Shown here piece by piece: positions 1 through 64,000 of a stretch of 64,000 bases of DNA. Where the stretch lies: assembly GCF_902713615.1 (NCBI RefSeq), contig NC_052149.1:98153121-98217120 (forward strand), read 5' to 3'. Below the pieces are notes generated by a model, which was given only the letters and a program-made list of their open reading frames with translations, did not search any database and had not been told where the DNA came from. This stretch comes from Scyliorhinus canicula. Lineage: Eukaryota. Both the position numbers and the translations under genes were made by a program. Each line of letters begins with the position of its first letter. Within the stretch, counting starts at the first letter, position 1.

Positions 1-871
1 CAACAGGCCGCAATCTGTCAGGATAGGCAACAGCACCTCCTCCACAATAGCCCTCAACACCGGGGCCCTGCAAGGATGTGTGCTCAGTCCTCTACTGTAC
101 TCCCTATACACACATGACTGTGTGGCGGGATTTAACTCCAACTCAATCTAAAAGTTTGTGGATGATACGACTGTGGTGGGTCGTATCTCAAACAATGATG
201 AATCAGACTACAGAAGGGAGATAGATCACTTGGCTGTATGATGTACCGAAAACAAACCCTCTGTTTAAGTGTCAGCAAAACCAAGGAACTGATCATCGAC
301 TTCGGGAAGCGTAGCACGACACCACCTCCCACTACCCTCACCCCACCCCACTACATCAATGGCTCCAAAGTGGAGATGGTCGATAGCTTTAAGTTCCTTG
401 GGGTCATCATCACCAACAGTCCATACTGGTCCACTCACGTTGATGCAACAGTCAAGAAAGCGCAGCAACATCTCTCCTTTCTATGGAAGATAAAGAAATT
501 CGGCACGTCTGCATCGACTTTCAAACTTCTGCAGATGTGCCATAGAGAGCATCCTATCCAGCTACATCACTGCCTGGTATGGCAACTGCTAGGCCCCAGA
601 TCGCAAGAAGCTGCAGAGTGTGGTGAACTCAGTCCAACGAATCACACAAGCTTGCCACCCTCCCATTGATTCTGTCTACACCTCCCGCTGCCTCAGGAAG
701 ACAGACAGCATTGCCAGAGTCCCCACACACCCAGGCTTTGCCCTCTTCCAGACCTTTCCATCAGGCAGAAGATAGAAGTCTGAAGACCCGTACATCCAGG
801 CATAGGAACAACTTCTTCCCCACAGCTACTAGACTCCTCAACGACTCCCCCTCGGACTGATCTGTTCTCTG
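1..871 (+). mobile_element. Rex1/Babar-like LINE, RT C-terminal part (degenerate); 3' UTR continues after an LTR insertion
   Basis: Translates as [22 protein letters not shown]...KFVDDTTVVGRISNNDESDYRREI, then KTKELIIDF and FKFLGV, motifs typical of Rex1-type RT. Contains stops and frameshifts. Confidence 0.85.
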
Positions 872-1669
872 TGTAGCCATCTAAGATGGCCACCTGCAAA
901 GGACCATGGGAAGTATGGCCAACCCAGGACTCAGACAAATACAGAGCCCATGAGTATTTGAAACACAGGTAACCAAGCCTGATCAAAACCCCCCTGTCGT
1001 TTGCATTTTAATGGCCTATTTTCCCAGGACAATAGAACTCCAATCAAGCCACAGTTTGATCGGCGCCACTCCCTTTAATCAGAAAGCCCAACTGCCAAGA
1101 TCAATGACCGCTAAGGACCCGCCCAGCTACCAAGGCACCCGCCCCTTTATTGGCCGAAATCGAAGAGAGTGATCAGAGCCCTGTCGCACTATTGGGTCCA
1201 AGGTTAAGGACCGCCCCATAGAGCGTGAAATCGCAGAGGGATTAAAGAGGACACAGCCATGTGTTCTGTCTCTTTTGGATCCGGCCTGTGCCAAACCAAT
1301 TGTAGCAGGAACAGCTAGCCAAGTTCAGGACCAATGATCGCGAGCTCACGAATGAGACAGAGCGACAGAGCCGCTTTTGTCGAACCAGCCAAGTGAAATC
1401 CAGATAAAGGCCTTATCCATTTTCACAGTGCCGGTCGCCCTGAAGTTAAGTATAGGTTATTGTAGCTCATAGGTGTAGTTTAACTCATAGTAGATATTAT
1501 GTTTGCATGTCGAGGTAACTCTTGTGTTTGTAAATAAACCATCTTTTGAACTAACTAACTGGTTGTGTGGTCATTTGATCGATATAAGGGAAGGCTTGTG
1601 GTTCACCAACATTATCATTAATATTAGCAACAGTATTGACGACGCTGTTGGGATCGAAAACGGGCAACA
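872..1669 (+). mobile_element. Solo LTR (TG...CA) inserted in the LINE 3' UTR, with a PBS-like extension
   Basis: Starts TGTAGCC at 872 and ends GCAACA at 1669. 4-bp TSD TCTG/CCTG. AATAAA near 1532. The LINE UTR resumes at 1674. Confidence 0.7.
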
Positions 1670-1891
1670 CCTGTAAAAGCACTCTTCATGACACCCTATG
1701 CTGCTCTTGCTCATTTATTTGCTTTGTTTGGCCTTTGTTCCGCACTGTAATCAATCAATATTTGTCGATGTACTTTGTTGATTATTCTTTTTGTCTACTA
1801 TGTACGTACTGTGTATATTCCCTTGGTCGCGGAAAATCACTTTTCACTGTACTTTGGTACATGTGATAATAAATCAATCAATCAATCAATC
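1670..1891 (+). mobile_element. Rex1/Babar LINE 3' UTR and (ATCA)n tail
   Basis: ttttcactgtactttggtacatgtgataataaatcaatcaatcaatcaatc; same tail type as the minus-strand copy at 4101. Confidence 0.8.
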
Positions 1892-2132
1892 TTTGACCCC
1901 ACCTGACTCAGTTTGATAAAGTTCGGGGAGTAGCTGGATTGCCATGGCTTCACGTGTCTTTTGTTTCCCATGCTCTTAATGGTGGTAGCGACCCTTGACC
2001 CCAAAGTGCTTTACTGTCATATCATTTGGTTTTCATGTGTTCGCTATTCACTGAATTAAGGGGTTCTGATTTTTTTTTCTCTGAAACCCGGTATCTGAAG
2101 ACTGGCTCGGGTTTGGTCCCAAGGTTTCCGGT

Positions 2133-2360
2133 TGTGGTAGTAACCACTGCTGTATGTATTAGGGTATGTATGGTAAGGTCCGGTACTACAGGTACGGGGA
2201 TAGTCCCTGCCTGCTGGCTCTGCCCAGTAGGCAGAGTATAAATATGTGTGCTCCCCATACAGCAGCCATTTCGCCAGCTGCTGTAGGATGCCATACATCT
2301 TAGTGTAAGAAAGCCTCAGTTGTATTCAACTCTCGTCTTTGTGCAATTGATCGTGCATCA
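2133..2360 (+). mobile_element. Short solo LTR (Gypsy-type, 228 bp)
   Basis: TGTGG...GCATCA termini, perfect 5-bp TSD CCGGT (2128-2132 / 2361-2365), internal TATAAA. Confidence 0.85.
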
Positions 2361-2618
2361 CCGGTTTTGTGGCCTTCTACCTGTAGTCACTGGTGTACCG
2401 CACGCTTAACAAAACACCACAAACACTAACATCATTATGACCAGATAACCTGTTACTGGTGATGTTGATTGAGGGATAGATATTTGCCAGGGCACCAGGG
2501 GTAACTCCATTGCTCTCCTTCAAAATAGTCATGATGTGGAGATGCCGGCGTTGGACTGGGGTGAGAACAGTAAGAAGTCTTACAACACCAGGTTAAAGTC
2601 CAACATGTTTGTTTCGAA

Positions 2619-2654
2619 CACCAGCTTTCGGAGCACTGCTCCTTCCTCAGGTGA
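2619..2654 (-). ncRNA. Minimal type I hammerhead ribozyme of the Penelope pLTR (cleavage site mutated)
   Basis: Minus strand reads tcac CTGAGGA a GGAGC agt GCTCC GAAA GCTG gtg. Core CUGANGA/GAAA and stem II are intact; the cleavage site is UG instead of UH. Confidence 0.7.
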
Positions 2655-3033
2655 ATGAAGAGGTCTGTTCCAGAAACATATATATAAACAAATTCAAAGA
2701 TGCCAGACAATGCTTAGAATGTGAGCATTTGCAGGTAATCAAGTCTTTACAGATCCAGAGACAGTTACCTGCAGATCCGACCAAGGAACATATCCGCCAA
2801 CTCAACAGACTGATCAAGACCTTGGATCCAAACCTACAGAGCACCCTACATGAGTGCGGCCTCAACCGGGACCTGGGATTCATGGCGCATTACATCCACC
2901 CCCCGCCATCCGGCCTGGGCTTGCGAAATCCTACCAACTGTCCTGGCTTGAGACAATTCACACCTCTTTAACCTGGGGTTACCCCTATTTCTGAATTTGT
3001 CCATATATATGTTTCTGGAACAGACCTCTTCAT

Positions 3034-3069
3034 TCACCTGTGGAAGGAGCAGTGCTCCGAAAGCTAGTG
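3034..3069 (+). ncRNA. Minimal type I hammerhead ribozyme of the Penelope pLTR (core mutated)
   Basis: tcac CTGTGGA a GGAGC agt GCTCC GAAA GCTA gtg. CUGANGA is changed to CUGUGGA; the UA cleavage site is intact. Confidence 0.65.
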
Positions 3070-3171
3070 TTTCAAACAAATATGTTGTACTTTAACCTGG
3101 TGTTGTAAGACTTCTTACTGTGCTTCAAAACAGTGGAGCGGGATCTTTTATATAAATCTTTTATATATCTT

Positions 3172-3330
3172 TTATAGAAATTGATAAATTCTTGATTTCT
3201 CGAGGAATTAAGGGCTATGGGGAGAGAGCGGGTAAATGGAGTTGAAATCAACCATGATTGAATGGTGGAGTGGACTCGATGGGCCGAATGGCCTTACTTC
3301 CACTCCTATGTCTTATGGTCTTATGGTCTT
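3172..3330 (+). mobile_element. CR1 LINE 3' end
   Basis: gactcgatgggccgaatggcct...cctatgtcttatggtcttatggtctt; CR1 stem-loop plus tandem-repeat tail. Confidence 0.8.
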
Positions 3331-3769
3331 ATATCCACTCGAGCAGCCAGATGGGTATTTATTTAACACCCCATTCAGAAGATAAAGGTGGAATTTTTCT
3401 TAATCTTTCTTCTAAGTATTTTGTCCGGCAGGAAAAGTGGAGGGCAGCCCGCCGGCTGCCTTGTCACGTTTTCCCGCCTTACTTCTGAACACTTGAGGGA
3501 AAGAAAATGGAAGAGACAGCTCCCACGATGTCATGCTGGCTCTGAATGAGCCCACCCCACCAGCAGCCTCAGCTCCTGGCCTTTAAAAAGGGCACCCAAT
3601 ATGAAATGAATAAAAATGGACCCCCCGCCTCTGGACATGCAGCCTCTCCCCCAAGGTCACAGGGCCTCCCCCAGCTCACTTCCTCCCTCAGGAAACGCCC
3701 CCCTCCCTGGAAATGGAAGCTCAAACTGCAATCATTTAAGCTCAGCATGACTGCCTGTTGCAGTGTATT

Positions 3770-4100
3770 TTTTTTCATTTGTTCGTGGTTTATAGGCAAC
3801 ATTGGCGAGGCCAGAAATTATAGCCCATCGCTAATTGCCCTCATGAAGGTGGTGGTGAGTTTCCTTGAACCGTTGCATTCCATGCGGTATAAGTACACCC
3901 ACAGTGCTGTTAGGAAGGAAATTCCTGGACTTTGATCCAGCGACAGTGAAGGAACGGTGAAATGGTTCCCAGTCAGGATGGTATGTGGCTTGCAGGGGAG
4001 TTGCAGGTGGTGGTGTTCCCATATGTCTGCTGCCCTTATCCTTCTAGGTGGTAGACATCACAGGTTTGGAAGGTGCTGTTGAAGGAACCTTGTCAAGTTG
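3770..4100 (-). mobile_element. CR1/L2-group LINE 3' end
   Basis: C-terminus ...PNSTVGVLIPHGMQRFKETHHHLHEGN; same family at 32098-32412. Confidence 0.65.
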
Positions 4101-6015
4101 TTGATTTGATTTTTGATTTGATTTATTATTGTCACATGTATTAGTATACAGTGAAAAGTATTGTTTCTTGCATGCTGTACAAACAATGCATACCGTACTT
4201 AGAGAAGGAAGGAGAGACTGCAGAATATAATGTTACAGTTATAGCAAGGTGTAGAGAAAAGATCAACTTAATACGAGGTAGGTCCATTCAAAAGTCTGAT
4301 GGCAGTAGGGAAGATGTTCTTGAGTCGGTTGGTACATGACCTCAAACTTTGGTATCTTTTTCCTGACGGAAGAAAGTGGAAGAGAGTATTTCCGGGGTGC
4401 GTGGGGTCCTTAATTATACTGGCTGCCTTTCTGAGGCAGCGGGAATTATAGATAGAGTCAATGGATGGGTGGCTGGTTTGTGTGATGGACTGGGCTACAT
4501 TCACGACCTTTTGTAGTTTCCTGCGGTCTTGGGCAGAGCAGGCTTCATACCAAGCTGTGATACAACCGGATAGAATGCTTTTTATGGTGCATCTATAGAA
4601 GTTGGTGAGAGTCACAGGTGACATGCCAAATTTCCTTAGTCTTCTGAGAAAGTAGAGTCGTTGGTGGGCATTCTTAACTATAGTGTCGGCATGGGGGGGA
4701 GCAGGGCAGGTTGTTGGTGATCTGGACACCTAAAAACCTGAAGCACTCGACCCTTTCTACTTTGTTCCCATTGATGTAGACAGGGGCATATTCTCCACTA
4801 CGCTTCCTGAAGTCAATGACAATCTCTCTTAAGGGTTCACCAGATTCTCTATCTTATTCCTGTACTCTGTCTCGTCATGGTTTGAAATCTGACCCACTAC
4901 TGTGATGTCATCAGCAAATTTGAAAATCGAGTTGGAGGGGAATTTGGCCACACAGTCATAGGTGTATAAGGAGTATAGTAGGGGGCTGAGGACACAGAAT
5001 TGTGAGGCTCCGGTGTGGAGGATTATCGTGGAGGAGGTGTTGTTGCCTATCTTTACTGATTGTGGCCTGTGGGTTAGAAAGTTCAGGATCCAGTCACAGA
5101 GGGAGGAGCCGAGGCCAGGCCACGGAGTTTGGAGATGGGTTTCGTAGGAATGATGGTGTTGAAGGCTGAGCTGTAGTCGATAAATAGGAGCCTGACATAG
5201 GTGTCTTTGTTACCTAGGTGTTCCAGGGTAGAATGCAGGGCAATGGAAATGGCGTCTGCTGTGGATCTGTTGCAGCGGTAGGTGATCTGTAGTGGGTCAA
5301 GGCAATCCGGGAGTTGATTCGTGCCGTGACTCACTTTTCATAGCACTTCATGATGATGGATGTCAGAGCCACTGGACGATAGTCATTAAGGCATGCTGCT
5401 TGGCTTTTTTGTGGTACAGGGATGATGGTCATCTTCTTGAAGCAGATAGGGACCTCAGATTGTTGTAAAGAGAGGTTGAAGATGTCTGCGAATACCCCGG
5501 CAGTTGATCCGCGCAAGACCTGAGTGCTCGTCCGGGTACCGTATCCGGACCAGTGGCTTTCTGTGGGTTGACCTTCGAGAAGGCTGCGCTGACGTCTGCA
5601 GTTGTGATCTCAGATACAAGTTCATCTGTGGCTTCTGGGGTGGAGGGCTCGCTCTCGCTGACCTCTTGTTCAAAGCGCGCATAGAATGCGTTGAGGTCAT
5701 CAGGGAGGGGTGCATTGGAGCTGGTGATTTTACATGCCTTCATCTTGCAGCCAGCTTTTGTCTTGCAGACATCACCATAGTCGGCAGGGGTCCATGTGGC
5801 TAGCCTGGGACTCGAGCTTGGTCTGGTACTGTCTTTTGGCACCTTTAATGGATTTCCTTAGATCATATCTGGCTTTCTTATATAGGTCAGGGTCACCTGA
5901 CTTAAAAGCCTCAGACCTAGACTGAAATTCAGGAAACAGTGGATATCCCTGTTCATCCAGGGTTTCCAGTTGGTAACACGCAGATTTGTTTCTTTGGCAC
6001 ACAGTCTTCTACACT
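4101..6015 (-). mobile_element. Rex1/Babar-like LINE, 5'-truncated, degenerate RT with an internal deletion
   Basis: ORF fragments [34 protein letters not shown] and QRLYFLRRLRKFG; (ATCAA)n tail at 4101-4125. Confidence 0.9.
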
Positions 6016-6360
6016 CATAGAAGAAATAGAACAGTACAGCACAGAACAGGCCCTTCGGCCTTCGATGTTGTGCCGAGCAATGACCACCCTACTCAAATCC
6101 ACATATCCACCCTATACCCGTAACCCAACAACTCCCCCCCCTTAACCTTACTATTAGGACACTACGGGCAATTTAGCATGGCCAATCCACCTAACCCGCA
6201 CATCTTTGGACTGTGGGAGGAAACCGGAGCACCCGGAGGAAACCCACGCACACACGGGGAGGACGTGCAGACTCCACACAGACAGTGACCCAGCCGGGAA
6301 TTGAACCTGGGACCCTGGAGCTGTGAAGCATTGATGCTAACCACCATGCTACCATGCTGC
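6016..6360 (-). mobile_element. HE1-type V-SINE with CR1-derived tail
   Basis: tRNA-derived head (A box, GTTCAATTCC B box), V domain ...gtgggtttcctccgggtgctccggtttcctccc..., tail gagggccgaagggcctgttctgtgctgtactgttctat. Confidence 0.9.
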
Positions 6361-6998
6361 ACATTTACTAATGAAGTCAGTTACTGTAGTGGTGTACTCG
6401 TTCAAGCTGGTCACAGAGTTTTTAAATACTGACCAGTCCACTAACTCTAAGCAGTCCCTTCGGGAATCATCCGATTCCTCAGACCAACAATACACAACTT
6501 TCTTTGACGGATTCTCCTGTCATAATGTACACATCCGTATATCATGGTGCAGACACACACTGATTGACACACTGCAAGACCAATCAACACACACAACACT
6601 GCAGCCAATCACCAGTTAGAGCACACTCACTATAAAGACAGAGGGCACTAGTTTTCCCGCTCATTCGGGATGCAGCTTCTAAGGACAGAGCTCACAGCTT
6701 GCAGCACAGATCTTTACCATGTGCTGATAGTATAGACTGGTTAGGATAGGCATAGGTCTTCAGTTTAATCTAACATAGTGTCGACCCACAGTGAAAATAT
6801 GTTCAACAGTTCTAGCTTAATAAAATAGTGTTGTACTATTTCAAGTGTTGCTAGCTTGTATGTGTTACTGCTGAGGTAAACGCAGTCCCCACAGATCCAA
6901 AGTACCCAATACATCATGGTACCAGGATGTGATGTTAGAACTTATTAGACCTACCTTCAAGTGATCTGCCTTCAACCAGCATACAGCCGTCCTGCAAA

Positions 6999-9350
6999 AT
7001 GGGCAGCGTCTGCACCCCACCGCCGTTCCGCATCACCGGAAACCTCGGGGCCAACTGAAAAATCTTCAAACAACGATTCCAGCTTTACCTTGAAGCCACA
7101 GATCTGGAAGCTGCTTCAGACGCCAGGAAGATCGCTCTCTTCCTCTCCAGGGCCGGGGACCACACCATCTACATCTTCAACTCTCTCACTTTTTCTGATG
7201 GTGAAGACAAATCAAAATTTAAGACGGTCCTCCTCAAATTTGACAGTCACTGCGACATCAAGGTGAATGAAAGTTTTGAGCGCTATGTCTTCCAACAGCA
7301 TTTGCAGGGTAAGGATGAACCTTTCCAATCCTTTCTCACCCACCTCCGCATCCTTGCGGAGTCCTGTAATTACGGATCCACCTCCGACTCCATGATACGC
7401 GACCAGATCGTTTTCGCCGTTCAGTCGGACTCCTTACGCCAGCAGCTCCTCAAGGTTAAGCAACTCACCCTTGCGATTGCCATCGAGACCTGCGTGCTGC
7501 ATGAACACGCCTCGAATCGGTATTCACACATCCAAGTGGCTGAAACGGGTACAAACAATCAAGCAACTCCAGGGTCTCAGCCTGGATGAGGACGGCCATT
7601 TTGCGTGCTTTTCACAGCCTCCCGCGCATGCGCGCACTGAACAAAGGGACGCCGACGACGACGATCGCACAGCGCAGGCACGCACCACATACGGCCGCAC
7701 CGCGCATACGCAGTGGCGCAACGAGCGTACTGATGCTACAATGTGCGGCAACTGTGGCTCTGCCCACTTAAAGCGGCAATGTCATGCAAAATCCCGACGC
7801 TGCCTACTACGTGGCAAACCTGGCCACTATGCTGGTTTATGCTGGTCTGCTCAGCCTGCCAACTCTCATCGCTCCAACCAGCTACGCAGGGATGTCCGCG
7901 CCATCCAACCCACGGTCACTGAACCCGATTCTGACCTGCTGTCTGACATTGACACCGAGGACCCAGAGGCACCTTTTCGAGTCGGTATCATTACCAAACA
8001 CAGAGTGCCCCCGAAGCAAAAAGTCCAGCCTCTACCGGTATACAGCATTGATCCGGACGATGAGTGGTGTGCCACCCTCACGGTCAACCGATCCCGAATC
8101 TGATTCCGCCTGGACACCGGCGCCTCCGCCAATCTCATTGCACGGTCTGACCTCCAGAGCCTCCGTGTCAAGCCAACCATCCTGCCATCAACCTGCCAGC
8201 TGTTAGATTATAATGGCAATCCTATTGCTGCCAGTGGCTCATGCCAACTTGAAGTGGCACACAGGTCACTTAAAGCCATCCTTCCCTTTGAAATAGTGGG
8301 ATCCTCTAAAGCCTCCCTGCTTGGTGCGCAGGCATGCAAGCTGTTGAACCTGGTCCAGAGGGTTCACTTCCTGTCACCAGCTGATGTGTCTGCCTCTCAG
8401 GACACTGATTTTAGGGCGCAGCTCGACGCTATTATTAACCAATACCACGATGTTTTCGAGGTCATGGGCACGCTCCTGTACAATTACAAGATCTTATTGA
8501 AACCTAATGCCATGCCTGTGATGCACGCACCTCGCAGAGTCCCAGCACCCCTTAAGGACCGCCTCAAGCAGCAGCTGCAGGACCTCCACGACCAAGGAGT
8601 GATTTCCAGAGTCACGGAACCGACCGACTGGGTCAGTTCCATGGTATGAGGGCAGCACGGTGGCGCAGTGGGTTAGCCCTGCCGCCTCACGGCGCCGAGG
8701 TCCCAGGTTCGATACCGGCTCTGGGTCACTGTCCGTGTGGAGTTTGCACAATCTCCCCGTGTCTGCGTGGGTTTCGCCCCCACAACCCAAAGATGTGCAG
8801 GGTAGGTGGATTGGCCACGCTAAATTGCCCCTTAATTGGAAAAAATTAATTGGGTACTCTAAATTTAAAAAAAAAAAAAGTTCCATGGTATGTGTAAAGA
8901 AACCTTCTGGCGAACTGAGAATATGCATTGATCCCAAGGACCTCAACCGCAATATTATGAGAGAGCACTATCCCATTCCCAAGCACGAAGAGCTCACCTG
9001 TGAGATGGCTCGCGCCAAGCCCTTTACCAAACTCGACACCTCAAAGGGATTCTGGCAGATCCAGCTCGACGAATCCAGCAGGAAACTCTGAACGTTTAAT
9101 ACCCCCTTTGGAAGATATTGCTACAACAGGATGCCGTTTGGGATCATCTCTGCATCAGAAGTGTTCCATAGGATTATGGAACAGATGATGGAAGGGATTG
9201 AAGGTGTTCGCATCTATGTGGCCGACATAATCATCTGGTGCACCACCCCGCAGGAGCACGTTAACCTCCTCCAGCGCATCTTCAGATGGATACATGAGCA
9301 TGGCCTCCGCCTCAACAGGGCCAAATGCTTCTTTGGTCAACCAGAATTTG
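6999..9350 (+). pseudogene. Gypsy gag-pol pseudogene
   Basis: GNLGAN*KIFKQRF; two CCHC-like knuckles (CGNCGSAHLKRQC, CLLRGKPGHYAGLC); protease FRLDTGASAN; RT LRICIDPKDLN, KLDTSKGFWQ, RMPFGI, YVADII. Stops and a SINE insertion interrupt it. Confidence 0.9.
8649..8878 (+). mobile_element. Short poly(A)-tailed V-SINE inserted in Gypsy RT
   Basis: tRNA head, V domain, A-tail; perfect 14-bp TSD AGTTCCATGGTATG (8635-8648 / 8879-8892). Confidence 0.9.
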
Positions 9351-10241
9351 TCGCCCACCTCAGAGACTAAATCTATGAACTTTTCGAATTTATGGACTCT
9401 CTGAATTGTTTTGTTGCTTTGTTTTATCGATCCACTGGTTTCTATATAATGTTGCTCTAGTTACTATTTTGTTGCATTCTGTTCATCTGCACTAGACACC
9501 TTCCCATGTAAATAGCTTAGGTTTTATGTACATAGTCTTGTAAATATGCCTTCACACTCCACAAGTAGGAACATTCTCACCACACATTATTTATTAACAC
9601 AACCATACATTTTTTTTTATAAAAGGGAGGATGTCATAATATACACATCAGTATAAATGGTGCAGACACACATAGCGAGGACCAGGATCCCTGGAATCGA
9701 GGAGGGGGAGCAAGGAGGTCAGTAATGCTCAGCACTTACCTCCAGGGTGCACAAGGACAGGTCAGCTGCTACCATGGAGCAGGGGGTTTGGGGAGGTGGT
9801 TGCCTTCAAGGGGGTTGGGGCTTGGCGAAGGGCTTGAGCTGGAGGGCTTCAGTTGGGGGGGGGGGTTTCTCTCATCTTCCTGTAGAACCTTTGAAGTATT
9901 TCATTTCGGGTCAATTTCAAAGCCCAGTCAGGGAGCAGTGGCTATTTTGCTGTTTGTCCACTTTAAAGGTCTGTGTTTTTGCTGGCATTCCATTGTATGC
10001 ACCATTACCAATTACAAGCACCAGGTCTGACAGCTGTTGCCTCAATCAAAGGAGCATTTCATATATTAATGCAGCACCTCATGCTCCATAAACTCTGAAA
10101 TGCTTCCTAGAATGTGCACCTGTTATGTCTAATCTCCTAAATTTTAGAAGAGGATTTTCCCTATCTAGCGTGAATTGCATGCCTTTCCTGGAACTAGTTT
10201 TCATCATTTAGATGGGCTCACTCAGAAATTAGACTACAAGG

Positions 10242-10525
10242 TGTGGTGATATGGATATGCATCGTAATGTATACAATTAGATATACCACCTCCGACCAGC
10301 AGGTGGGGACAGCGATCTACCATGTGACTCCAGAGATCAGGCAGTTGGTAGTAGTTCGTACTCGAGGACAGTTGCATTAGAAGTAGCTGCAGGAGAATTC
10401 ACATATCGTTACCGTTTCTTTAGTTATCTTTCCACGTGTTCATATTGTTAATAAACTATCTTACTAGTCAAAGAACTAGATGTTCTGTGTGCATCTTTAC
10501 CATGGCCATAACACAGAACATAACA
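10242..10525 (+). mobile_element. Solo LTR
   Basis: TGTGG...TAACA termini, 5-bp TSD CAAGG (10237-10241 / 10526-10530), AATAAA near 10450. Confidence 0.8.
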
Positions 10526-11600
10526 CAAGGGTTACCTCAATAAGGACCTTCTCACAGCCACTGTTATTCTCTACATGGGCACCAAAGAGCAGAGCACAAT
10601 TATCCACATGTTGCTGCCAATGGTCTGGCGGATCAGGGTTCCTGATTTGGGTGGGAGGGAGTCTAAAGACTGAAAGCTGCCAGGCAAAGAGACTACGGGC
10701 ACAGGAGATAGTGCTGGCAATGCGTGGCACGGAGGTCAACACTGCTGGGGTGATTATCCGAGTGGAGAGCCTGTTGCACAACATCAGCAGCACGAGTGGA
10801 GGTGCCCAAGGTGTGGCTCATTCAGTGATGTACATGGCTGAGCACCACGACTACATATCCCAGTTGTTGGGGGACGTGTCCCAGTCCCATGTCGACCTTG
10901 ATTAGAGGCGCTGCAGAGCATGTCCCAGTCACTGAGGACCATCGCCGAGGGCATTGACACCATGGTGTAGACAATGGGGAGCAACCAGGGCTGGCAGAGG
11001 CACATGACGGAGGGGCAACGGCGTATCTCGGAGTCAGCATTCGGAACAGGGCGGTAGAGCGAGGCATGTGCTGCTGGCAAGTGGGCTGGGGCCCTCTGAC
11101 ACCAGCACTCCCAGAAGATGCCCTCCAGGGACATCAAAGGCCAAGGCATGCAGTAAGCAGCAGGCTGCCTCAACTTCTGAGGATCCTGGGGATCCTGGGG
11201 ATACACCTAGGTGCAGCGGCTGAGCACGGAAGACTAAGCAGACAAAGGATCATTGAGAGGGCATGGGGGGGGGGGGATAGGAAGGTCAGGGGGGAGGGTG
11301 CGATGAGGGGGGGAGGGGTGGTGAAGGTGGGGCGGCATCATCGGGGACTGGGGCATTTGGGGACACATACAAATAGCATTAAAAATAAGTTGCACTCCAG
11401 TAATATGATGCTCTGTCAATTTCAACCGCAATGTGGGCGAGCACCAATCACCTGCCGCGGCCTCCCGGGCATGGACTCCTGTATGCTTCTTCACCACCCA
11501 CCTCACTTTCCCGCCCCGACCACATCCCCCCCCCCCCCCCCCCACCCCCTCCCGCCCCATCACCACAGGCACACCACGTGAAGGCAATAGGTGTGAGCGA

Positions 11601-11678
11601 GCAGGCTAGAGTCAAACTATGGCATAGATTGCGGAGCACTGGCGCCCAGCTCTCTATGGGTTATCATCACCACCCTGC
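11601..11678 (-). ncRNA. Box C/D-like RNA motif in Harbinger copy C (box D degenerate)
   Basis: GCAGGGTG GTGATGA [48 nt] TTGA CTCTAGCCTGC; alignable to 40600-40679 and 45120-45197. Confidence 0.5.
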
Positions 11679-12215
11679 CCTCGACAGTGGGGGGGGGGGG
11701 GGGGGGGGGTGAGGGAAGGGGCAGGGGAAGGGAGAGGGAGGAGGAGGAGGAAGGGAGAGGGTAGGAAGGAAGAAGGGGGAGGAGGGAGTGGGAGAAAGGA
11801 GGGGGGAAGGGATGGGGGTGAGGGGGTGGGATGGGGAAGACTGAGGGGTGCCCCATTAACTATTGCAAGCATTGCAACCATCCGGCAAATTTGGCACTGT
11901 TTCTCATTAGAATCAATCATGTTCCACAGGGCACTGGTGTTTGCCCCTTAACGGTCGGTGAATTTGTCCAGGTGCTGTGCCAGTTCTGTTGCCGTAGAAG
12001 TCCACAAATCCTGCCCTGGCGTCAACACTTTGGGATGGATTCTCTGATTTTGAGGCTTCTTTGATTTTGAGGCCAGGTCCAGAGCATGTGTCTATCATTA
12101 CGACCAAAACGTTGGCGCCGCCCCAGCACTGATGCTCCGCCTGGTGGGGGGCTAGCAGCCGCACCACGTAAAACCCCAGTGTTCCCTGCAGATACGGACG
12201 GAGAATCGATGAGGG

Positions 12216-13320
12216 CTAACGTTCCTCTTCCTCCAGCACATCGCCCCTCTGCTGCTCGATGTTGCAGGGGCCGCAGCAGGCTACCAGGATGTGGGAGACC
12301 CTCTCAGCGTCACACTGGACGGCCCCTCCAGAGCGGTCCAGGCACCTGAACTGCTTCTTCAGGATGGCGAAGCACTGCTCGATCACGGACCTGGTTGTTG
12401 CATGGGCGTCATTGTAGCGGGTCTCCATGTCAGTCGGTGGCCTCTGGATGGGCAGCAGCAGCCACGACTGTAATGGATAACCCCTGTCACCCAGGAGCCA
12501 ATCCCACAGCTGGGGGTGCCTCAAAGAGGCCAGGAAACATTGAGAGTGCCAGGATGAAGGAGTCATGCACATCGCCCGGGTATCGGGTGCAGGCGTACAT
12601 AATGCACATCTGATGGTCAAACACCAGCTGCACGTTCATCGAGTGGATACCTCTCAGTTTGTGTAGAGCGGCCTGTCATCTTCAGGTGCTCGTAGAGGGT
12701 CATGCATCCCGTCGATCACCCCTGGACTCGGGGTACCTCGGCGAAAATGACAAACACCGCTGCCTGGACATGCTGGTGGTCTCAGTCCACATTGAAATGG
12801 ATGTATTAGTCCGCCTGAGCATATTGGGCCTCCATGATGGCGCAGATGCACCTGTGCACCGAGCTTAATGAGATTCCGTACAGGACCCCACTGGCACCTG
12901 GAAGGACCCCATGGCGTAAAAGTTCAGGGTGATCGTCACCTTGACGGTCACTGGGAGGAGGTGTCCTCCCACATTCCCCCATGGAGCCAGCTGCGCCATG
13001 ATCTGCCAGATATGTCGCACTGTCCCCCTGCTCAGCCTGAGTCTTCGACGGCATGCCCAGCAGGTCCGCGAATAACAGGTGCTGCCGGTACACACGAAGC
13101 CTCATGCGGTGCCTCCTTTGCACCTCCTCCCCCTCGGCCTGTTGGGTGGCCGGATCTCCATCCTCGCCAACTGCCTCCTGTTCCTCTGGGGCAGGCCCCG
13201 TTGCTGCACGATCCTCCTCTTCCTTAAGCAGCACCAGCTTGTCCAGCCTCAGTGCACTCCCCAGAGCTGCAGCGACTAGAAGGAAGGCCACCATTTCTTG
13301 TTGAATTCCAATATCCGTTG
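12216..13320 (-). pseudogene. HARBI1-like DDE transposase pseudogene (copy C)
   Basis: RRRLRLSR, VKVTITLNFYAMGSFQ, GVIDGMH, WLLGDRGYPL and IEQCFAILKKQFRCLDRSGG across several frames. Confidence 0.85.
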
Positions 13321-14109
13321 TCTGCAGGGCATGAAAGGCCGACATGTTAGCATGTTCTGTACCTACATACCCAACATGGTATCCCCGGCTGGCACTGCGG
13401 ACCCGACCCCCACATATTCCCCATCCCCCCCCATCTCCGCCCCCCCCGGCCCCATCAGTGCCTGGCACCATGGAAGCCCCTAGTATCCATCTCTGCTGCC
13501 AGGAGTACCATCCTCCATGCTCCAAGGGCTGGTGCTGCCCTTGCCAGCGGTAAGCTGTAGAGGTTACTGTGAGCGTTGTCCTTACGTGGACCGCATGATG
13601 CACTGCCAGCGGGTGATGGCAAGATGGGAGGGTTGTTATGGTGGGGAGGGGCACCCATACGGTTGGTGTCAGTCTGCAGAACCACGGGTGAAGGTGGGTA
13701 GTCAATGGGGTACGCAGCAAGATGGCTGTCTGGCAGGACGCGACAAATGGTGGACCGAGCCTGGACACTCTGGTCCCGTGGGAGTCACATCGGCCCCATG
13801 GCCCAACGCCTGGTCGTCCCCCCATCACCCTCCTTCTCCCAGCCCTGACAGGGCACCCCGCACCCCCCCCTGCCAGCCCAGCATGTGTTAGGACCAGCAG
13901 CCCATGGTCGCGTCTATGCCTGTCCTACCTCCCTCTCTCTCCCTCATCAGGGACAGTGCATATTTCCTCCCAGTGGAGGCCGATCCCTGCCCCAGTCTCC
14001 CAAATGGAGAATTTTTCCCATGTATTAATCAGCACAACACTGTTTGTTATAAAAGTATGTTCCACAATCTTTTTGGGGGGGATTTTGTGGAGATCCAAGG
14101 TAAAAGCTC

Positions 14110-14995
14110 CAAGGCCGCAGATGGTGACGTTGCCCAAGTAGCCCGCAGCCTGTACTGGTCCACCATTCGAGACTCCGTTTGTGACGCCAAAGGAGGAAGT
14201 GGAAGAGGCAGCCATCTGCCTCAAAGGCTGTGTAGTGGCGGTCCTCCGGGCGGATTGGGAGCTGGTGGTATGCAGACTTCAGATATACCGTGGAGAACAC
14301 CCGGTAGTGTGCAATCTGATTAACCATTTCCGCTATCCGGGGGAGGGGGTACGCATCGAGGTGCGTGTACCGGTTTATGGTTTAGCTGTAATCTACAACC
14401 ATCCGGTTCCTTTCCCCCGGTCCTGACGACCACCACCTGAGCTCTCCAGGGGGCTATTATTGGCCTTGCTGATCCCTTCCCTCAAGAGCCGCTGGACCTC
14501 GGACTTCATAAAAGTCCTGTCCTGGATACTGTACCACCTGCTCCTGGTGGTGACGGGTTTATAGTCGGTGGTGAGGTTCGCGAATAGCGGGGAGGGTCGA
14601 CCTTCAGGGTCGTGAGGCTACATACGGTGAGGGGGGGGGGGGTAGGAGCCCGCCGAACTTCAGGGTCATGCCCCTGAGGTTGCACTGGAAGTCCAGTCCC
14701 AACAGGAGAGGGGCACAGAGATTGGGGAGTACATATAGTTTAAAATTTGCATACTCGGCGCCCTGTATCGCGACGTTCGCGACACAGTACCCCCGATCTG
14801 CACTGAATGTGATCCGGAAGCGAGGGAGATTGTTTGAGATGCGGGGCAGAGTTTGAGAGAACAGTGCCTTACCGTGTCTGGGTGTACGAAGCTCTCCATG
14901 CTCCCGGAGTCAAACAGGCAGGTTGTTCCGTGCCCATTGACCCGGACGGTCATCAGGCAGTTCCTGAGGTGCTTTGGGCATGACTGGTCGTGCTT
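14110..14995 (-). mobile_element. Gypsy pol fragment (protease-RT)
   Basis: LFDSGSMESFVHP (protease) and LKSAYHQLPIRPEDRHYTAFEADG (RT). Confidence 0.8.
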
Positions 14996-16797
14996 TCAAA
15001 TTGAACAGTGCTCTGGAACATCATTGTATCAAGCAAATTCCAGTGAAGAAAGTAACTAAAACCTACCGTTGTCCGCCAAGCTGGCTGTCTATTAAAATTG
15101 TGTGAATCTGATTTTAATTCACTTGACAAACAGCTTTTGTTTTGATCAGATATCAAAACAATTATATTTCACAAAGAATGTTTTATATTTGCACAGTACT
15201 ACAGATTTTGTAGCCGTCACACACTTGTTTAAATACAAAGGCTGCATTAACCACGTGGTTCAAACAGTTCACTGGTGTGGTTCTGAAATTGATTTTGTAT
15301 TGTCATTCATATGGTGCGATTAACCTTGGTTCCTTGCACTTGACTTACTTGCATTATCTGTTCTCAAGGACATCTCCTCTAATCTCCTCTATCCTTGTAT
15401 CACCAGGCCTCATTGCTTGCAGTAAATTAGATCCTTGTATTGCTTTAAGTGCAGAAGGTCCAAGGTCTTGCGTTGACAATTTATTTCTTAAATAAAAAGC
15501 CAAGATCTCCTGTTACTGCAATAAACACAAAGGGAGGGAGGACATCACTTTACATGCAGTGCAACACTGGATTACCAAAAATAATGAAAGGTTCACGCAA
15601 ATTAGCTTTTTATAACAAACTGCATGTTGTTGCACAAAGAAAGAACAAGCAAAATAACCAGCAGAGACAACAATTTCATTGTTGAGATAGATACTGGTAT
15701 TGATATGATATGGTAATGGAAATGGATAGCGAAAGAAAATTTAGTTTCAATATGCTTATGGTTTAAATATCAATAAAATCCATTAAAACGTAAGCACACA
15801 GTCAATTGAGTATTTTATTGAGAAATCATTCAGAGGCTTATTGTAAAGCCGATCATGTTGAGAATGCTTTGGTCCTGTTTTTCACACCTTAACGTGTAAT
15901 TATTGATCATTTCGATTAAGGTGACGGCTAAAGTATAAGCTGGGTGAATTAAATGGTTAACAAAAGAAACACCAGCTACATATGAGTCTGCAGCACTGTT
16001 CTGAGCTTAGCAGCTTTTTATTTCTGCACAGCGTGCAGATTTTTCTTCTTGCTTTCCTTTCCCGCCCCTCTGGAGGACATTGGTCGCTCACTGGGATATG
16101 GCTCTTTGGAAGTCAGCAGACATGCTGTCCGTTGTCCAAGTGACCATTGTTCGTCCGCTTCATGGGTTTCTCTGAAAATGAAACAAAATCTGCGAAAGTG
16201 ACTCTTTTAGAAAAGGGAGAATTTCCCTGCTGCTTATATTTTTGTTAGTCCCAAATGTACTTCGAAGCTGTTGAACGTATAATTAAAAGTCTTGCGCCTA
16301 AGTGGCATTGATTACCTCACAACTCTCCAAGGTGCCACAACCTGTGCCCTCAAAGATGTCACAAGGCACAGATTGCCACACCTTGGAAGAGACAATCCTT
16401 CAAAGTGTCACATGTCCAGTAAGGAAACAAAATTGTGACTGGCTCAAATAAGTGCTCACATGCAGAGTTACCAATTAAATATCTCGTTGTCTAAACAGGA
16501 ACGATTAAAATGTAACTGTTGTAACCTCCATGAGGATCATGAGACCACAATTACCGATCTTCCAATGGGCTTTATTGAATATGAGCTCCCCAGGTTGAGG
16601 GTGGAGACCCACCACCTGGAGCTTGTCAGACTGGAGGATAAAAGCAGGCCCCAGGCAGGTTTGGTCAGATCTATGCTCCCAGTAGTGTCTACACTACGAG
16701 AGTGAGGGAAAAGGAAGGATAACGTGTATATAATCCAGTTATGTTTATCACAATGTCCTTTGGAGGAACTGCAGTATTAAAATAATACTGAACAATG

Positions 16798-17080
16798 AGT
16801 AAGAACATTAAACATAAGACCAATAGGTGCAAAAATAGGCAACACAGCCCCTCCCTCGAGCTTGCTGCACTACAAGCTGAACTTACACACAACTCCACTT
16901 TCCCATCCTATTCCCATATCCCTTAATTCCTTTAGTGTCCAAAAATCTATCGATCCCCATCTGAATGCACTCAATAACTGAGAATCCATTGCACTTGAAG
17001 AGTAAAGAATTCCAAAAATTAACAACCTAAGTGAAAATTCAGTGCTGAATTAATGCTCTGAATTGTGAGTGTGTCTCATG
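16798..17080 (-). mobile_element. Old CR1 LINE 3' end
   Basis: acataagaccaatagg...cccatatcccttaattcctttagtgtccaaaaatctatcgat; antisense CR1 tail pattern. Confidence 0.6.
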
Positions 17081-17099
17081 CCTGAGCAGGGGTTTAAAA

Positions 17100-17876
17100 T
17101 AAAGATAGAAACTGCTGGAAACAAAATTCAGCTGATTAGACACCATCTGTGGAGAGAAACAGAGTTAATGGGCGGGATTCTCCCTTTCGGCGGCAGAGTG
17201 TCCACGCTCGCAGAAACGCCGTCATGTTTCATGATGGCGTGAACGGGCCGCTGGGAGTACCGATTCTGGCCCCTACAGGGGGCCAGCATGGCGCTGGAGT
17301 AGTTCACGCCGCTTCAGAATCCCTTCCCGGCACGAGAGGTGCGCTGTGGGATCCGCACACGCGCAGTGGCACCGGCATCAACGATGACATGCGCAGTGGC
17401 GCCGGCGCCAACATGGAATGGGAGTTCCGGGGCTGGTGCGTGAGAAAATAGGCCTGGGGAGCGAGAGGCCGACCCGCCGATCGGTGGGCCCCGATTGCAG
17501 GCCAGACCCCATCGGAAGCCCACCCGGGGTCGGAGCCCACCCCCCCACCACCCCCACACAGGTCACCCCCCCGACCCTGAGCGCAGAGTTCCCGCTGGCT
17601 GCGACTAGGTACGGATGGCGCCGGCGGGACTCTGCCTTTTTAGAGCCGCTGCTCAGCCCATTCGGGTCGGAGAATCGGCGGCCCGGCCGCGTAGAGCAGC
17701 CCGCGACCGGCGCCGCACCAAACGCGCTGGCGCCAATGGCGCCGATTCTCTGCTCCGTGGAGAATCGCTTGCCGGCGTCAGGGTGGCGTGGTCTGGTTGC
17801 GGGTATTCTCCGGCCCAACCCCAGGCTGGGAGAATCCCTCCCAATGTTTCAGGTCTGTAGCCTTTCATCGGAACTG
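17100..17876 (-). mobile_element. Penelope-derived repeat remnant with decayed hammerhead, split by a MITE
   Basis: With the MITE removed, the minus strand reads agtt CCGATGA a aggctacagacct GAAA CATT aactctgtttctctccacagatg. Confidence 0.55.
17170..17842. mobile_element. Harbinger-type MITE
   Basis: TIRs GGGCGGGATTCTCC / GGAGAATCCCTCCC, 3-bp TSD AAT, CpG-rich. Confidence 0.85.
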
Positions 17877-19460
17877 GGCGAATTTTGCGGTGCCATCATC
17901 GGTTTTCAGAAAAGGGTGGATGCGACAAGGACAAAAGCAAAGAGGTGGCTAACCTTTGAACAGGATCGAGATATCCCAATTATGCAAATGAGACAAAGTG
18001 TGTCATTTTTGTGAGTAATGTAATCCTTTGCCAAAACATGTCTTCAACCGTTCAAATGCCCTACAGCAGGTTCTTCTCATCCAGTAAGGCAGAGACAGAA
18101 ATTGGTAGCTGTGGAGGCCATGTAGCCCTGAATGCTATGAAACTGCTCCTGTACCCATGTCCATGTCTCTCAATGCTCCTCTTTACCGACAGCAGAAAGC
18201 ACCTGATAAGAGCGAACATGCTGGGCGAGGAATGGCTGATCTCAGGATCCTATTCCCATTTGAAGAAGATGTGGTGGAACAGGCAGGAGATGAGATTGGA
18301 ATCTCTGCCTGTGCCAAAGGAGAGATTGAAATTGGCCTACTATCTAGTCAAAGTGTATCCTGTCTGCTCCTCTGGATGTGAAGCAACTTTATACATATCT
18401 TCTGTAGACCTCACAGCTCACTGTATTAATAATTCTTTATGTTCTTCAATGCGGCCTATGGAGCCTATTCCCACTCCAGGTCTAAGAGGAGAAGACTCCC
18501 AGATCCGCCTCTAAGGAGGAAGAGTTCTCTGAGGATGCATGGTCAAGGTGTTATTCTGCACCCTCCACCAGCACTGAGGCATTAACCTCTGTTGGTAATC
18601 GACCAGAAGTAGGCTTGGGGTCACAATCAAGGGATCACGTTGGTGACATGGATCTACAGATGATGAGGGCAGTGACTGCTGAGGTGTGTGACACTCGGAG
18701 GACTGCTGGAGACCAGGTCCCTGGTCAGCCCCATGCAGATTATGATCCTCTGGACTCTGCCTTAAGGTACCTCATTGGAGCTGCAGAGATAAGCATGGGA
18801 ACATTAGGCAGAGATGCCAGAGGTCATGCACAGACTGGACGGAGGTTGGAGGAGTCTGTCCACATTTTGTCTGCTGTCCTGGCTCCAGCATGCACGTGCT
18901 TGGCTGCCTCCATGGAAAGGGAGGCAGCTGCCTTGGAGACTCAAATCTAGTCGGACACTCAGTGGCTGCCAGATATGTGCTCGCCCCTGCACTCCATCGC
19001 TCGAGTCATGGGTACAGGGCAGCAGTGGCTAGGTGAGAGGAGACAGGGCACCTTGACCTCCCTCAAAGTGTCCCTTCTCCTCAAGTAATTAGGGAGGAGG
19101 AGCACCAGCAAGGCACACAGGGTGCTTCGTCCCAGGAAACTCCAAGGGTTCCCATCACCTCTAAAAGGTCGGGCCAAAGAGGTTGTACTTGCACTATGCA
19201 GAAGGCCCCATGGCCTCTGGAGCCTTCTAGACCTCAGACCATCAGAGGTAAATCAGCCAAAGTCATCACAATCAACAGGGCATAGCAGTCAGCAGGTTTC
19301 ATTATACCATTTATATACCAATGCACTTTGCTGGAAAGAGATAGCAGCCAGACAAAGTGCAGACTCCGCTGACAGGGCATACAGTCCGGGTGCAATGGAC
19401 AGTAGAAAGTCTTGCCACACACACACATCTTCAAGAACTTCATTATAATAAAACCTTGCA
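17877..19460 (+). mobile_element. Old Harbinger remnant (Myb-partner gene region)
   Basis: TIR-like GGGCGAATTTT at 17877. Decayed homology to exon 2 (WNRQEMRLES) and exon 3 (RRLEESVHILS...LAASMEREAAALETQ). Confidence 0.55.
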
Positions 19461-19589
19461 GTGTGATGCCCAGTCATCTACAGAATCACATGATCACTTA
19501 TCTCTCACTGTGTGATATTATCTGCTTGTTTAACAAATTAGGACAAAATTCAAAATTGCACACCAAAACCAAAGTGCATTGACCTTTAA

Positions 19590-20288
19590 CTCCCTTTAAG
19601 AAGTCGTGGGAGCGAGGGTGGAGCCTCTCGCGGCAATCTTCATGGTGTTGGAACGGCCAGAGCTCCTCACAGGGAGAGGGGCCGCCGCCCTGGCCTTTGT
19701 CTCCATGATTCCCTGACGGGAACTCCTGTTTGGATGGAGATTGGCAGAGCCACCCATGGTCACGGAATGGCTGTCGGTCCTAACGGAATTCCTGAAACTG
19801 GAGAAAATAAAATTTGCCATCAGAAGGATTCCACTACACATGCAGACAAATTACCAGCTTCTTTGAGGAACTCTTTGTGACCAGCAACTGGTGGGGAGGG
19901 GGGGTGGGGGGGGGGGGGGGTAGCAGGGAGGGGAGGGGAGCAGGAGGGAGGGGTGGGCAAACTAGAAGGGGGAAAAGGAGTAGGGAGAGAGAGAATGGTG
20001 TGTGGAGAGGAGGCAGCAACCAAAACACAAGGAAATCTATCTGACAACCACAAGTGTGTAGTTTAACCGCATAGTGTCTAGAATGAGTTAAAAGATGTAA
20101 AATATTTATTTATGTTGCCTTGACTACTTCTGTGTTATGTATTTGCTTTTATTACTCCTCCAGTGTTAGATTTTTTTTCTTTTTCCTTTCTGTTCTCTCC
20201 GGGCAGATACAATTGTATAGTCGGAGTATGTGTGTGATAAGTCTTTCATAAAATGAAAATCTTTCAATAAAGATATCTTCAAAAAAAG
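19590..20288 (+). mobile_element. L1/Tx1-clade LINE 3' end
   Basis: WLSVLTEFLKLEKIKFAIR ORF2 C-terminus, G-rich 3' UTR, AATAAA and A-tail. Confidence 0.7.
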
Positions 20289-21315
20289 AAGGTCATCTTG
20301 GAATCCTGGCACACAGGATTATGGAGGAAGAAAGAAAAGGTAAAGCTGCAAGTCCTACTAAAGCTTAGAGCTAAGATCCTCCTATCTCATCTCTTGTCCC
20401 TTTCTCCCCAGTTCCAAATGGGAGAACACGTAACTGTGCAAAGGCTGTGCACATTGTCTTGCAATTCAAAATTCCTTTGAACATAGAAACACACCATATT
20501 GATGAGCAGAGAAAGATCAACTGGCCAATCAAGTCCACAGACATGACACTGTGGCACAACCATCCCCTCTGCCCTCCGACTATACCTCCCCATAGCCATG
20601 TATTCTACTGGGAGAGACAGAAAAAGCAGAAAACATGTGCACCTTGAAGTTTGAATTTCAACATCAGTTTCTTTTTAAATCATTGTTGCTCTGGTCGAGC
20701 AGCTTCCTGGTACAACCAATCGTTCAAAAACAAATACCTTGCTGACTTCAATGGCCCTTTGCACTTTGTAAATTGCAGTAGTTCTGTGAAGTTGAACTGC
20801 AATGCCAGCTTCCTGTGCGTGAGGAGGTGTGGCGCAAGTGTAGGTCATGTTGCCTCATACAATCAACAACCTAGCTGAGGCAGTGGTGCCAATTTGAAAT
20901 GTTCTGGAGACATATCTATTGAGGGGGGTGAGGACCCTGATTGCCATTAATAGTCCTATGGCTGGCTGCAGAGAACCCTTGCAGTTGGTGAGCAAATGAC
21001 TCTCTTGTGGCCTGAAGTCCTTGTCCTCCGGCCTTGACAAAGCAAGCCAAGCAGACATGAACAGTGGTGTAAACACTGGGACAGCTATTGTGCTGACATG
21101 CCAGCTGTTTTCCCTTGTTTTCACACCTTGTACTCTTTTGATCATGAAATATTCCTTAGAGACATAAAATCAAGCCCCTATCTTCACTTGCTGGTCACAA
21201 TGGGAACTCGGACATTTCCTCCTCATTTTCATGTGCCTCCCCGGGCTCCTATGAAATTTGGTTTGCAATTAAATATGTTCTAATTTTGTCTCTTCCTGCT
21301 CTACAAAATTTCACT

Positions 21316-21902
21316 AGGCGGGATTCTCTGACCCCCCACTGGTGAATCCGATGAATTCTCCGGCGTTGGTTTTCGGGCAGGGGCGGGGATCGCGCCGGTC
21401 GGGGGCTGTTGGCAGCGGCCCCTCGGCAATTCTCCAGGCCCCGATGGAGCAGCCGCCCTTTTTCGGCCAGTCCCACCGGCGTGAAATGGACATGGTTCAT
21501 CCCGACGGGAACTAGCTTGGAGGGCGGTTAGCGGGGTCCTCAGAGGGACGCGGGGGATCCGGCCCCGTGATTGGGGCCCACCGATCTGCGTGCAGGCCTG
21601 TACCATGGGGGCACTCTTTCCCTCCACGCCGGCCTCTGTAAGGATCCATGATGGCCGATGCGGAGAAGAAACCCCCTGCGCATGTGCAGGAAACATGCTC
21701 GCAGTCCTACGCATGCACCAACTCACGCCGGCCCAAAGCGGCCCTTAGGTGTCGGTTGGCGTGGCGCCAACCCCTCCAGCGCCGGCCTAGCCCCCGGAAG
21801 TGCGGAGGATTCCGCAACTTCTGGGCGGCTCGACGCCGGAGTGGTTCACACGTTCTTGGAGCCGGTACGAGCCGCTCCGCCGATTGCGGGAGAATCCCGC
21901 CC
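21316..21902. mobile_element. Harbinger-type MITE
   Basis: TIRs AGGCGGGATTCTC / GAGAATCCCGCCC, 3-bp TSD ACT. Confidence 0.85.
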
Positions 21903-22689
21903 ACTGTGAACCTCAATTACAGTCCACAGTGAATTGATAGACAATAACATTTAAAATGCTCGTAACTTCTATGAGTAAGCAAAAATTGCCCCAACCTAAA
22001 AGGATTATTCTAACAGGACACAAGTCATCAAGGCTTGTTCTGCAGCACCTCCTGACAAGCCCCACCACCTCACCCTGCTCCACACCCCCCCAACTCCGCG
22101 CTAACATTTGGGAAGACTCCTCCAAATTCCTTTCAAACCAGACACTAACCTAGCTTGGAATTACCTTTCATTATCACTGACCCAAAGTCCTGGAACTACC
22201 AAGATTACCTCCACTACACAGACTGAGTGATTCAAGGAGATGGTGGCTCACTACTACATTCCCGGTGTTAGTGAGGGTGCATAATAACTGCTCGTCTTTT
22301 AAGTGCTGCCCACATTAGGGAAATTAATTATAAATATAAAAGAAAATTTGACGAACTCTCCATACAAACAACACTGTCATAATATATAGTATAAAAACTG
22401 AAATAAAAATCAGACAAAACCTGTTCCCTTTTGTAAATGGAGTTTCCCCAAGGCCCATTAATATGGACTCAGAGGACAAACCATTCAATCTCAGTGCAAA
22501 ATTTGGCGCATGTATTAATTTCAATATTTTTGCATGAATCATGTGGCCCATATGAGGCTGTGGCTCACATGAATGCTCCCCCATCAGTGACTTTTACACT
22601 GTGGGAGTGCACATTGGGAATTTGATTTCAGAGGTCAGTACAATTTAATTTAATGAAAAACATTTATTTATAAAAATTGGTCTGCAGGA

Positions 22690-22915
22690 AGGGAGGCATG
22701 GTGGTGCAGTGGTCAGCACAGCTGCCTCACGGCGCTGAGGTCCCAGGTTCCATCCCAGCCCTGGGTTACTGTCTGTGTAGAGTTTGCACATTCTCCCCGT
22801 GTTTGCATGGGTCTCACCCCCACAACCTAAAAGATGTGCAGGCTATGTGGTTTGGACACGCTAAATTGCCCCTTAATTGGAAAAAAACATTGCATACTCT
22901 AAATTTAAAAAATAA
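22690..22915 (+). mobile_element. Short poly(A)-tailed V-SINE
   Basis: Same family as 8649-8878. Confidence 0.85.
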
Positions 22916-25296
22916 ATTGCTCTATAGATTTGAATTCCCAGTGTACCTGCCCAATGCACAATGCCATGCGCCAGGGCCACTAAAGAGTAAAGCCTATTTC
23001 AAAATTTGAGATAACACAAACATAGTTTGTCATGAAATTATCAGGCAAGGAAAGGCCTGAGGCTCAATGGCCCAATTTTCAGATCTGTGCCAATTTGCAT
23101 TTGTGCAACCAGATGGAAAATTTACCCCATAATTAAAACCTTGTACTGTAAAGCAGATTTCTATCCTATTTAGAAATAGACCTGAGAAAAATATCCAGAG
23201 TACCTCAACTCCTTGTTTTAAGCAAATAGTATATGCATATTTATCTTTTACCACTTCTTCCTTTGCCCTAACATCTTCTTCTATCTCAGAAAGCCTGACG
23301 TCTCCACTGTGAATTCAAAGGCACTGTGAACAGCTAAACAGACAAGGTACGTGCTTACTGAAGGGAAAAGGAGACAGAGCCGCACTTGATCTACTGTGAC
23401 AGAACACTTCAACCTTGTAAAGTAAAGCAACTTTCCACTGGCAGCTTGTCAGGAGACTGACCAAATTTATTCTACATCTGGCAGAGATATTCGAGTGTCA
23501 ATCTATGCCGGAACACTAATTCACAACTGCAGGATCTCAACCAGTGTTAGATAAGGCTGAGCTTGTACATTTGACTTGCAACCTCAGATATGGCTGGCAC
23601 AGAAAGGAATCACTTGTTTGGCTGTGTCGTGAGAAATGCAGGGGCTTGACTTTTCAGCAAGTATGATTTACAATCATGTCGGATAGGATTTTCCACTTGT
23701 GAGGAAGTCAAATACTAATATTCTCCCATATGTGGTCATGCTACAAATATCATAAGGCATGTCAATATTAGTATCCCCAGGTGGTAGCATTTGGACGTCA
23801 CACCTTACCTACTATGTCAAGTTAAATCTCTAACCTCCTACCTCAGGACCAGGATAATCAGGGTTATTTTTCTCGAATAAGCATCATGCCACAGAAATGC
23901 GTTTCTTTCTTTGGAGGATTCTTTATCACAGGCCTCACCTTATTCCCATCACATTGCAGATGAAATAACGACTCGTGTGAAGCTAGGTTAATAAATATGC
24001 TGCATTGCTTACCCCCCCCCCAACTCCCATCTCTGCCCCATTCAAAAATGTCAGTTGTTTTGCAAGCCCATAAATGCGGTCTCTAAACTAGGATGCAGAT
24101 TTCAAAATGGACCAAGACTAACTTTTGATTTATAAACTAGTCACCACTGGCCTCTTGGCATTTCTATTCTCTTGAAAATCTATCCCCACCCACAACATAT
24201 GACCTATCTGGTACATTGCCTTGATATACGATTGTGCGTTGCAACACATATAATTTTGATCATATCATTTTTTTTACAATGCAAATAAATGCACAATGTA
24301 AAATTGTAATAATACCATGAAAAACCATTTACCAGCACACCTGTTAACAGACTAAAAATTCCCTTAAACAGTCCAAATAGCCATATAAAGGAAGTATTAG
24401 ATTTTGCTATTTCTTTATTACAGGCATTTATTCTTTATGTAGTTAATGATGATGAAGAATTATAGTAATGTGTTTAGTAATAAAACTGGCTTTATTCCAA
24501 CATGATTCCATCCATCTGTATGGTCCATCAACATTGCCAAAAAAAATTAATATCCATCACTAAACCTTATCCTTACTGCTGAGAATGATGGACTGCTTTC
24601 ATTCTTTGCCGATATTAAAGCAGATAACTAATTGGAGGGAGCCAAGAGCTCTCTCTCTTAAAACGATCAGCTTATTTCATACATGTTATGTGGCTTGTAG
24701 CTTAATTTGTGCAATCTGAGTAATAATAGATTCAGTCTGTCTGTTGTTAAAACACAGTACTCCCAGAACGATAGAGATCTGCTCACTGCGCAGGAAAATA
24801 CCGATATCAATGGAAAGTAGCAAAGCTACTTGGTCTCTACTGCTTCTGCTTTTTGTGGCCTATCAACAGCAGCTTTTTGTAAATTGTACGCTGCAGGCTG
24901 TCTCTCTTCCATGATAATGTAGCCAGGCCTTATATCTTAATTTTCAATGCATAGAGTCTGTTGTGAAAACAGCCGATAGGAATGCCAAGTCTCAACCAAA
25001 TACCATCACAAATTAACCAATGTGACAGCTTCTTTGTTCCCATACTTTCCATGGTATAGTCTCACCTTTTTTTTGGACCAGTTTGGGAACAATAAACATA
25101 AAGGAATAATTCTGGAATATGTGAAGATGACTATGATCTTGGTACCAATATGAGAGTGATGGTGGGCGATGCATGTATACGTACAGCAGTCAGCTGAATT
25201 CACCTAATAATAACTTAAGGACATAATTCACTGGGAGCTTTCAGGTGCCATCATCTCTTGAAGAATGAAAGCCACCCTTAAAAGTGAGGAAGAGTG

Positions 25297-25565
25297 ATTT
25301 GCTTTTCAATTTTACCTTTCATGACCTCAGGATGTGTCAAAGCACTTTACAGCCAATTCATTACCGTTAAAAGTGTAGTGACTGGTGTGAATGTGAAAGA
25401 TATGGCAAACAATACACTGGCAGCAAGATCCCACACACAGCAATACAATAAAGCTGTGATCACCTGTTTTTTGGTACACTGATTTTGGATTTTATATTGG
25501 CTAGGACACTGAAGAAAATGAACCTGGTTTTCTTCAAAATAACGTGATGGGATCATTTGCATTCA
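25297..25565 (-). mobile_element. Deu-domain SINE remnant
   Basis: caaagcactttacagccaat...gcaagatcccac...tattggctaggacact...cttcaaaataacgtgatgggatc. Confidence 0.6.
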
Positions 25566-25579
25566 ACAAAATCCAAAAC

Positions 25580-26015
25580 AATTTGCCATTGTATAGCATC
25601 TTCAATGTAATAAAATGGCCCAAGGCATTTCACAGGAGTACTATAAAGCTGAATTGGACGCCAAGTTACGAGAGGAAGTATTAGGGCAATTGACCAAAGA
25701 TTTGGTTTCAAGGAGAATTCCAGAGCTTAGGGCCCAGGCAGCTGAAGGCATGACCATCAATGCTGGAGCAATTCATCTCAGGGATACTCCAGAGGCCAGA
25801 TTTGGTAAGTGCAGATATATCTGAGGGGTGGGACTGGAGGAGATAATGGAGACAAAGAAAGAGCAGTGATATCATGGAGGGATTTGAAAACAAGGGTGAG
25901 AATTTTTAAATCAAGGCATTGTTTAACCAGAAACCAATGTAGGTCAGCAAACACTGGTTTGATGATGGGTGAACAGTGAGCGTTAGGCAGCAATGTTTTG
26001 GATGATCTCAGTTTA
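25580..26015 (-). mobile_element. L2 LINE 3' end
   Basis: SPIIKPVFADLHWFLVKQCLDLKILTLVFKSLH and GHAFSCLGPKLWNSP, the L2 ORF2 C-terminus. Confidence 0.75.
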
Positions 26016-26689
26016 TTGTCTCGCAAGAGTCTGGCAAGTAGGTGGGAGCTTCTCCTGAATCTGAGGCTGCAACTTTCCAGCAAACCCTCTCGACTTGGCA
26101 GGATTGCGAGATCCTGCCAACGGGAGGGACTGGAAAATCCCACCCTGAGAAAAACCTAAGGGCAGAATAGCTCTGATACAGCAGTCAAATGCCAGAAATC
26201 CCACAGTGATGGGGGATCCTACTGGGGATGAGAAGGCTACTGTGTGATAAAGAATTCCACAAGAGCAGATTGTTTGGAGGCGATGGTGCGTGTAAATGTA
26301 ATCTAACATCCTGAAACTGGGAGCAGTTGCGGCAGAGCTTTTCCGGACATCATGAGGTAAGCCAGCAAACATGTGACAACAACTTAATCTTGTTACTTGC
26401 ATCTTTATTGCTTTACACTGTAACCTTTCAGTAGAATGTCACAGGGCTACAAAACCTGTGCCCTTTACCACCTGTTTATGCTCAAGTTATTCCACTGTAC
26501 TGTACATTTGCAACATGGAAGTATCATATACTAAACACCACAACAAACTTACATTAATATAACATCTTTAATTTATCCAAAATGTTATCAGACAAAATTT
26601 GACACTTTGATATGTGACCAAAACCTTGATCAAAAAAGTAGATTTAAAGGAGCATCTGAACTAAGAACTAAGCACTTCTGAATTAAGCA

Positions 26690-26870
26690 CCTCCGGATAC
26701 TCGGGTTTCCGCCCACAAGTCCCGAAAAACGTGCTGTTATGTAATTTGACATTCTGAATTCTTCCTCCGTGTACCCGAACAGGCGCCGGAGTGTGGCGTC
26801 TAGGGGCTTTTCACAGTAACTTCATTAAGTGTTAATGTAAGCCTACTTTTGACAATAAAGATTATTAAAA
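26690..26870 (+). mobile_element. 5'-truncated V-SINE with gacaataaagattatt tail
   Basis: cccacaagtcccgaaa...ttttcacagtaacttcatt...gacaataaagattatt; same family as 34031. Confidence 0.7.
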
Positions 26871-27449
26871 AAAAGAAGAAAGAGATAGAGATGTAGGGAG
26901 GTTTAGCGAGAGAAGTCCAGAGTTCAGAACCTGGGCCTTTGAAAGCATCCTTCATGTTACGTATTCAGACACTTCGACAAGGTAACTAACATCCGAGCAC
27001 CTCTCCTCTCACCAAGTCGGGCATTTTCATTTTTTTTATCTCTTGTGTGATTATTCAGCATTCATTGTAGCATTCCAGTGTAAACACAACTTGAAAAAAT
27101 GTTCTTCTTCTGCTGGAGGAAAAGAAAATCTCCAGGTCCAATTTAAACTGAATAGCTCACGGCACCTTGCACAATCCTATCCGATAGCGTAAAGAAATCA
27201 CTTTGTGGTCAGTTAGTGGACTTCAGGGGAAACAAATTAAGGCAAGCTTGGGGAAGAACAAATGCAGGTGTGATTCCCACAGAATGCCCGCTCAAGGCTT
27301 CATTCAGCTTGCGAATCCAGGCAGATGGACGTCAAAGGACCGGCATACAAAACTGCCTTAGTAGCACAACATTGATACCTTATTTTCCTGCAATCTGGAG
27401 TGTATAACTCCCTTGTGTACTGCAATATTCCCTCGATCTGTACTGGGAT

Positions 27450-28625
27450 AGAATCATAGATACCTTACAGTGCAGGAGGAGGCTATTCAGACCATCAAGC
27501 CTGCACCCTCTGAAACAGCACCTACATAGGCCCACTCCCCTGCCCTGTCCCCATAGCCCCACAAGCCTGTACATCCCTGGGGACTAAGGGGCAATTTAGT
27601 ATGGTCAGTCCACCTAACCTGCACATTTTAAGACTGTGGGAGGAAGCTAGGGCACCCAGAGGAAACCCACTGTACCGGTCCTTCCTGATGATTCCCTTAC
27701 TTCCACTTTCTTTGTTTTTGCCGTTATAATTTTTGATCCATGGATGCTTAATGGACATATATATTTAAATCAAGCAGCAGAGACAATGAAGAATTGAAGA
27801 AGTTGCAACATGGTGCTGCCAGCTTTGGACAATAGAACTCAGACTTTGTGGCAGCCAAGAAATGGGGTTGGACTCCGTTTGATTGGTTGGCTGGTGGCCA
27901 ATGAATTGGCCAACAGTCCATATTCTGCCCAGTAACAGGTAGTGATTGGATCCTGCCTGAGTGGGATGACTTCCAGAGACCTAAGGAAAGCAGAGTTGGG
28001 ATCTGGGCACACAGGTACAAGGACCTGCTCCCTCTCTTCTCTATCTCCAGAAAAGCTGCTGGATTCCTGAACCTACAGAGAACCTGAATGAGTGAACCTA
28101 CAGTAAACTATTACAGGCTGCAAACAGATACCTGGATCTGAAAGATTACATTGAAAGAAGGCCTGCTAAAAGACAACCATCTGAAACGAAGACTCTTTTT
28201 CCCTTTACTTATTATTTTCATCCCTCGCCTCCCTTCTGTGTTGGTCTGATTTGGGTGTGCGTAGAAGGTGGGGGAAAGTTAAAGTGCGAGATTAGGAATT
28301 TGCTAATAGTTAACCAGTTGTATTTGCTGCATATTTCATTATAGTTCTTGTTATAAATAAAAAGTAATTGTGTTTAAGCTTACAAACTTGGTGACTTAAT
28401 TATTATGCAGTCAAGGGCCAAAGACTTTGGATATTTGTCTCAGAATTATTGGTTAATTCAATTATCTCGTGACTCTGAGTTTGGGCCTGGAATTGACTGC
28501 ACCTTAGCCCAAGGTGTCATAAAGCCACGGAGACATAGGGATAAAGTCCACACAGTCACACAAGAATGGAATTTACTTCGGGTCCCTGGTGCTGTGAGGC
28601 CGCAATGCTAACCACTGGGCCACCC
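27450..28625 (-). mobile_element. HE1-type V-SINE split by an LTR insertion
   Basis: 3' part at 27450-27670 and 5' part at 28525-28625. Confidence 0.65.
27671..28524 (+). mobile_element. Solo LTR (ERV/Gypsy-like)
   Basis: Begins TGTA, AATAAA near 28356, 4-bp TSD CCAC. It interrupts a SINE. Confidence 0.55.
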
Positions 28626-28921
28626 TATCACCCCATGGGATACACAAGAAGCCAGAATTGAAAGACTACAGAGATTTCTGTGGCATGTAGGATTGGAGGT
28701 CCCCTCCGTGTTTCTGAATATTAACTTCCAAAGCTCTGAGATACTATTGCCCAATATGGTAGGTACACATTTTCAGCTGGACATTTGCACAGGCCCACAG
28801 TTTGCCATAGTGGCATCTTAGAAATCAGAGTTCTGGCTGGATAGATCATTAAGCCATGCTTCCCAATGCTTTCCCCCTTCAGGGTTGCGACTGTCAAGAT
28901 GGCCGAAAGTGAACCAGATAC

Positions 28922-29877
28922 GGGCTGGGAATCTTCGATCCTCCACACTGGAATCGCACCGGGTGCGGGGCCGGAGAATAGCCGTTCACGCCGGAAATCC
29001 AGCGCGACGGCACTTCCGTAATTCTTTGCGGACCCGCCAGTCCCACACGCGAGGCCAATGCGGCACCAGTTGGGGGCCGTTAGTACCACCCGGCGGGAGC
29101 TGGGACCCGCTGCCGCGGTAGCTGTCCTGGTGGGGGGACGGGGGGAATCTGACTCCGGGGGGGGGTGCTCAGCAGTGGCCAGACCCGCAATCAGGGGCCA
29201 CCGAATGATGGGCCATTGCGACCTGGGAGGAACCTACCTTCCTCCGCGCGAGCCCGCTGAGTGGCTCCACCATGTCACCGCCGTCCGCGCCGAGGTGGGC
29301 CCCCATGTGAATGCACGGACCCGCTTATGACCGCCATGCGCATGGGCAGCCGCGCGGTCTGTACAGCACGGTAGCATGGTGGTTAGCATAAATGCTTCAC
29401 AGCTCCAGGGTCCCAGGTTCGGTTCCCGGCTGGGTCACTGTCTGTGTGGAGTCTGCACGTCCTCCCCGTGTGGGCGTGGGTTTCCTCCGGGTGCTCCAGT
29501 TTCCTCCCACAGTCCAAAGATGTGCGGGTTAGGTGGATTGGTCATGCTAAACTGCCCGTAGTGTCCTAAAAAGTAAGGTTAAGGGGGGGTTGTTGGGTTA
29601 CGGGAATAGGGTGGATACGTCGGTTTGAGTAGGGTGAGCATTGCTCGGCACAACATCGAGGGCCGAAGGGCCTGTTCTGTGCTGTACTGTTCTATGTTCT
29701 ATGTACAGCAGGGCCCCGCCGGCAGCCAGAGCCACGGGATGAATGCCCGGGCTCTGCTAGCCCCCTGGAAAATAGAGAATCACCCGGAGCTTCGAGGAAA
29801 AAAAAAAGCCCAGACTGCTTCTCGCCCATTTTCCGGCAGGCATGGGGACTGAGACCCCAAAAGGGAGAATCCTGCCC
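28922..29877. mobile_element. Harbinger-type MITE containing a V-SINE
   Basis: Ends GGGCTGGGAATCTT / GGAGAATCCTGCCC; TSD not preserved. Confidence 0.7.
29364..29703 (+). mobile_element. HE1-type V-SINE with CR1 tail
   Basis: Near-identical to 61923-62266; flanked by TGTACAGCA repeats. Confidence 0.9.
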
Positions 29878-30790
29878 TCGGTTTGGCCTTGTTGCATTTA
29901 GAAATTCCGCTGACCCATCCAGCTTCCGCGGAAATCACTCCACAATATAAGTAGGGCAGCTATTGCAAAATTGCTTCAAGGAGGAGTTCTTCCATTAAAA
30001 CTCAGCATCATGGAAAATTATAGTGATTTGTCTTCAGCATTTTTTAATTACCAATGAATTTGTGTGCTGTAGAAACAGTTACTATTTCCCAAATGGTCTC
30101 CCAAATGTTTTCCTTTTCCCAGTAACATTTGCTTTCCTTGGCATTTTACCCCTGAGCTCACAAACAATGCAGTAGTTTCTTAATTCTGAACTAGAATGTG
30201 TGTATTTCCTTGTTTAGAGGCTAAGTGACTAATGCACAAGAAATTTATGGAATGAATTTGATTGGATGGGAAATGTACACATGGGAATGTATTCATTTCT
30301 GACCTTTCCTCGGTTTGCGATTGCACTGTGACTGGAGTAAGTATCAATATGTGATGCAGTTACGCTTTTTAAAAAGTGATATGTTTAAAAAATAGAGTTC
30401 AGAATTAAATGCATCAGGCTGTGTCTGATTGTACACTGTCATGCCCGATAAAAATATATTTATAACTTTACTGAGGGGCTGACTTCATCTGGAAGCTTCG
30501 GGAAGTGGCTTTTATTTCTTTAAAATGGACACTGATGAACGAGAGTTATTGGACTCCTGCACAAATTTATGTCTCCAGGTTTTTAATTCCACAAAGAAAA
30601 GTTAATGAGAATAGTCTTTCCATAAGTGTGAAAACCACCATCTGTCTCTTATCGCATATATGACCTTAACTTTATGCCATTTTGTGTGGACACAGCCTGA
30701 CTGAAACTAGCTTCTGAGATTCTTTATTGTTCCAAGGCCCAGTTGGGTCCAACACAGGATGCAGAAGAGACCTAAAAAGACAACAGCTCC

Positions 30791-31425
30791 TGTCATGTGA
30801 GAGTACCTTTAATAAATGGGTGTTTATAAATGGGTGTGTATATAAATATCTATAGTGAGAGTACCTTAAAGAAATGGGTGTTTACTACTGCAGTAATGTC
30901 AGAGAGTGGGTGGAGCTGGGCTGTCTGTCATCTTTTTACTTTTGTTTTAGGCTGTTTGCTGTAGGGTGTGTTTAAGTTTTGTTTTCAGTGTTGGAGCTGA
31001 AGTCAGACAGAGCAAGTGTACTGTTGACCTCTCTGCCATGAAAAGACAATCTCTTGATCATTTGGTGAATTCAGAATTATAAATGTTTTCAGTAGTGACT
31101 TTAACCAGATGTGCTTCTGTTAAAACATGTTTTTTTTGTAAGTCTTCTGGATGTTAAAAGGACAGCGTAAGCATTACTTAGTGTTGTACTCTTTGGGGGT
31201 TGTATTTGAATTAATGGTTGCTAAGATGTTCACTGTATGTTTTAAAAATGTTAACTTCAATTCATAAAATAAACAGTGTTTTGCTTAAAAAAATAGTTTT
31301 CCATTTCTGCTGTACCACACCTGTAGAGTGGGCCGTGTGCTCCCCATACCACAATATATTAAAAGGTGTGGGTCAGGTGAACTCGATGATACACTTTGGG
31401 GTTCTCTAATCCTTAGCCCATAACA
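30791..31425 (+). mobile_element. Solo LTR
   Basis: TGTCATG...CATAACA termini, TSD CTCC/CTGC, internal duplicated gtgagagtacctt..aaatgggtgttta. Related copy inverted at 37792. Confidence 0.75.
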
Positions 31426-31517
31426 CTGCAGAGAAAGGATTTCCATATTTCCCTTTTAAGAATCAACTGCCAGTCACTCTGAAACCAGCTGCAAGTCATC
31501 AAGCAGCCAAAGTAATT

Positions 31518-31753
31518 ATTTTTTTTTCATTTTACAAATTTAGAGTAGCCAATTAATTTTCTTTTCCAATTAAGGGGCAATTCAGTGTGGCCAAACTACC
31601 TAACCATCACATCTTTGTGTTATGGGGGATGAAACCATGCAGGCATGGAGAGAATATGCAAACTCCACACAGACAGTGACCCAAGGCTGGGATTCGAATC
31701 CGGGTCCTCAGCGCCACAGTCCCAGTGCTAACCATTGCGCCACATCCCACCCT
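31518..31753 (-). mobile_element. Short poly(A)-tailed V-SINE
   Basis: 13-bp TSD AGCCAAAGTAATT (31505-31517 / 31754-31766). Confidence 0.85.
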
Positions 31754-32097
31754 AGCCAAAGTAATTCTTAACCTGTTCCAGTTCCAAAGTTTGCCGGGGA
31801 ACCAACCTCCTAGAATACAACAAGAAACCACACAACCTGTTGTGAACCTTATGTTTTAAAAAACACTCACTTCAACTTGAAATCATTAAATCCATTTGAG
31901 GAACCACAGGCCTGCCTATGAAAGACCAGAAGTTGTAAATCAGAGACTGAATTAACTAATCTGTAAAAGTGCATTAACTTAGCTGCATAAAATCTGTGTG
32001 TGTGTGTGTGATAGAGTGTGTGCCATTGCATTACAAGGTAAGTGTGTAAAAATAAGTAACCTTAATTTTAAACTGAAGAAAGCTTGCTGCTGATAAT

Positions 32098-32412
32098 TGT
32101 GGGTGTCGCTGGGTAGGCCAGCATTTATTGCCAATCCCTATTTCCCCTTGAAAAGGTGTTGATGAGCTGCCCTCTTGAACTGCTGCAGTGCATGTGGTGT
32201 AGGTATACCCACAGTGCTGTTAGGGAGGGAGTTCCAGGATTTTGACCCAGCGACAATGAAGCAATAGCAATATATTTCCAAGTCAGGATGGTGAGTGACT
32301 TGGAGGGGCACGTCCAGGTGTTGGTGTTTCCAGGCATCTGCTATCCTTGTCCTCCTCGATATTAGTGGTCGTGGGTTTGGAAGGTACTGTCAAAGGAGCC
32401 TTCGTGAGTTGG
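32098..32412 (-). mobile_element. CR1/L2-group LINE 3' end
   Basis: Homologous to 3770-4100. Confidence 0.65.
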
Positions 32413-33474
32413 AATACACACTCCAAGGGCAAGGAAAGACACACCTCTTTTTAAACAAACAGACTGAATATGGGCTTTAAGAGAGAAAATACAGTCTTCC
32501 CTTGATAACACAACTGAAACTAAACTTCAAAATCGCCACATGATCATTACAAATCTCTTAACAATGTCTTCTTGATCCTTTCTGATGATTTTTTAAAAGT
32601 TTGAATTCAGTTGTTAAACTTAATTATAAAGAACCCTTATGACAAACAGATTAACAGGGTCCCACTGCACCAAGCATAATGAATGTGTGCCCTGCTTTAA
32701 CAAACTCTGCAGCTCTAATTGCTTTGAAACCAAATGAAAGTGGCTGGTGCCAACATTTCCCAGGCGCGTTGCAGTACGTGAACAGAAAAAAACCCCCCCG
32801 GCAAACCAAATTAAACGGCACGGGATATTTTCAAGCAGTGGGAAAACAAACATTTATAGTAAAAACAACACAGCTCTTGAAAATATGTTTGCTTTGAATT
32901 TTAGAAAGAAGAAACACTTGGCTGGTCTCCATCAGTTGACATTGAATAGGTGGCGCTATGATCAAAGGGTTTGTGTATGACTTTGCAACACTGCTATTGC
33001 AACCTTTGTTGTGTATTAGCGACAGTGTAATCCTTTGCCTGTTACAATGGGATTGATGATGCGGCAGCCCCAGATGAATATGGAATCATAAATATTCCTT
33101 TCAAAATTATTGTAATTTGTCTTTCCTAATTGATTTAGATAATTAAGTCCCAATGCCCTCCAACAACAATAAAAAAGTACATTTTATATTCTTCTATTCC
33201 TTTATTCCCTCAAGTAATGCTGCTCCGATAGAAGTTGATATTTATTATTCTGTACCCATTCAGAAGAGCTGCATTTTCTATCCCACTGTAGCAAGCACAG
33301 GATTAAAGCTGATCCACTGCAGAACAAATGTCACAGCAGCGGTATAGCCTTCACTTACATAAATCTTGTGCTATAAACAGTTTTTTTTCAGTGTAAACGT
33401 GTTGCTGACATCCAGAATGGCCATCCAATGATTCAGGTGATCAGCCTTTCATTGATTGTTCTTCAATTAATTCA

Positions 33475-33945
33475 AATGCCCGACAATCGGCGCGGGGTTG
33501 CGGGCGGGGGGGCGTGAATTACTCGCCGCTGGTCCGCCAATTCTCCAGCGACCGGAGAATCGGCACCAATGGCGTCAGCACGGTGGGCCACGCCATGCGG
33601 GCCCCCCCGGCGATTCTCCGCATCGATGGGCCAAATGCCCGCCGACTTCAGCCGAGTCCCACCGGCGTCGTTCACGTGTGGTCCTACCCGGCGGGACCTT
33701 GGCGTTCATGCTGCGGGGGCCATCCTAGTGTGAAGGAGGGGTGATCCGACTCCGGGTGGGCCTTCACGTTGGCCAAGCCCGCGATTGGGGCCTATCGATC
33801 AGCGGGATGGCTTATCCCAGGGGGGCCCTATGTTCCTCCGTGCCCGGCCCCTGTAGGGCTCCACCATGTTGCCCGGGGGCCGACGCGGAGAAGGCAACCC
33901 ACACGCATGCGCAAGCTTGCGCCGGCCGTGGCGCAAACTGGAATT
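33475..33945. mobile_element. Harbinger-type MITE fragment
   Basis: CpG-rich, with internal GGAGAATCG/CGATTCTCC motifs like 21316-21902; termini lost. Confidence 0.6.
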
Positions 33946-34030
33946 GTTTTTTGACTGTAGAATGTTTCTCATCCCATGATAAGACAGCTAGTCAAGGCAG
34001 GGCAAGGGGAAGTGCGGGCCATTTCAGTTA

Positions 34031-34300
34031 TGGGCGGCACGGTAGCACAATGGTTAGCACTGTTGCTTCACAGCGCCAGGGCCCCAAGTTCAATTCCCGG
34101 TTTGGGTCACTGTCTTTCCGGAGTCTGCACGTTCTCTCCGTGTCTGTATGGGTGTCCTCCAGGTGCTCAGATTTCCTCCCACAAGTCCCGAAAGACGTGT
34201 TGTTAGGTAATTTGGACATTCTGAATTCTCCCTGCTTTTCACAGTAACTTCATTGCAGTGTTAATGTGAGCCTACCTGTGACAACAAAGATTATTATTAC
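34031..34300 (+). mobile_element. V-SINE with gtgacaacaaagattattatt tail (third SINE family)
   Basis: tRNA head, V domain and a distinct 3' tail. Confidence 0.8.
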
Positions 34301-34894
34301 AGGTATTATTATTCTGTCTGAATTCTCAAAAGTACAGTATTTGCCATGTATTCAGCCAATACCTCTTTAAGGATTAATGTATATACTTCCAAAGGCTTTA
34401 ATCTCAAGTATTTCATGGAGAAAGAATTCTTCTGTTCAGGCGAACAGTCAAGCTGAAAAGGATGCCCAGCTCTTACCTCATCCTCACCAATCCAGTTATG
34501 GCACTTTTCCCACCCCAGTACCAGCAGCAGCACAAATATGCACACTTGACAGCAAGTTTTCACTGGGTGAAGCTCCAAACACTAGTGAACAAGTGGTTTT
34601 GCGAATGAAATGTTGGGGGCGGGGTGGAAGAGGATCTGGGGGAGAAGAAAATGCTACTCCTCCACAGAGAGTGGAAAGGTGACCAGCCTCAGTTGAGGAG
34701 CAGAGGCCTCAGGAGCATTCGTGCTGTGCCAGCAGTGGAAATGGATCTCCATACATATGGTTCACTACATATAATTACAGAGCATTTACAGCATAGAAAC
34801 AGGCCATCTAGCCCAACAGGTCTGTGCAATGACTATGCTCTATACGATCCTGCTCCCAACACACTCCTTTGGAGCCTCTTAGGATTCCTCAGAG

Positions 34895-36256
34895 TCTGAG
34901 GACAGAGATGAGGAGAAATATCTTCACTCAGAGAGTGGTGAGCCTGTGGATTTCATTACCATAGAAAGTAGTTGAGGCTAAAACATTGTGGGCTGGACTT
35001 GCCATTTGGGAGACTATGTTCTCCCGCCGGAGGTGAATTGCAACTGGTTTACAATTCCCTGGGGGTGCAAGCCAGGACAAAATCGCGTCTTCCTTGCCAT
35101 ACAAAATTATGTTTGATGTGGAATATGAGGGATTCCCGAGGGAGTCCTGATATTGGGCCGCCATTTAAGCGGAAAGCCCGATAGCGAAGTCCTGCAGCCA
35201 GCTGCTCCCCTCCCTCACACTGCAAAGCAGCCCTGAACACCCCCCACAGCCGCCACTGCATATCAGCGCCACACCCCTGGATTACCTGGGCGCCCTCACC
35301 CGCAAGTATGGCCGTAACCTGACCTGCTACCCCCCTTCCCCCCCAGGGAGCCCTGTAATAGGGAGGAATCTCTACATGTCCATTCCTTGAATGAGAACAG
35401 CGATGAGCTGCACCTGATTCCCACTGAAAGCTGAAATAAATTCATAGCTTCCTAGTAGTGGTCTGTGATCGGCAGCTTCTACAAACTGTTTGCAGCTTTG
35501 ATTTATTCACGCCCATTCGCCGTTCAGTGCTCTCAGTGGTGAAACTCCAATGTTTACAAACATTGATCACAGCAAAGATATGCAAGTGCATTCTAAGCTC
35601 TAAGTACTTTTCAATCAGTAAAGCATGTGATTACACTGCACTTACCTCTCTTTGATGTGGTCAATGTTTGCAAACATTGTGGGGGTTTCTCTATTACAAA
35701 GGTCCCTGTGGGGGGTCCCTCTATTACAGGGGTGCCTGTGGGGGGTCTCCTTACTGCATGGGTTGCTGGGGGGAGCCTCTATTACAAGGGGAGGGGGTAT
35801 GTGGTGGTGGGAGGTGGGCAGACAGTGCATTGGGGGGTGGCCCATGGTCAGGCTCGAATGGTCTCTACCAGCATGGTTTGCTGTGTTGAACCTCACTGTT
35901 ATCCCGTTAGCCCACCGTGGGATCCACCACTCCAGGGCCACGGTGATAGAGATCACAAGTGATCCGTGCCCATGTGCTTCCCAGCCGCAGGGACTGGAGA
36001 ATCAATCCCGATTTTGCCCCAACGCCCGATTCTCCATCCCAATGGGGAATGCATTTCAGCGTCCCAGGAAGGAATCCAACCATGTATGTTTTCACGAAAC
36101 AGGTAGATATAGTTCTCAGGGTGAAGAGATCGCAGGATATGGGGGTTGGCAGGATTAGGCTATTGAGTTGGGTTGGTCAGCCACGGTCATAACGAATAGC
36201 AGAGCAGGCTCGAAGGGCTGAATGGCCTCCTCCTGGTCCTATTTTCTATGTTTCTA
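34895..36256 (+). mobile_element. CR1 3' end split by a non-autonomous Harbinger
   Basis: CR1 sequence at 34895-34989 resumes at 36083 and ends in a cctattttctatgtttcta tail. Confidence 0.7.
34990..36082. mobile_element. Non-autonomous Harbinger-type element (~1.1 kb)
   Basis: Imperfect TIRs GGGCTGGACTT / AATCCAACCA, TSD TGT. It interrupts a CR1. Confidence 0.6.
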
Positions 36257-36787
36257 ATACAACAGAGAAATGAGGAGGAGGCCATGATAGGCATTGTACA
36301 GCATATAATCAAAAGCTTCTCATGAAATGCAGAACAACCAAAAGGGAGTGGTTGTCCAAGAAATTAGAATTGTTTTATTGACTCTAACATTTTAATGAAA
36401 GGCAAACTCTTGAAACATTTTTGGATAGAAAATGCATCACTCATTTTTACACCCAAAATGTATTTATTTACCCTCAAAGTTCCAGCAAAACTTCAAACAC
36501 TTCTGCAAAATAATTTTGGCAGCACAGTAGTGACTGATCAAATTGCCTCATGTTTCAATTAAATGCTTGCGAACATTCCAGCACGGTAATGCAACCTCAG
36601 AGCGCAGAAATCCTCCAACCTGATGCATTAGTCAATTGTGAAACGAATAATTCAAAGAAATGGAAATCTTCGAAATGGCTGTGATTTAAAGAGCTTGAAT
36701 ATATTAATCTCTTTCCAACTGCAACTTTAACTGGAGGCCTGTGCAGGGAAGTAACTGTGGCGCCTCCAAAGAACAAACACATATAAC

Positions 36788-37106
36788 TCCTACAGTGCAG
36801 AAGGAGGCCATTTTGCCCATCAAGCCTGCACCGACCCGCTGAAAGAGCACCCTACCTAGAGTCAGGCCTCCATCCTATCCCAGTAACCCCACCTACCCTT
36901 TTGGACACGAAAGGGCAATTTAGCATTGCCAATCCACCTAACTTGTGCATCTTTGCACTGTGAGAGGAAACCGGAGCACTTGGAGGAAACGCATGCAGAC
37001 ACAGAGAGAATGTGCAGACTCCACACAATCACCCAAGGCCGAAATTGAAACCGGGTCGCTGGCACTGTGAGGCAGCAGTGCCAACCACTGTGCCACCGTG
37101 CTGCCC
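36788..37106 (-). mobile_element. HE1-type V-SINE
   Basis: Head, V domain and CR1-type tail. Confidence 0.85.
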
Positions 37107-37791
37107 AACCTGGCAGTAAGAGGAGTTGGAGTCAGGAGAGGCCCTTGAAGGTAAGTCCATTTTGTTTCCAGTTCCTTGGATGCTCCTTGGATCCCCACAA
37201 GCTACTTTTGAGATTTCCCCTTCCCCATGCTTCAGACCTCCTCCACTAAGCAGAAGGTCCTCCTGACTCACTGTTTATCCGCTTACCAAAGTGTCGGGAG
37301 CCTGTCCTTTAGGCGTCTTGCTTTTTTGCTCCCAGCCGAAATCTCCTCCTTGGTGCTAGACAGCTGCCACTTCCCATCAGCCAAGGTGAGAGACTGATTA
37401 CATCAGTAGAGGTGGGGCCTTGGAGTTATAGCTTCCTGAGCTTCACATCTGCCTCAAGCTCATCATCATGACTCCTGCGACAAGTTCAAATTGGACCCAG
37501 GATCTTTTTAATCCATTTGAACTGGTAGGAAACATAGGTTGATTCTGTCCAGCCTTGTTAAGATAGGAACCAAATGGACTCACACTTTACAGGCTCAGGT
37601 TCCCAGGATTAAAAAGTAAATTAACTTGACATTGTCAGGATTAATAGTGACATTTCTTTCAGTTATTAATTTCAGCCCTAAAATAGTTACATTAACTGGA
37701 AGAGAGATCAGAACATGCTGCACATACTTACGAGATATCCCTTACTAAAAGATGTAGGGTGAAAAAGCACACCCTTTCTCTTGGTGACTCA

Positions 37792-38656
37792 TGTTATAGG
37801 CCATGGCCTAGAAAACTCCAAAGTGTAATATGGAGTTCACCTGACGTATAACTGTTCATTGAATTTGGCTAGGATGAGCACAAGAGTCTGCCTTTCAGGT
37901 GTTATTCAACAGGGGTCATAGGAGGGGCGGCATGTGGTGCAATGGATAGCACTGGCACTGCGGCGCTAAGGACCCGGGTTCGAATCCCGGTCCTGGGTCA
38001 CTGTTCGTGTGGAGTTTGCACATTCTCCCCATGTCTGCATGGGTTTCACCCCCACAACCCGAATATGTGCATGTTAGGTGGATTGGCCGCGCTAAATTGC
38101 CCCTTAATTGGAAAATAAAACAAATGGGTACTCTAAATGAAAAAAAACAGAGGTCTTAGGTGCTTTTAATTAAAACAAAGCTTTATTCTGAGAATTTAGT
38201 TAACATTTGTATAAACACACAAAGCAAGAATTTTTATCAACTACAAACATAAAGACCCCACACAGCTACAGTAATCTCTGTACAACCCTTAATGAATTCC
38301 CCCTTAACTGTTCCAATTTAATAACAAAATCCAAGTAAAACCAGAAACCCCTTTTCAAAGGTGTGGCTCAGCACACGGCATTCTCAAATACTTGTTATTG
38401 ATACTCTGTTCCCCTTTTCAAACAGCAGGTTCAAATTTCTTCCTGAAAGCATTTATCTCTTTTAAGTTATCAAGCAGCCTGGAAACAGCTTTAAAATGAA
38501 AATAGAGAGACACTTCTTTCAACCTGTGCAGTTCAAACCAGTCCAAACTCAAAAGTAAAAACTCACAGAGCCACAGCCCAGCTCCACCCACACAATGACA
38601 TCACTGAAGCCATGTGATAAGACAAAAACATTTCTGAAAGGGGTACTCTCATGACA
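37792..38656 (-). mobile_element. Solo LTR related to 30791-31425, containing a SINE
   Basis: TGTTATAGG...GGTACTCTCATGACA; TSD CTCA/CTCC. Confidence 0.75.
37923..38145 (+). mobile_element. Short poly(A)-tailed V-SINE
   Basis: 15-bp TSD AACAG(G/A)GGTC(A/T)TAGG (37908-37922 / 38146-38160). Confidence 0.85.
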
Positions 38657-40599
38657 CTCCTATAATATGCCCAATGAAGGAAGCTTTTGACAAGATTTAG
38701 GGTGCGATTTAATGGAAAAGGTTCTTAGTCTCATATCAGGCACGAATTCCTGGATCTTTCTCGATGGCCATATCAGTGAGGTCGCGACCGTATTAATGGC
38801 ACTTAGTGCAAAAAATTATTCCCACAAGGTTCAAGCCAGTATTGGCTCTTCCGCCAGCCTGATTCACTCACCACGCACATGGCAGTTCCTTGCTTTTAAA
38901 TCTCCCTCCGAACTCACTCCCAGTCAGCACATGAGCATGGCACCATGCAGACCTGCTCCAAGCTTTGGGGTTGCAAACCTTTCCATGCTGCTGGTGCTGT
39001 GGAGGAGAGCTGGAACATCTTATTCCTCCGAGCTGGTTGGAGGACCAGCAGCATAGCACCCAATGCCATCTGGGAGACAGTGCAACAGTCGTCAGTTTGC
39101 ACAACATGACCAGGAGGACCGCCATACAGTGCAAGAAGACCAACGATCTCTACTGGGCCGCAAGGGTAAGTTAACACCAGCCCCTGGCATCAGTGCCAAC
39201 TGCCACTTCTCCTGACCCTCGCCCCCCCCAACCACCCCACCACCACCAACAGGTCAGCAGTTGGCATCTCACATTCACCCAGATCCGATCTCTGCACTTT
39301 TGCCCCAGCACACCCTGGCACCCTCAGCACAACTCCTCCATGTTGAGATGCGATGCCTACACATACCACCTGCCATAGGCCCCATTGATTCACCAATGCC
39401 CCCTCTCTGTCCCCACAGGAGGTTAGCCCATAATAGGCATGGAAGGATCCAGATGGGCGGCGGAGTTCAAGACATCAGAGGCCAAACTCCCTATGAGGAA
39501 TGGGCTCTGGAGATCACAGAATTGGCCGAGGAGGGAGCAGTCACTGACAGCAAGGTTGGCCTGTGCTGCAGAGGTGAGGATCCATTGCCCCTTCACCCAA
39601 ATAACCTGCCTCAAGTGAATTGTTCATGTCATACAAAATGACCCTTCCCTCCCACTGACCACATGTGCCTTCTCTTGCAGGATCTCCACCTGATGAGGCT
39701 GGGCAGGGGTCCGTCCACCCGCTACCCAAGAGAACACCTTAGAGTACAGCTCCAAGGAAACCACCATCAAGGCATAACAGCTGTCATCCCCACCTTCCAC
39801 CAGCGCAGGGATACACACCTCAGTGGACGACACCAGTGGAAAGGCTTCTGTGGCACAAACTGGTGAGCACCCGACAGATGCTGATGCACATCAGGTGGAG
39901 GCGGGAACATCCAAGGGAGTCAGCAGTCGCAGGTTTGCTGGATCTCGGGACTCAGCTGAGTCTCATTCAGATGTCGAGCATCCGGGCAAGGTTATCTCGC
40001 AGCTGATGTAGATGCTTGGGCATGGCCATGAGTTTCAGGAGGGAATGTCAGCGACACTCTGGTGAGTGCATAGCCGATTGGAGGAGTCCCAAAGGTTACT
40101 GGCGCAAGAGATGGGGCTGGCAATGTATGGCACTGAGGCCAGCACTGCTAGACATAACAGGGTGGCACAGCGATGCCAGTGACACCAATAGGTTGTCCAG
40201 GGCCCTCTGGCTCTGGGCCCTTCAGAGGACATCAGTCAAAGGCATCAAAGGCCACATGGCGTGAGAATCAGCAGGCTGCCCCACCTCTGATGTGCATCCT
40301 GGGGACACATCTAGACCTAGCGACAGAGCACAGAAGATTAAGAAGATTGAGGACTACTGAGTGGGTACTGGAGGGCATCGAGGGGGAGGCTAGGGAGAGT
40401 GGAGGTTTCAAATGTTCACCATTAAACATCTAACACCTGATACATGTGAAGCCTTTGTCATGTTATTCTGCACAGTGGGCCTGCACCCCCCCCCTCCCCC
40501 CACTCCCTGTTGTCCTCCACTCCCTTCACCCCCTGTCACCCCAGACATAGTTGTCCGAGATCCAGTTCAGTGGATGGGTGTGAGTGCACTGTCAACAGA

Positions 40600-40679
40600 A
40601 AGACGGGAGTCAGACTTTGGCATAAATGGAGGAGTACCAAAGCTAACCACACAGCGAGTTATCATCACTCTCCTGCCTT
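40600..40679 (-). ncRNA. Box C/D (K-turn) snoRNA-like motif in Harbinger copy B
   Basis: AAGGCAGGAG A GTGATGA [48 nt] CTGA CTCCCGTCTT; canonical boxes and a 10-bp stem with one mismatch and one G-U pair, in K-turn register. Confidence 0.6.
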
Positions 40680-40931
40680 GGTTATGGACCCCCTGAAGTG
40701 CGGACACAGCCGCATTACCCTGGGGTTATGCTACACTGACCCTGGGAAGGTGGAACAGAGTAGTTGGGGAAGGTTGGGGGTTTATGGGAGGGTGGGGGAA
40801 TGGGGGGAGAGAGGATATGGGTGGGAAGGAGGGAAATGGGGTGGTGGGGTCAATGGGGGGGAGGGGGTCAATAGGCAAAGTTGAGGGGGTGAGTGGGGGG
40901 AAGGATGTGAGTTGATCGACAAAAATTTGCC

Positions 40932-41580
40932 CTATGAGAAGCAGGCAAGGATGAAGGCCTCCCGAGACCAAAGGGCATGCCGGACTATACCACTGCCTGT
41001 CCTCCATCTTCCGGTTGCCCCCACAGGTCCTCCCTGGACACGTCCTACAGCCCTCCTGGTACCAGCCCCTCAGCATCCTCCTCAGACAAGGCCGCATGTC
41101 CCTCCTCCTCTTTGAGCATGTCACCCCGCTGCTGTGCCAGGTCCTGGAGGGCACAGCAGACCGACACAAAGCAGGAGATCTTCTGGGGGGGGGGGTGTAA
41201 TGCAGTGCTCCACCAGAGCGGTTGAAGCAACGCAATTGCATTTTGAGCAATCTGATGCACCGTCCAATGACAGCACGGATGGCAGCATGGGCCACGTTAT
41301 ATCGCCTCGGTCTCCGGCCTCTGCAACTGCCGTCATCTGCCAGGACCTCAGCGAGTATCCCATATCCCAAGAGCCAAACCGTGTCCCCCTTTGGGTTCGT
41401 CCTCGGCCTGATGGGAGACCGGATGGCAGGGTGTGTGGCAACCCCATGCACATGGGGTGCTGCCTCCAGCCAGCGTCGACTCTGCTGCTGCCTTCTCCAG
41501 CATCTGGCCACCTGGGCTGCCACCAGCACCGCGAGGGCTGCTGCTGCGGGGTCAACAACACCATCCATTGTATCTGTATG
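40932..41580 (-). pseudogene. HARBI1-like transposase remnant (copy B), internally deleted
   Basis: MDGVVDPAAAALAVLVAA N-terminus; YNVAHAAIRAVIGRCIRLLKMQLRCFNRSGGALHY; ends REAFILACFS*. Confidence 0.75.
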
Positions 41581-42450
41581 GAATTGGAGAAGGAGCGAGG
41601 CCCACAAACAGTTAATGCTTCCACCCCGGGACCCTCAAATCCCCCCAGCCCCTTACGTCTGCCACCTTCTCTCAGAGTGACATCCACCAATCCAGTTGTG
41701 CTGGAGAACCCCGCTTTGCACACTCACCCATGCCTACAGCAGGAGCACCGAGACCCCAGATCCCTGCCGAGAACATCAGGGAGACCATGCTCAGGTACCC
41801 TCCCTGATTCACACACATCCTTTGGTCACGAGGATATCCCGAGTGCTGAAGCCCACCTTTTGAGTATCTGACTGTGAGCTGCTGCCTCTATCTTGCTGAC
41901 ACATCTAGGCTTCATGGAAAGTGTCCAGATCTCACCGTTTGATTGGAATGCTTTGCAATAAAACTTGTCTGAGACATGTACGTATACCCATGAGAATGCA
42001 CTTGGGAATATTTGGTTTAGTAAACTGTCAATAGTAACAAAGAATTGAAAATAAACTATGTAACATTCCACATATCACACTAACTATTAAACAACAAGGA
42101 AACATCACTGCTCCATATTGGTACCAATACAAAGCTATAACAGATCAGTTTCACAGAAAAAAACCAAATACCCAGTATCACATTCCATAGGTTCCTGTCG
42201 TAGAAATGGGGCGCGATTCTCCGCTCCCGCGCGGCATAGGGAAGGCCGTCGTGAACTCGGCCGAGTTTCACGACGGCTCGAAACGACCCTGTTCATGAGC
42301 AATTCAGGCCCTGGAAATGGGCTAGGAGCGGGGCCGCGGGAACCACGTGGGGGATGACGTCAGAAACCAGCGACGCCCGAATGACGACAGAATGACGGCG
42401 CTCCGCGTCGTAAAAAGGCGCGAGCGACGAGAACAAGTGAGGGGGAGAAG

Positions 42451-44829
42451 ATGACGGAGCCACGGAGGGCCGCCCCGAGGTTCAGTGAGACTGACCTCGA
42501 GACCCTCCTCGATGAGGTGGAGCAACGGAGGGGCATCATCTGCCCTAGCAAAGGGCATTGCCACCCTGCCAGCGTTGTGCGACGGGCCTGGCACGAGGTG
42601 GGCATGGCAGTGAGTGCTGTGGGGCAGACCCCTCGGTCTGGGGAGCAGTACCGGAAGAAGCTCCACGACCTCACCAGGGCTACCAGGGTAAGTGCCAAGA
42701 GGGTGCCCCCGGGTCACAACAATTCCCCCCCCCCGTGTCCCTCATCACCCACCTCCCCCCCCCCCCCCCGGGCACGAGGGGGAGGGGGGCGAGAGTGAGT
42801 GGAGAGTGGCTAACCAAGTTGTCACAGGCCCACATGAGCGCTGCGACCCTCTGGAGAGATGCCATGGTTTAGCTGCAACTTTCCCCCCAACCTGTGCCAA
42901 TATCTGAACGCCCTGATGATACCTGCCGAATTGTCATGATCTATCTATGCCCCCCCCAACAGGACAAGACTGCTCACAACAACCGGGAGCGCAACAGGAC
43001 TGGAGGGGGTTCACTCATTATGCACTCCCTGACCGTGTTTGAGCAGAGGGCACTGGACCTTGCTGAGGGATCTGCCACCCGGGAGTTCGCGCTATGCGAG
43101 GTTGGCGGTGCAGAACCAAGTGAGACAACCCTGCATGACAACCCCCCCCCCCCCCCCCCCCCCAGCCCTTCCTCTGTGCCCTCACACTCTGCCCACTGGA
43201 CCATCCATCCTCTCTCACCTCACACTCTGCCCACTGGACCATCCATCCTCTCTCCCCTCACACTCTGCTCACTGGACCATCCATCCTCTCTCCCCTCACA
43301 CTCAGCCCACTGGACCCCCCATCCTCTCTCCCCTCACACTCTGCCCACTGGACCATCTAACGACCGGCCGAGCGTGTCTAAATAACCACGTCTTATTCTG
43401 TTCCCTATGGCGTGCTGCCGAATATCCAGGGCCGTCTGCTGCCACACCCAGCTGAACATCCGCCGCCACCACCGCACCCAGGGCCGCACTCCAGAGGGTG
43501 GCAGGAGGTCAGCAAGGGGTGCCATCCTCCCAACCCGGGACTGTCGAGCAGGACGCACTCATGACAGCGACACAGTCAGCAGACTCACATGAGGGAGAAG
43601 CAGACATGGGCCGCGTGCGCCCTGCGGCCGGATATGAATGGGAGAATGACACTGCAGAGATTATGACGGACGAGGACCTTGAGATTGCGGCACTGCTATT
43701 TCCCACACCATCCACCATCCCAGAGACACTCACCTCGGTTGGGCAATTAAGTGATGAGGCTCCTGGGTCACAGTCTGGTGTGCACCACACAGCTGAGCCG
43801 GTACAGCAGGTGGAGGTCGGAGCAGCCGAGGGCCCGGACTGTCAGAGGGCAGCCCAGGCCCAGCATTCAGCTGGCTCCCAGACGTTTCCCGGGTTCCTGG
43901 ATTTACTTGACCCACCCGCAGAGCCGATGCATTTTGAAACCCAGGGACACAATGACGGGATGAGGGCCGTCTTCCAGCAGCTGCAGACGCAGTTAGAGGA
44001 GTCGAACCGCGTCCAGGAGCAGGGAGTGGTGCCGCTCATGGCAGCCACCCAGGCTGACACCGCACGGGTGGCGTCCGCGGTCGAGGCAATGGGTGAAACG
44101 GTTTCAGCCATGGGTCAGGTTCTGCAAGGAGTTGGACTTAATGTGCACGCGTCATCCCTGGCCCTGGAGAGGGCTGCCCTCTCACAGGCAGCAATGCGCC
44201 AGAGCCAGCATGACATTGCCGGCCCGCTACGGGCCCTGGCCGAGTCTCAGCAGGTCATGGCCCAGTCCCAGCAGTCAGTCGCCGAGAGCATCAACCGCAT
44301 GACGCACGTATGGATGGCGTCGTGCACTCACAGGTTGAGGTTGCACAGTCTCTGGTGGGAATGTTTCACTCCCTGGACTCCGTCTCTGCGAATGTTCGGA
44401 CCCTGGTCGATACCGTTGCAGGCCTCCAGGGCTGGAAGAGCCAGGTGTCGGTGGGGGCGAAGGGACCCGCTCGCACCTCCGTCCCACAGTGAGGCCCGGG
44501 GGCCACCGGGCTCCCCGAGGGAGGAGGAGGTTCTGGGACCCGTCCCATTAACTCCATCACGGGACGTCCCTGAACGCTTAGCCTCCCACCGTCCCATCCC
44601 TGGTGCATCGGGTGGGCAGCAGGCAGAGCAGGGTGGCACCGCGTCATCCGAAACGCCCGCGGAGCAGCCTGGCCCATCAAGGCCAGGTCGCCCCAGGAAA
44701 CGAGTGCCGACGGGGAGACATGTCGCAGGGGGTGATTCTCAGCAGTCCGCCTCCACTCCTCCTGCATCATCTGGGGATTCACTTAGACGGAGTGGTAGGG
44801 CCCGTAAGGCAACGAAGAGGGACACATAG
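42451..44829 (+). pseudogene. Harbinger Myb/SANT-like (trihelix) partner gene, 3 exons (42451-42687, 42963-43119, ~43409 or 43430-44829), ~600 aa with coiled coil and AT-hook; one in-frame TGA
   Basis: PRFSETDLETLLDEVEQRR...AWHEVG...RSGEQYRKKLHDL, donor AGG|gtaagt, acceptor cccaacag|DKTAHNNRERNRTGGG, phase-1 donor A|gtgaga. TGA at 43453-43455. RPGRPRKR at 44680-44703. ATTAAA at 44897-44902. Confidence 0.85.
43179..43357. repeat. 38-bp minisatellite (~4.7 copies) in Myb intron 2
   Basis: Unit ctcacactctgcccactggaccatccatcctctctccc starting at 43181, 43219, 43257, 43295 and 43333. Confidence 0.95.
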
Positions 44830-45119
44830 TAAGTTGGCACGGGTGAAGGGCACAGATTAGTTGTAGGGGCTAGGGCATCTGTACATAATGTTAACCATTA
44901 AACTCACTGTTGCACGTAACTTGTAAGACCGTGTGATTTCTCCGTTGCCACAGGAATCGTAAGGGTGACCGAGTGTCGCTGGGGTTGACGAGCGGTGAAA
45001 CTTCAGTGCCGGGTGTGCAGTCCCTTCCCCCCCACCCCCTCCCACAGCTACCACACGCGGGCACGTGGTGGAGTGTCCCTGACGAACTCAGCGACCACCG
45101 AGATGGATGGTTCAGCTAT

Positions 45120-45197
45120 TGCCATGAGTCAGACTTTGTCTAACGATTCTGAGCTCACAGCTCATCGCAGAGCGGGCTGTCATCATTCAACATGGCA
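45120..45197 (-). ncRNA. Box C/D (K-turn) snoRNA-like motif in Harbinger copy A
   Basis: TGCCATG TTGA ATGATGA [47 nt with GAGCT-gtg-AGCTC hairpin] CTGA CT CATGGCA. Box C at 45180-45186, box D at 45129-45132, perfect 7-bp terminal stem. Confidence 0.65.
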
Positions 45198-45222
45198 CTG
45201 ATCACACCCGCTGACACAGCCA

Positions 45223-46677
45223 TCAATGTTGTGCCATACCGTCTGGACCCAGTGATAAGGGTGATTTGGCACTGGAGCAGTGTCCGCAGAGCAGGGGGGG
45301 GGGGGGGGAGTTGTGTGCTGACCGTCTGCACGACTGGCGATGCAGGTGGTAGGTGGACCGTCGCACGCGGCGCGTGATTCTTGCTGCCATCAACGCGTCG
45401 CGTGCCCGCTGTCCTCGCGGGTACTGTCGTGCCGCCTCCTGGACATTACCAGCACCCGGGTCGTGTCTGCGTGCTGCGCCTGGCACACCTCCTCCAACCT
45501 CCTCCTCCACCTCCTCCTCCTCCTCCGTGTTGGCACCACTGCCACTTGCTTCTCCCTTCGACTCCTGCAGTAGGTCATCTCCCCTCTGCATTGCGATGTT
45601 GTGCAGCGCACAGCAGACCACTACAATGCGAGCGACCCTGTCGGGCTGGTACTGGAGGGCCCCTCCGGAGCGGTCCAGGCACCTGAATCGCATTTTCAGG
45701 AGACCAAAGCAGCGCTCCACCACACCCCAGGTTGCTGCATGGGCCTCATTGTAAAGTGTCTCCGCGTTGGTCTGAGGCCTCCGTAGGGGTGTCATCAGCC
45801 AAGACCTCAATGGATAACCCCTGTCACCCAGCAACCAGCGCCTCAGCCGGGGGGTCCGTCCCTGAAACGGAGCAGGGATGAACGACTGCGCAAGAATGTA
45901 CGCATCATGCACACTGCCAGGGAACCTAGCGCACGCGTGCATGATCTTCGTGTGGGGGTCGCATACCACCTGGATATTCATGGCTTATGTCCCCCTCCTG
46001 TTTGTGAACACTTCCCTGTTGCCTGCAGGCGGGCGCATGGGGATGTGAACACAATCAATGACCCCCTGGACCATCGGTATCCCGGCCACATTGGCATATG
46101 CACGGGCTCGTGCTTCTTGATTTGCTCGGTCCTCGGGAAAGGTAATGTAGCGATCGGCGATGGCATAGAGGGCGTCGGTCACATCCCGGATGCACCTGTG
46201 CACCAATGCCTGCGAGGTCCCGGAGAGGTCCCTGCTCGGAGACTGGAAGGAGCCAGTCGCATAAAAGTTAAGTGCCACCGTCACCTTGACGGCAACCGGG
46301 ATCGCGTGTCCTCCTCCCGTTCCACGTGGGGCGAGGTGCGCCACGAGGTGACAGATATGTGTCACCGTCTCTCTGCTCAACCGGAGTCTCCTCCTGCAGG
46401 TGATGTCCGGCATTGTCTGGAATGAGATCCGGGCACGGAAAACCCTAGGCCTCGGTCATCGCCTCTGGTGCCTTGGCTCCACCATCAATGTCTCCTCCTC
46501 CTCCTCCTCCTCACCCCAATGCTGCTCAATGACGGGCCACTCCGCGGCCATTCCCCCTGCTACCGCAGCTGGCCCTGCATCCATTGTGGGATGTCGCTGT
46601 GGACGCTGCTGGATCTCCAACTGCAGTGCAGCGGCCCCAACCACTGCGCTGAACATAGCCGTTCTGTTCGCATACAT
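45223..46677 (-). pseudogene. HARBI1-like DDE transposase, single frame with two nonsense codons
   Basis: ORFs 46677-46456, 46413-45985 and 45981-45223 are all in one frame, with stops TGA (46456-46458) and TAA (45985-45987). Catalytic motifs GVIDCVH, LLGDRGYP and VVERCFGLLKMRFRCL. Upstream ctaac...ctgtaag suggests a 5' UTR intron acceptor. Confidence 0.92.
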
Positions 46678-46989
46678 TCTGATAACTTACAGAAGGGTGG
46701 TGGGGGGCAGAGAAACGACATGTTAGATGGAGGTTATTCGACACCTCAGCAGCCGCCTGCCACGGGATACCTGTGTGTCCCGGTGGCTTGGTCGCGCTGC
46801 TGATACGCGGCCAGCCTAACCCCTGGTTACTTTCTGCGTCCAACAGGCAGTTAACAACGTTCTCCTCACTGGTGCGTCAGTGGGCTGTGGCTGTAAGCCA
46901 CAGGGCAACCAGCGGCCGTGTCCTCGTCAACGTCCTGCCATGGCAGGGCGGCTGACATGTTGCATCCGGGGGTGGACGACCCACTCCAC

Positions 46990-48508
46990 TCACTCCTTCT
47001 CTCCCTCCCCTCCACTACTCCCTCTCTCCCTCCCCCCCTCCCACTACTCCCTATCCCCCTCCCACTACTCCCTCTACCCCCTCCCACTACTCCCCCTCCC
47101 CCCTCCCACTACTCCCTCTCCCCCCTCCCACTTCTCCCTCTCTCTCCCCCTCCCACTTCTCCCTCCCCCCTCCCACTACTCCCTCCCTTCCCCCCTCCCA
47201 CTACTCCCTCCCTCTCCCACCTCCCACTTCTCCCTCCCTCTCCCCCTCCCACTTCTCCTCCCTCTCCCCCTCCCACTACTCCCTCTCCCCCCCTCCTACT
47301 ACTCCCTCTCCCCCTCCCACTACTCCCTCTCCTCCCCTCCCACTACTCCCTCTCCCCCCTCCCACTACTCCCTCTCCCCCCTCCCACTACTCCCTCTCCC
47401 CCTCCCACTTCTCCCTCCCTCTCCCCCTCCCACTTCTCCCTCCCCCCTCCCACTACTCCCTCCTTCCCCCCTCCCACTACTCCCTCCCTCTCCCACCTCC
47501 CACTTCTCCCTCCCTCTCCCCCTCCCACTTCTCCCTCCCTTTCCCCCTCCCACTACTCCCTCTCCCCCCTCCCACTACTCCCGCTCCCCCTCCCACTACT
47601 CCCTCTCTCCCTCCCACGTCTCCCCCCTCCCACTTCTCCCTCCCTCTCCCCCTCCCACTTCTCCCTCCCCTTTCCCCCTCCCACTTATCCCTCCTCTCCC
47701 CCTCCCACTTCTCCCCCTTCCCACTTCCCCCCCCTCTCCCCCCCACTTCTCCTTCCCTCTCCTCCATCCCACTTCTCCCCCCTCTCCCCCCCTCCCACTT
47801 CTCCCTCCCTCTCCCCCCTCCCACTTCTCCCTCCTTCTCCCCCTCCCACGTCTCCCCCCTCCCACTTCTCCCTCCCTCTCCCCCCCACTTCTCTCTCCCT
47901 CCCCCCCACTTCTCCCTCCCACTCCCCCCCTCCCACTTCTCTCTCCCTCTCCCCCTCCCACTTCTCCCTCCCTCTCCCCCTCCCACCTCTCCCCCCTCCC
48001 ACTTCTCCTCCCTCTCCCCCCTCCCACTTCTCCCTCCCTCTCCCCCTCCCACTTCTCCCCCTCCCACTTCTCTCTCCCTCTCCCCCCCACTTCTCCCTCC
48101 CTCTCCCCCCACTTCTCCCTCCCTCTCCCCCCCCACTTCTCCCTCCCTCTCCCCCCTCCCACTTCTCCCTCCCTCTCCCCCTCCCACTTCTCCCTCCCTC
48201 TCCCCCCTCCCACTTCTCCCCCCTCCCACTTCTCCCTCCCTCTCCCCCCACTTCTCCCTCCCTCCCCCTCCCACTTCTCCCCCCTCCCACTTCTCCCTCC
48301 CTCTCCCTCTCCCTCCCACTTCTCCCTCCCTCTCCCCCCTCCCACTTCTCCCTCCCTCTCCCCCCCCCCACTTCTCCCTCCCTCTCCCCTCCTCCCACTT
48401 CTCCCTCCCTCTCCCCCCTCCTACTTCTCCCTCCCTCTCCCCCCTCCCACTTCTCCCTCCCTCTCTCCCCCTTCCACTTCTCCCTCCCTCTCCCCCCTCC
48501 CACTTCTC
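46990..48508. repeat. ~1.5-kb polypyrimidine/polypurine minisatellite (variants of CCCACTTCTCCCTCCCTCTCCCCCT)
   Basis: Almost G-free plus strand with recurring CCCACT(A/T)CTCCC units, inside Harbinger copy A upstream of the transposase. Confidence 0.95.
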
Positions 48509-51080
48509 CGTGTTTCTGCGCGCGAAACCCGATGACAGAAATTTGGCCGGTTGGAGAATAGCGGGAGCGCGTCGGTCCGGCGTCGCGTGAAAATCTGGTG
48601 CAGCCCGCTATTCTCCCAACCGGCGTGACATCGGAGAATCGCGCCCATGATCTGTCCTTCATTGTGTGACGTGTCCCACGTATCAGCGCCATTCTCGTCC
48701 AGGAGCTGCAGCTGTGCAGGCCCTCCAACATGGCCCAATCTCACCGGAACCAAATCCTGGCATCCACATATTTCACTGGCACTCAAGGTGCAGTTGAACA
48801 TCCTTGACTTCCAGTGAGTTTAACCCGCGGTGATGTGCCAGTTACCTGCAGCACTCACCACACCAGCAATAAAAACAACATCAATCTGCAAGTGTTTCTT
48901 CAACGGCATCATCTAGCAACACATTTGGAACAATGTCGCACACCAAGTTGCACAGCATCTTCATGCTGAAAAATGGATTGCCTTCTGGACTCATATGTCA
49001 CCCTGAACCCGATGTTCCAGGACCCAGGCATCTCAGAAAAAAATGTCTTTCTTTCCGTCTACAGAAAAGAACGGAAACAGCAAAACCAGCCTCCAGGCAT
49101 TTGCAGCCACCAGCGGGAGCAAGCAGCAAACACAACCTGCAGCTGTGAAGTGCTCACATAACTAACAATACCAATTCCTTAATCGCAATAGCCTTCAACT
49201 GTACAGCTGGAGGCTGCTCACAGTCAAAGCGAGTTAAAGTGACCTTCAGCACATAACCAAGAACAGGGCTCTGTTCTGAAGTGTTTGGTAGGACAGACAG
49301 TCAGCAGCTGTAGTTGCCCCTATTTTCGGTATACACAATATTGGGGATGGATTGTAGGCCCTGTAGACATTATGCCCCACACTCCCCAGCCCAGTCCCCT
49401 GCCCAGGCCCACCACCGCTCCCCACCCCTCATCCCAGCAAGTATCCTAGCATCTTTCAAAAGCCCTCTTCAAACTTCCAGCAGCAATAAGTGAACAGTAA
49501 AGGTGAGTATGCCTTTAAATAAAGCTTGAAACCCTCAGCAACAAACTTGTTTATTCACAATCAGATAGGCATTGTTCAGAGAGAAAGGTTTCCGTACTAA
49601 TCAACCCTTTTAATGATCCTCCCTCCATTCCTGGCAGCCACTTCAAATCCGTTGCCATATCAAATGGAGTTCAAATTCTTTGCCAAGATGAAAGCTTGCA
49701 CTAAATTTCAGCTAACTTGGCACTTCAGCTAAAGACTCCACCTTGGCCACCTGGGATGTCCGTTAGTGCCAATAGAAGCCGCTGAAAATCAGCTCCTCAC
49801 CCACATCCATTTGAGGAAATTGTTCTCTTCCGATCCCACCCATTCCAAATTATGTTGTGGAGGTGCGTATTGTTAGAAACAACCTGGGTTACATAGGCTG
49901 TTCCAGACATCCTGAAAATTATACCTCAAACTGTTAGTTGATGTAAAAATCATAGAGCTTTAACCACTTCTGTTTGGTCAAGTTTGAATTAGTTAGCTCA
50001 TTTAATTAGGAGATTCAAATCCACTTAAAACACCCAATAACCAGTTCAAACAATGTTTTAATTGCTTTCAACAGTGCCCCTGCCACCGTGATTAGCCTGC
50101 TATGGAGATTTTATTCAGAATGGAAGCAGAATTTGGCACTAGGCATTAATGAGTATGGACAACTGATCCAACCGTAACAGAAGCTATCTGTTCATCTTGA
50201 CAAAACCTTTCTCCCATTGAAAAAAATAGCCTTTTAGCCACAAACGCTTAATAAAAAGAAATCATTCGTGCATTTTGTATTTCTGTCGTTTGGAGTCTTT
50301 CTGTTATCTTCGATTATATTGGCATAATTCATCTTTGTGGAAATGTTCCACCACACAGCTGCAACACATTAAGTAATCAAACAGGATAAGGACTGATTTT
50401 CTCATCTGAATTCAGTGCGATCAGTATGTTGAACATCTTTTGGAGACCTAGCATTTCTGTCATATCTGGTAATGAGTAAACAATACATTCCAGCTGTTGC
50501 GGGGATTAGCATACTCTGGAGGCGGCAAGGTTTCAGTGGAACCAGAAAAGGAAAACTTTTCTACATGTTCTGTAATTTAGGACTCTCTAAATTATTATTT
50601 GTCACATAATTTCAGTCTTTCTATCTTGTAAACCGGTGATAGACGTAGTTAGATCGAACTTTGCAATGAGAACCTTTATGTTGCAATAACTCAACCAAGG
50701 AGTAGATTCAACAATTCCAATCACAATATTTGGACTGTTGATTCAAGATATTTAATTTGAAATACAAATCCAAAAAAGGTTCAGAACCTGGATGTCACCT
50801 TCACATTTAAGCTTTTCAGAGAAGCTGATCCTTCGGAGTAAAAACAAATAATGGAAATACTAAAGGGAAAGACATTTTGAAAGGTAGGTTTTATTATTTT
50901 ATTGTAAAATGTGTATTTTTGTGTCGTTATGTTCTTATTTTCAGCATTGGAAATGCCAATGTCAAAGCAATAGCCAAAAGAGCTTTGACATTTTACTGAG
51001 CGAATTAATTGTTCCAGTTTCTGCTTTTTAATTGGAAGATTTCCCTCGGAGAGTTCTGATTTTTAAAAATTGTTTTATGA

Positions 51081-51400
51081 ACAGCACGGTGGCACAGTGG
51101 TTAGCACTACTGCCTCACAACGCCAGGGATCCGGGTTCAATTCTGGCCTTAGGTAACTGTGTGGAGTTTGTACCTTCTCCCCGTGTGTGCGTGGGTTTCC
51201 TTCGGGTGCTCTGATTTCCTCCCACAGTCCAACGATGTGCAGGTTAGGTGGATTGGCCATGATAAATTGCCCCTCAGTGTCCAAGGACGTGCAGGTTAAG
51301 TGGGGTTACAGGAGTAGGGTGGGAGATTGACTGTAGGCACGGTGCTCTTTCAGAGGGTCGGTGCAGACTCAATATGCGGAATGGCCTCCTTTTGCACTGT
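51081..51400 (+). mobile_element. HE1-type V-SINE
   Basis: Head, V domain and CR1-type tail. Confidence 0.85.
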
Positions 51401-51909
51401 CATGATTCAATCTGCCTCCTTCTTAACGCAATCGTACACTGGTTGTGGTCTGGCTTAACCAGCCAAACTCCAGGGCGGCCAGCTGTATACAGTTTCGCCA
51501 CAGGAGCACAGAGGTCTGACTTGAGGAGGCGGGGGGCCAAATTGTAGAGCAGCCAGATTCCTTCACAGAAGTAATCACCATAAGGTTGCTGAGCGTAAAT
51601 AGCATGTGGGGTTGGTCCAAAGGGACCTCTGTAGAAGAGTGAAGTAGAAGATGAGTTGTGACCTGAATCATGAATACATTTTTCATCCCACAACCAGTTG
51701 TGTGTGGGCAAACGGTTCTGGTCTGAGACCTTCCCAAGTGTTTGGTACTGTAAGTAGCCATTCCAGATAGTGGAGGGCGGAGAGAAGGAGGGGTTAGTGT
51801 GAGAGCGATGCATATGATCCATGACATGCAAAAAATGTGTGGTATCCCTGGGTAGGGCGGTGGAAATGCCGTTACTCCATGACGTGAGTGTGTTGAAGAA
51901 TGGGATGAA

Positions 51910-52140
51910 TGTGTATTCCTTGGAAGGGGCTACTCCCTAGGTCTGGATAGACTGGTGGTTTAGAACCAGCAACAACAGAATGGCAATATGTTGGGTGTCC
52001 AAGGACTGATGACAGGACGAGGATGTATCCCTAGGAAGGGGCTACCTCCTAGGTCTGAATAGACTGGTGGCTTAGAACCAGCAAGAACAGGTTGGTGATA
52101 TGTTGGGTGTCCAAGGCCAGATGTCAGGATGAAGGTGTGT
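51910..52140. repeat. ~113-bp diverged tandem duplication
   Basis: ggaaggggctac...ctaggtctg.atagactggtgg.ttagaaccagcaa.aacag...atatgttgggtgtccaagg occurs twice. Confidence 0.8.
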
Positions 52141-53847
52141 AGTTGGTGAGGGACCATCCCCTATTCTGTGGAAAGTGGGGTGATCTCCACGCACAGCGAC
52201 GGTGAAGATCGACACTGATGGGGTGGGGGTGGGGGGGGGGGGGGGGGGGAGAGAGGCGGGAGGGTGGAGAAGATGGTCAGGAAGTGAATATAACCGTGGG
52301 TTGACCCCAGTGAAATACACTAGGGGGAAGGGTGCACGTAGAAATAACAATACAGCGCATTGCAGGCCCTTCGACCATCCAAGCCTGCGCCGACCATGGT
52401 ACCTGCCTAAGCTGGAACCGTATATACATACGGTAGTGAATATAACAATTGCTCTGAGTAGTGGGGGTCAATCGTGGAGTTGTGTGGCAGGCACACAAAG
52501 TAGTATGGGTTGGTGGTCTGTTATCTCTGGAGGGGAAAGACGGCTCAGCGTGAGCACTGATGATGAAGGTGCTCTGAGATTCTGACTAGTGAGAGGCGAG
52601 GGACAGTTCGAATTGCAAATAGCATGCAGGGAGGAGAAGAAGGGATGGGGAGTCAAGGGTGAAACAACACATAAACAAAGAAGATGTGCGTGCGTGGAGC
52701 ACACATGATGGGGCAAGTTCCATCAGAAATCCTGTGCCATGCTTATTGGGAGGCATCAGATTGTCATCATTTGGATACCGTAGGATGTTTGTGCTCCACA
52801 AACCTCAAAACATTGCGCTCCGATCTCAACCAATTGGTGGTGGTCTCCTCGATGGCGGGGCGGGTCCCAGTCAGCCATGGCCGTTAGTGTCCAATGCACG
52901 TTGGCCTTCCCAAATGAGGAAACCGACATCACCTTAATTTCTGCAAGGTCTGGGCTCCAGCCCTTGTATATTTGCAAACTGCAGCCTGTCTGTGTCTCTG
53001 TGTTGACCAATTTCCTATCGATATGTGCAGGTGGCCATTTTGGATGCCCACATGTTGGCTGGGGGCTGCCGTGGGTGTGGCCCTGGGTGGTTCCCTGGAA
53101 GATGGCTGCCAGTTGTGTGAGGTATTCGATGCCGGGGGGGGGTCTGTGGCCGGGAGGGGTTGGGGGATGCGGAGGGGGGCACACCCATATGGCTGGTGCC
53201 ACTGTGTAGAACCAGGGGCCAAGGTGGGTGGTCAGTGGGTGCCCCAATCCCTCGGGGGCACCCCGGCTGCTTGACCCGCCCTCCCCTCGCTCCCCCTCCC
53301 CTCCCCTCGCCGCAGCCAGCAAAGCCGCTCTCCGGGCCAGCAGCCCGGGTTCCGACCACTCCAAACCTTAGCCAAGAGAAGGCTGTGCTGGGTTCGAACA
53401 TGTTTAGATGAAATGCGGAAAGGTGGGGGTTGAGGGAGTGGGGCTGGGGGGTGGGGGGGGGGGGATCATGTATGGTGACAGTGTGATAGAAGGAACGCAG
53501 ACATTAGGCGTCCGATAATAACAGAAACTATGCTTGGTCCCCCAGGACCTGGAGACAGCAGCCCCAGGATGTCACCCGGCAGATGGAGAAAGCACAACCA
53601 ATACTTGGTGGGATCATTCCTGGGATTGGGTCTCTGACCTTCAGAGACACCCCATTGTTTGACTCCGCCCTCACCTGGCTGTCATGCTGATCCCGTTTAA
53701 CTTGATCTACCTCATCATCCTCACGGTCCAATTCCGTAGGTGGACAGCAGAGATCATGGAGCGCCAGGACCTGGGATTCATGTTTACTGCATGGGCCCCT
53801 TTAATCCATCCAGACCAACGATGCCCGGGGACTCATACTTGTTTTCG

Positions 53848-54193
53848 TAGAATTTACAGTGCAGAAGGAGGCCATTCGGCCCATCGAGTCTGCACCGGCT
53901 CCTGGAAAGAGCACCCTACCCAAGGTTAACACCTCCACCCTATCCCCATAACCCAGTGAAACCCCACCCAACACTAAGGGCAATTTTGGACACTAAGGGC
54001 AATTTATCACGGCCAGTCCACCTAACTTGCACATCTTTGGACTGTGGGAGGAAACCGGAGCACTCGGAGGAAACCCACGCACACACGGGGAGGAAGTGCA
54101 GACTCCGCACAGACAGTGAGCCAAGCCGGAATCAAACCTAGGACCCTAGAGCTGTGAAGCGATTGTGCTATCCACAATGCTACCGTGCTGCCC
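53848..54193 (-). mobile_element. HE1-type V-SINE
   Basis: Near-identical to 60957-61302. Confidence 0.9.
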
Positions 54194-55049
54194 ACTGTGT
54201 TTTGCACTGTGTATTCAGGTTGTCTTGTATATGACCTTTGTAGAACTGTAAATTTTTAAGGCCAGCCTGTTTATATTGATCTGCACTATCGGTTGTATGT
54301 TCTACAGTTTGTATTCCTCCACTTCTGTATCGAGTTTTCAATATTGTCCCACCTCTACATTATCTTACAGTACGGACACTTCCATTTCTCTGACCATATT
54401 AGGTCCATTATGGAATGTATATTTATATTTGTCTTTGTTATTTGTGTATTCTGAATTAGGGAGTTGTGCATGTAGAGTTAGGGTCCGACCTGATGGACAG
54501 GTGACTGGGGATGCAGGGCAGGTATTTGTCCGAGTGTGTGATCCACCATGCTTAAGTCTGTGGACTTCTGAAATGGCTGCCCACAAAGACATTGGGCACC
54601 GCATGGACACGGACGGGCTGCAGCTTGCAAATGTACAAAGGCTACAGCCCAGATGGTGCCTCGGGATACAAAGGTTGAACCCGGGGGGTGCCTTTCGGAC
54701 CCTTGGGTCTGCTCCGCCATTCGCTCTCTCAACTTTTTTCATTTTCATTTCAACTACCGGCAGCCACAGCGGTGATACCTTCACTCGCCAAGGAGAAGAA
54801 TATACACTTCATCCACAGAGGGACACAGATGAGCAGCAACAAACATGCAGCACTGCCTGACAACGGATTACAGATAAGGCCACATGTGCTATGTACTTGC
54901 CAGTCACCTGGACGTGAAATTAGGGTAGTTCCTGTGTGTCAGTTTAGAGTGCAACTTGTACATGTGTGTTCACTGTGTGTGTGTGTAATAAACTATGAAT
55001 GTATTGAACAACTGGTCAAAAGTCCACCGTATATGGGTTACAGACACAC

Positions 55050-55841
55050 ACTATGGTTTGGGAGGTATAACAGGGGTCGGGGGTGTGGGCTGCGGGGGGG
55101 TGTGGTGTCGGTGAGGGGGTTGGGGGGTGTGGGAAGTGTCCACACATGTGTCATGGGGATGCGCAACTAAGTAGGTCTCACTTGCTTGCCCGCCACCGAC
55201 TTCCACCTCAGTGATCTCCCTTTCCTCTGGACCGCCGACCACATCTAGTGCCCTCTGCTCGGGCACGGTGATGGGCCGCAGGTCTGGTGGTTCAACTCCG
55301 GTCATCTCCCGCTCCCGGCAGTTAAGCATGACCTTCTCCTGGGGGTGGGGGGGGATAGGGTATGGGTGTGTGTGTGTGGGGGTGGGGGGTTAGTGCCAGG
55401 GGCATGGAGCAGCCAACTCACCCTGGCTGATCTGAGGAGGTTGTGCAGTCTCTCCCGTGTGGATGACGTTGCCCACAGCACTGACTGCGTCTGCCACCTG
55501 CGCCCAAGCACGGTGAACGGCGGCGCCTGGTGGCTTTCCCCCCGGGTCAGGGTACAGGGCCGTCCGCCTCTCCCCCACGGCGTCCAGGAGGGTGTCCAGC
55601 TCAGCATTCCTGAAGGATTGTTAAGTGTGGCTGCGGCGTATGAGTCTCATATGCGCCAATCACGGACCTGGTGAATCCGCCGTCGTTCCGCAAGGAACCG
55701 GTTGTGTTCGACGTGGTGATGGTGCTAGCCCATTTAGAGTTGCTGAATCGGTGCACCTGTTGCACCATTTTTTCTGTCATAAAACACCACTGTTTCCATG
55801 CCGGCGTCTGCACTTAGTCCCAAAATCGGAGAATGCAGCCC
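55050..55841 (-). mobile_element. Harbinger left end with Myb exons 1-2 (remnant)
   Basis: TIR GGGCTGCATTCTCC ending at 55841; VHRAWAQVADAVSAVG and MLNCREREMTGVEPPDLRPITVPEQRALDVVGG. Confidence 0.75.
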
Positions 55842-55847
55842 ATGACT

Positions 55848-56000
55848 TAAATATTTTTAATTCGTTAGAGATTAAGGGGATCAGGGGTTATGGGTAGAAG
55901 GCAGGAGAATGGGGATGAGAAAATATCAGCCATGATTGAATGGCGGAGCAGACTCGATGGGCCAAGTGGCCTAATTCTGCTCCTATGTCTTATGGTCTTC
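55848..56000 (+). mobile_element. CR1 3' end
   Basis: cagactcgatgggccaagtggcctaattctgctcctatgtcttatggtct. Confidence 0.8.
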
Positions 56001-56438
56001 TGGGTCCTGCAAATAATTTCCTGATTTCCTACCCACTGCAACTGGATAAATACATTTCATATAAATTATTGGTTTATCCTGGTGAGTACAGGACAAAAAT
56101 CTTTGACAGCATATTTCTTTTTTTCAGCAATACTCAGCTTATTGTCTACCTTTGTCTGCCTCTCAGAACCGAGCACTCGGAAATAAAAATAATACAAAAC
56201 ATTAATCATATTGCAAAAATTTACCTCAGAAAGGTTTCAAAATTCACCCTCCTATCTGTTCCCCAGGTATGTGAGAACAAATTATATAAATGAACAAATA
56301 CAGTTAAAGCTCATAGAAGACATGCCTTTGAATAACTCACTGTGAGAATCATAATGATGAATGCTGGGGAAAAAAAGATTCAATATGCTTTGGACTGAGC
56401 ATCCAGAGGCCTTCAGATATAGGTAACAAAAAGATATA

Positions 56439-57726
56439 GGGCGAAATTCTCCAGTTCGGAGACTAAGGGCGCAATCTAATGAAAGGTTTCCAAGTGGGGT
56501 AACGAGCGGGAATTGCTGAGTGCTTCCAAACAGCCGACTCAGCAAGACAGCTACCGCTATCTAATGCCAATTCGAGCTGGTAATGATGCCCTATGGGCTT
56601 CACGTCTGAAATAACTGTCCCACCGACTGATTCTCCTGGACCGCTCGCAGCAGCTCTCTGCTAACGAGACGGGAGCAATACTTAAACCGATCCTGCAGTG
56701 CAAACATCAAGCAGCATACAGTCATGCCACCGCACAGATCAGCTCCACAATTCGGAGATGCAGACCTGGCAAGACTGTTGGATGCATTGGAGTCAAGAAG
56801 CAATATTCTGTTCTCCCGAAGGGGTCAGAGAGTCAGCCAGAAGGCAGCCAGCACTGGAGGGAAGGCTCAACGACCTCCACTAGGCCATAGAGGTGAGTTG
56901 GCACCAGTCCCCTGGCACCGGTCCCATCTGCCACCGGTCCCATCTGCCACCCTCAGCTCCCCTGCCCCCCTCCGAAAACGCTGCGGTTGCACCCCTCCCC
57001 AAGACAATGCCATTTCTGTGCCCCAGCACACCCTGGCACCCACAAGCACACCCCACCATTCCCAGTGGCGGTGCCCACACCTGTCTCCCGCTATATCCCC
57101 TCCCCTCTCTCGGCGATGCATGAAGTGTGTGGCTCACGACGCCCTCTCTTTATTCCCGCAGAAGAAGTTGGCCCATAACAGGCGAAAAAGGGCCCAGACT
57201 GGCGCCGAGGTGCCAGATATCAGAGTCCTCAACCCCTATGGAGAATGGGCCCTGGAGGTTGCGGGGGTGGCCGAGGGCAGTGCGGTCACCGACATCGAGC
57301 TGGGCCTGTGCCAGAGAGGTGAGTATCTACCGGCCCCCACCCAGATGACCTGTCACATGTGAGTTGTTCATGCCAGAATAATGATCCATCACTCCCACTG
57401 ACTACATGTTCAATCTTCCACAGCACCTCCAGCGGATGGTGTCAACCCAACCGGGATGGCACCACTCCCCCCTCCCCGGCCTTCTAAGAGATCCAAGAGA
57501 ACACCTCGGAAGAGAGCTCCGAGGTTGCCACCAGAGGCGTCAGGGCTAACATCCGTGCTCTCCACCAGTGCAACGACACACCTCACTGGGCGAAAGTAGT
57601 GGACAGGCCTCTGGAGCACAATCTGATGAGCACTACACAGATGCTGATGCACACGAGGTGGAGGCAGAATGTCCAGGGGGGACAGCAGTCAGACGTCTGC
57701 TGGATCCCAGGCCCTGCTGGGTCCCG
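56439..57726 (+). mobile_element. Harbinger left end with Myb exons 1-3 (remnant)
   Basis: TIR GGGCGAAATTCTCC; MPPHRSAPQFGDADLARLLDALESR; cccgcag|KKLAHNRRKRAQTG; intron positions match copy A. Confidence 0.75.
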
Positions 57727-58705
57727 GGGCGGAGAATCCATTTTCCCACACGGAATTGGGATTGGCGCCGGTTCCCCAATTCTGCGGGCCCCGAAAAGTA
57801 CACCTCGCTGGAGGCCCGCCTGCCATTCTCCGCCCCGACAGACCAAAGTCCCGACGGTGTGGACCACTCATGGTCCTGCCGGTTGGGAAACTTGGGTGGC
57901 GGCTACGGACTCAGTCCGCGGCCGCCCTGATTGGGGGCAGGCCAATCGGAGGGCAGGGGGGGCCTTATATGCGGCCGGGCAATGTTTGGGCAGGCGGTCA
58001 GAGTCAGGTGTGTGGCTGATCGGGGAGTCAATTTTTAATGTCCAGCTCTGCAGTCTGAGTCCACCATGGAGCATGGCGCGCCCACTGGAGGCTGCCGCCA
58101 TGTGCATGCACGGCTTCTGACCTGGAAGTGCAGGGACAAATCTGCAGCAGAAGCTGCTAGTTTTACGCTGGGGCCCTGCTAGCCATCTGCAGGACGAGGA
58201 AGATGTGGCTCTTTCACACCAGTTTTTCTGGCGTGTGTCATAATATACACACAAGTATATGATGGTGCACAGACAGACATTGATTGACACACAGGATGAC
58301 CAATTAACACACAGAACACAGCAGCCAATCACCAGACAGGACACGGCCACTATAAAGCCAGAGGGCACTAGTTTTCCCGCTCTCTTGGGATGCAGCCTCT
58401 GAGACAGCCAGGGTCCGTGTAGCAACAACACGAACATCCACCATGTAGTAGCAAGATAGTCTGGTCTAATTAGCCTCCGGTCTCCAGTCAACTCAGCATA
58501 GTGTCAACCCACAGTTCAAGTATGTTTAACAGTTGGTAGTTCAATAAAATAGAGTTGCATTTCTCCAAGTGTTGGAAGCCTGTCTCTCTCACTGCTCTGG
58601 TAAACGCAGTCCTCGCAGACCCAGCATACCCAACACATCAGCGTGAAAGTCCATAGTTTGTACGACGGCTTGGGGACATAGTCCCAAAAACAGAGAATCC
58701 AGCCC
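57727..58705. mobile_element. Harbinger-type MITE or right end containing a solo LTR
   Basis: Ends GAGAATCCAGCCC at 58705; internal motifs shared with the other MITEs. Confidence 0.65.
58236..58640 (+). mobile_element. Gypsy solo LTR related to 6518-6916
   Basis: TGTCATAAT...ACACATCA termini, perfect 5-bp TSD GCGTG, TATAAA and AATAAA. Confidence 0.9.
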
Positions 58706-58928
58706 ATGGAATTTTATCTTTTTTAAATAATGATAACAATTTGTTTTAGCCTTGATTGTATCAGCCTGCAAACTTCAGCAGCAGACAGGGTGACAGGTGA
58801 AAAAGGAAAGATATCTGGTTCTTTCAATTCACTCTGGAATAACTTCAATGCATGCCTTCTCAATGCTTCTTTTGTACCTGTACAGAATAATGATTACTCA
58901 AACCATTTATACCCAGAAGATAGAACAA

Positions 58929-59180
58929 CATGACCTCCTCCAGGAAAAGAACAAAGCTTTACAGATACAGAACTCCAAGCTCTCCTGAAATAAATTGAAG
59001 GCACAGGGCAAAAGGCACATGGTACCTGGTTGTGGGTGCCACCATGTCAGGAATGTAGCCTGTGCTACCCTGCAGGAAAGTGACACTTATTGAGTGCCAA
59101 CTCCTTCGCTCCAGAATGATAAGAATTTCAACAAGAACTGTGAAAATTTTAATGATCTCACCAGGGTTAGGAAGTGACAC
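58929..59180 (+). mobile_element. Very old Harbinger Myb exon-1 remnant
   Basis: FTDTELQALLK*IE ... CENFNDLTRVRK. Confidence 0.5.
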
Positions 59181-59405
59181 TGTCCAACCCGCGCATGCGC
59201 GGCTGACGTCATTAGGCGCCGCCGCGGCGTCATTCTTGGCGCGCCGGGCCTTGAAGCCAGGGACAAGGTCCGGCGGCCGAGTTTCCCGGTGCGGCCCTCC
59301 TATCCCCCGGGGAGGGGAGAATAGGGGGCCGGGAGAGGCTTCTGACGCCGTCGTGAACCTCTCCGGGTTTCACGAAGGCGTCGGGCCTGGCGGAGAATTC
59401 CGCCC
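59181..59405. mobile_element. Harbinger-type MITE half
   Basis: Ends GGAGAATTCCGCCC; CpG-rich. Confidence 0.6.
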
Positions 59406-59576
59406 CATGGGCTTTCTTGTCCTTTTCATCCTGATCCAACTTGGGCACTAACACACTCTTCACCTTCTTTAAGCAATATTTTAACCAACCCTTCACAGTG
59501 ATATCTGGATAAGGGTAGCTGAAACTCAGTAGCCTATACTATAGACTCCATGTTAACTGTGCAAGTAGATGGGTTT

Positions 59577-59764
59577 CTACGGCGCTGAGGACCCGGGTTC
59601 GAATCCTGGCCCTGGGTCACTGTCCGTGTGGAGTTTGCACATTCTCCCCGTGTCTGCGTGGGTTTCGCCCCCACAACCCAAAAGATGTGCAGGATAGGTG
59701 GATTGGCCACGCTAAATTGCCCCTTAATTGGAAAAATTAATTGGGTACTCTAAATTTAAAAAAA
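59577..59764 (+). mobile_element. 5'-truncated poly(A) V-SINE
   Basis: 14-bp TSD AAGTAGATGGGTTT (59563-59576 / 59765-59778). Confidence 0.85.
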
Positions 59765-60216
59765 AAGTAGATGGGTTTTGACTCCAGTAGAATTGGCTAT
59801 GCGAGCACTCAAATCCTAAAACTACCAATTCCTTACATGCACAATCCAAATAATCTCTTTCATTCACTTTAGCAACCTTGCATTTCTTACTTCACTACTT
59901 CTACGCTCACACACTCCTGGCCATTCCTTGTTCATCAAAGTTCTTTTATGAACAATTGCCAATCAAGTCACAAAAATAGGCCATTGGAGAGGGTATTGCC
60001 ACCTTCAAATCACACACATTTAAGGAATAGACCATGGAGCTAATGGACATTCACTCAACTTTTTCCATCAGAGATGACAAGGTCACAAACATTTTTCTGA
60101 TGTCAGATGTTACAATCCCTGTTGATGTTGGAACTGGTTGGGAAGATCCCAGAATGGATTCCTGGTTCAAAGACAGTCACTTTTTTCTTTTTTTAAATAA
60201 AACGTGGAAGAACAGT

Positions 60217-60737
60217 TGAGGAATTGAACAAACAAATGTGATACAAAATGGGATAATTAGTTAGAATAATGTAAAGGATACCCAGGTATAGGAGCCGGAA
60301 CAAAGGAACTGAGCAAAGCATGGCCAGGAAGGGGGGGAGGGGCAGTTGCTCGGACGGGAATGCTGAGTGAAAGGGGCCCCCCAAGGGCTGAAGAATGTGA
60401 AGTGAGCCCAGGACTGAGGAATATGAAATGAGCCAATCAGGATATATGGCCAGGCCCGAAGTGTATAGGGATAGACTATGGGAATTTTGCATTCATTACT
60501 TTTGCCTTATTTGGTCGTATGTATGTGAAATTTGATGCAACTTGAATGTATTTGTACAGAAATGTTTTGTGTCTTTGTTCACTCGCTGTTGAAGATCCAG
60601 GAGACATGGTTGTGTCCTGCCCTCCCAATAGAGTGAGTCACCCAGCTAGCTGGTTAAAATAAACAATAATTGATACCTACAAATCCGTCTCAAATTTTAT
60701 TGAGACCAGACTGACAGCAAAAGAATCAGGATTGTCA
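60217..60737 (+). mobile_element. Solo LTR
   Basis: TGAGG...TGTCA termini, 4-bp TSD CAGT, AATAAA near 60658. Confidence 0.6.
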
Positions 60738-60956
60738 CAGTAACAAGACCGCTAATGAGTTTTAACAAGAAGAAATAAACATTTATTAAACTTGAAAAAA
60801 TTGGATTATGATACAATACTCCTTTACTCCCCCTTCAGCACAACAATTAAATGCTAATTTTAAGATTAAAAATGGATTACAAAATACATATTAAGGTACA
60901 ATGGCCTCATTTACACCAAGTCCGCTTATGCACACAGGTTGGCTGTGGTCAAATTT

Positions 60957-61302
60957 CACACAATTTACAGTGCAGAAGGAGGCCATTCGGCCCATCGAGT
61001 CTGCACCGGCTCTTAGAAAGAGCACCCTACCCAAGGTCAACACCTCCACCCTATCCCCATAACCCAGTAACCCCACCCAACACTAATGGCAATTTTGGAC
61101 ACTAAGGGCAATTTATCATGGCCAATCTACCTAACCTGCACATCTTTGGACTGTGGGAGGAAACCGGAGCACCCGGAGGAAACCCACGCACACACGGGGA
61201 GGATGTGCAGACTCCGCACAGACAGTGACCCAAGCCGGAATCGAACCTGGGACCCTGGAGCTGTGAAGCATTTGTGCTATCCACAATGCTACCGTGCTGC
61301 CC
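60957..61302 (-). mobile_element. HE1-type V-SINE
   Basis: Head, V domain and CR1-type tail. Confidence 0.9.
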
Positions 61303-61694
61303 GTTAATGCACACACTCTGCTCTGAACTTCAGTTAATGTCTGTGGATTTCTCCTCAAAATCCCCAGATGATTGTTACATGAGAGTTTCCAAACTCCGCT
61401 CCCAAAAACATGCTTTAAAATCTTCTTTTACAATAATGCTTTCCTTTAGTAGATTGCATTCCGAAATCCAGTCCTGATTCTCCAAATGACTATTTGAAAC
61501 AAAGTTACTACTTCACTTTTAACACAAAATCCAGTCCAGGTTTTACACCAGCCACTTTAGAATTTCTTTGTCTTAACTCTGTACAAACTTCTTCACAATT
61601 TCTTTAATTCTCGATTCCCATTCTCTATTAAAATGGTATGAAACTTTTGATTTACCTCTGAAGTCTGCTCTCCCACTTTAAATCAGAATATTCT

Positions 61695-61818
61695 GGGCTG
61701 GATTCTTCCAGCCTGCCCGCCGCAATATCACCACGGGTAGGAGCAGATCATGTAATGGTCAATGAATGCGGGCGGGAATTTCTGGCCGATGGGCAAGTGC
61801 GGCTAGAGAATCCCGCCC
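61695..61818. mobile_element. Minimal 124-bp Harbinger-type MITE
   Basis: TIRs GGGCTGGATTCT / AGAATCCCGCCC; internal CCCGCC / GGCGGG symmetry. Confidence 0.65.
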
Positions 61819-61922
61819 TTTGTTTACTCTTTCTTGAATTCATCTGAACAATACATTGGTCTCTGTGCTCTAAACTTCAGTTCCCTTAAAACATTCTTTC
61901 TGTCACAATTCCCTGGTTATCT

Positions 61923-62266
61923 GGGCAGTAACGGTAGCATGGTGGTTAGCATAAATGCTTCACAGCTCCAGGGTCCCAGGTTCGGTTCCCGGCTGGGTCA
62001 CTGTCTGTGCGGAGTCTGCACGTCCTCCCCGTGTTTGCGTGGGTTTCCTCCGGGTGCTCCGGTTTCCTCCCACAATCCAAAGATGTGTGGGTCAGGTGGA
62101 TTGGCCATGCTAAATTGCCCGTAGTGTTCTAAAAAGTAAGGTTAAGGGGGGGTTGTTGGGTTACGGGTATAGGGTGGATACGTGGGTTTGAGTAGGGTGA
62201 TCATTGCTCGGCACAACATCGAGGGCCGAAGGGCCTGTTCTGTGCTGTACTGTTCTATGTTCTATG
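61923..62266 (+). mobile_element. HE1-type V-SINE with CR1 tail
   Basis: Full head, V domain and tgttctatgttctatg tail. Confidence 0.9.
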
Positions 62267-62559
62267 TAACTAGTTCATTAGAAAGCCTGCCTCTTTGCAG
62301 CTCCCATCCTGTCCAGCGTTTCTTCCGGCAGAGTTGAGAGATGTTTACACCCTGGTGTCCTGTCTCCAACTGCAATCAAATTCAGCTAAATTAAGAACAA
62401 AAAGCTTTTTTCCCTTAAAAAGGCCTCCAGTTGCTCAGCAACGCCCGCATACCTCTGCTGGCCTATTTCCTCTTCAAGCCATAGCCCTCTCGAAGCACAA
62501 TAGAATCACAGGGCGAAAAACACTGGCCTCCCTGCGAAGTGTTTTTCAGCAGTGGGAGG

Positions 62560-64000
62560 AGTTGGCCCGCGACGGATTCTGCTGCATCCCCCCCCCCCCC
62601 CCCCCACCCACCAGTGCAGTGCTTCGATCCACAGTCCTCCCCCTATCTCCATGCCCAATTCCTCCTCCCATTTCTCTTGTGTCTCCTCAAGGGTTGAACG
62701 TACTCCTTCTAGCATCCATTCATACATGTCTGCGCAGTTGTCATTCCTGAGTTCATCCGCAGTCTGAGGAAACGCTGTTGTCTCTTTTTGGAAGAAATTT
62801 CTGATTTGTCTGTATTTTAGCTTGATCCTTTTTGGGAGTTGGAGGTGACTGTGAGTTCCTCCAGGGATGCTACTCTGCCATCTACGTCTCCTGCTGTCAG
62901 TGTACCTTCGTCCTGTCTCCACCTTTTGAAGGAGACGCCCATCGTCGTGAGGTTGAATCTATGGCTTTTGCAGATGGAGGCCATGATGGACATCATGGTC
63001 AGATCAAAGTGGTCATCTTGATCACCTGCACTCTCCCCGTCGAGCAGAGTGGGAGTGAGTCCCACCTCTATAGGTTCCTTTTTACCTCCTCCACTAGACC
63101 TTTATTCCGTTTATGGATCCGTGTCCAGTCGTAGGCTATTTGGATCCCCAGATATTGGAATTTGGTCTGGGCCAATTTAAATGGTAACTTTCCCAGCTCT
63201 GGACAGTAGTTTCAGCAAGGAGACAAATTCTGACCCGAACGCAAACTGTCCAGTACCTCTATGAGGTTCCTCCATTCACCTCTGTCGAAGGCCTTCTCTG
63301 TGTCTAATTTGGTTTGGGCCAATTTAAATGGTAACTTTCCCAGCTCTGGTTTCCCCCCCTAGTGGCTCAATTGCCAGGGCAAATAGCAGTGGAGAAAATG
63401 GACAACCCTGCCATGGGAGCACTGGACAGTAGTTTCAGCAAGGAGGCAAAATCTGACCCGAACACAAACTGTCCAGTACCTCTAGGAGGTTCCTCCATTC
63501 GCCTCTGTCGAAGGCCTTCTCTGTGTCTATGGAGATGATTGCCCTGGTGTCTCGCCCAGTGGAGTGAAGTAATGGTCACATTCAGCAGGCACCTGATGTT
63601 CACTATTAGCTGTCTGCCGATGACAAAGCCTGTCTGGTCCTCGACAACTACCCCCAGCACACAACTCTCCAGTCGCCTTGCCAAGGCCTTCGCTAGTGTT
63701 TTAGGGTCAGTGTTTAGGAGTGAATGGGCCTGTATGACTCGCATTCCATCAGGTCTTTGGCCTTTATTGGGATCAGTGGTATCGAGGTCTGGGCCAGCGT
63801 AGACGGTAGGACTCCTCTCGATAGCGAGTCATTGACTATCTCCCGCAGGTGCGGGGCTAGTGCTGGTGCAAAATGTTTTATGGAAGTCCACTGGGTACCC
63901 ATCTGGGACCACATCTTCCTTGCCTGCATGGAGTTGATACTCTCCATGACTTCCCCCAGTTCTAATAGTGATTCCAGGCCTTGCTTCTTTCACACTTTGC
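62560..64000 (-). mobile_element. L1/Tx1-clade LINE ORF2 fragments, rearranged
   Basis: ECESYRPI, LLNTDPKTLAKALARRLE and EDQTGFVIGRQLIVNIRCLLNV (RT); KWEEELGMEI (C-terminal region). Confidence 0.8.

Follow-up and report, generated by a model that had tools for sequence, protein, structure and literature searches.

A conserved box C/D-like motif in K-turn register between the convergent genes of catshark Harbinger transposons

Introduction

The vertebrate intronic box C/D snoRNAs (SNORD) are RNAs of ~80 nt with a C box (RUGAUGA) near the 5' end and a D box (CUGA) near the 3' end, whose terminal stem closes on a 3-nt bulge, tandem G.A pairs and a U.U pair, forming a K-turn, and whose interior is largely unstructured. 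Almost all vertebrate snoRNAs are intronic. The catshark module described here shares these boxes, this size, the terminal stem with its K-turn register and the largely unstructured interior; however, it has no Rfam match and no clear C'/D' boxes. It also differs from the SNORD class in its location, inside a DNA transposon and downstream of the transposase stop codon, and in its very many copies.

The nearest mobile precedent is that of the L1-mediated snoRNA retroposons (snoRTs) of mammals, which are retrocopies of host snoRNAs with their own target-site duplications, represent independent insertions, and have been recorded inside DNA transposons (Weber 2006, PLoS Genet, PMC1687206). The catshark module resembles them in that snoRNA-shaped sequences have been spread through a vertebrate genome by a mobile-element mechanism. 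In contrast to the snoRTs, the Harbinger module belongs, as a fixed internal part, to an autonomous cut-and-paste element; it occupies one and the same position in three diverged subfamilies, and its conservation goes along with that of the element.

Box C/D snoRNPs also cap or protect the end of larger RNAs, the sno-lncRNAs and SPA RNAs of mammalian host loci, and a box C/D RNA, v-snoRNA1, is encoded by the herpesvirus EBV. RNA evidence exists for all of these.

The vertebrate PIF/Harbinger elements, among them zebrafish Harbinger3_DR and the HARBI1-like genes, share with the catshark elements a DDE_Tnp_4 transposase and a Myb/SANT-like partner gene, but the conserved block between the convergent 3' ends was found in copies of the catshark lineage only. 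In full-text searches on Harbinger together with snoRNA, and on catshark Harbingers, no paper was found to describe such a module for a eukaryotic DNA transposon. New here are a sharp island of conservation, a perfect 10-bp stem in the paralog majority, and homologous stems in two copies of the element (A and B) with three compensated pairs.

Results

Position and geometry of the copy B module

The window, that is the whole stretch of DNA analyzed, comprises 64,000 nucleotides of Scyliorhinus canicula (contig NC_052149.1, positions 98,153,121 to 98,217,120). A preliminary description of this DNA had pointed out an 80-nt string whose strand was unstated; the string is the exact reverse complement of window positions 40600-40679, and the motif is therefore located on the minus strand. 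This box C/D-like module, in copy B of the transposon, is composed of a 5' stem half AAGGCAGGAG (40679-40670), a bulged A (40669), a C box GTGATGA (40668-40662), an interior of 48 nt, a D box CTGA (40613-40610) and a 3' stem half CTCCCGTCTT (40609-40600). The K-turn register that had been claimed for it was confirmed, as a 3-nt bulge A-G-U is followed by G.A, A.G, U.U, G-C and A-U. The 3' stem arm begins directly after CTGA, and its first C pairs with the last G of the 5' arm. Nine of the ten stem positions are paired, eight by Watson-Crick pairs and one by G.U, and the remaining position is an A.C mismatch.

The C and D boxes are legible as such on the minus strand only. Given that a G.U pair becomes A.C on the other strand, the G.U pairs of copy B and of a further copy, C, together with the box orientation, fit the minus strand only. 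From the box orientation and the G.U pairs only, we infer that the folded strand is RNA and that it corresponds to the minus strand.

The box pair alone is no commoner than chance: TGATGA-N30-60-CTGA was seen seven times in the window versus 7.1 expected. At the spacing of copy B and over both strands, in-register pairing of at least 9/10 was found at 1.35e-3 of window positions, and pairing of 10/10 at 7.8e-5, so the copy B stem exceeds chance. When both strands were strictly scanned for RTGATGA...CTGA closed by a stem in register, the copy B site and one weak 4-bp candidate were the only results. This candidate (52713-52781, minus strand) shows four consecutive pairs, 7/10 in all, has no homologue in the window and is probably due to chance.

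Harbinger context of the module

The assignment of copy B to Harbinger in the preliminary description is borne out by its surroundings. The C-terminal DDE region at 41033-41402 aligns with the DDE_Tnp_4 region of copy A and also aligns, as protein, with catshark HARBI1-like proteins, the copy B ORF itself being too decayed for Pfam. The remains of the copy B transposase extend over 40726-41607 (minus strand) and show a nucleotide match to 45479-45861 of copy A. In copy A, the transposase ORFs (45223-46413, minus strand) contain the Pfam domain PF13359 (DDE_Tnp_4, E 2e-30), which was also found in the copy C transposase (12216-13053, E 2e-16). Among proteins, the transposase ORFs of the window come closest to HARBI1-like proteins of Scyliorhinus torazame and S. 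canicula (72-75% identity), which points to a catshark-type genome. Convergent with its transposase, copy A has a Myb/SANT-like partner gene (42451-44829, plus strand; PF13873 Myb_DNA-bind_5, E 1e-11 on 42451-42798), the homologous 3' part of which remains in copy B (39110-39962 and 40150-40427, plus strand). A comparison of the C-terminal 100 residues of the Myb-like protein with the protein collection, seeking paralog Logan contigs, gave no hit. A fourth, partial copy of the Myb-like Harbinger gene is located at 56837-57723 plus 55175-55614 and is 66% alike to 39110-39962; no C/D-like block was detected downstream of it.

The module is located between the transposase and the convergent Myb-like gene, in copy B some 220 nt past the decayed transposase. 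Alignment with intact relatives shows that the ancestral transposase ends in a ...RARDxLIAARF motif, which puts its stop near 40915 in copy B and near 45390 in copy A; according to these positions, the module is on the transposase strand and follows the transposase stop at a distance of about 190-235 nt. Directly past the Myb gene, each of the three copies shows a plus-strand ATTAAA (40421, 44897 and 11378). In copy B, this poly(A) signal of the Myb-like gene occupies 40421-40426 and the module lies ~145-180 nt beyond it, so that the module would be outside the Myb mRNA if the signal is used. On the minus strand, neither AATAAA nor ATTAAA is present between the transposase stop and the Myb 3' end in any of the three copies; since the transposase strand shows no canonical poly(A) signal before the module, the module may itself set the 3' end of the transposase transcript.

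A C/T-rich run (40760-40905, minus strand) is found between the transposase stop and the module, and a matching G-rich run downstream of it, at 40480-40545. The lengths of these runs vary among paralogs, as seen from troughs of depth and from contig joints which skip 80-446 nt. PIF/Harbinger elements are characterized by terminal inverted repeats and a 3-bp target-site duplication; an inverted-repeat scan of 41600-47000 showed the C-run/G-run and other internal pairs only, and none where the ends of the element are expected. The conserved block that holds the module is absent from three more distant Harbinger-type loci, namely a Logan contig (L001), a Heptranchias locus (L003) and a HARBI1-like gene of Rhincodon (L002).

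A conserved island in paralogs of two organisms

Contigs aligning to 39900-41399 with at least 82% identity were taken from two sets of a second organism (X4 and X5), from DNA of the window's organism (X1) and from oligo-dT RNA (X13). At this identity, paralogs of two catshark-type organisms match a non-coding island on the minus strand which holds the module (40566-40696). Over the block, 40600-40699, the depth was 7000-7900 in X4 and X5 and 3200-3400 in X1. On its two sides it was 43-67 and 17, respectively, at 40500-40549, and 30-300 and 23-84 at 40700-41049. The coding peaks reached 22000-24000 in X4 and X5 and 7675 in X1 for the transposase at 41100-41149 (13000-24000 over 41100-41199), and 20000-25000 and 5177-5850 for the Myb C-terminus at 40250-40349. 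The paralog depth of the block is thus 25- to 200-fold that of the non-coding flanks and about one third of the best coding peaks. Furthermore, paralog contigs of 274-342 nt align over 40566/40572-40696 only, their own flanks being unmatched, and contig joints are found at 40680, where the 5' arm ends on its outer side, as well as at 40565/40566. Depth, contig ends and joints indicate that the block is a conservation island of a very large family in two organisms.

The island exceeds the stem by 17 nt upstream and 34 nt downstream (minus strand), and this extension on both sides shows that the C/D unit is not the whole of the conserved element. Downstream of the 3' stem arm by 15-25 nt, within the island and outside the C/D unit, a second shared motif reads CACCCATCC in copy B, CACCTATTGCC in copy C and, more loosely, ACCATCCATC in copy A; the regions that hold it are 40566-40599 (B), 45090-45119 (A) and 11575-11600 (C), all on the minus strand.

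The paralog majority differs from copy B inside the island at positions 40571, 40595, 40605, 40627, 40628, 40635, 40640 and 40649, and none of the majority changes listed affects the two boxes or the 5' stem half. At 40605, G is replaced by A (plus strand) in 8178 of 8579 of the depth in X4, 8821 of 9204 in X5 and 3391 of 3455 in X1. This A turns the A.C of copy B into A-U, and the family-majority stem is therefore paired 10/10 in exact K-turn register. The A.C mismatch is a private mutation of copy B, which is itself a dead relic with one stem-breaking mutation. An internal hairpin of copy B (GCTTTGG/CCAAAGT) was discarded, as it is weakened in the paralog majority by 40640 A>G. The copy B locus was found without a single difference in a DNA run of organism A; the contigs of the second organism are ~7-9% different over the copy B flanks and, among those listed, none spans 40613-40740.

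Comparison of copies A, B and C

The same block is found at the same position of the element in copy A (45120-45197), copy B and copy C (11601-11678), and an nhmmer profile matched the window exactly three times, always on the minus strand (40590-40696, 45110-45214 and 11592-11687). Each element has the box motifs a single time, away from its ends, and a reading as repeated binding sites was rejected for this reason. Copy A shows the stem halves TGCCATG (45197-45191) and CATGGCA (45126-45120), a C box ATGATGA (45186-45180) and a D box CTGA (45132-45129), on the minus strand. Copy C, also on the minus strand, is decayed: it has a C box GTGATGA (11670-11664) and an in-register stem of 7/10, and the position of the D box (11615-11612) reads TTGA instead of CTGA. 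The TTGA is as expected for a decayed copy.

When the intergenic regions of copies A and B (~480 nt each) were compared, the best local alignment was that of 45188-45126 with 40670-40607 (42/64 identical), which spans from the C box to the D box plus three bases, and the block is the sole part of the A/B intergenic region, low-complexity sequence aside, which can still be aligned. In local alignments of the pairs that include copy C, low-complexity C- or G-runs outscore the block; over the block, the B majority and copy C are identical at 54 of 75 positions. Apart from the block and the homopolymer runs, no alignment is possible between the non-coding sequences of A, B and C.

The stems were compared by anchoring them on the boxes, with one bulged U allowed in copy A. 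From pair 1 to pair 10, copy A shows G-C, T.T (unpaired), G-C, T-A, A-T, C-G, C-G, G-C, T-A and G.A (unpaired), which makes 8/10; the B majority shows G-C, A-T, G-C, G-C, A-T, C-G, G.T, G-C, A-T and A-T (10/10); and copy C shows T.C (unpaired), G.T, G-C, G.T, A.A (unpaired), C-G, G-C, G-C, G.T and A.G (unpaired), 7/10 in all. The copy B stem had been described as sharing little sequence with that of copy A; this does not hold when both are anchored on the boxes, as they agree fully in five of the ten pairs. The stems of A and B are therefore homologous and not unrelated. Pairs 4, 7 and 9 are altered on both sides between copy A and the B majority with pairing retained. In copy C, four one-sided changes preserve pairing and three changes break it. 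RNAalifold, run independently on a plain MAFFT alignment, retained four outer pairs common to the three copies, of which two had changed on both sides.

In a neutral simulation, in which the observed numbers of differences were placed at random, three double-sided compatible changes together with 8/10 pairing were obtained in 1.4-2.7% of trials (p about 0.015-0.03), a value which precedes correction for the free choice of a 1-nt bulge in copy A and is based on three copies and one majority call. The covariation lends modest support to selection on pairing of the predicted stem.

The preliminary description had explained the differing stems by selection on RNA structure during the active life of separate Harbinger subfamilies. 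In favor of selection are the boxes, which are intact in A, B and the paralog majority of B, the conserved island, the family-majority stem of 10/10 and the survival of pairing through three double-sided changes; against it, the stems are homologous, the covariation is modest, copy C has only 7/10 with TTGA, and the island exceeds the C/D unit. The proposal is partly supported, in that the conserved island, the boxes, the family-majority stem and the retained pairing together fit selection on the folded strand while the subfamilies were active.

Box C/D class features and RNA data

Judged by the features of the box C/D class, a C box of the form RUGAUGA is found near the 5' end as GTGATGA in B and C and as ATGATGA in A, and a CUGA D box near the 3' end in A and B, with TTGA in C; the terminal stem in K-turn register is paired 9/10 in B, 10/10 in the paralog majority, 8/10 in A with its bulged U and 7/10 in C. 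No Rfam family reached threshold, either at the gathering score or at permissive E-values. The best match was snoZ266 for copy B (20.4 bits versus a cut-off of 43) and the archaeal sR12 for copy A (16.2 bits versus a cut-off of 38). All sub-threshold hits on the minus strand of copy B belong to CD-box snoRNA families, a likeness which, as judged from the scores, is one of generic shape with no membership of a known family. Candidates for C'/D' boxes are weak and unconserved in the three copies. In the class, an antisense element of 10-21 nt with complementarity to rRNA or snRNA ends just before the D or D' box; the corresponding 14 nt, which would be the putative guide, are different in A, B and C, and no complement of this guide beyond chance was found elsewhere in the window. 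No intronic location of the module could be demonstrated.

Members of the class are stable RNAs of ~70-120 nt bound by SNU13, NOP56, NOP58 and fibrillarin. The RNA runs listed for this organism are all poly(A)- or oligo-dT-selected, and RNAs of snoRNA size that are not polyadenylated are not expected in such libraries. The oligo-dT run X13 gave 32 reads on 1.5 kb, one or two of them on the block, with no clustered read starts or ends there. All are less than 95% alike and thus come from paralogs; they show weak transcription of the family and are uninformative on a small RNA. In view of the family match, the C'/D' boxes, a target and expression, all of them defining features of the class, the putative module was not filed as a snoRNA.

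Two other leads were set aside. A metagenome scan for TGATGATAAC-N30-55-AGTCTGACTC gave 10 loci, all of which lack Harbinger proteins and match at the seeded ends only; they were read as chance. The D box and the pyrimidine-rich 3' stem half, considered as a branch point and 3' splice site of the minus strand, are good in copy B only; copy C has no AG and copy A no pyrimidine tract, and the splice-site reading was rejected.

Discussion

A proposed functional RNA module as the best explanation

The best explanation, which we hold at about even confidence, is that the motif is a functional box C/D-type K-turn RNA module borne by the transposon, of which copy B is a decayed instance. What is seen directly comprises the motif with its register, its place within the element, its conservation in three subfamilies and in very many paralogs of two organisms, and the compensated pairing. 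In transcripts of the transposase strand, the 10-bp terminal stem would bring GUGAUGA and CUGA together into a canonical K-turn, to which SNU13/15.5K would bind first, followed by NOP58, NOP56 and fibrillarin. Such a particle would shield an RNA of ~80 nt, or an RNA end, from exonucleases, and the module may then set or stabilize the 3' end of transposase transcripts, or give rise to a stable RNA resembling a snoRNA. It is from the features above that we infer both the binding of snoRNP proteins and a role for the element. That the element uses a box C/D snoRNP-forming RNA of its own, which replaces a poly(A) signal in forming or protecting the 3' end of transposase transcripts, or releases a stable snoRNA-like RNA, seems a doubtful proposition; such a released RNA might act on the transcript of the convergent Myb partner or on a host RNA.

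A conserved cis-element that works without a snoRNP, in 3'-end formation, as a pause or termination site or as an insulator between the convergent genes, is a rather unlikely alternative, according to which the C/D look would be incidental or vestigial and the role would be to avoid transcriptional collision or double-stranded RNA. The block is midway between two convergent 3' ends, as such an element would be, on a transposase strand without a canonical poly(A) signal, and the island (40566-40696) is wider than the C/D unit and includes the motif CACCCATCC/CACCTATTGCC past the stem. G-rich runs, which resemble the MAZ-type G5AG5 elements that pause RNA polymerase II, also flank the block on both strands; however, C-/G-runs are found at 42742-42769 and 43138-43169 as well, so they are not specific to the module site. 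A plain sequence element leaves unexplained both a 10/10 stem in exact K-turn register (7.8e-5 of positions) and the double-sided changes that preserve pairing. The complete architecture of a C/D unit could instead have come from the host, if a box C/D snoRNA gene or its retrocopy was picked up by a Harbinger ancestral to the catshark copies, which then inherited its shape as a functionless passenger. Copies of snoRNAs are mobile and land in DNA transposons (Weber 2006, PMC1687206), and the absence of the block from the three more distant Harbinger-type loci compared fits a single late acquisition. This origin is distinctly unlikely: the block is 66-72% identical with its boxes intact, whereas the neighboring non-coding DNA has decayed beyond alignment between subfamilies, its paralog depth rivals that of coding motifs, and no known snoRNA family matches it.

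Conservation driven by a peptide would need a short coding segment, and on the plus strand the frame VRLWHK.RST...YHHSPAL (40607-40681) is indeed open in copy B, the paralog majority and copy C; of the codons changed between the B majority and copy C, 6 are synonymous and 8 non-synonymous, a result that random placement, with any open frame counted, gave in 5.5% of cases. This value (p about 0.055) is not significant, a stop and a 1-nt indel break the frame in copy A, similarity does not continue past the block edges, and the block lies past the ATTAAA of the sole plus-strand gene. Moreover, the plus-strand translation of the block had no shared words with a collection of 5.8 billion protein sequences. 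Coding on either strand was thus rejected as not significant and as inconsistent in its frames in copy A, and we give the plus-strand peptide very little credence. Equally improbable is a chance C/D-like string in the ancestral element that was amplified with the family. The box pair does occur at chance frequency, and, by arithmetic from the window rates, tens of chance sites with boxes and a perfect 10-bp stem would be expected in a genome of several Gb, but amplification cannot explain why the block was retained across three subfamilies whose non-coding DNA is otherwise unalignable, and the stem pairs altered on both sides are left unexplained.

Significance

Should the element indeed use its own snoRNP-forming RNA or release a snoRNA-like RNA, the reading called doubtful above, this would be the first snoRNA-type module that selection has maintained on the level of eukaryotic DNA transposons. 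Provided that the RNA exists, a selfish DNA element would be able to own box C/D snoRNPs and to keep them under selection, in contrast to a view in which host housekeeping RNAs and dead retrocopies are the sole roles of box C/D sequences. The catshark would then offer an abundant system, with very many copies in at least two organisms, for the origin of snoRNA-like genes, for the convergent ends of transposon transcripts and for K-turn particles that replace polyadenylation. Even if no RNA is made from it, the block remains a non-coding part of a vertebrate Harbinger that has been unusually well preserved, and it can usefully serve to mark the lineage.

Other features of the window

Within an intron of the copy A Myb-like gene, a C-run/G-run hairpin (42736-42811) gave sub-threshold hits to several miRNA families on both strands, which we read as a low-complexity artefact. 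Beyond the 5' end of the copy A transposase, a C/T-rich degenerate tandem repeat of ~1.6 kb (46880-48560, plus strand) has units ~80-85% alike and shows long artefactual ORFs rich in P, S and L. Adjoining Harbinger copy C, the segments 7471-9091 and 14025-14953 contain ORFs that resemble retroelement gag (zinc knuckle) and pol/protease fragments. Finally, a repeat family of ~340 bp, SINE-like in size and abundance, is represented in the window by at least eight copies, which are 74-96% alike, occur in either orientation and are located at 6016-6363, 29360-29705, 34030-34227, 36791-37107, 51082-51400, 53843-54194, 60954-61302 and 61922-62268.

Follow-up and report, generated by a model that had tools for sequence, protein, structure and literature searches.

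Three copies of a Harbinger DNA transposon lie in the window, the whole stretch of 64,000 nucleotides that was analysed, and each of them carries a short block of related sequence between its transposase and Myb genes. Judged by its alignment, this block belongs to one Harbinger clade of the catshark type and is a genuine non-coding element under constraint, consisting of two segments of about 15 nt held at a fixed spacing. The single best reading of the element is a box C/D-type K-turn RNA, to which we assign a probability of about 0.35. The evidence is made up of motif matches and one clear stem, in three sequences from one genome that were picked from a very large scan.

The copies are referred to as A, B and C, and the features discussed in the text are collected in Table 1. 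A Harbinger gene pair had been recognized in the preliminary description from the DNA letters, and copy A does contain the domains of such a pair, DDE_Tnp_4 (PF13359) and Myb_DNA-bind_5 (PF13873). Copies B and C retain remnants of the transposase, on the same strand as in A. The closest proteins to the A transposase are annotated as 'HARBI1' and come from Scyliorhinus torazame, with 64–75% identity, followed by proteins from other sharks. The TAA at 45985–45987 is the single in-frame stop in an otherwise open transposase gene, and copy A is a recently inactivated copy. By homology to shark proteins (..GQRARDALMAARI..; ..GQRARDTLIAARF..), the C-terminus of the A transposase falls near 45370, and these shark C-termini thus place the element about 170 nt downstream of the end of the gene, in non-coding DNA.

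Copies B and A are arranged head to tail in the same orientation, with the end of the B transposase abutting the start of the A Myb gene at about 42300; copy C lies 30 kb off and is oriented as A and B are. Two more Myb/SANT-like Harbinger partner genes are found at 55332–55614 (minus strand) and 56724–57362 (plus strand), with no transposase detectable nearby. Directly after transposon A, positions 46880–48560 form a long CT-rich low-complexity tract with 550-aa Pro/Ser/Leu ORFs in several frames. Upstream of copy C, at 8660–9370 on the plus strand, are reverse-transcriptase-like ORFs that represent a retroelement fragment.

Table 1. Positions in the window of the candidate element, of its host genes and of the sequences around it
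Feature	Copy	Position	Strand	Remark
Harbinger transposase (DDE_Tnp_4)	A	45223-46677	-	PF13359, E 2e-30
252-aa DDE_Tnp_4 ORF	A	45223-45981	-	
In-frame TAA in transposase	A	45987-45985	-	replaces Tyr of conserved RKGTYS motif
Myb/SANT-like partner gene	A	42451-44829	+	Myb_DNA-bind_5, PF13873, E 1e-11
Myb_DNA-bind_5 ORF	A	42451-42798	+	
443-aa ORF of Myb/SANT-like gene	A	43498-44829	+	
Element	A	45120-45197	-	box C/D-like candidate block
5' arm TGCCATG	A	45197-45191	-	TTGA next
Box C ATGATGA	A	45186-45180	-	47 nt to box D
Box D CTGA	A	45132-45129	-	CT next
3' arm CATGGCA	A	45126-45120	-	
Element	B	40600-40679	-	box C/D-like candidate block
Box C GTGATGA	B	40668-40662	-	48 nt to box D
Box D CTGA	B	40613-40610	-	
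Element	C	11601-11678	-	box C/D-like candidate block
Box C GTGATGA	C	11670-11664	-	48 nt to TTGA
TTGA at box D position	C	11615-11612	-	non-canonical box D
Myb-gene poly(A)-signal block AATGTT[A/C]ACCATTAAAC	A	44887-44903	+	conserved 3' of Myb gene
Myb-gene poly(A)-signal block AATGTT[A/C]ACCATTAAAC	B	40411-40427	+	conserved 3' of Myb gene
G15 run	A	45294-45308	+	C run upstream of element on transposase strand
G-rich tract (GGGAGGGGGTGGGGGGG)	A	45020-45046	-	downstream of element on transposase strand
Bracket runs	B	about 40745-40800 with 40490-40545		
Bracket runs	C	about 11680-11700 with 11530-11555		

The site of the element is equal in the three copies, between the convergent transposase and Myb genes, and it measures about 78 nt in total. 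Read on the transposase strand, A, B and C have RTGATGA, then 47, 48 and 48 nt respectively, then YTGA. Box C (RUGAUGA), near the 5' end, is matched at 7 of 7 positions in all three. Box D, near the 3' end, is CTGA in A and B, and the TTGA of copy C keeps the GA and permits a G.U pair. The box module had been described as common to the three copies; this stands for box C throughout and for CTGA in A and B, but has to be amended for C with its TTGA. In other respects the sequences, boxes and spacing are as first described, and the internal motifs YARCYCRY, 3' of box C, and GMCAWAGT, 5' of box D, are indeed shared by all three copies. The pattern TGATGA-N40-55-TGACTC is matched three times in the 64-kb window, against 0.19 matches expected, and all three matches are at the Harbinger element sites. 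A candidate fourth copy at 53653 (plus strand) is a chance match, as box C is missing and the orientation is wrong.

How much weight the resemblance can bear depends on how the copies diverged. In a tree of the transposase core, A, B and C fall in one clade with Scyliorhinus sequences (support 0.95), separate from the Heptranchias and Heterodontus clades, and B and C are on long branches. That these two are neutrally decayed copies is ruled out by a dN/dS of 0.29 together with saturated dS: the transposase codons of A and C give pS 0.58, pN 0.26, dS 1.12 and dN/dS 0.29, and those of A and B give pS 0.63, pN 0.31, dS 1.38 and dN/dS 0.29. A ratio this low with near-saturated synonymous sites means that most of the divergence among the copies arose under selection, and on the codon comparison A, B and C are mostly old selected lineages.

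The element can nevertheless be aligned among the three over about 75 bases with a single 1-nt gap and 51–64% identity, whereas the remaining intergenic DNA beside it is hardly alignable. Conservation relative to the flanks, a check proposed with the preliminary description, is thereby borne out. Set against a neutral identity of about 0.4, the pairwise identities are 46/75 for A and B (binomial p 1.6e-5), 49/76 for B and C (p 1.4e-5) and 38/75 for A and C (p 0.08); since 51–64% exceeds the roughly 40% that is neutral, the element is under constraint. This constraint is concentrated in the two blocks of about 15 nt, box C with YARCYC and GMCAWAGT with YTGA and CTC. Pairwise identity is 6–7/7 in box C, 4–5/8 in the 8 nt after it, 6–7/8 in the 8 nt before box D, 3–4/4 in box D itself and 3/3 in the CTC that follows. 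The interior, at 42–56%, is near neutral with its length kept at 31/32 nt, and both arms are neutral (1–3 of 6–8). Invariant columns form two runs of six, one at box C and one at box D/CTC (p 0.01 versus random placement). Such a profile, with the boxes and the segment before box D kept, the arms free and the length of the interior kept, would be the one expected of a box C/D RNA.

A short protein-coding exon would be another source of constraint. In B and C two frames of the plus strand are free of stops, one of them a candidate with the reading V[RK]LWH..RST..YHH.PAL; the other candidate is a tail on the minus strand, DD[SN][PS]LC followed by a stop, which comes after an acceptor-like site made of a C run and AG. 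The pN/pS values go down to 0.56, and a pyrimidine run with AG lies upstream of the element on both strands. Against coding, all six frames look alike (pN/pS 0.56–0.86), the candidate frames are broken in copy A by a 1-nt deletion and by stop codons, and conservation sits at the two ends of the element rather than being spread codon-wise. Homologous transposases stop short of the element, no splice joint in RNA contigs or reads reaches it, and the ORF of A has no resembling protein among 5.8 billion. A coding exon is rejected on two of these grounds, that no frame has a coding signature and that the A ORF has no homologue, and we consider it very improbable.

The boxes of a C/D RNA are expected to be closed by a stem, and the preliminary description held that the closing stems differ between copies but still pair. 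This is upheld for the 7-bp stem of A, where complementarity of the arms within flanks of 18–19 nt has p 0.0055 versus shuffles, but not for B (p 0.11) or C (p 0.15), where it is at chance level; Fisher's combination of the three values, done by hand, gives about 0.005. The arms of B and C are purine-rich and pyrimidine-rich, and their pairing is indistinguishable from chance for such arms. Duplex energies of the arms on the minus versus the plus strand are -13.9 on both for A, -12.2 versus -10.4 for B and -16.5 versus -12.7 for C; arm pairing slightly favours the transposase strand. Copy A is the only place in the 64 kb where RTGATGA..CTGA occurs with a stem of at least 5 bp, and by chance 0.017 candidates with a 7-bp stem would be expected in 64 kb.

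When the pairs between boxes C and D are read by hand they are G.A, A.G, U.U, G-C (G.U in C), A-U and C-G (U.G in B and C), and on this reading a six-tier non-canonical K-turn stem can be formed in A, B and C. The surroundings of this stem vary. In copy B the geometry is that of a canonical K-turn, with GGAG/CUCC adjoining the boxes and AGU as the 3-nt bulge. In copy A there is one G-C pair by the bulge, then a mismatch and a bulge, then the 7 bp, and a competing 7-bp hairpin covers box D. In copy C, with UUGA, the K-turn geometry is poor and the arms pair solely in a shifted register. The motifs, their order, the size and the predicted six-tier K-turn stem fit a box C/D reading.

Folding statistics are less favourable. 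The z-scores of the single-sequence folds (-1.1, -1.95 and -0.8 for A, B and C) are unremarkable, and the RNAalifold consensus of -6.2 kcal/mol is no better than that of column-shuffled alignments (z +0.45, p 0.65). Counts of pairs and of covariation are circular, because the structure was derived from the same three sequences and the consensus does not improve on shuffles. Stem covariation and consensus structure, which had been put forward as a test, are therefore not significant on three sequences. C/D snoRNAs are known to fold weakly, and so these negative statistics weaken the C/D claim but do not refute it.

Much the same observations bear on the idea that the resemblance is due to chance, the block being kept for another reason, or partly through slow decay of CpG-free motifs, and its C/D look being meaningless. 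There are three sequences only, the pairing of the B and C arms is at chance level and the consensus structure is not significant; between 0.017 and 0.3 motif-plus-stem candidates are expected per 64-kb window and very many windows were scanned; and other Harbinger lineages are without the element. We regard chance as unlikely, as identity of the element is well above the level of synonymous sites at dS above 1, the two boxes are exactly where the invariant columns are concentrated and the 47/48/48 spacing is preserved.

The main rival to an RNA is an element that works at the level of DNA, with two protein-binding sites of about 13–15 bp lying about 48 bp apart. Such sites would serve as an enhancer, would terminate transcription or insulate the convergent genes from each other, or would be used by the transposon's own Myb protein or transposase. 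One point in favour is the sequence TGACTC, which is invariant in all three copies although the first base of CUGA varies. The invariant CTC 3' of box D has no conserved pairing partner in A, B and C; the CTC, and hence the invariant TGACTC, is unneeded by the RNA model and is at least equally in keeping with sequence-specific recognition of DNA. TGACTC(A) presumably resembles a half-site of the AP-1/GCN4 type, and AGTCTGACT is a near-palindrome. An interior that is near neutral in sequence yet preserved in length would also suit a pair of binding sites, as would the lack of structural support from the alifold shuffles and the presence on both strands of C/G runs that flank the element and put a G-rich tract past each gene. 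On the other side, neither motif recurs beyond chance elsewhere in the Harbinger copies, for example near their ends, and two sites on DNA would predict neither the perfect 7-bp inverted repeat of A nor the exact order and spacing of RUGAUGA and CUGA. A DNA-level role is a serious competitor but, on balance, an improbable one.

The C/G runs deserve separate description. On the transposase strand of A, B and C, the element is preceded by a C run and followed by a G-rich tract, so that transcription from either direction encounters a G-rich tract past its gene. The bracketing C and G runs are able to pair as a long hairpin. The bracket may be a pause or termination device, or it may be merely the result of simple-repeat growth.

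Signals for polyadenylation differ between the two strands. The Myb strand has ATTAAA at 44897 (A), 40421 (B) and 11378 (C), 180–225 nt before the element. A search of the transposase strand for 16 variants of the poly(A) hexamer, over about 620–650 nt downstream of the element, found none in A, B or C; the sole hexamer match on that strand is CATAAA in B, 186 nt upstream of the 3' end of the element, and neither AATAAA nor ATTAAA occurs on the transposase strand of transposon A across 4.6 kb. At 59% GC only about 0.5 hexamers are expected per strand, and so the absence of hexamers is not significant on its own.

Between 22 and 41% of sampled words from 44830–45400 are contained in 14 runs labelled 'RNA?' and in four of unknown type. 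Contigs from two runs, placed on 42300–46800, span the element, for example 45058–45207 (one mismatch) and 44955–45229. Their summed depth at the element, about 160–260, is ordinary, bins across the whole Harbinger ranging from 8 to 1040, and the contigs show no enrichment over the element compared with the rest of Harbinger copy A. In two oligo-dT read sets sparse cover runs through the element, with no end pile-up or poly(A) junctions reported; such oligo-dT/poly(A) libraries, of uncalibrated strandedness, are unable to reveal a 78-nt non-polyadenylated RNA. In one contig from an RNA run, 42954 is followed by 45140, with 2185 nt missing and 26 other letters in between; the breakpoint falls inside the element, and the contig probably stems from an internally deleted copy at another genomic locus.

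These data also bear on a 3'-end or transcription element of a kind other than C/D, which together with the C/G bracket would stop convergent transcripts from overlapping and whose C/D look would be incidental. Its position would be apt, past the Myb ATTAAA on one side and past the transposase stop on the other, with G-rich tracts downstream in either direction, no poly(A) hexamer downstream on the transposase strand and a read depth that crosses the element without a peak. Yet no read ends or poly(A) junctions are reported at the element, the missing hexamers are in line with their low expected number, and the conserved motifs match no known 3'-end signal. We judge this explanation quite unlikely.

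Returning to the box C/D reading, the Rfam search proposed with the preliminary description did not favour it, the elements of A, B and C having no matches to any family of Rfam 15 at gathering thresholds. With relaxed thresholds the best match was of copy A to sR12, a generic model of archaeal C/D RNAs, which scored 16.2 bits where 38 bits is the cutoff. A captured known snoRNA is rejected, since no Rfam family matches. There is no conserved pair of C'/D' boxes in A, B and C, and A alone has weak look-alikes (CUGC and GAUGAG). No guide targets for the element were found within the 64-kb window.

The preliminary description spoke of Harbinger transposons in general, and in this it went too far. 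By pattern search, by eye and by nhmmer, the element was not found in five Harbinger copies of Heptranchias perlo (L003-L006), in a whale-shark HARBI1-like locus (L001) or in a two-gene Harbinger of a teleost (L002). Being missing from all of these Harbinger loci, it is a lineage-specific feature and not a general one. A scan of metagenomes with the strict element pattern gave no matches, and the relaxed pattern gave two, with no Harbinger protein nearby, which are taken as chance.

A homologue in Heptranchias was considered and dismissed, as local alignments of the intergenic DNA to A and B are not significant and nhmmer found nothing. The Heptranchias stretch GGCAGTGGTGATGAG resembles copy C with p 0.03, uncorrected. 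At 5990–6030 of L003, and at the equivalent places of L004 and L005, a conserved GGCAGTGGTGATGAGAATC directly adjoins the ATTAAA of the Myb gene on the reverse strand; its likeness to the 5' arm and box C of B and C has p 0.03, uncorrected, and no box D half stands at the right distance.

If the box C/D reading is right, the element would act as RNA on the transposase-sense strand, most likely within the 3' UTR of the transcript from the transposase gene. Pairing of box C (RUGAUGA) with box D (YUGA) would proceed through tandem sheared G.A/A.G, then U.U, G-C, A-U and C-G, and the flanking arms would close the K-turn fold. The K-turn could then be a platform for SNU13/15.5K and possibly for NOP58, NOP56 and fibrillarin, with a protected 3' end or retention of the transposase transcript as possible outcomes. 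Alternatively, an orphan snoRNA-like RNA of about 78 nt might be released from a copy in a transcribed intron. The motifs, the constraint, the ability to pair and a transposase strand without a poly(A) signal are what is observed here; from this we infer an RNA that folds in the manner described and binds snoRNP proteins, and an effect of that binding.

The preliminary description had gone on to a three-part system of transposase, Myb partner and C/D RNA. A constrained non-coding element, its C/D-like profile and its K-turn-capable boxes survive from that proposal; an Rfam match, C'/D' boxes and a significant structure do not accompany them. The roles suggested for the RNA (capping or stabilising the transcript, a guide snoRNA, an RNA of the transpososome) are speculation. 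The wider proposition that one vertebrate Harbinger lineage encodes a K-turn C/D RNA, which recruits host snoRNP proteins and serves the element, is one we hold only tentatively and with the odds against it. That Harbinger RNA might create or shield the 3' end of transposase transcripts devoid of poly(A) signals, or might be released as an orphan snoRNA-like RNP.

Were a working C/D-type RNA to be confirmed, it would be a case of a eukaryotic cut-and-paste transposon borrowing the snoRNP machinery, and would offer a way for snoRNA-like genes to multiply across a genome. Should the element prove to be a DNA site or a terminator, it would still be a rare mapped and constrained non-coding element in an animal DNA transposon, of interest to specialists only. 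Our literature search agrees with the earlier statement that no RNA component has been described for PIF/Harbinger elements: it found no paper that ties them to snoRNAs or K-turns and no RNA partner for their DDE transposases.

Among known systems, the box C/D snoRNAs, which form K-turn RNPs with SNU13/15.5K, NOP56, NOP58 and fibrillarin, are the obvious comparison. The element is like them in having RUGAUGA at the 5' side and, in A and B, CUGA at the 3' side of about 78 nt, terminal arms whose complementarity is clear in A, a conserved 8-mer at the guide position before box D and a variable interior. It is unlike them in matching no Rfam family, in being without C'/D' boxes and in having UUGA in one copy; furthermore, it belongs to the 3' intergenic part of a DNA transposon rather than to the intron of a host gene. 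SECIS elements and other K-turns of 3' UTRs share the UGA/GA core of tandem sheared pairs and the location in a 3' UTR. A SECIS is rejected here, since the only internal stop of the A transposase is TAA in place of Tyr, there is no in-frame UGA, and no SECIS family of Rfam is matched.

SnoRNA-like sequences in mobile DNA are also known in another form, the snoRNA retroposons (snoRTs, including the snoRNA-RTE fusions of platypus), in which a retrocopy of a host snoRNA is carried by a retroelement or fused to one. They share with the element a snoRNA-like sequence that multiplies within mobile DNA; in contrast to them, the element is internal to a two-gene, cut-and-paste Harbinger, is under selection and resembles no known host snoRNA. 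In sno-lncRNAs, SPA RNAs and hybrid mRNA-snoRNA transcripts, all nuclear and mostly non-coding, the ends are protected by an snoRNP. They would serve as the model should the C/D fold shield the 3' end of a transposase-strand transcript lacking a poly(A) signal, with the difference that no 3' end is seen at the element in oligo-dT reads.

The question is topical in view of the bridge RNAs and omega RNAs of other mobile elements and of the proposed connection of IS110 to Nop5 and the C/D snoRNA machinery (PMC11213020). The bridge RNA of IS110 and the omega RNA of TnpB/Fanzor would be parallels to a Harbinger RNA, as conserved non-coding RNAs encoded beside the transposase gene of a mobile element; they differ in that they direct a dedicated protein in recombining or cutting DNA.
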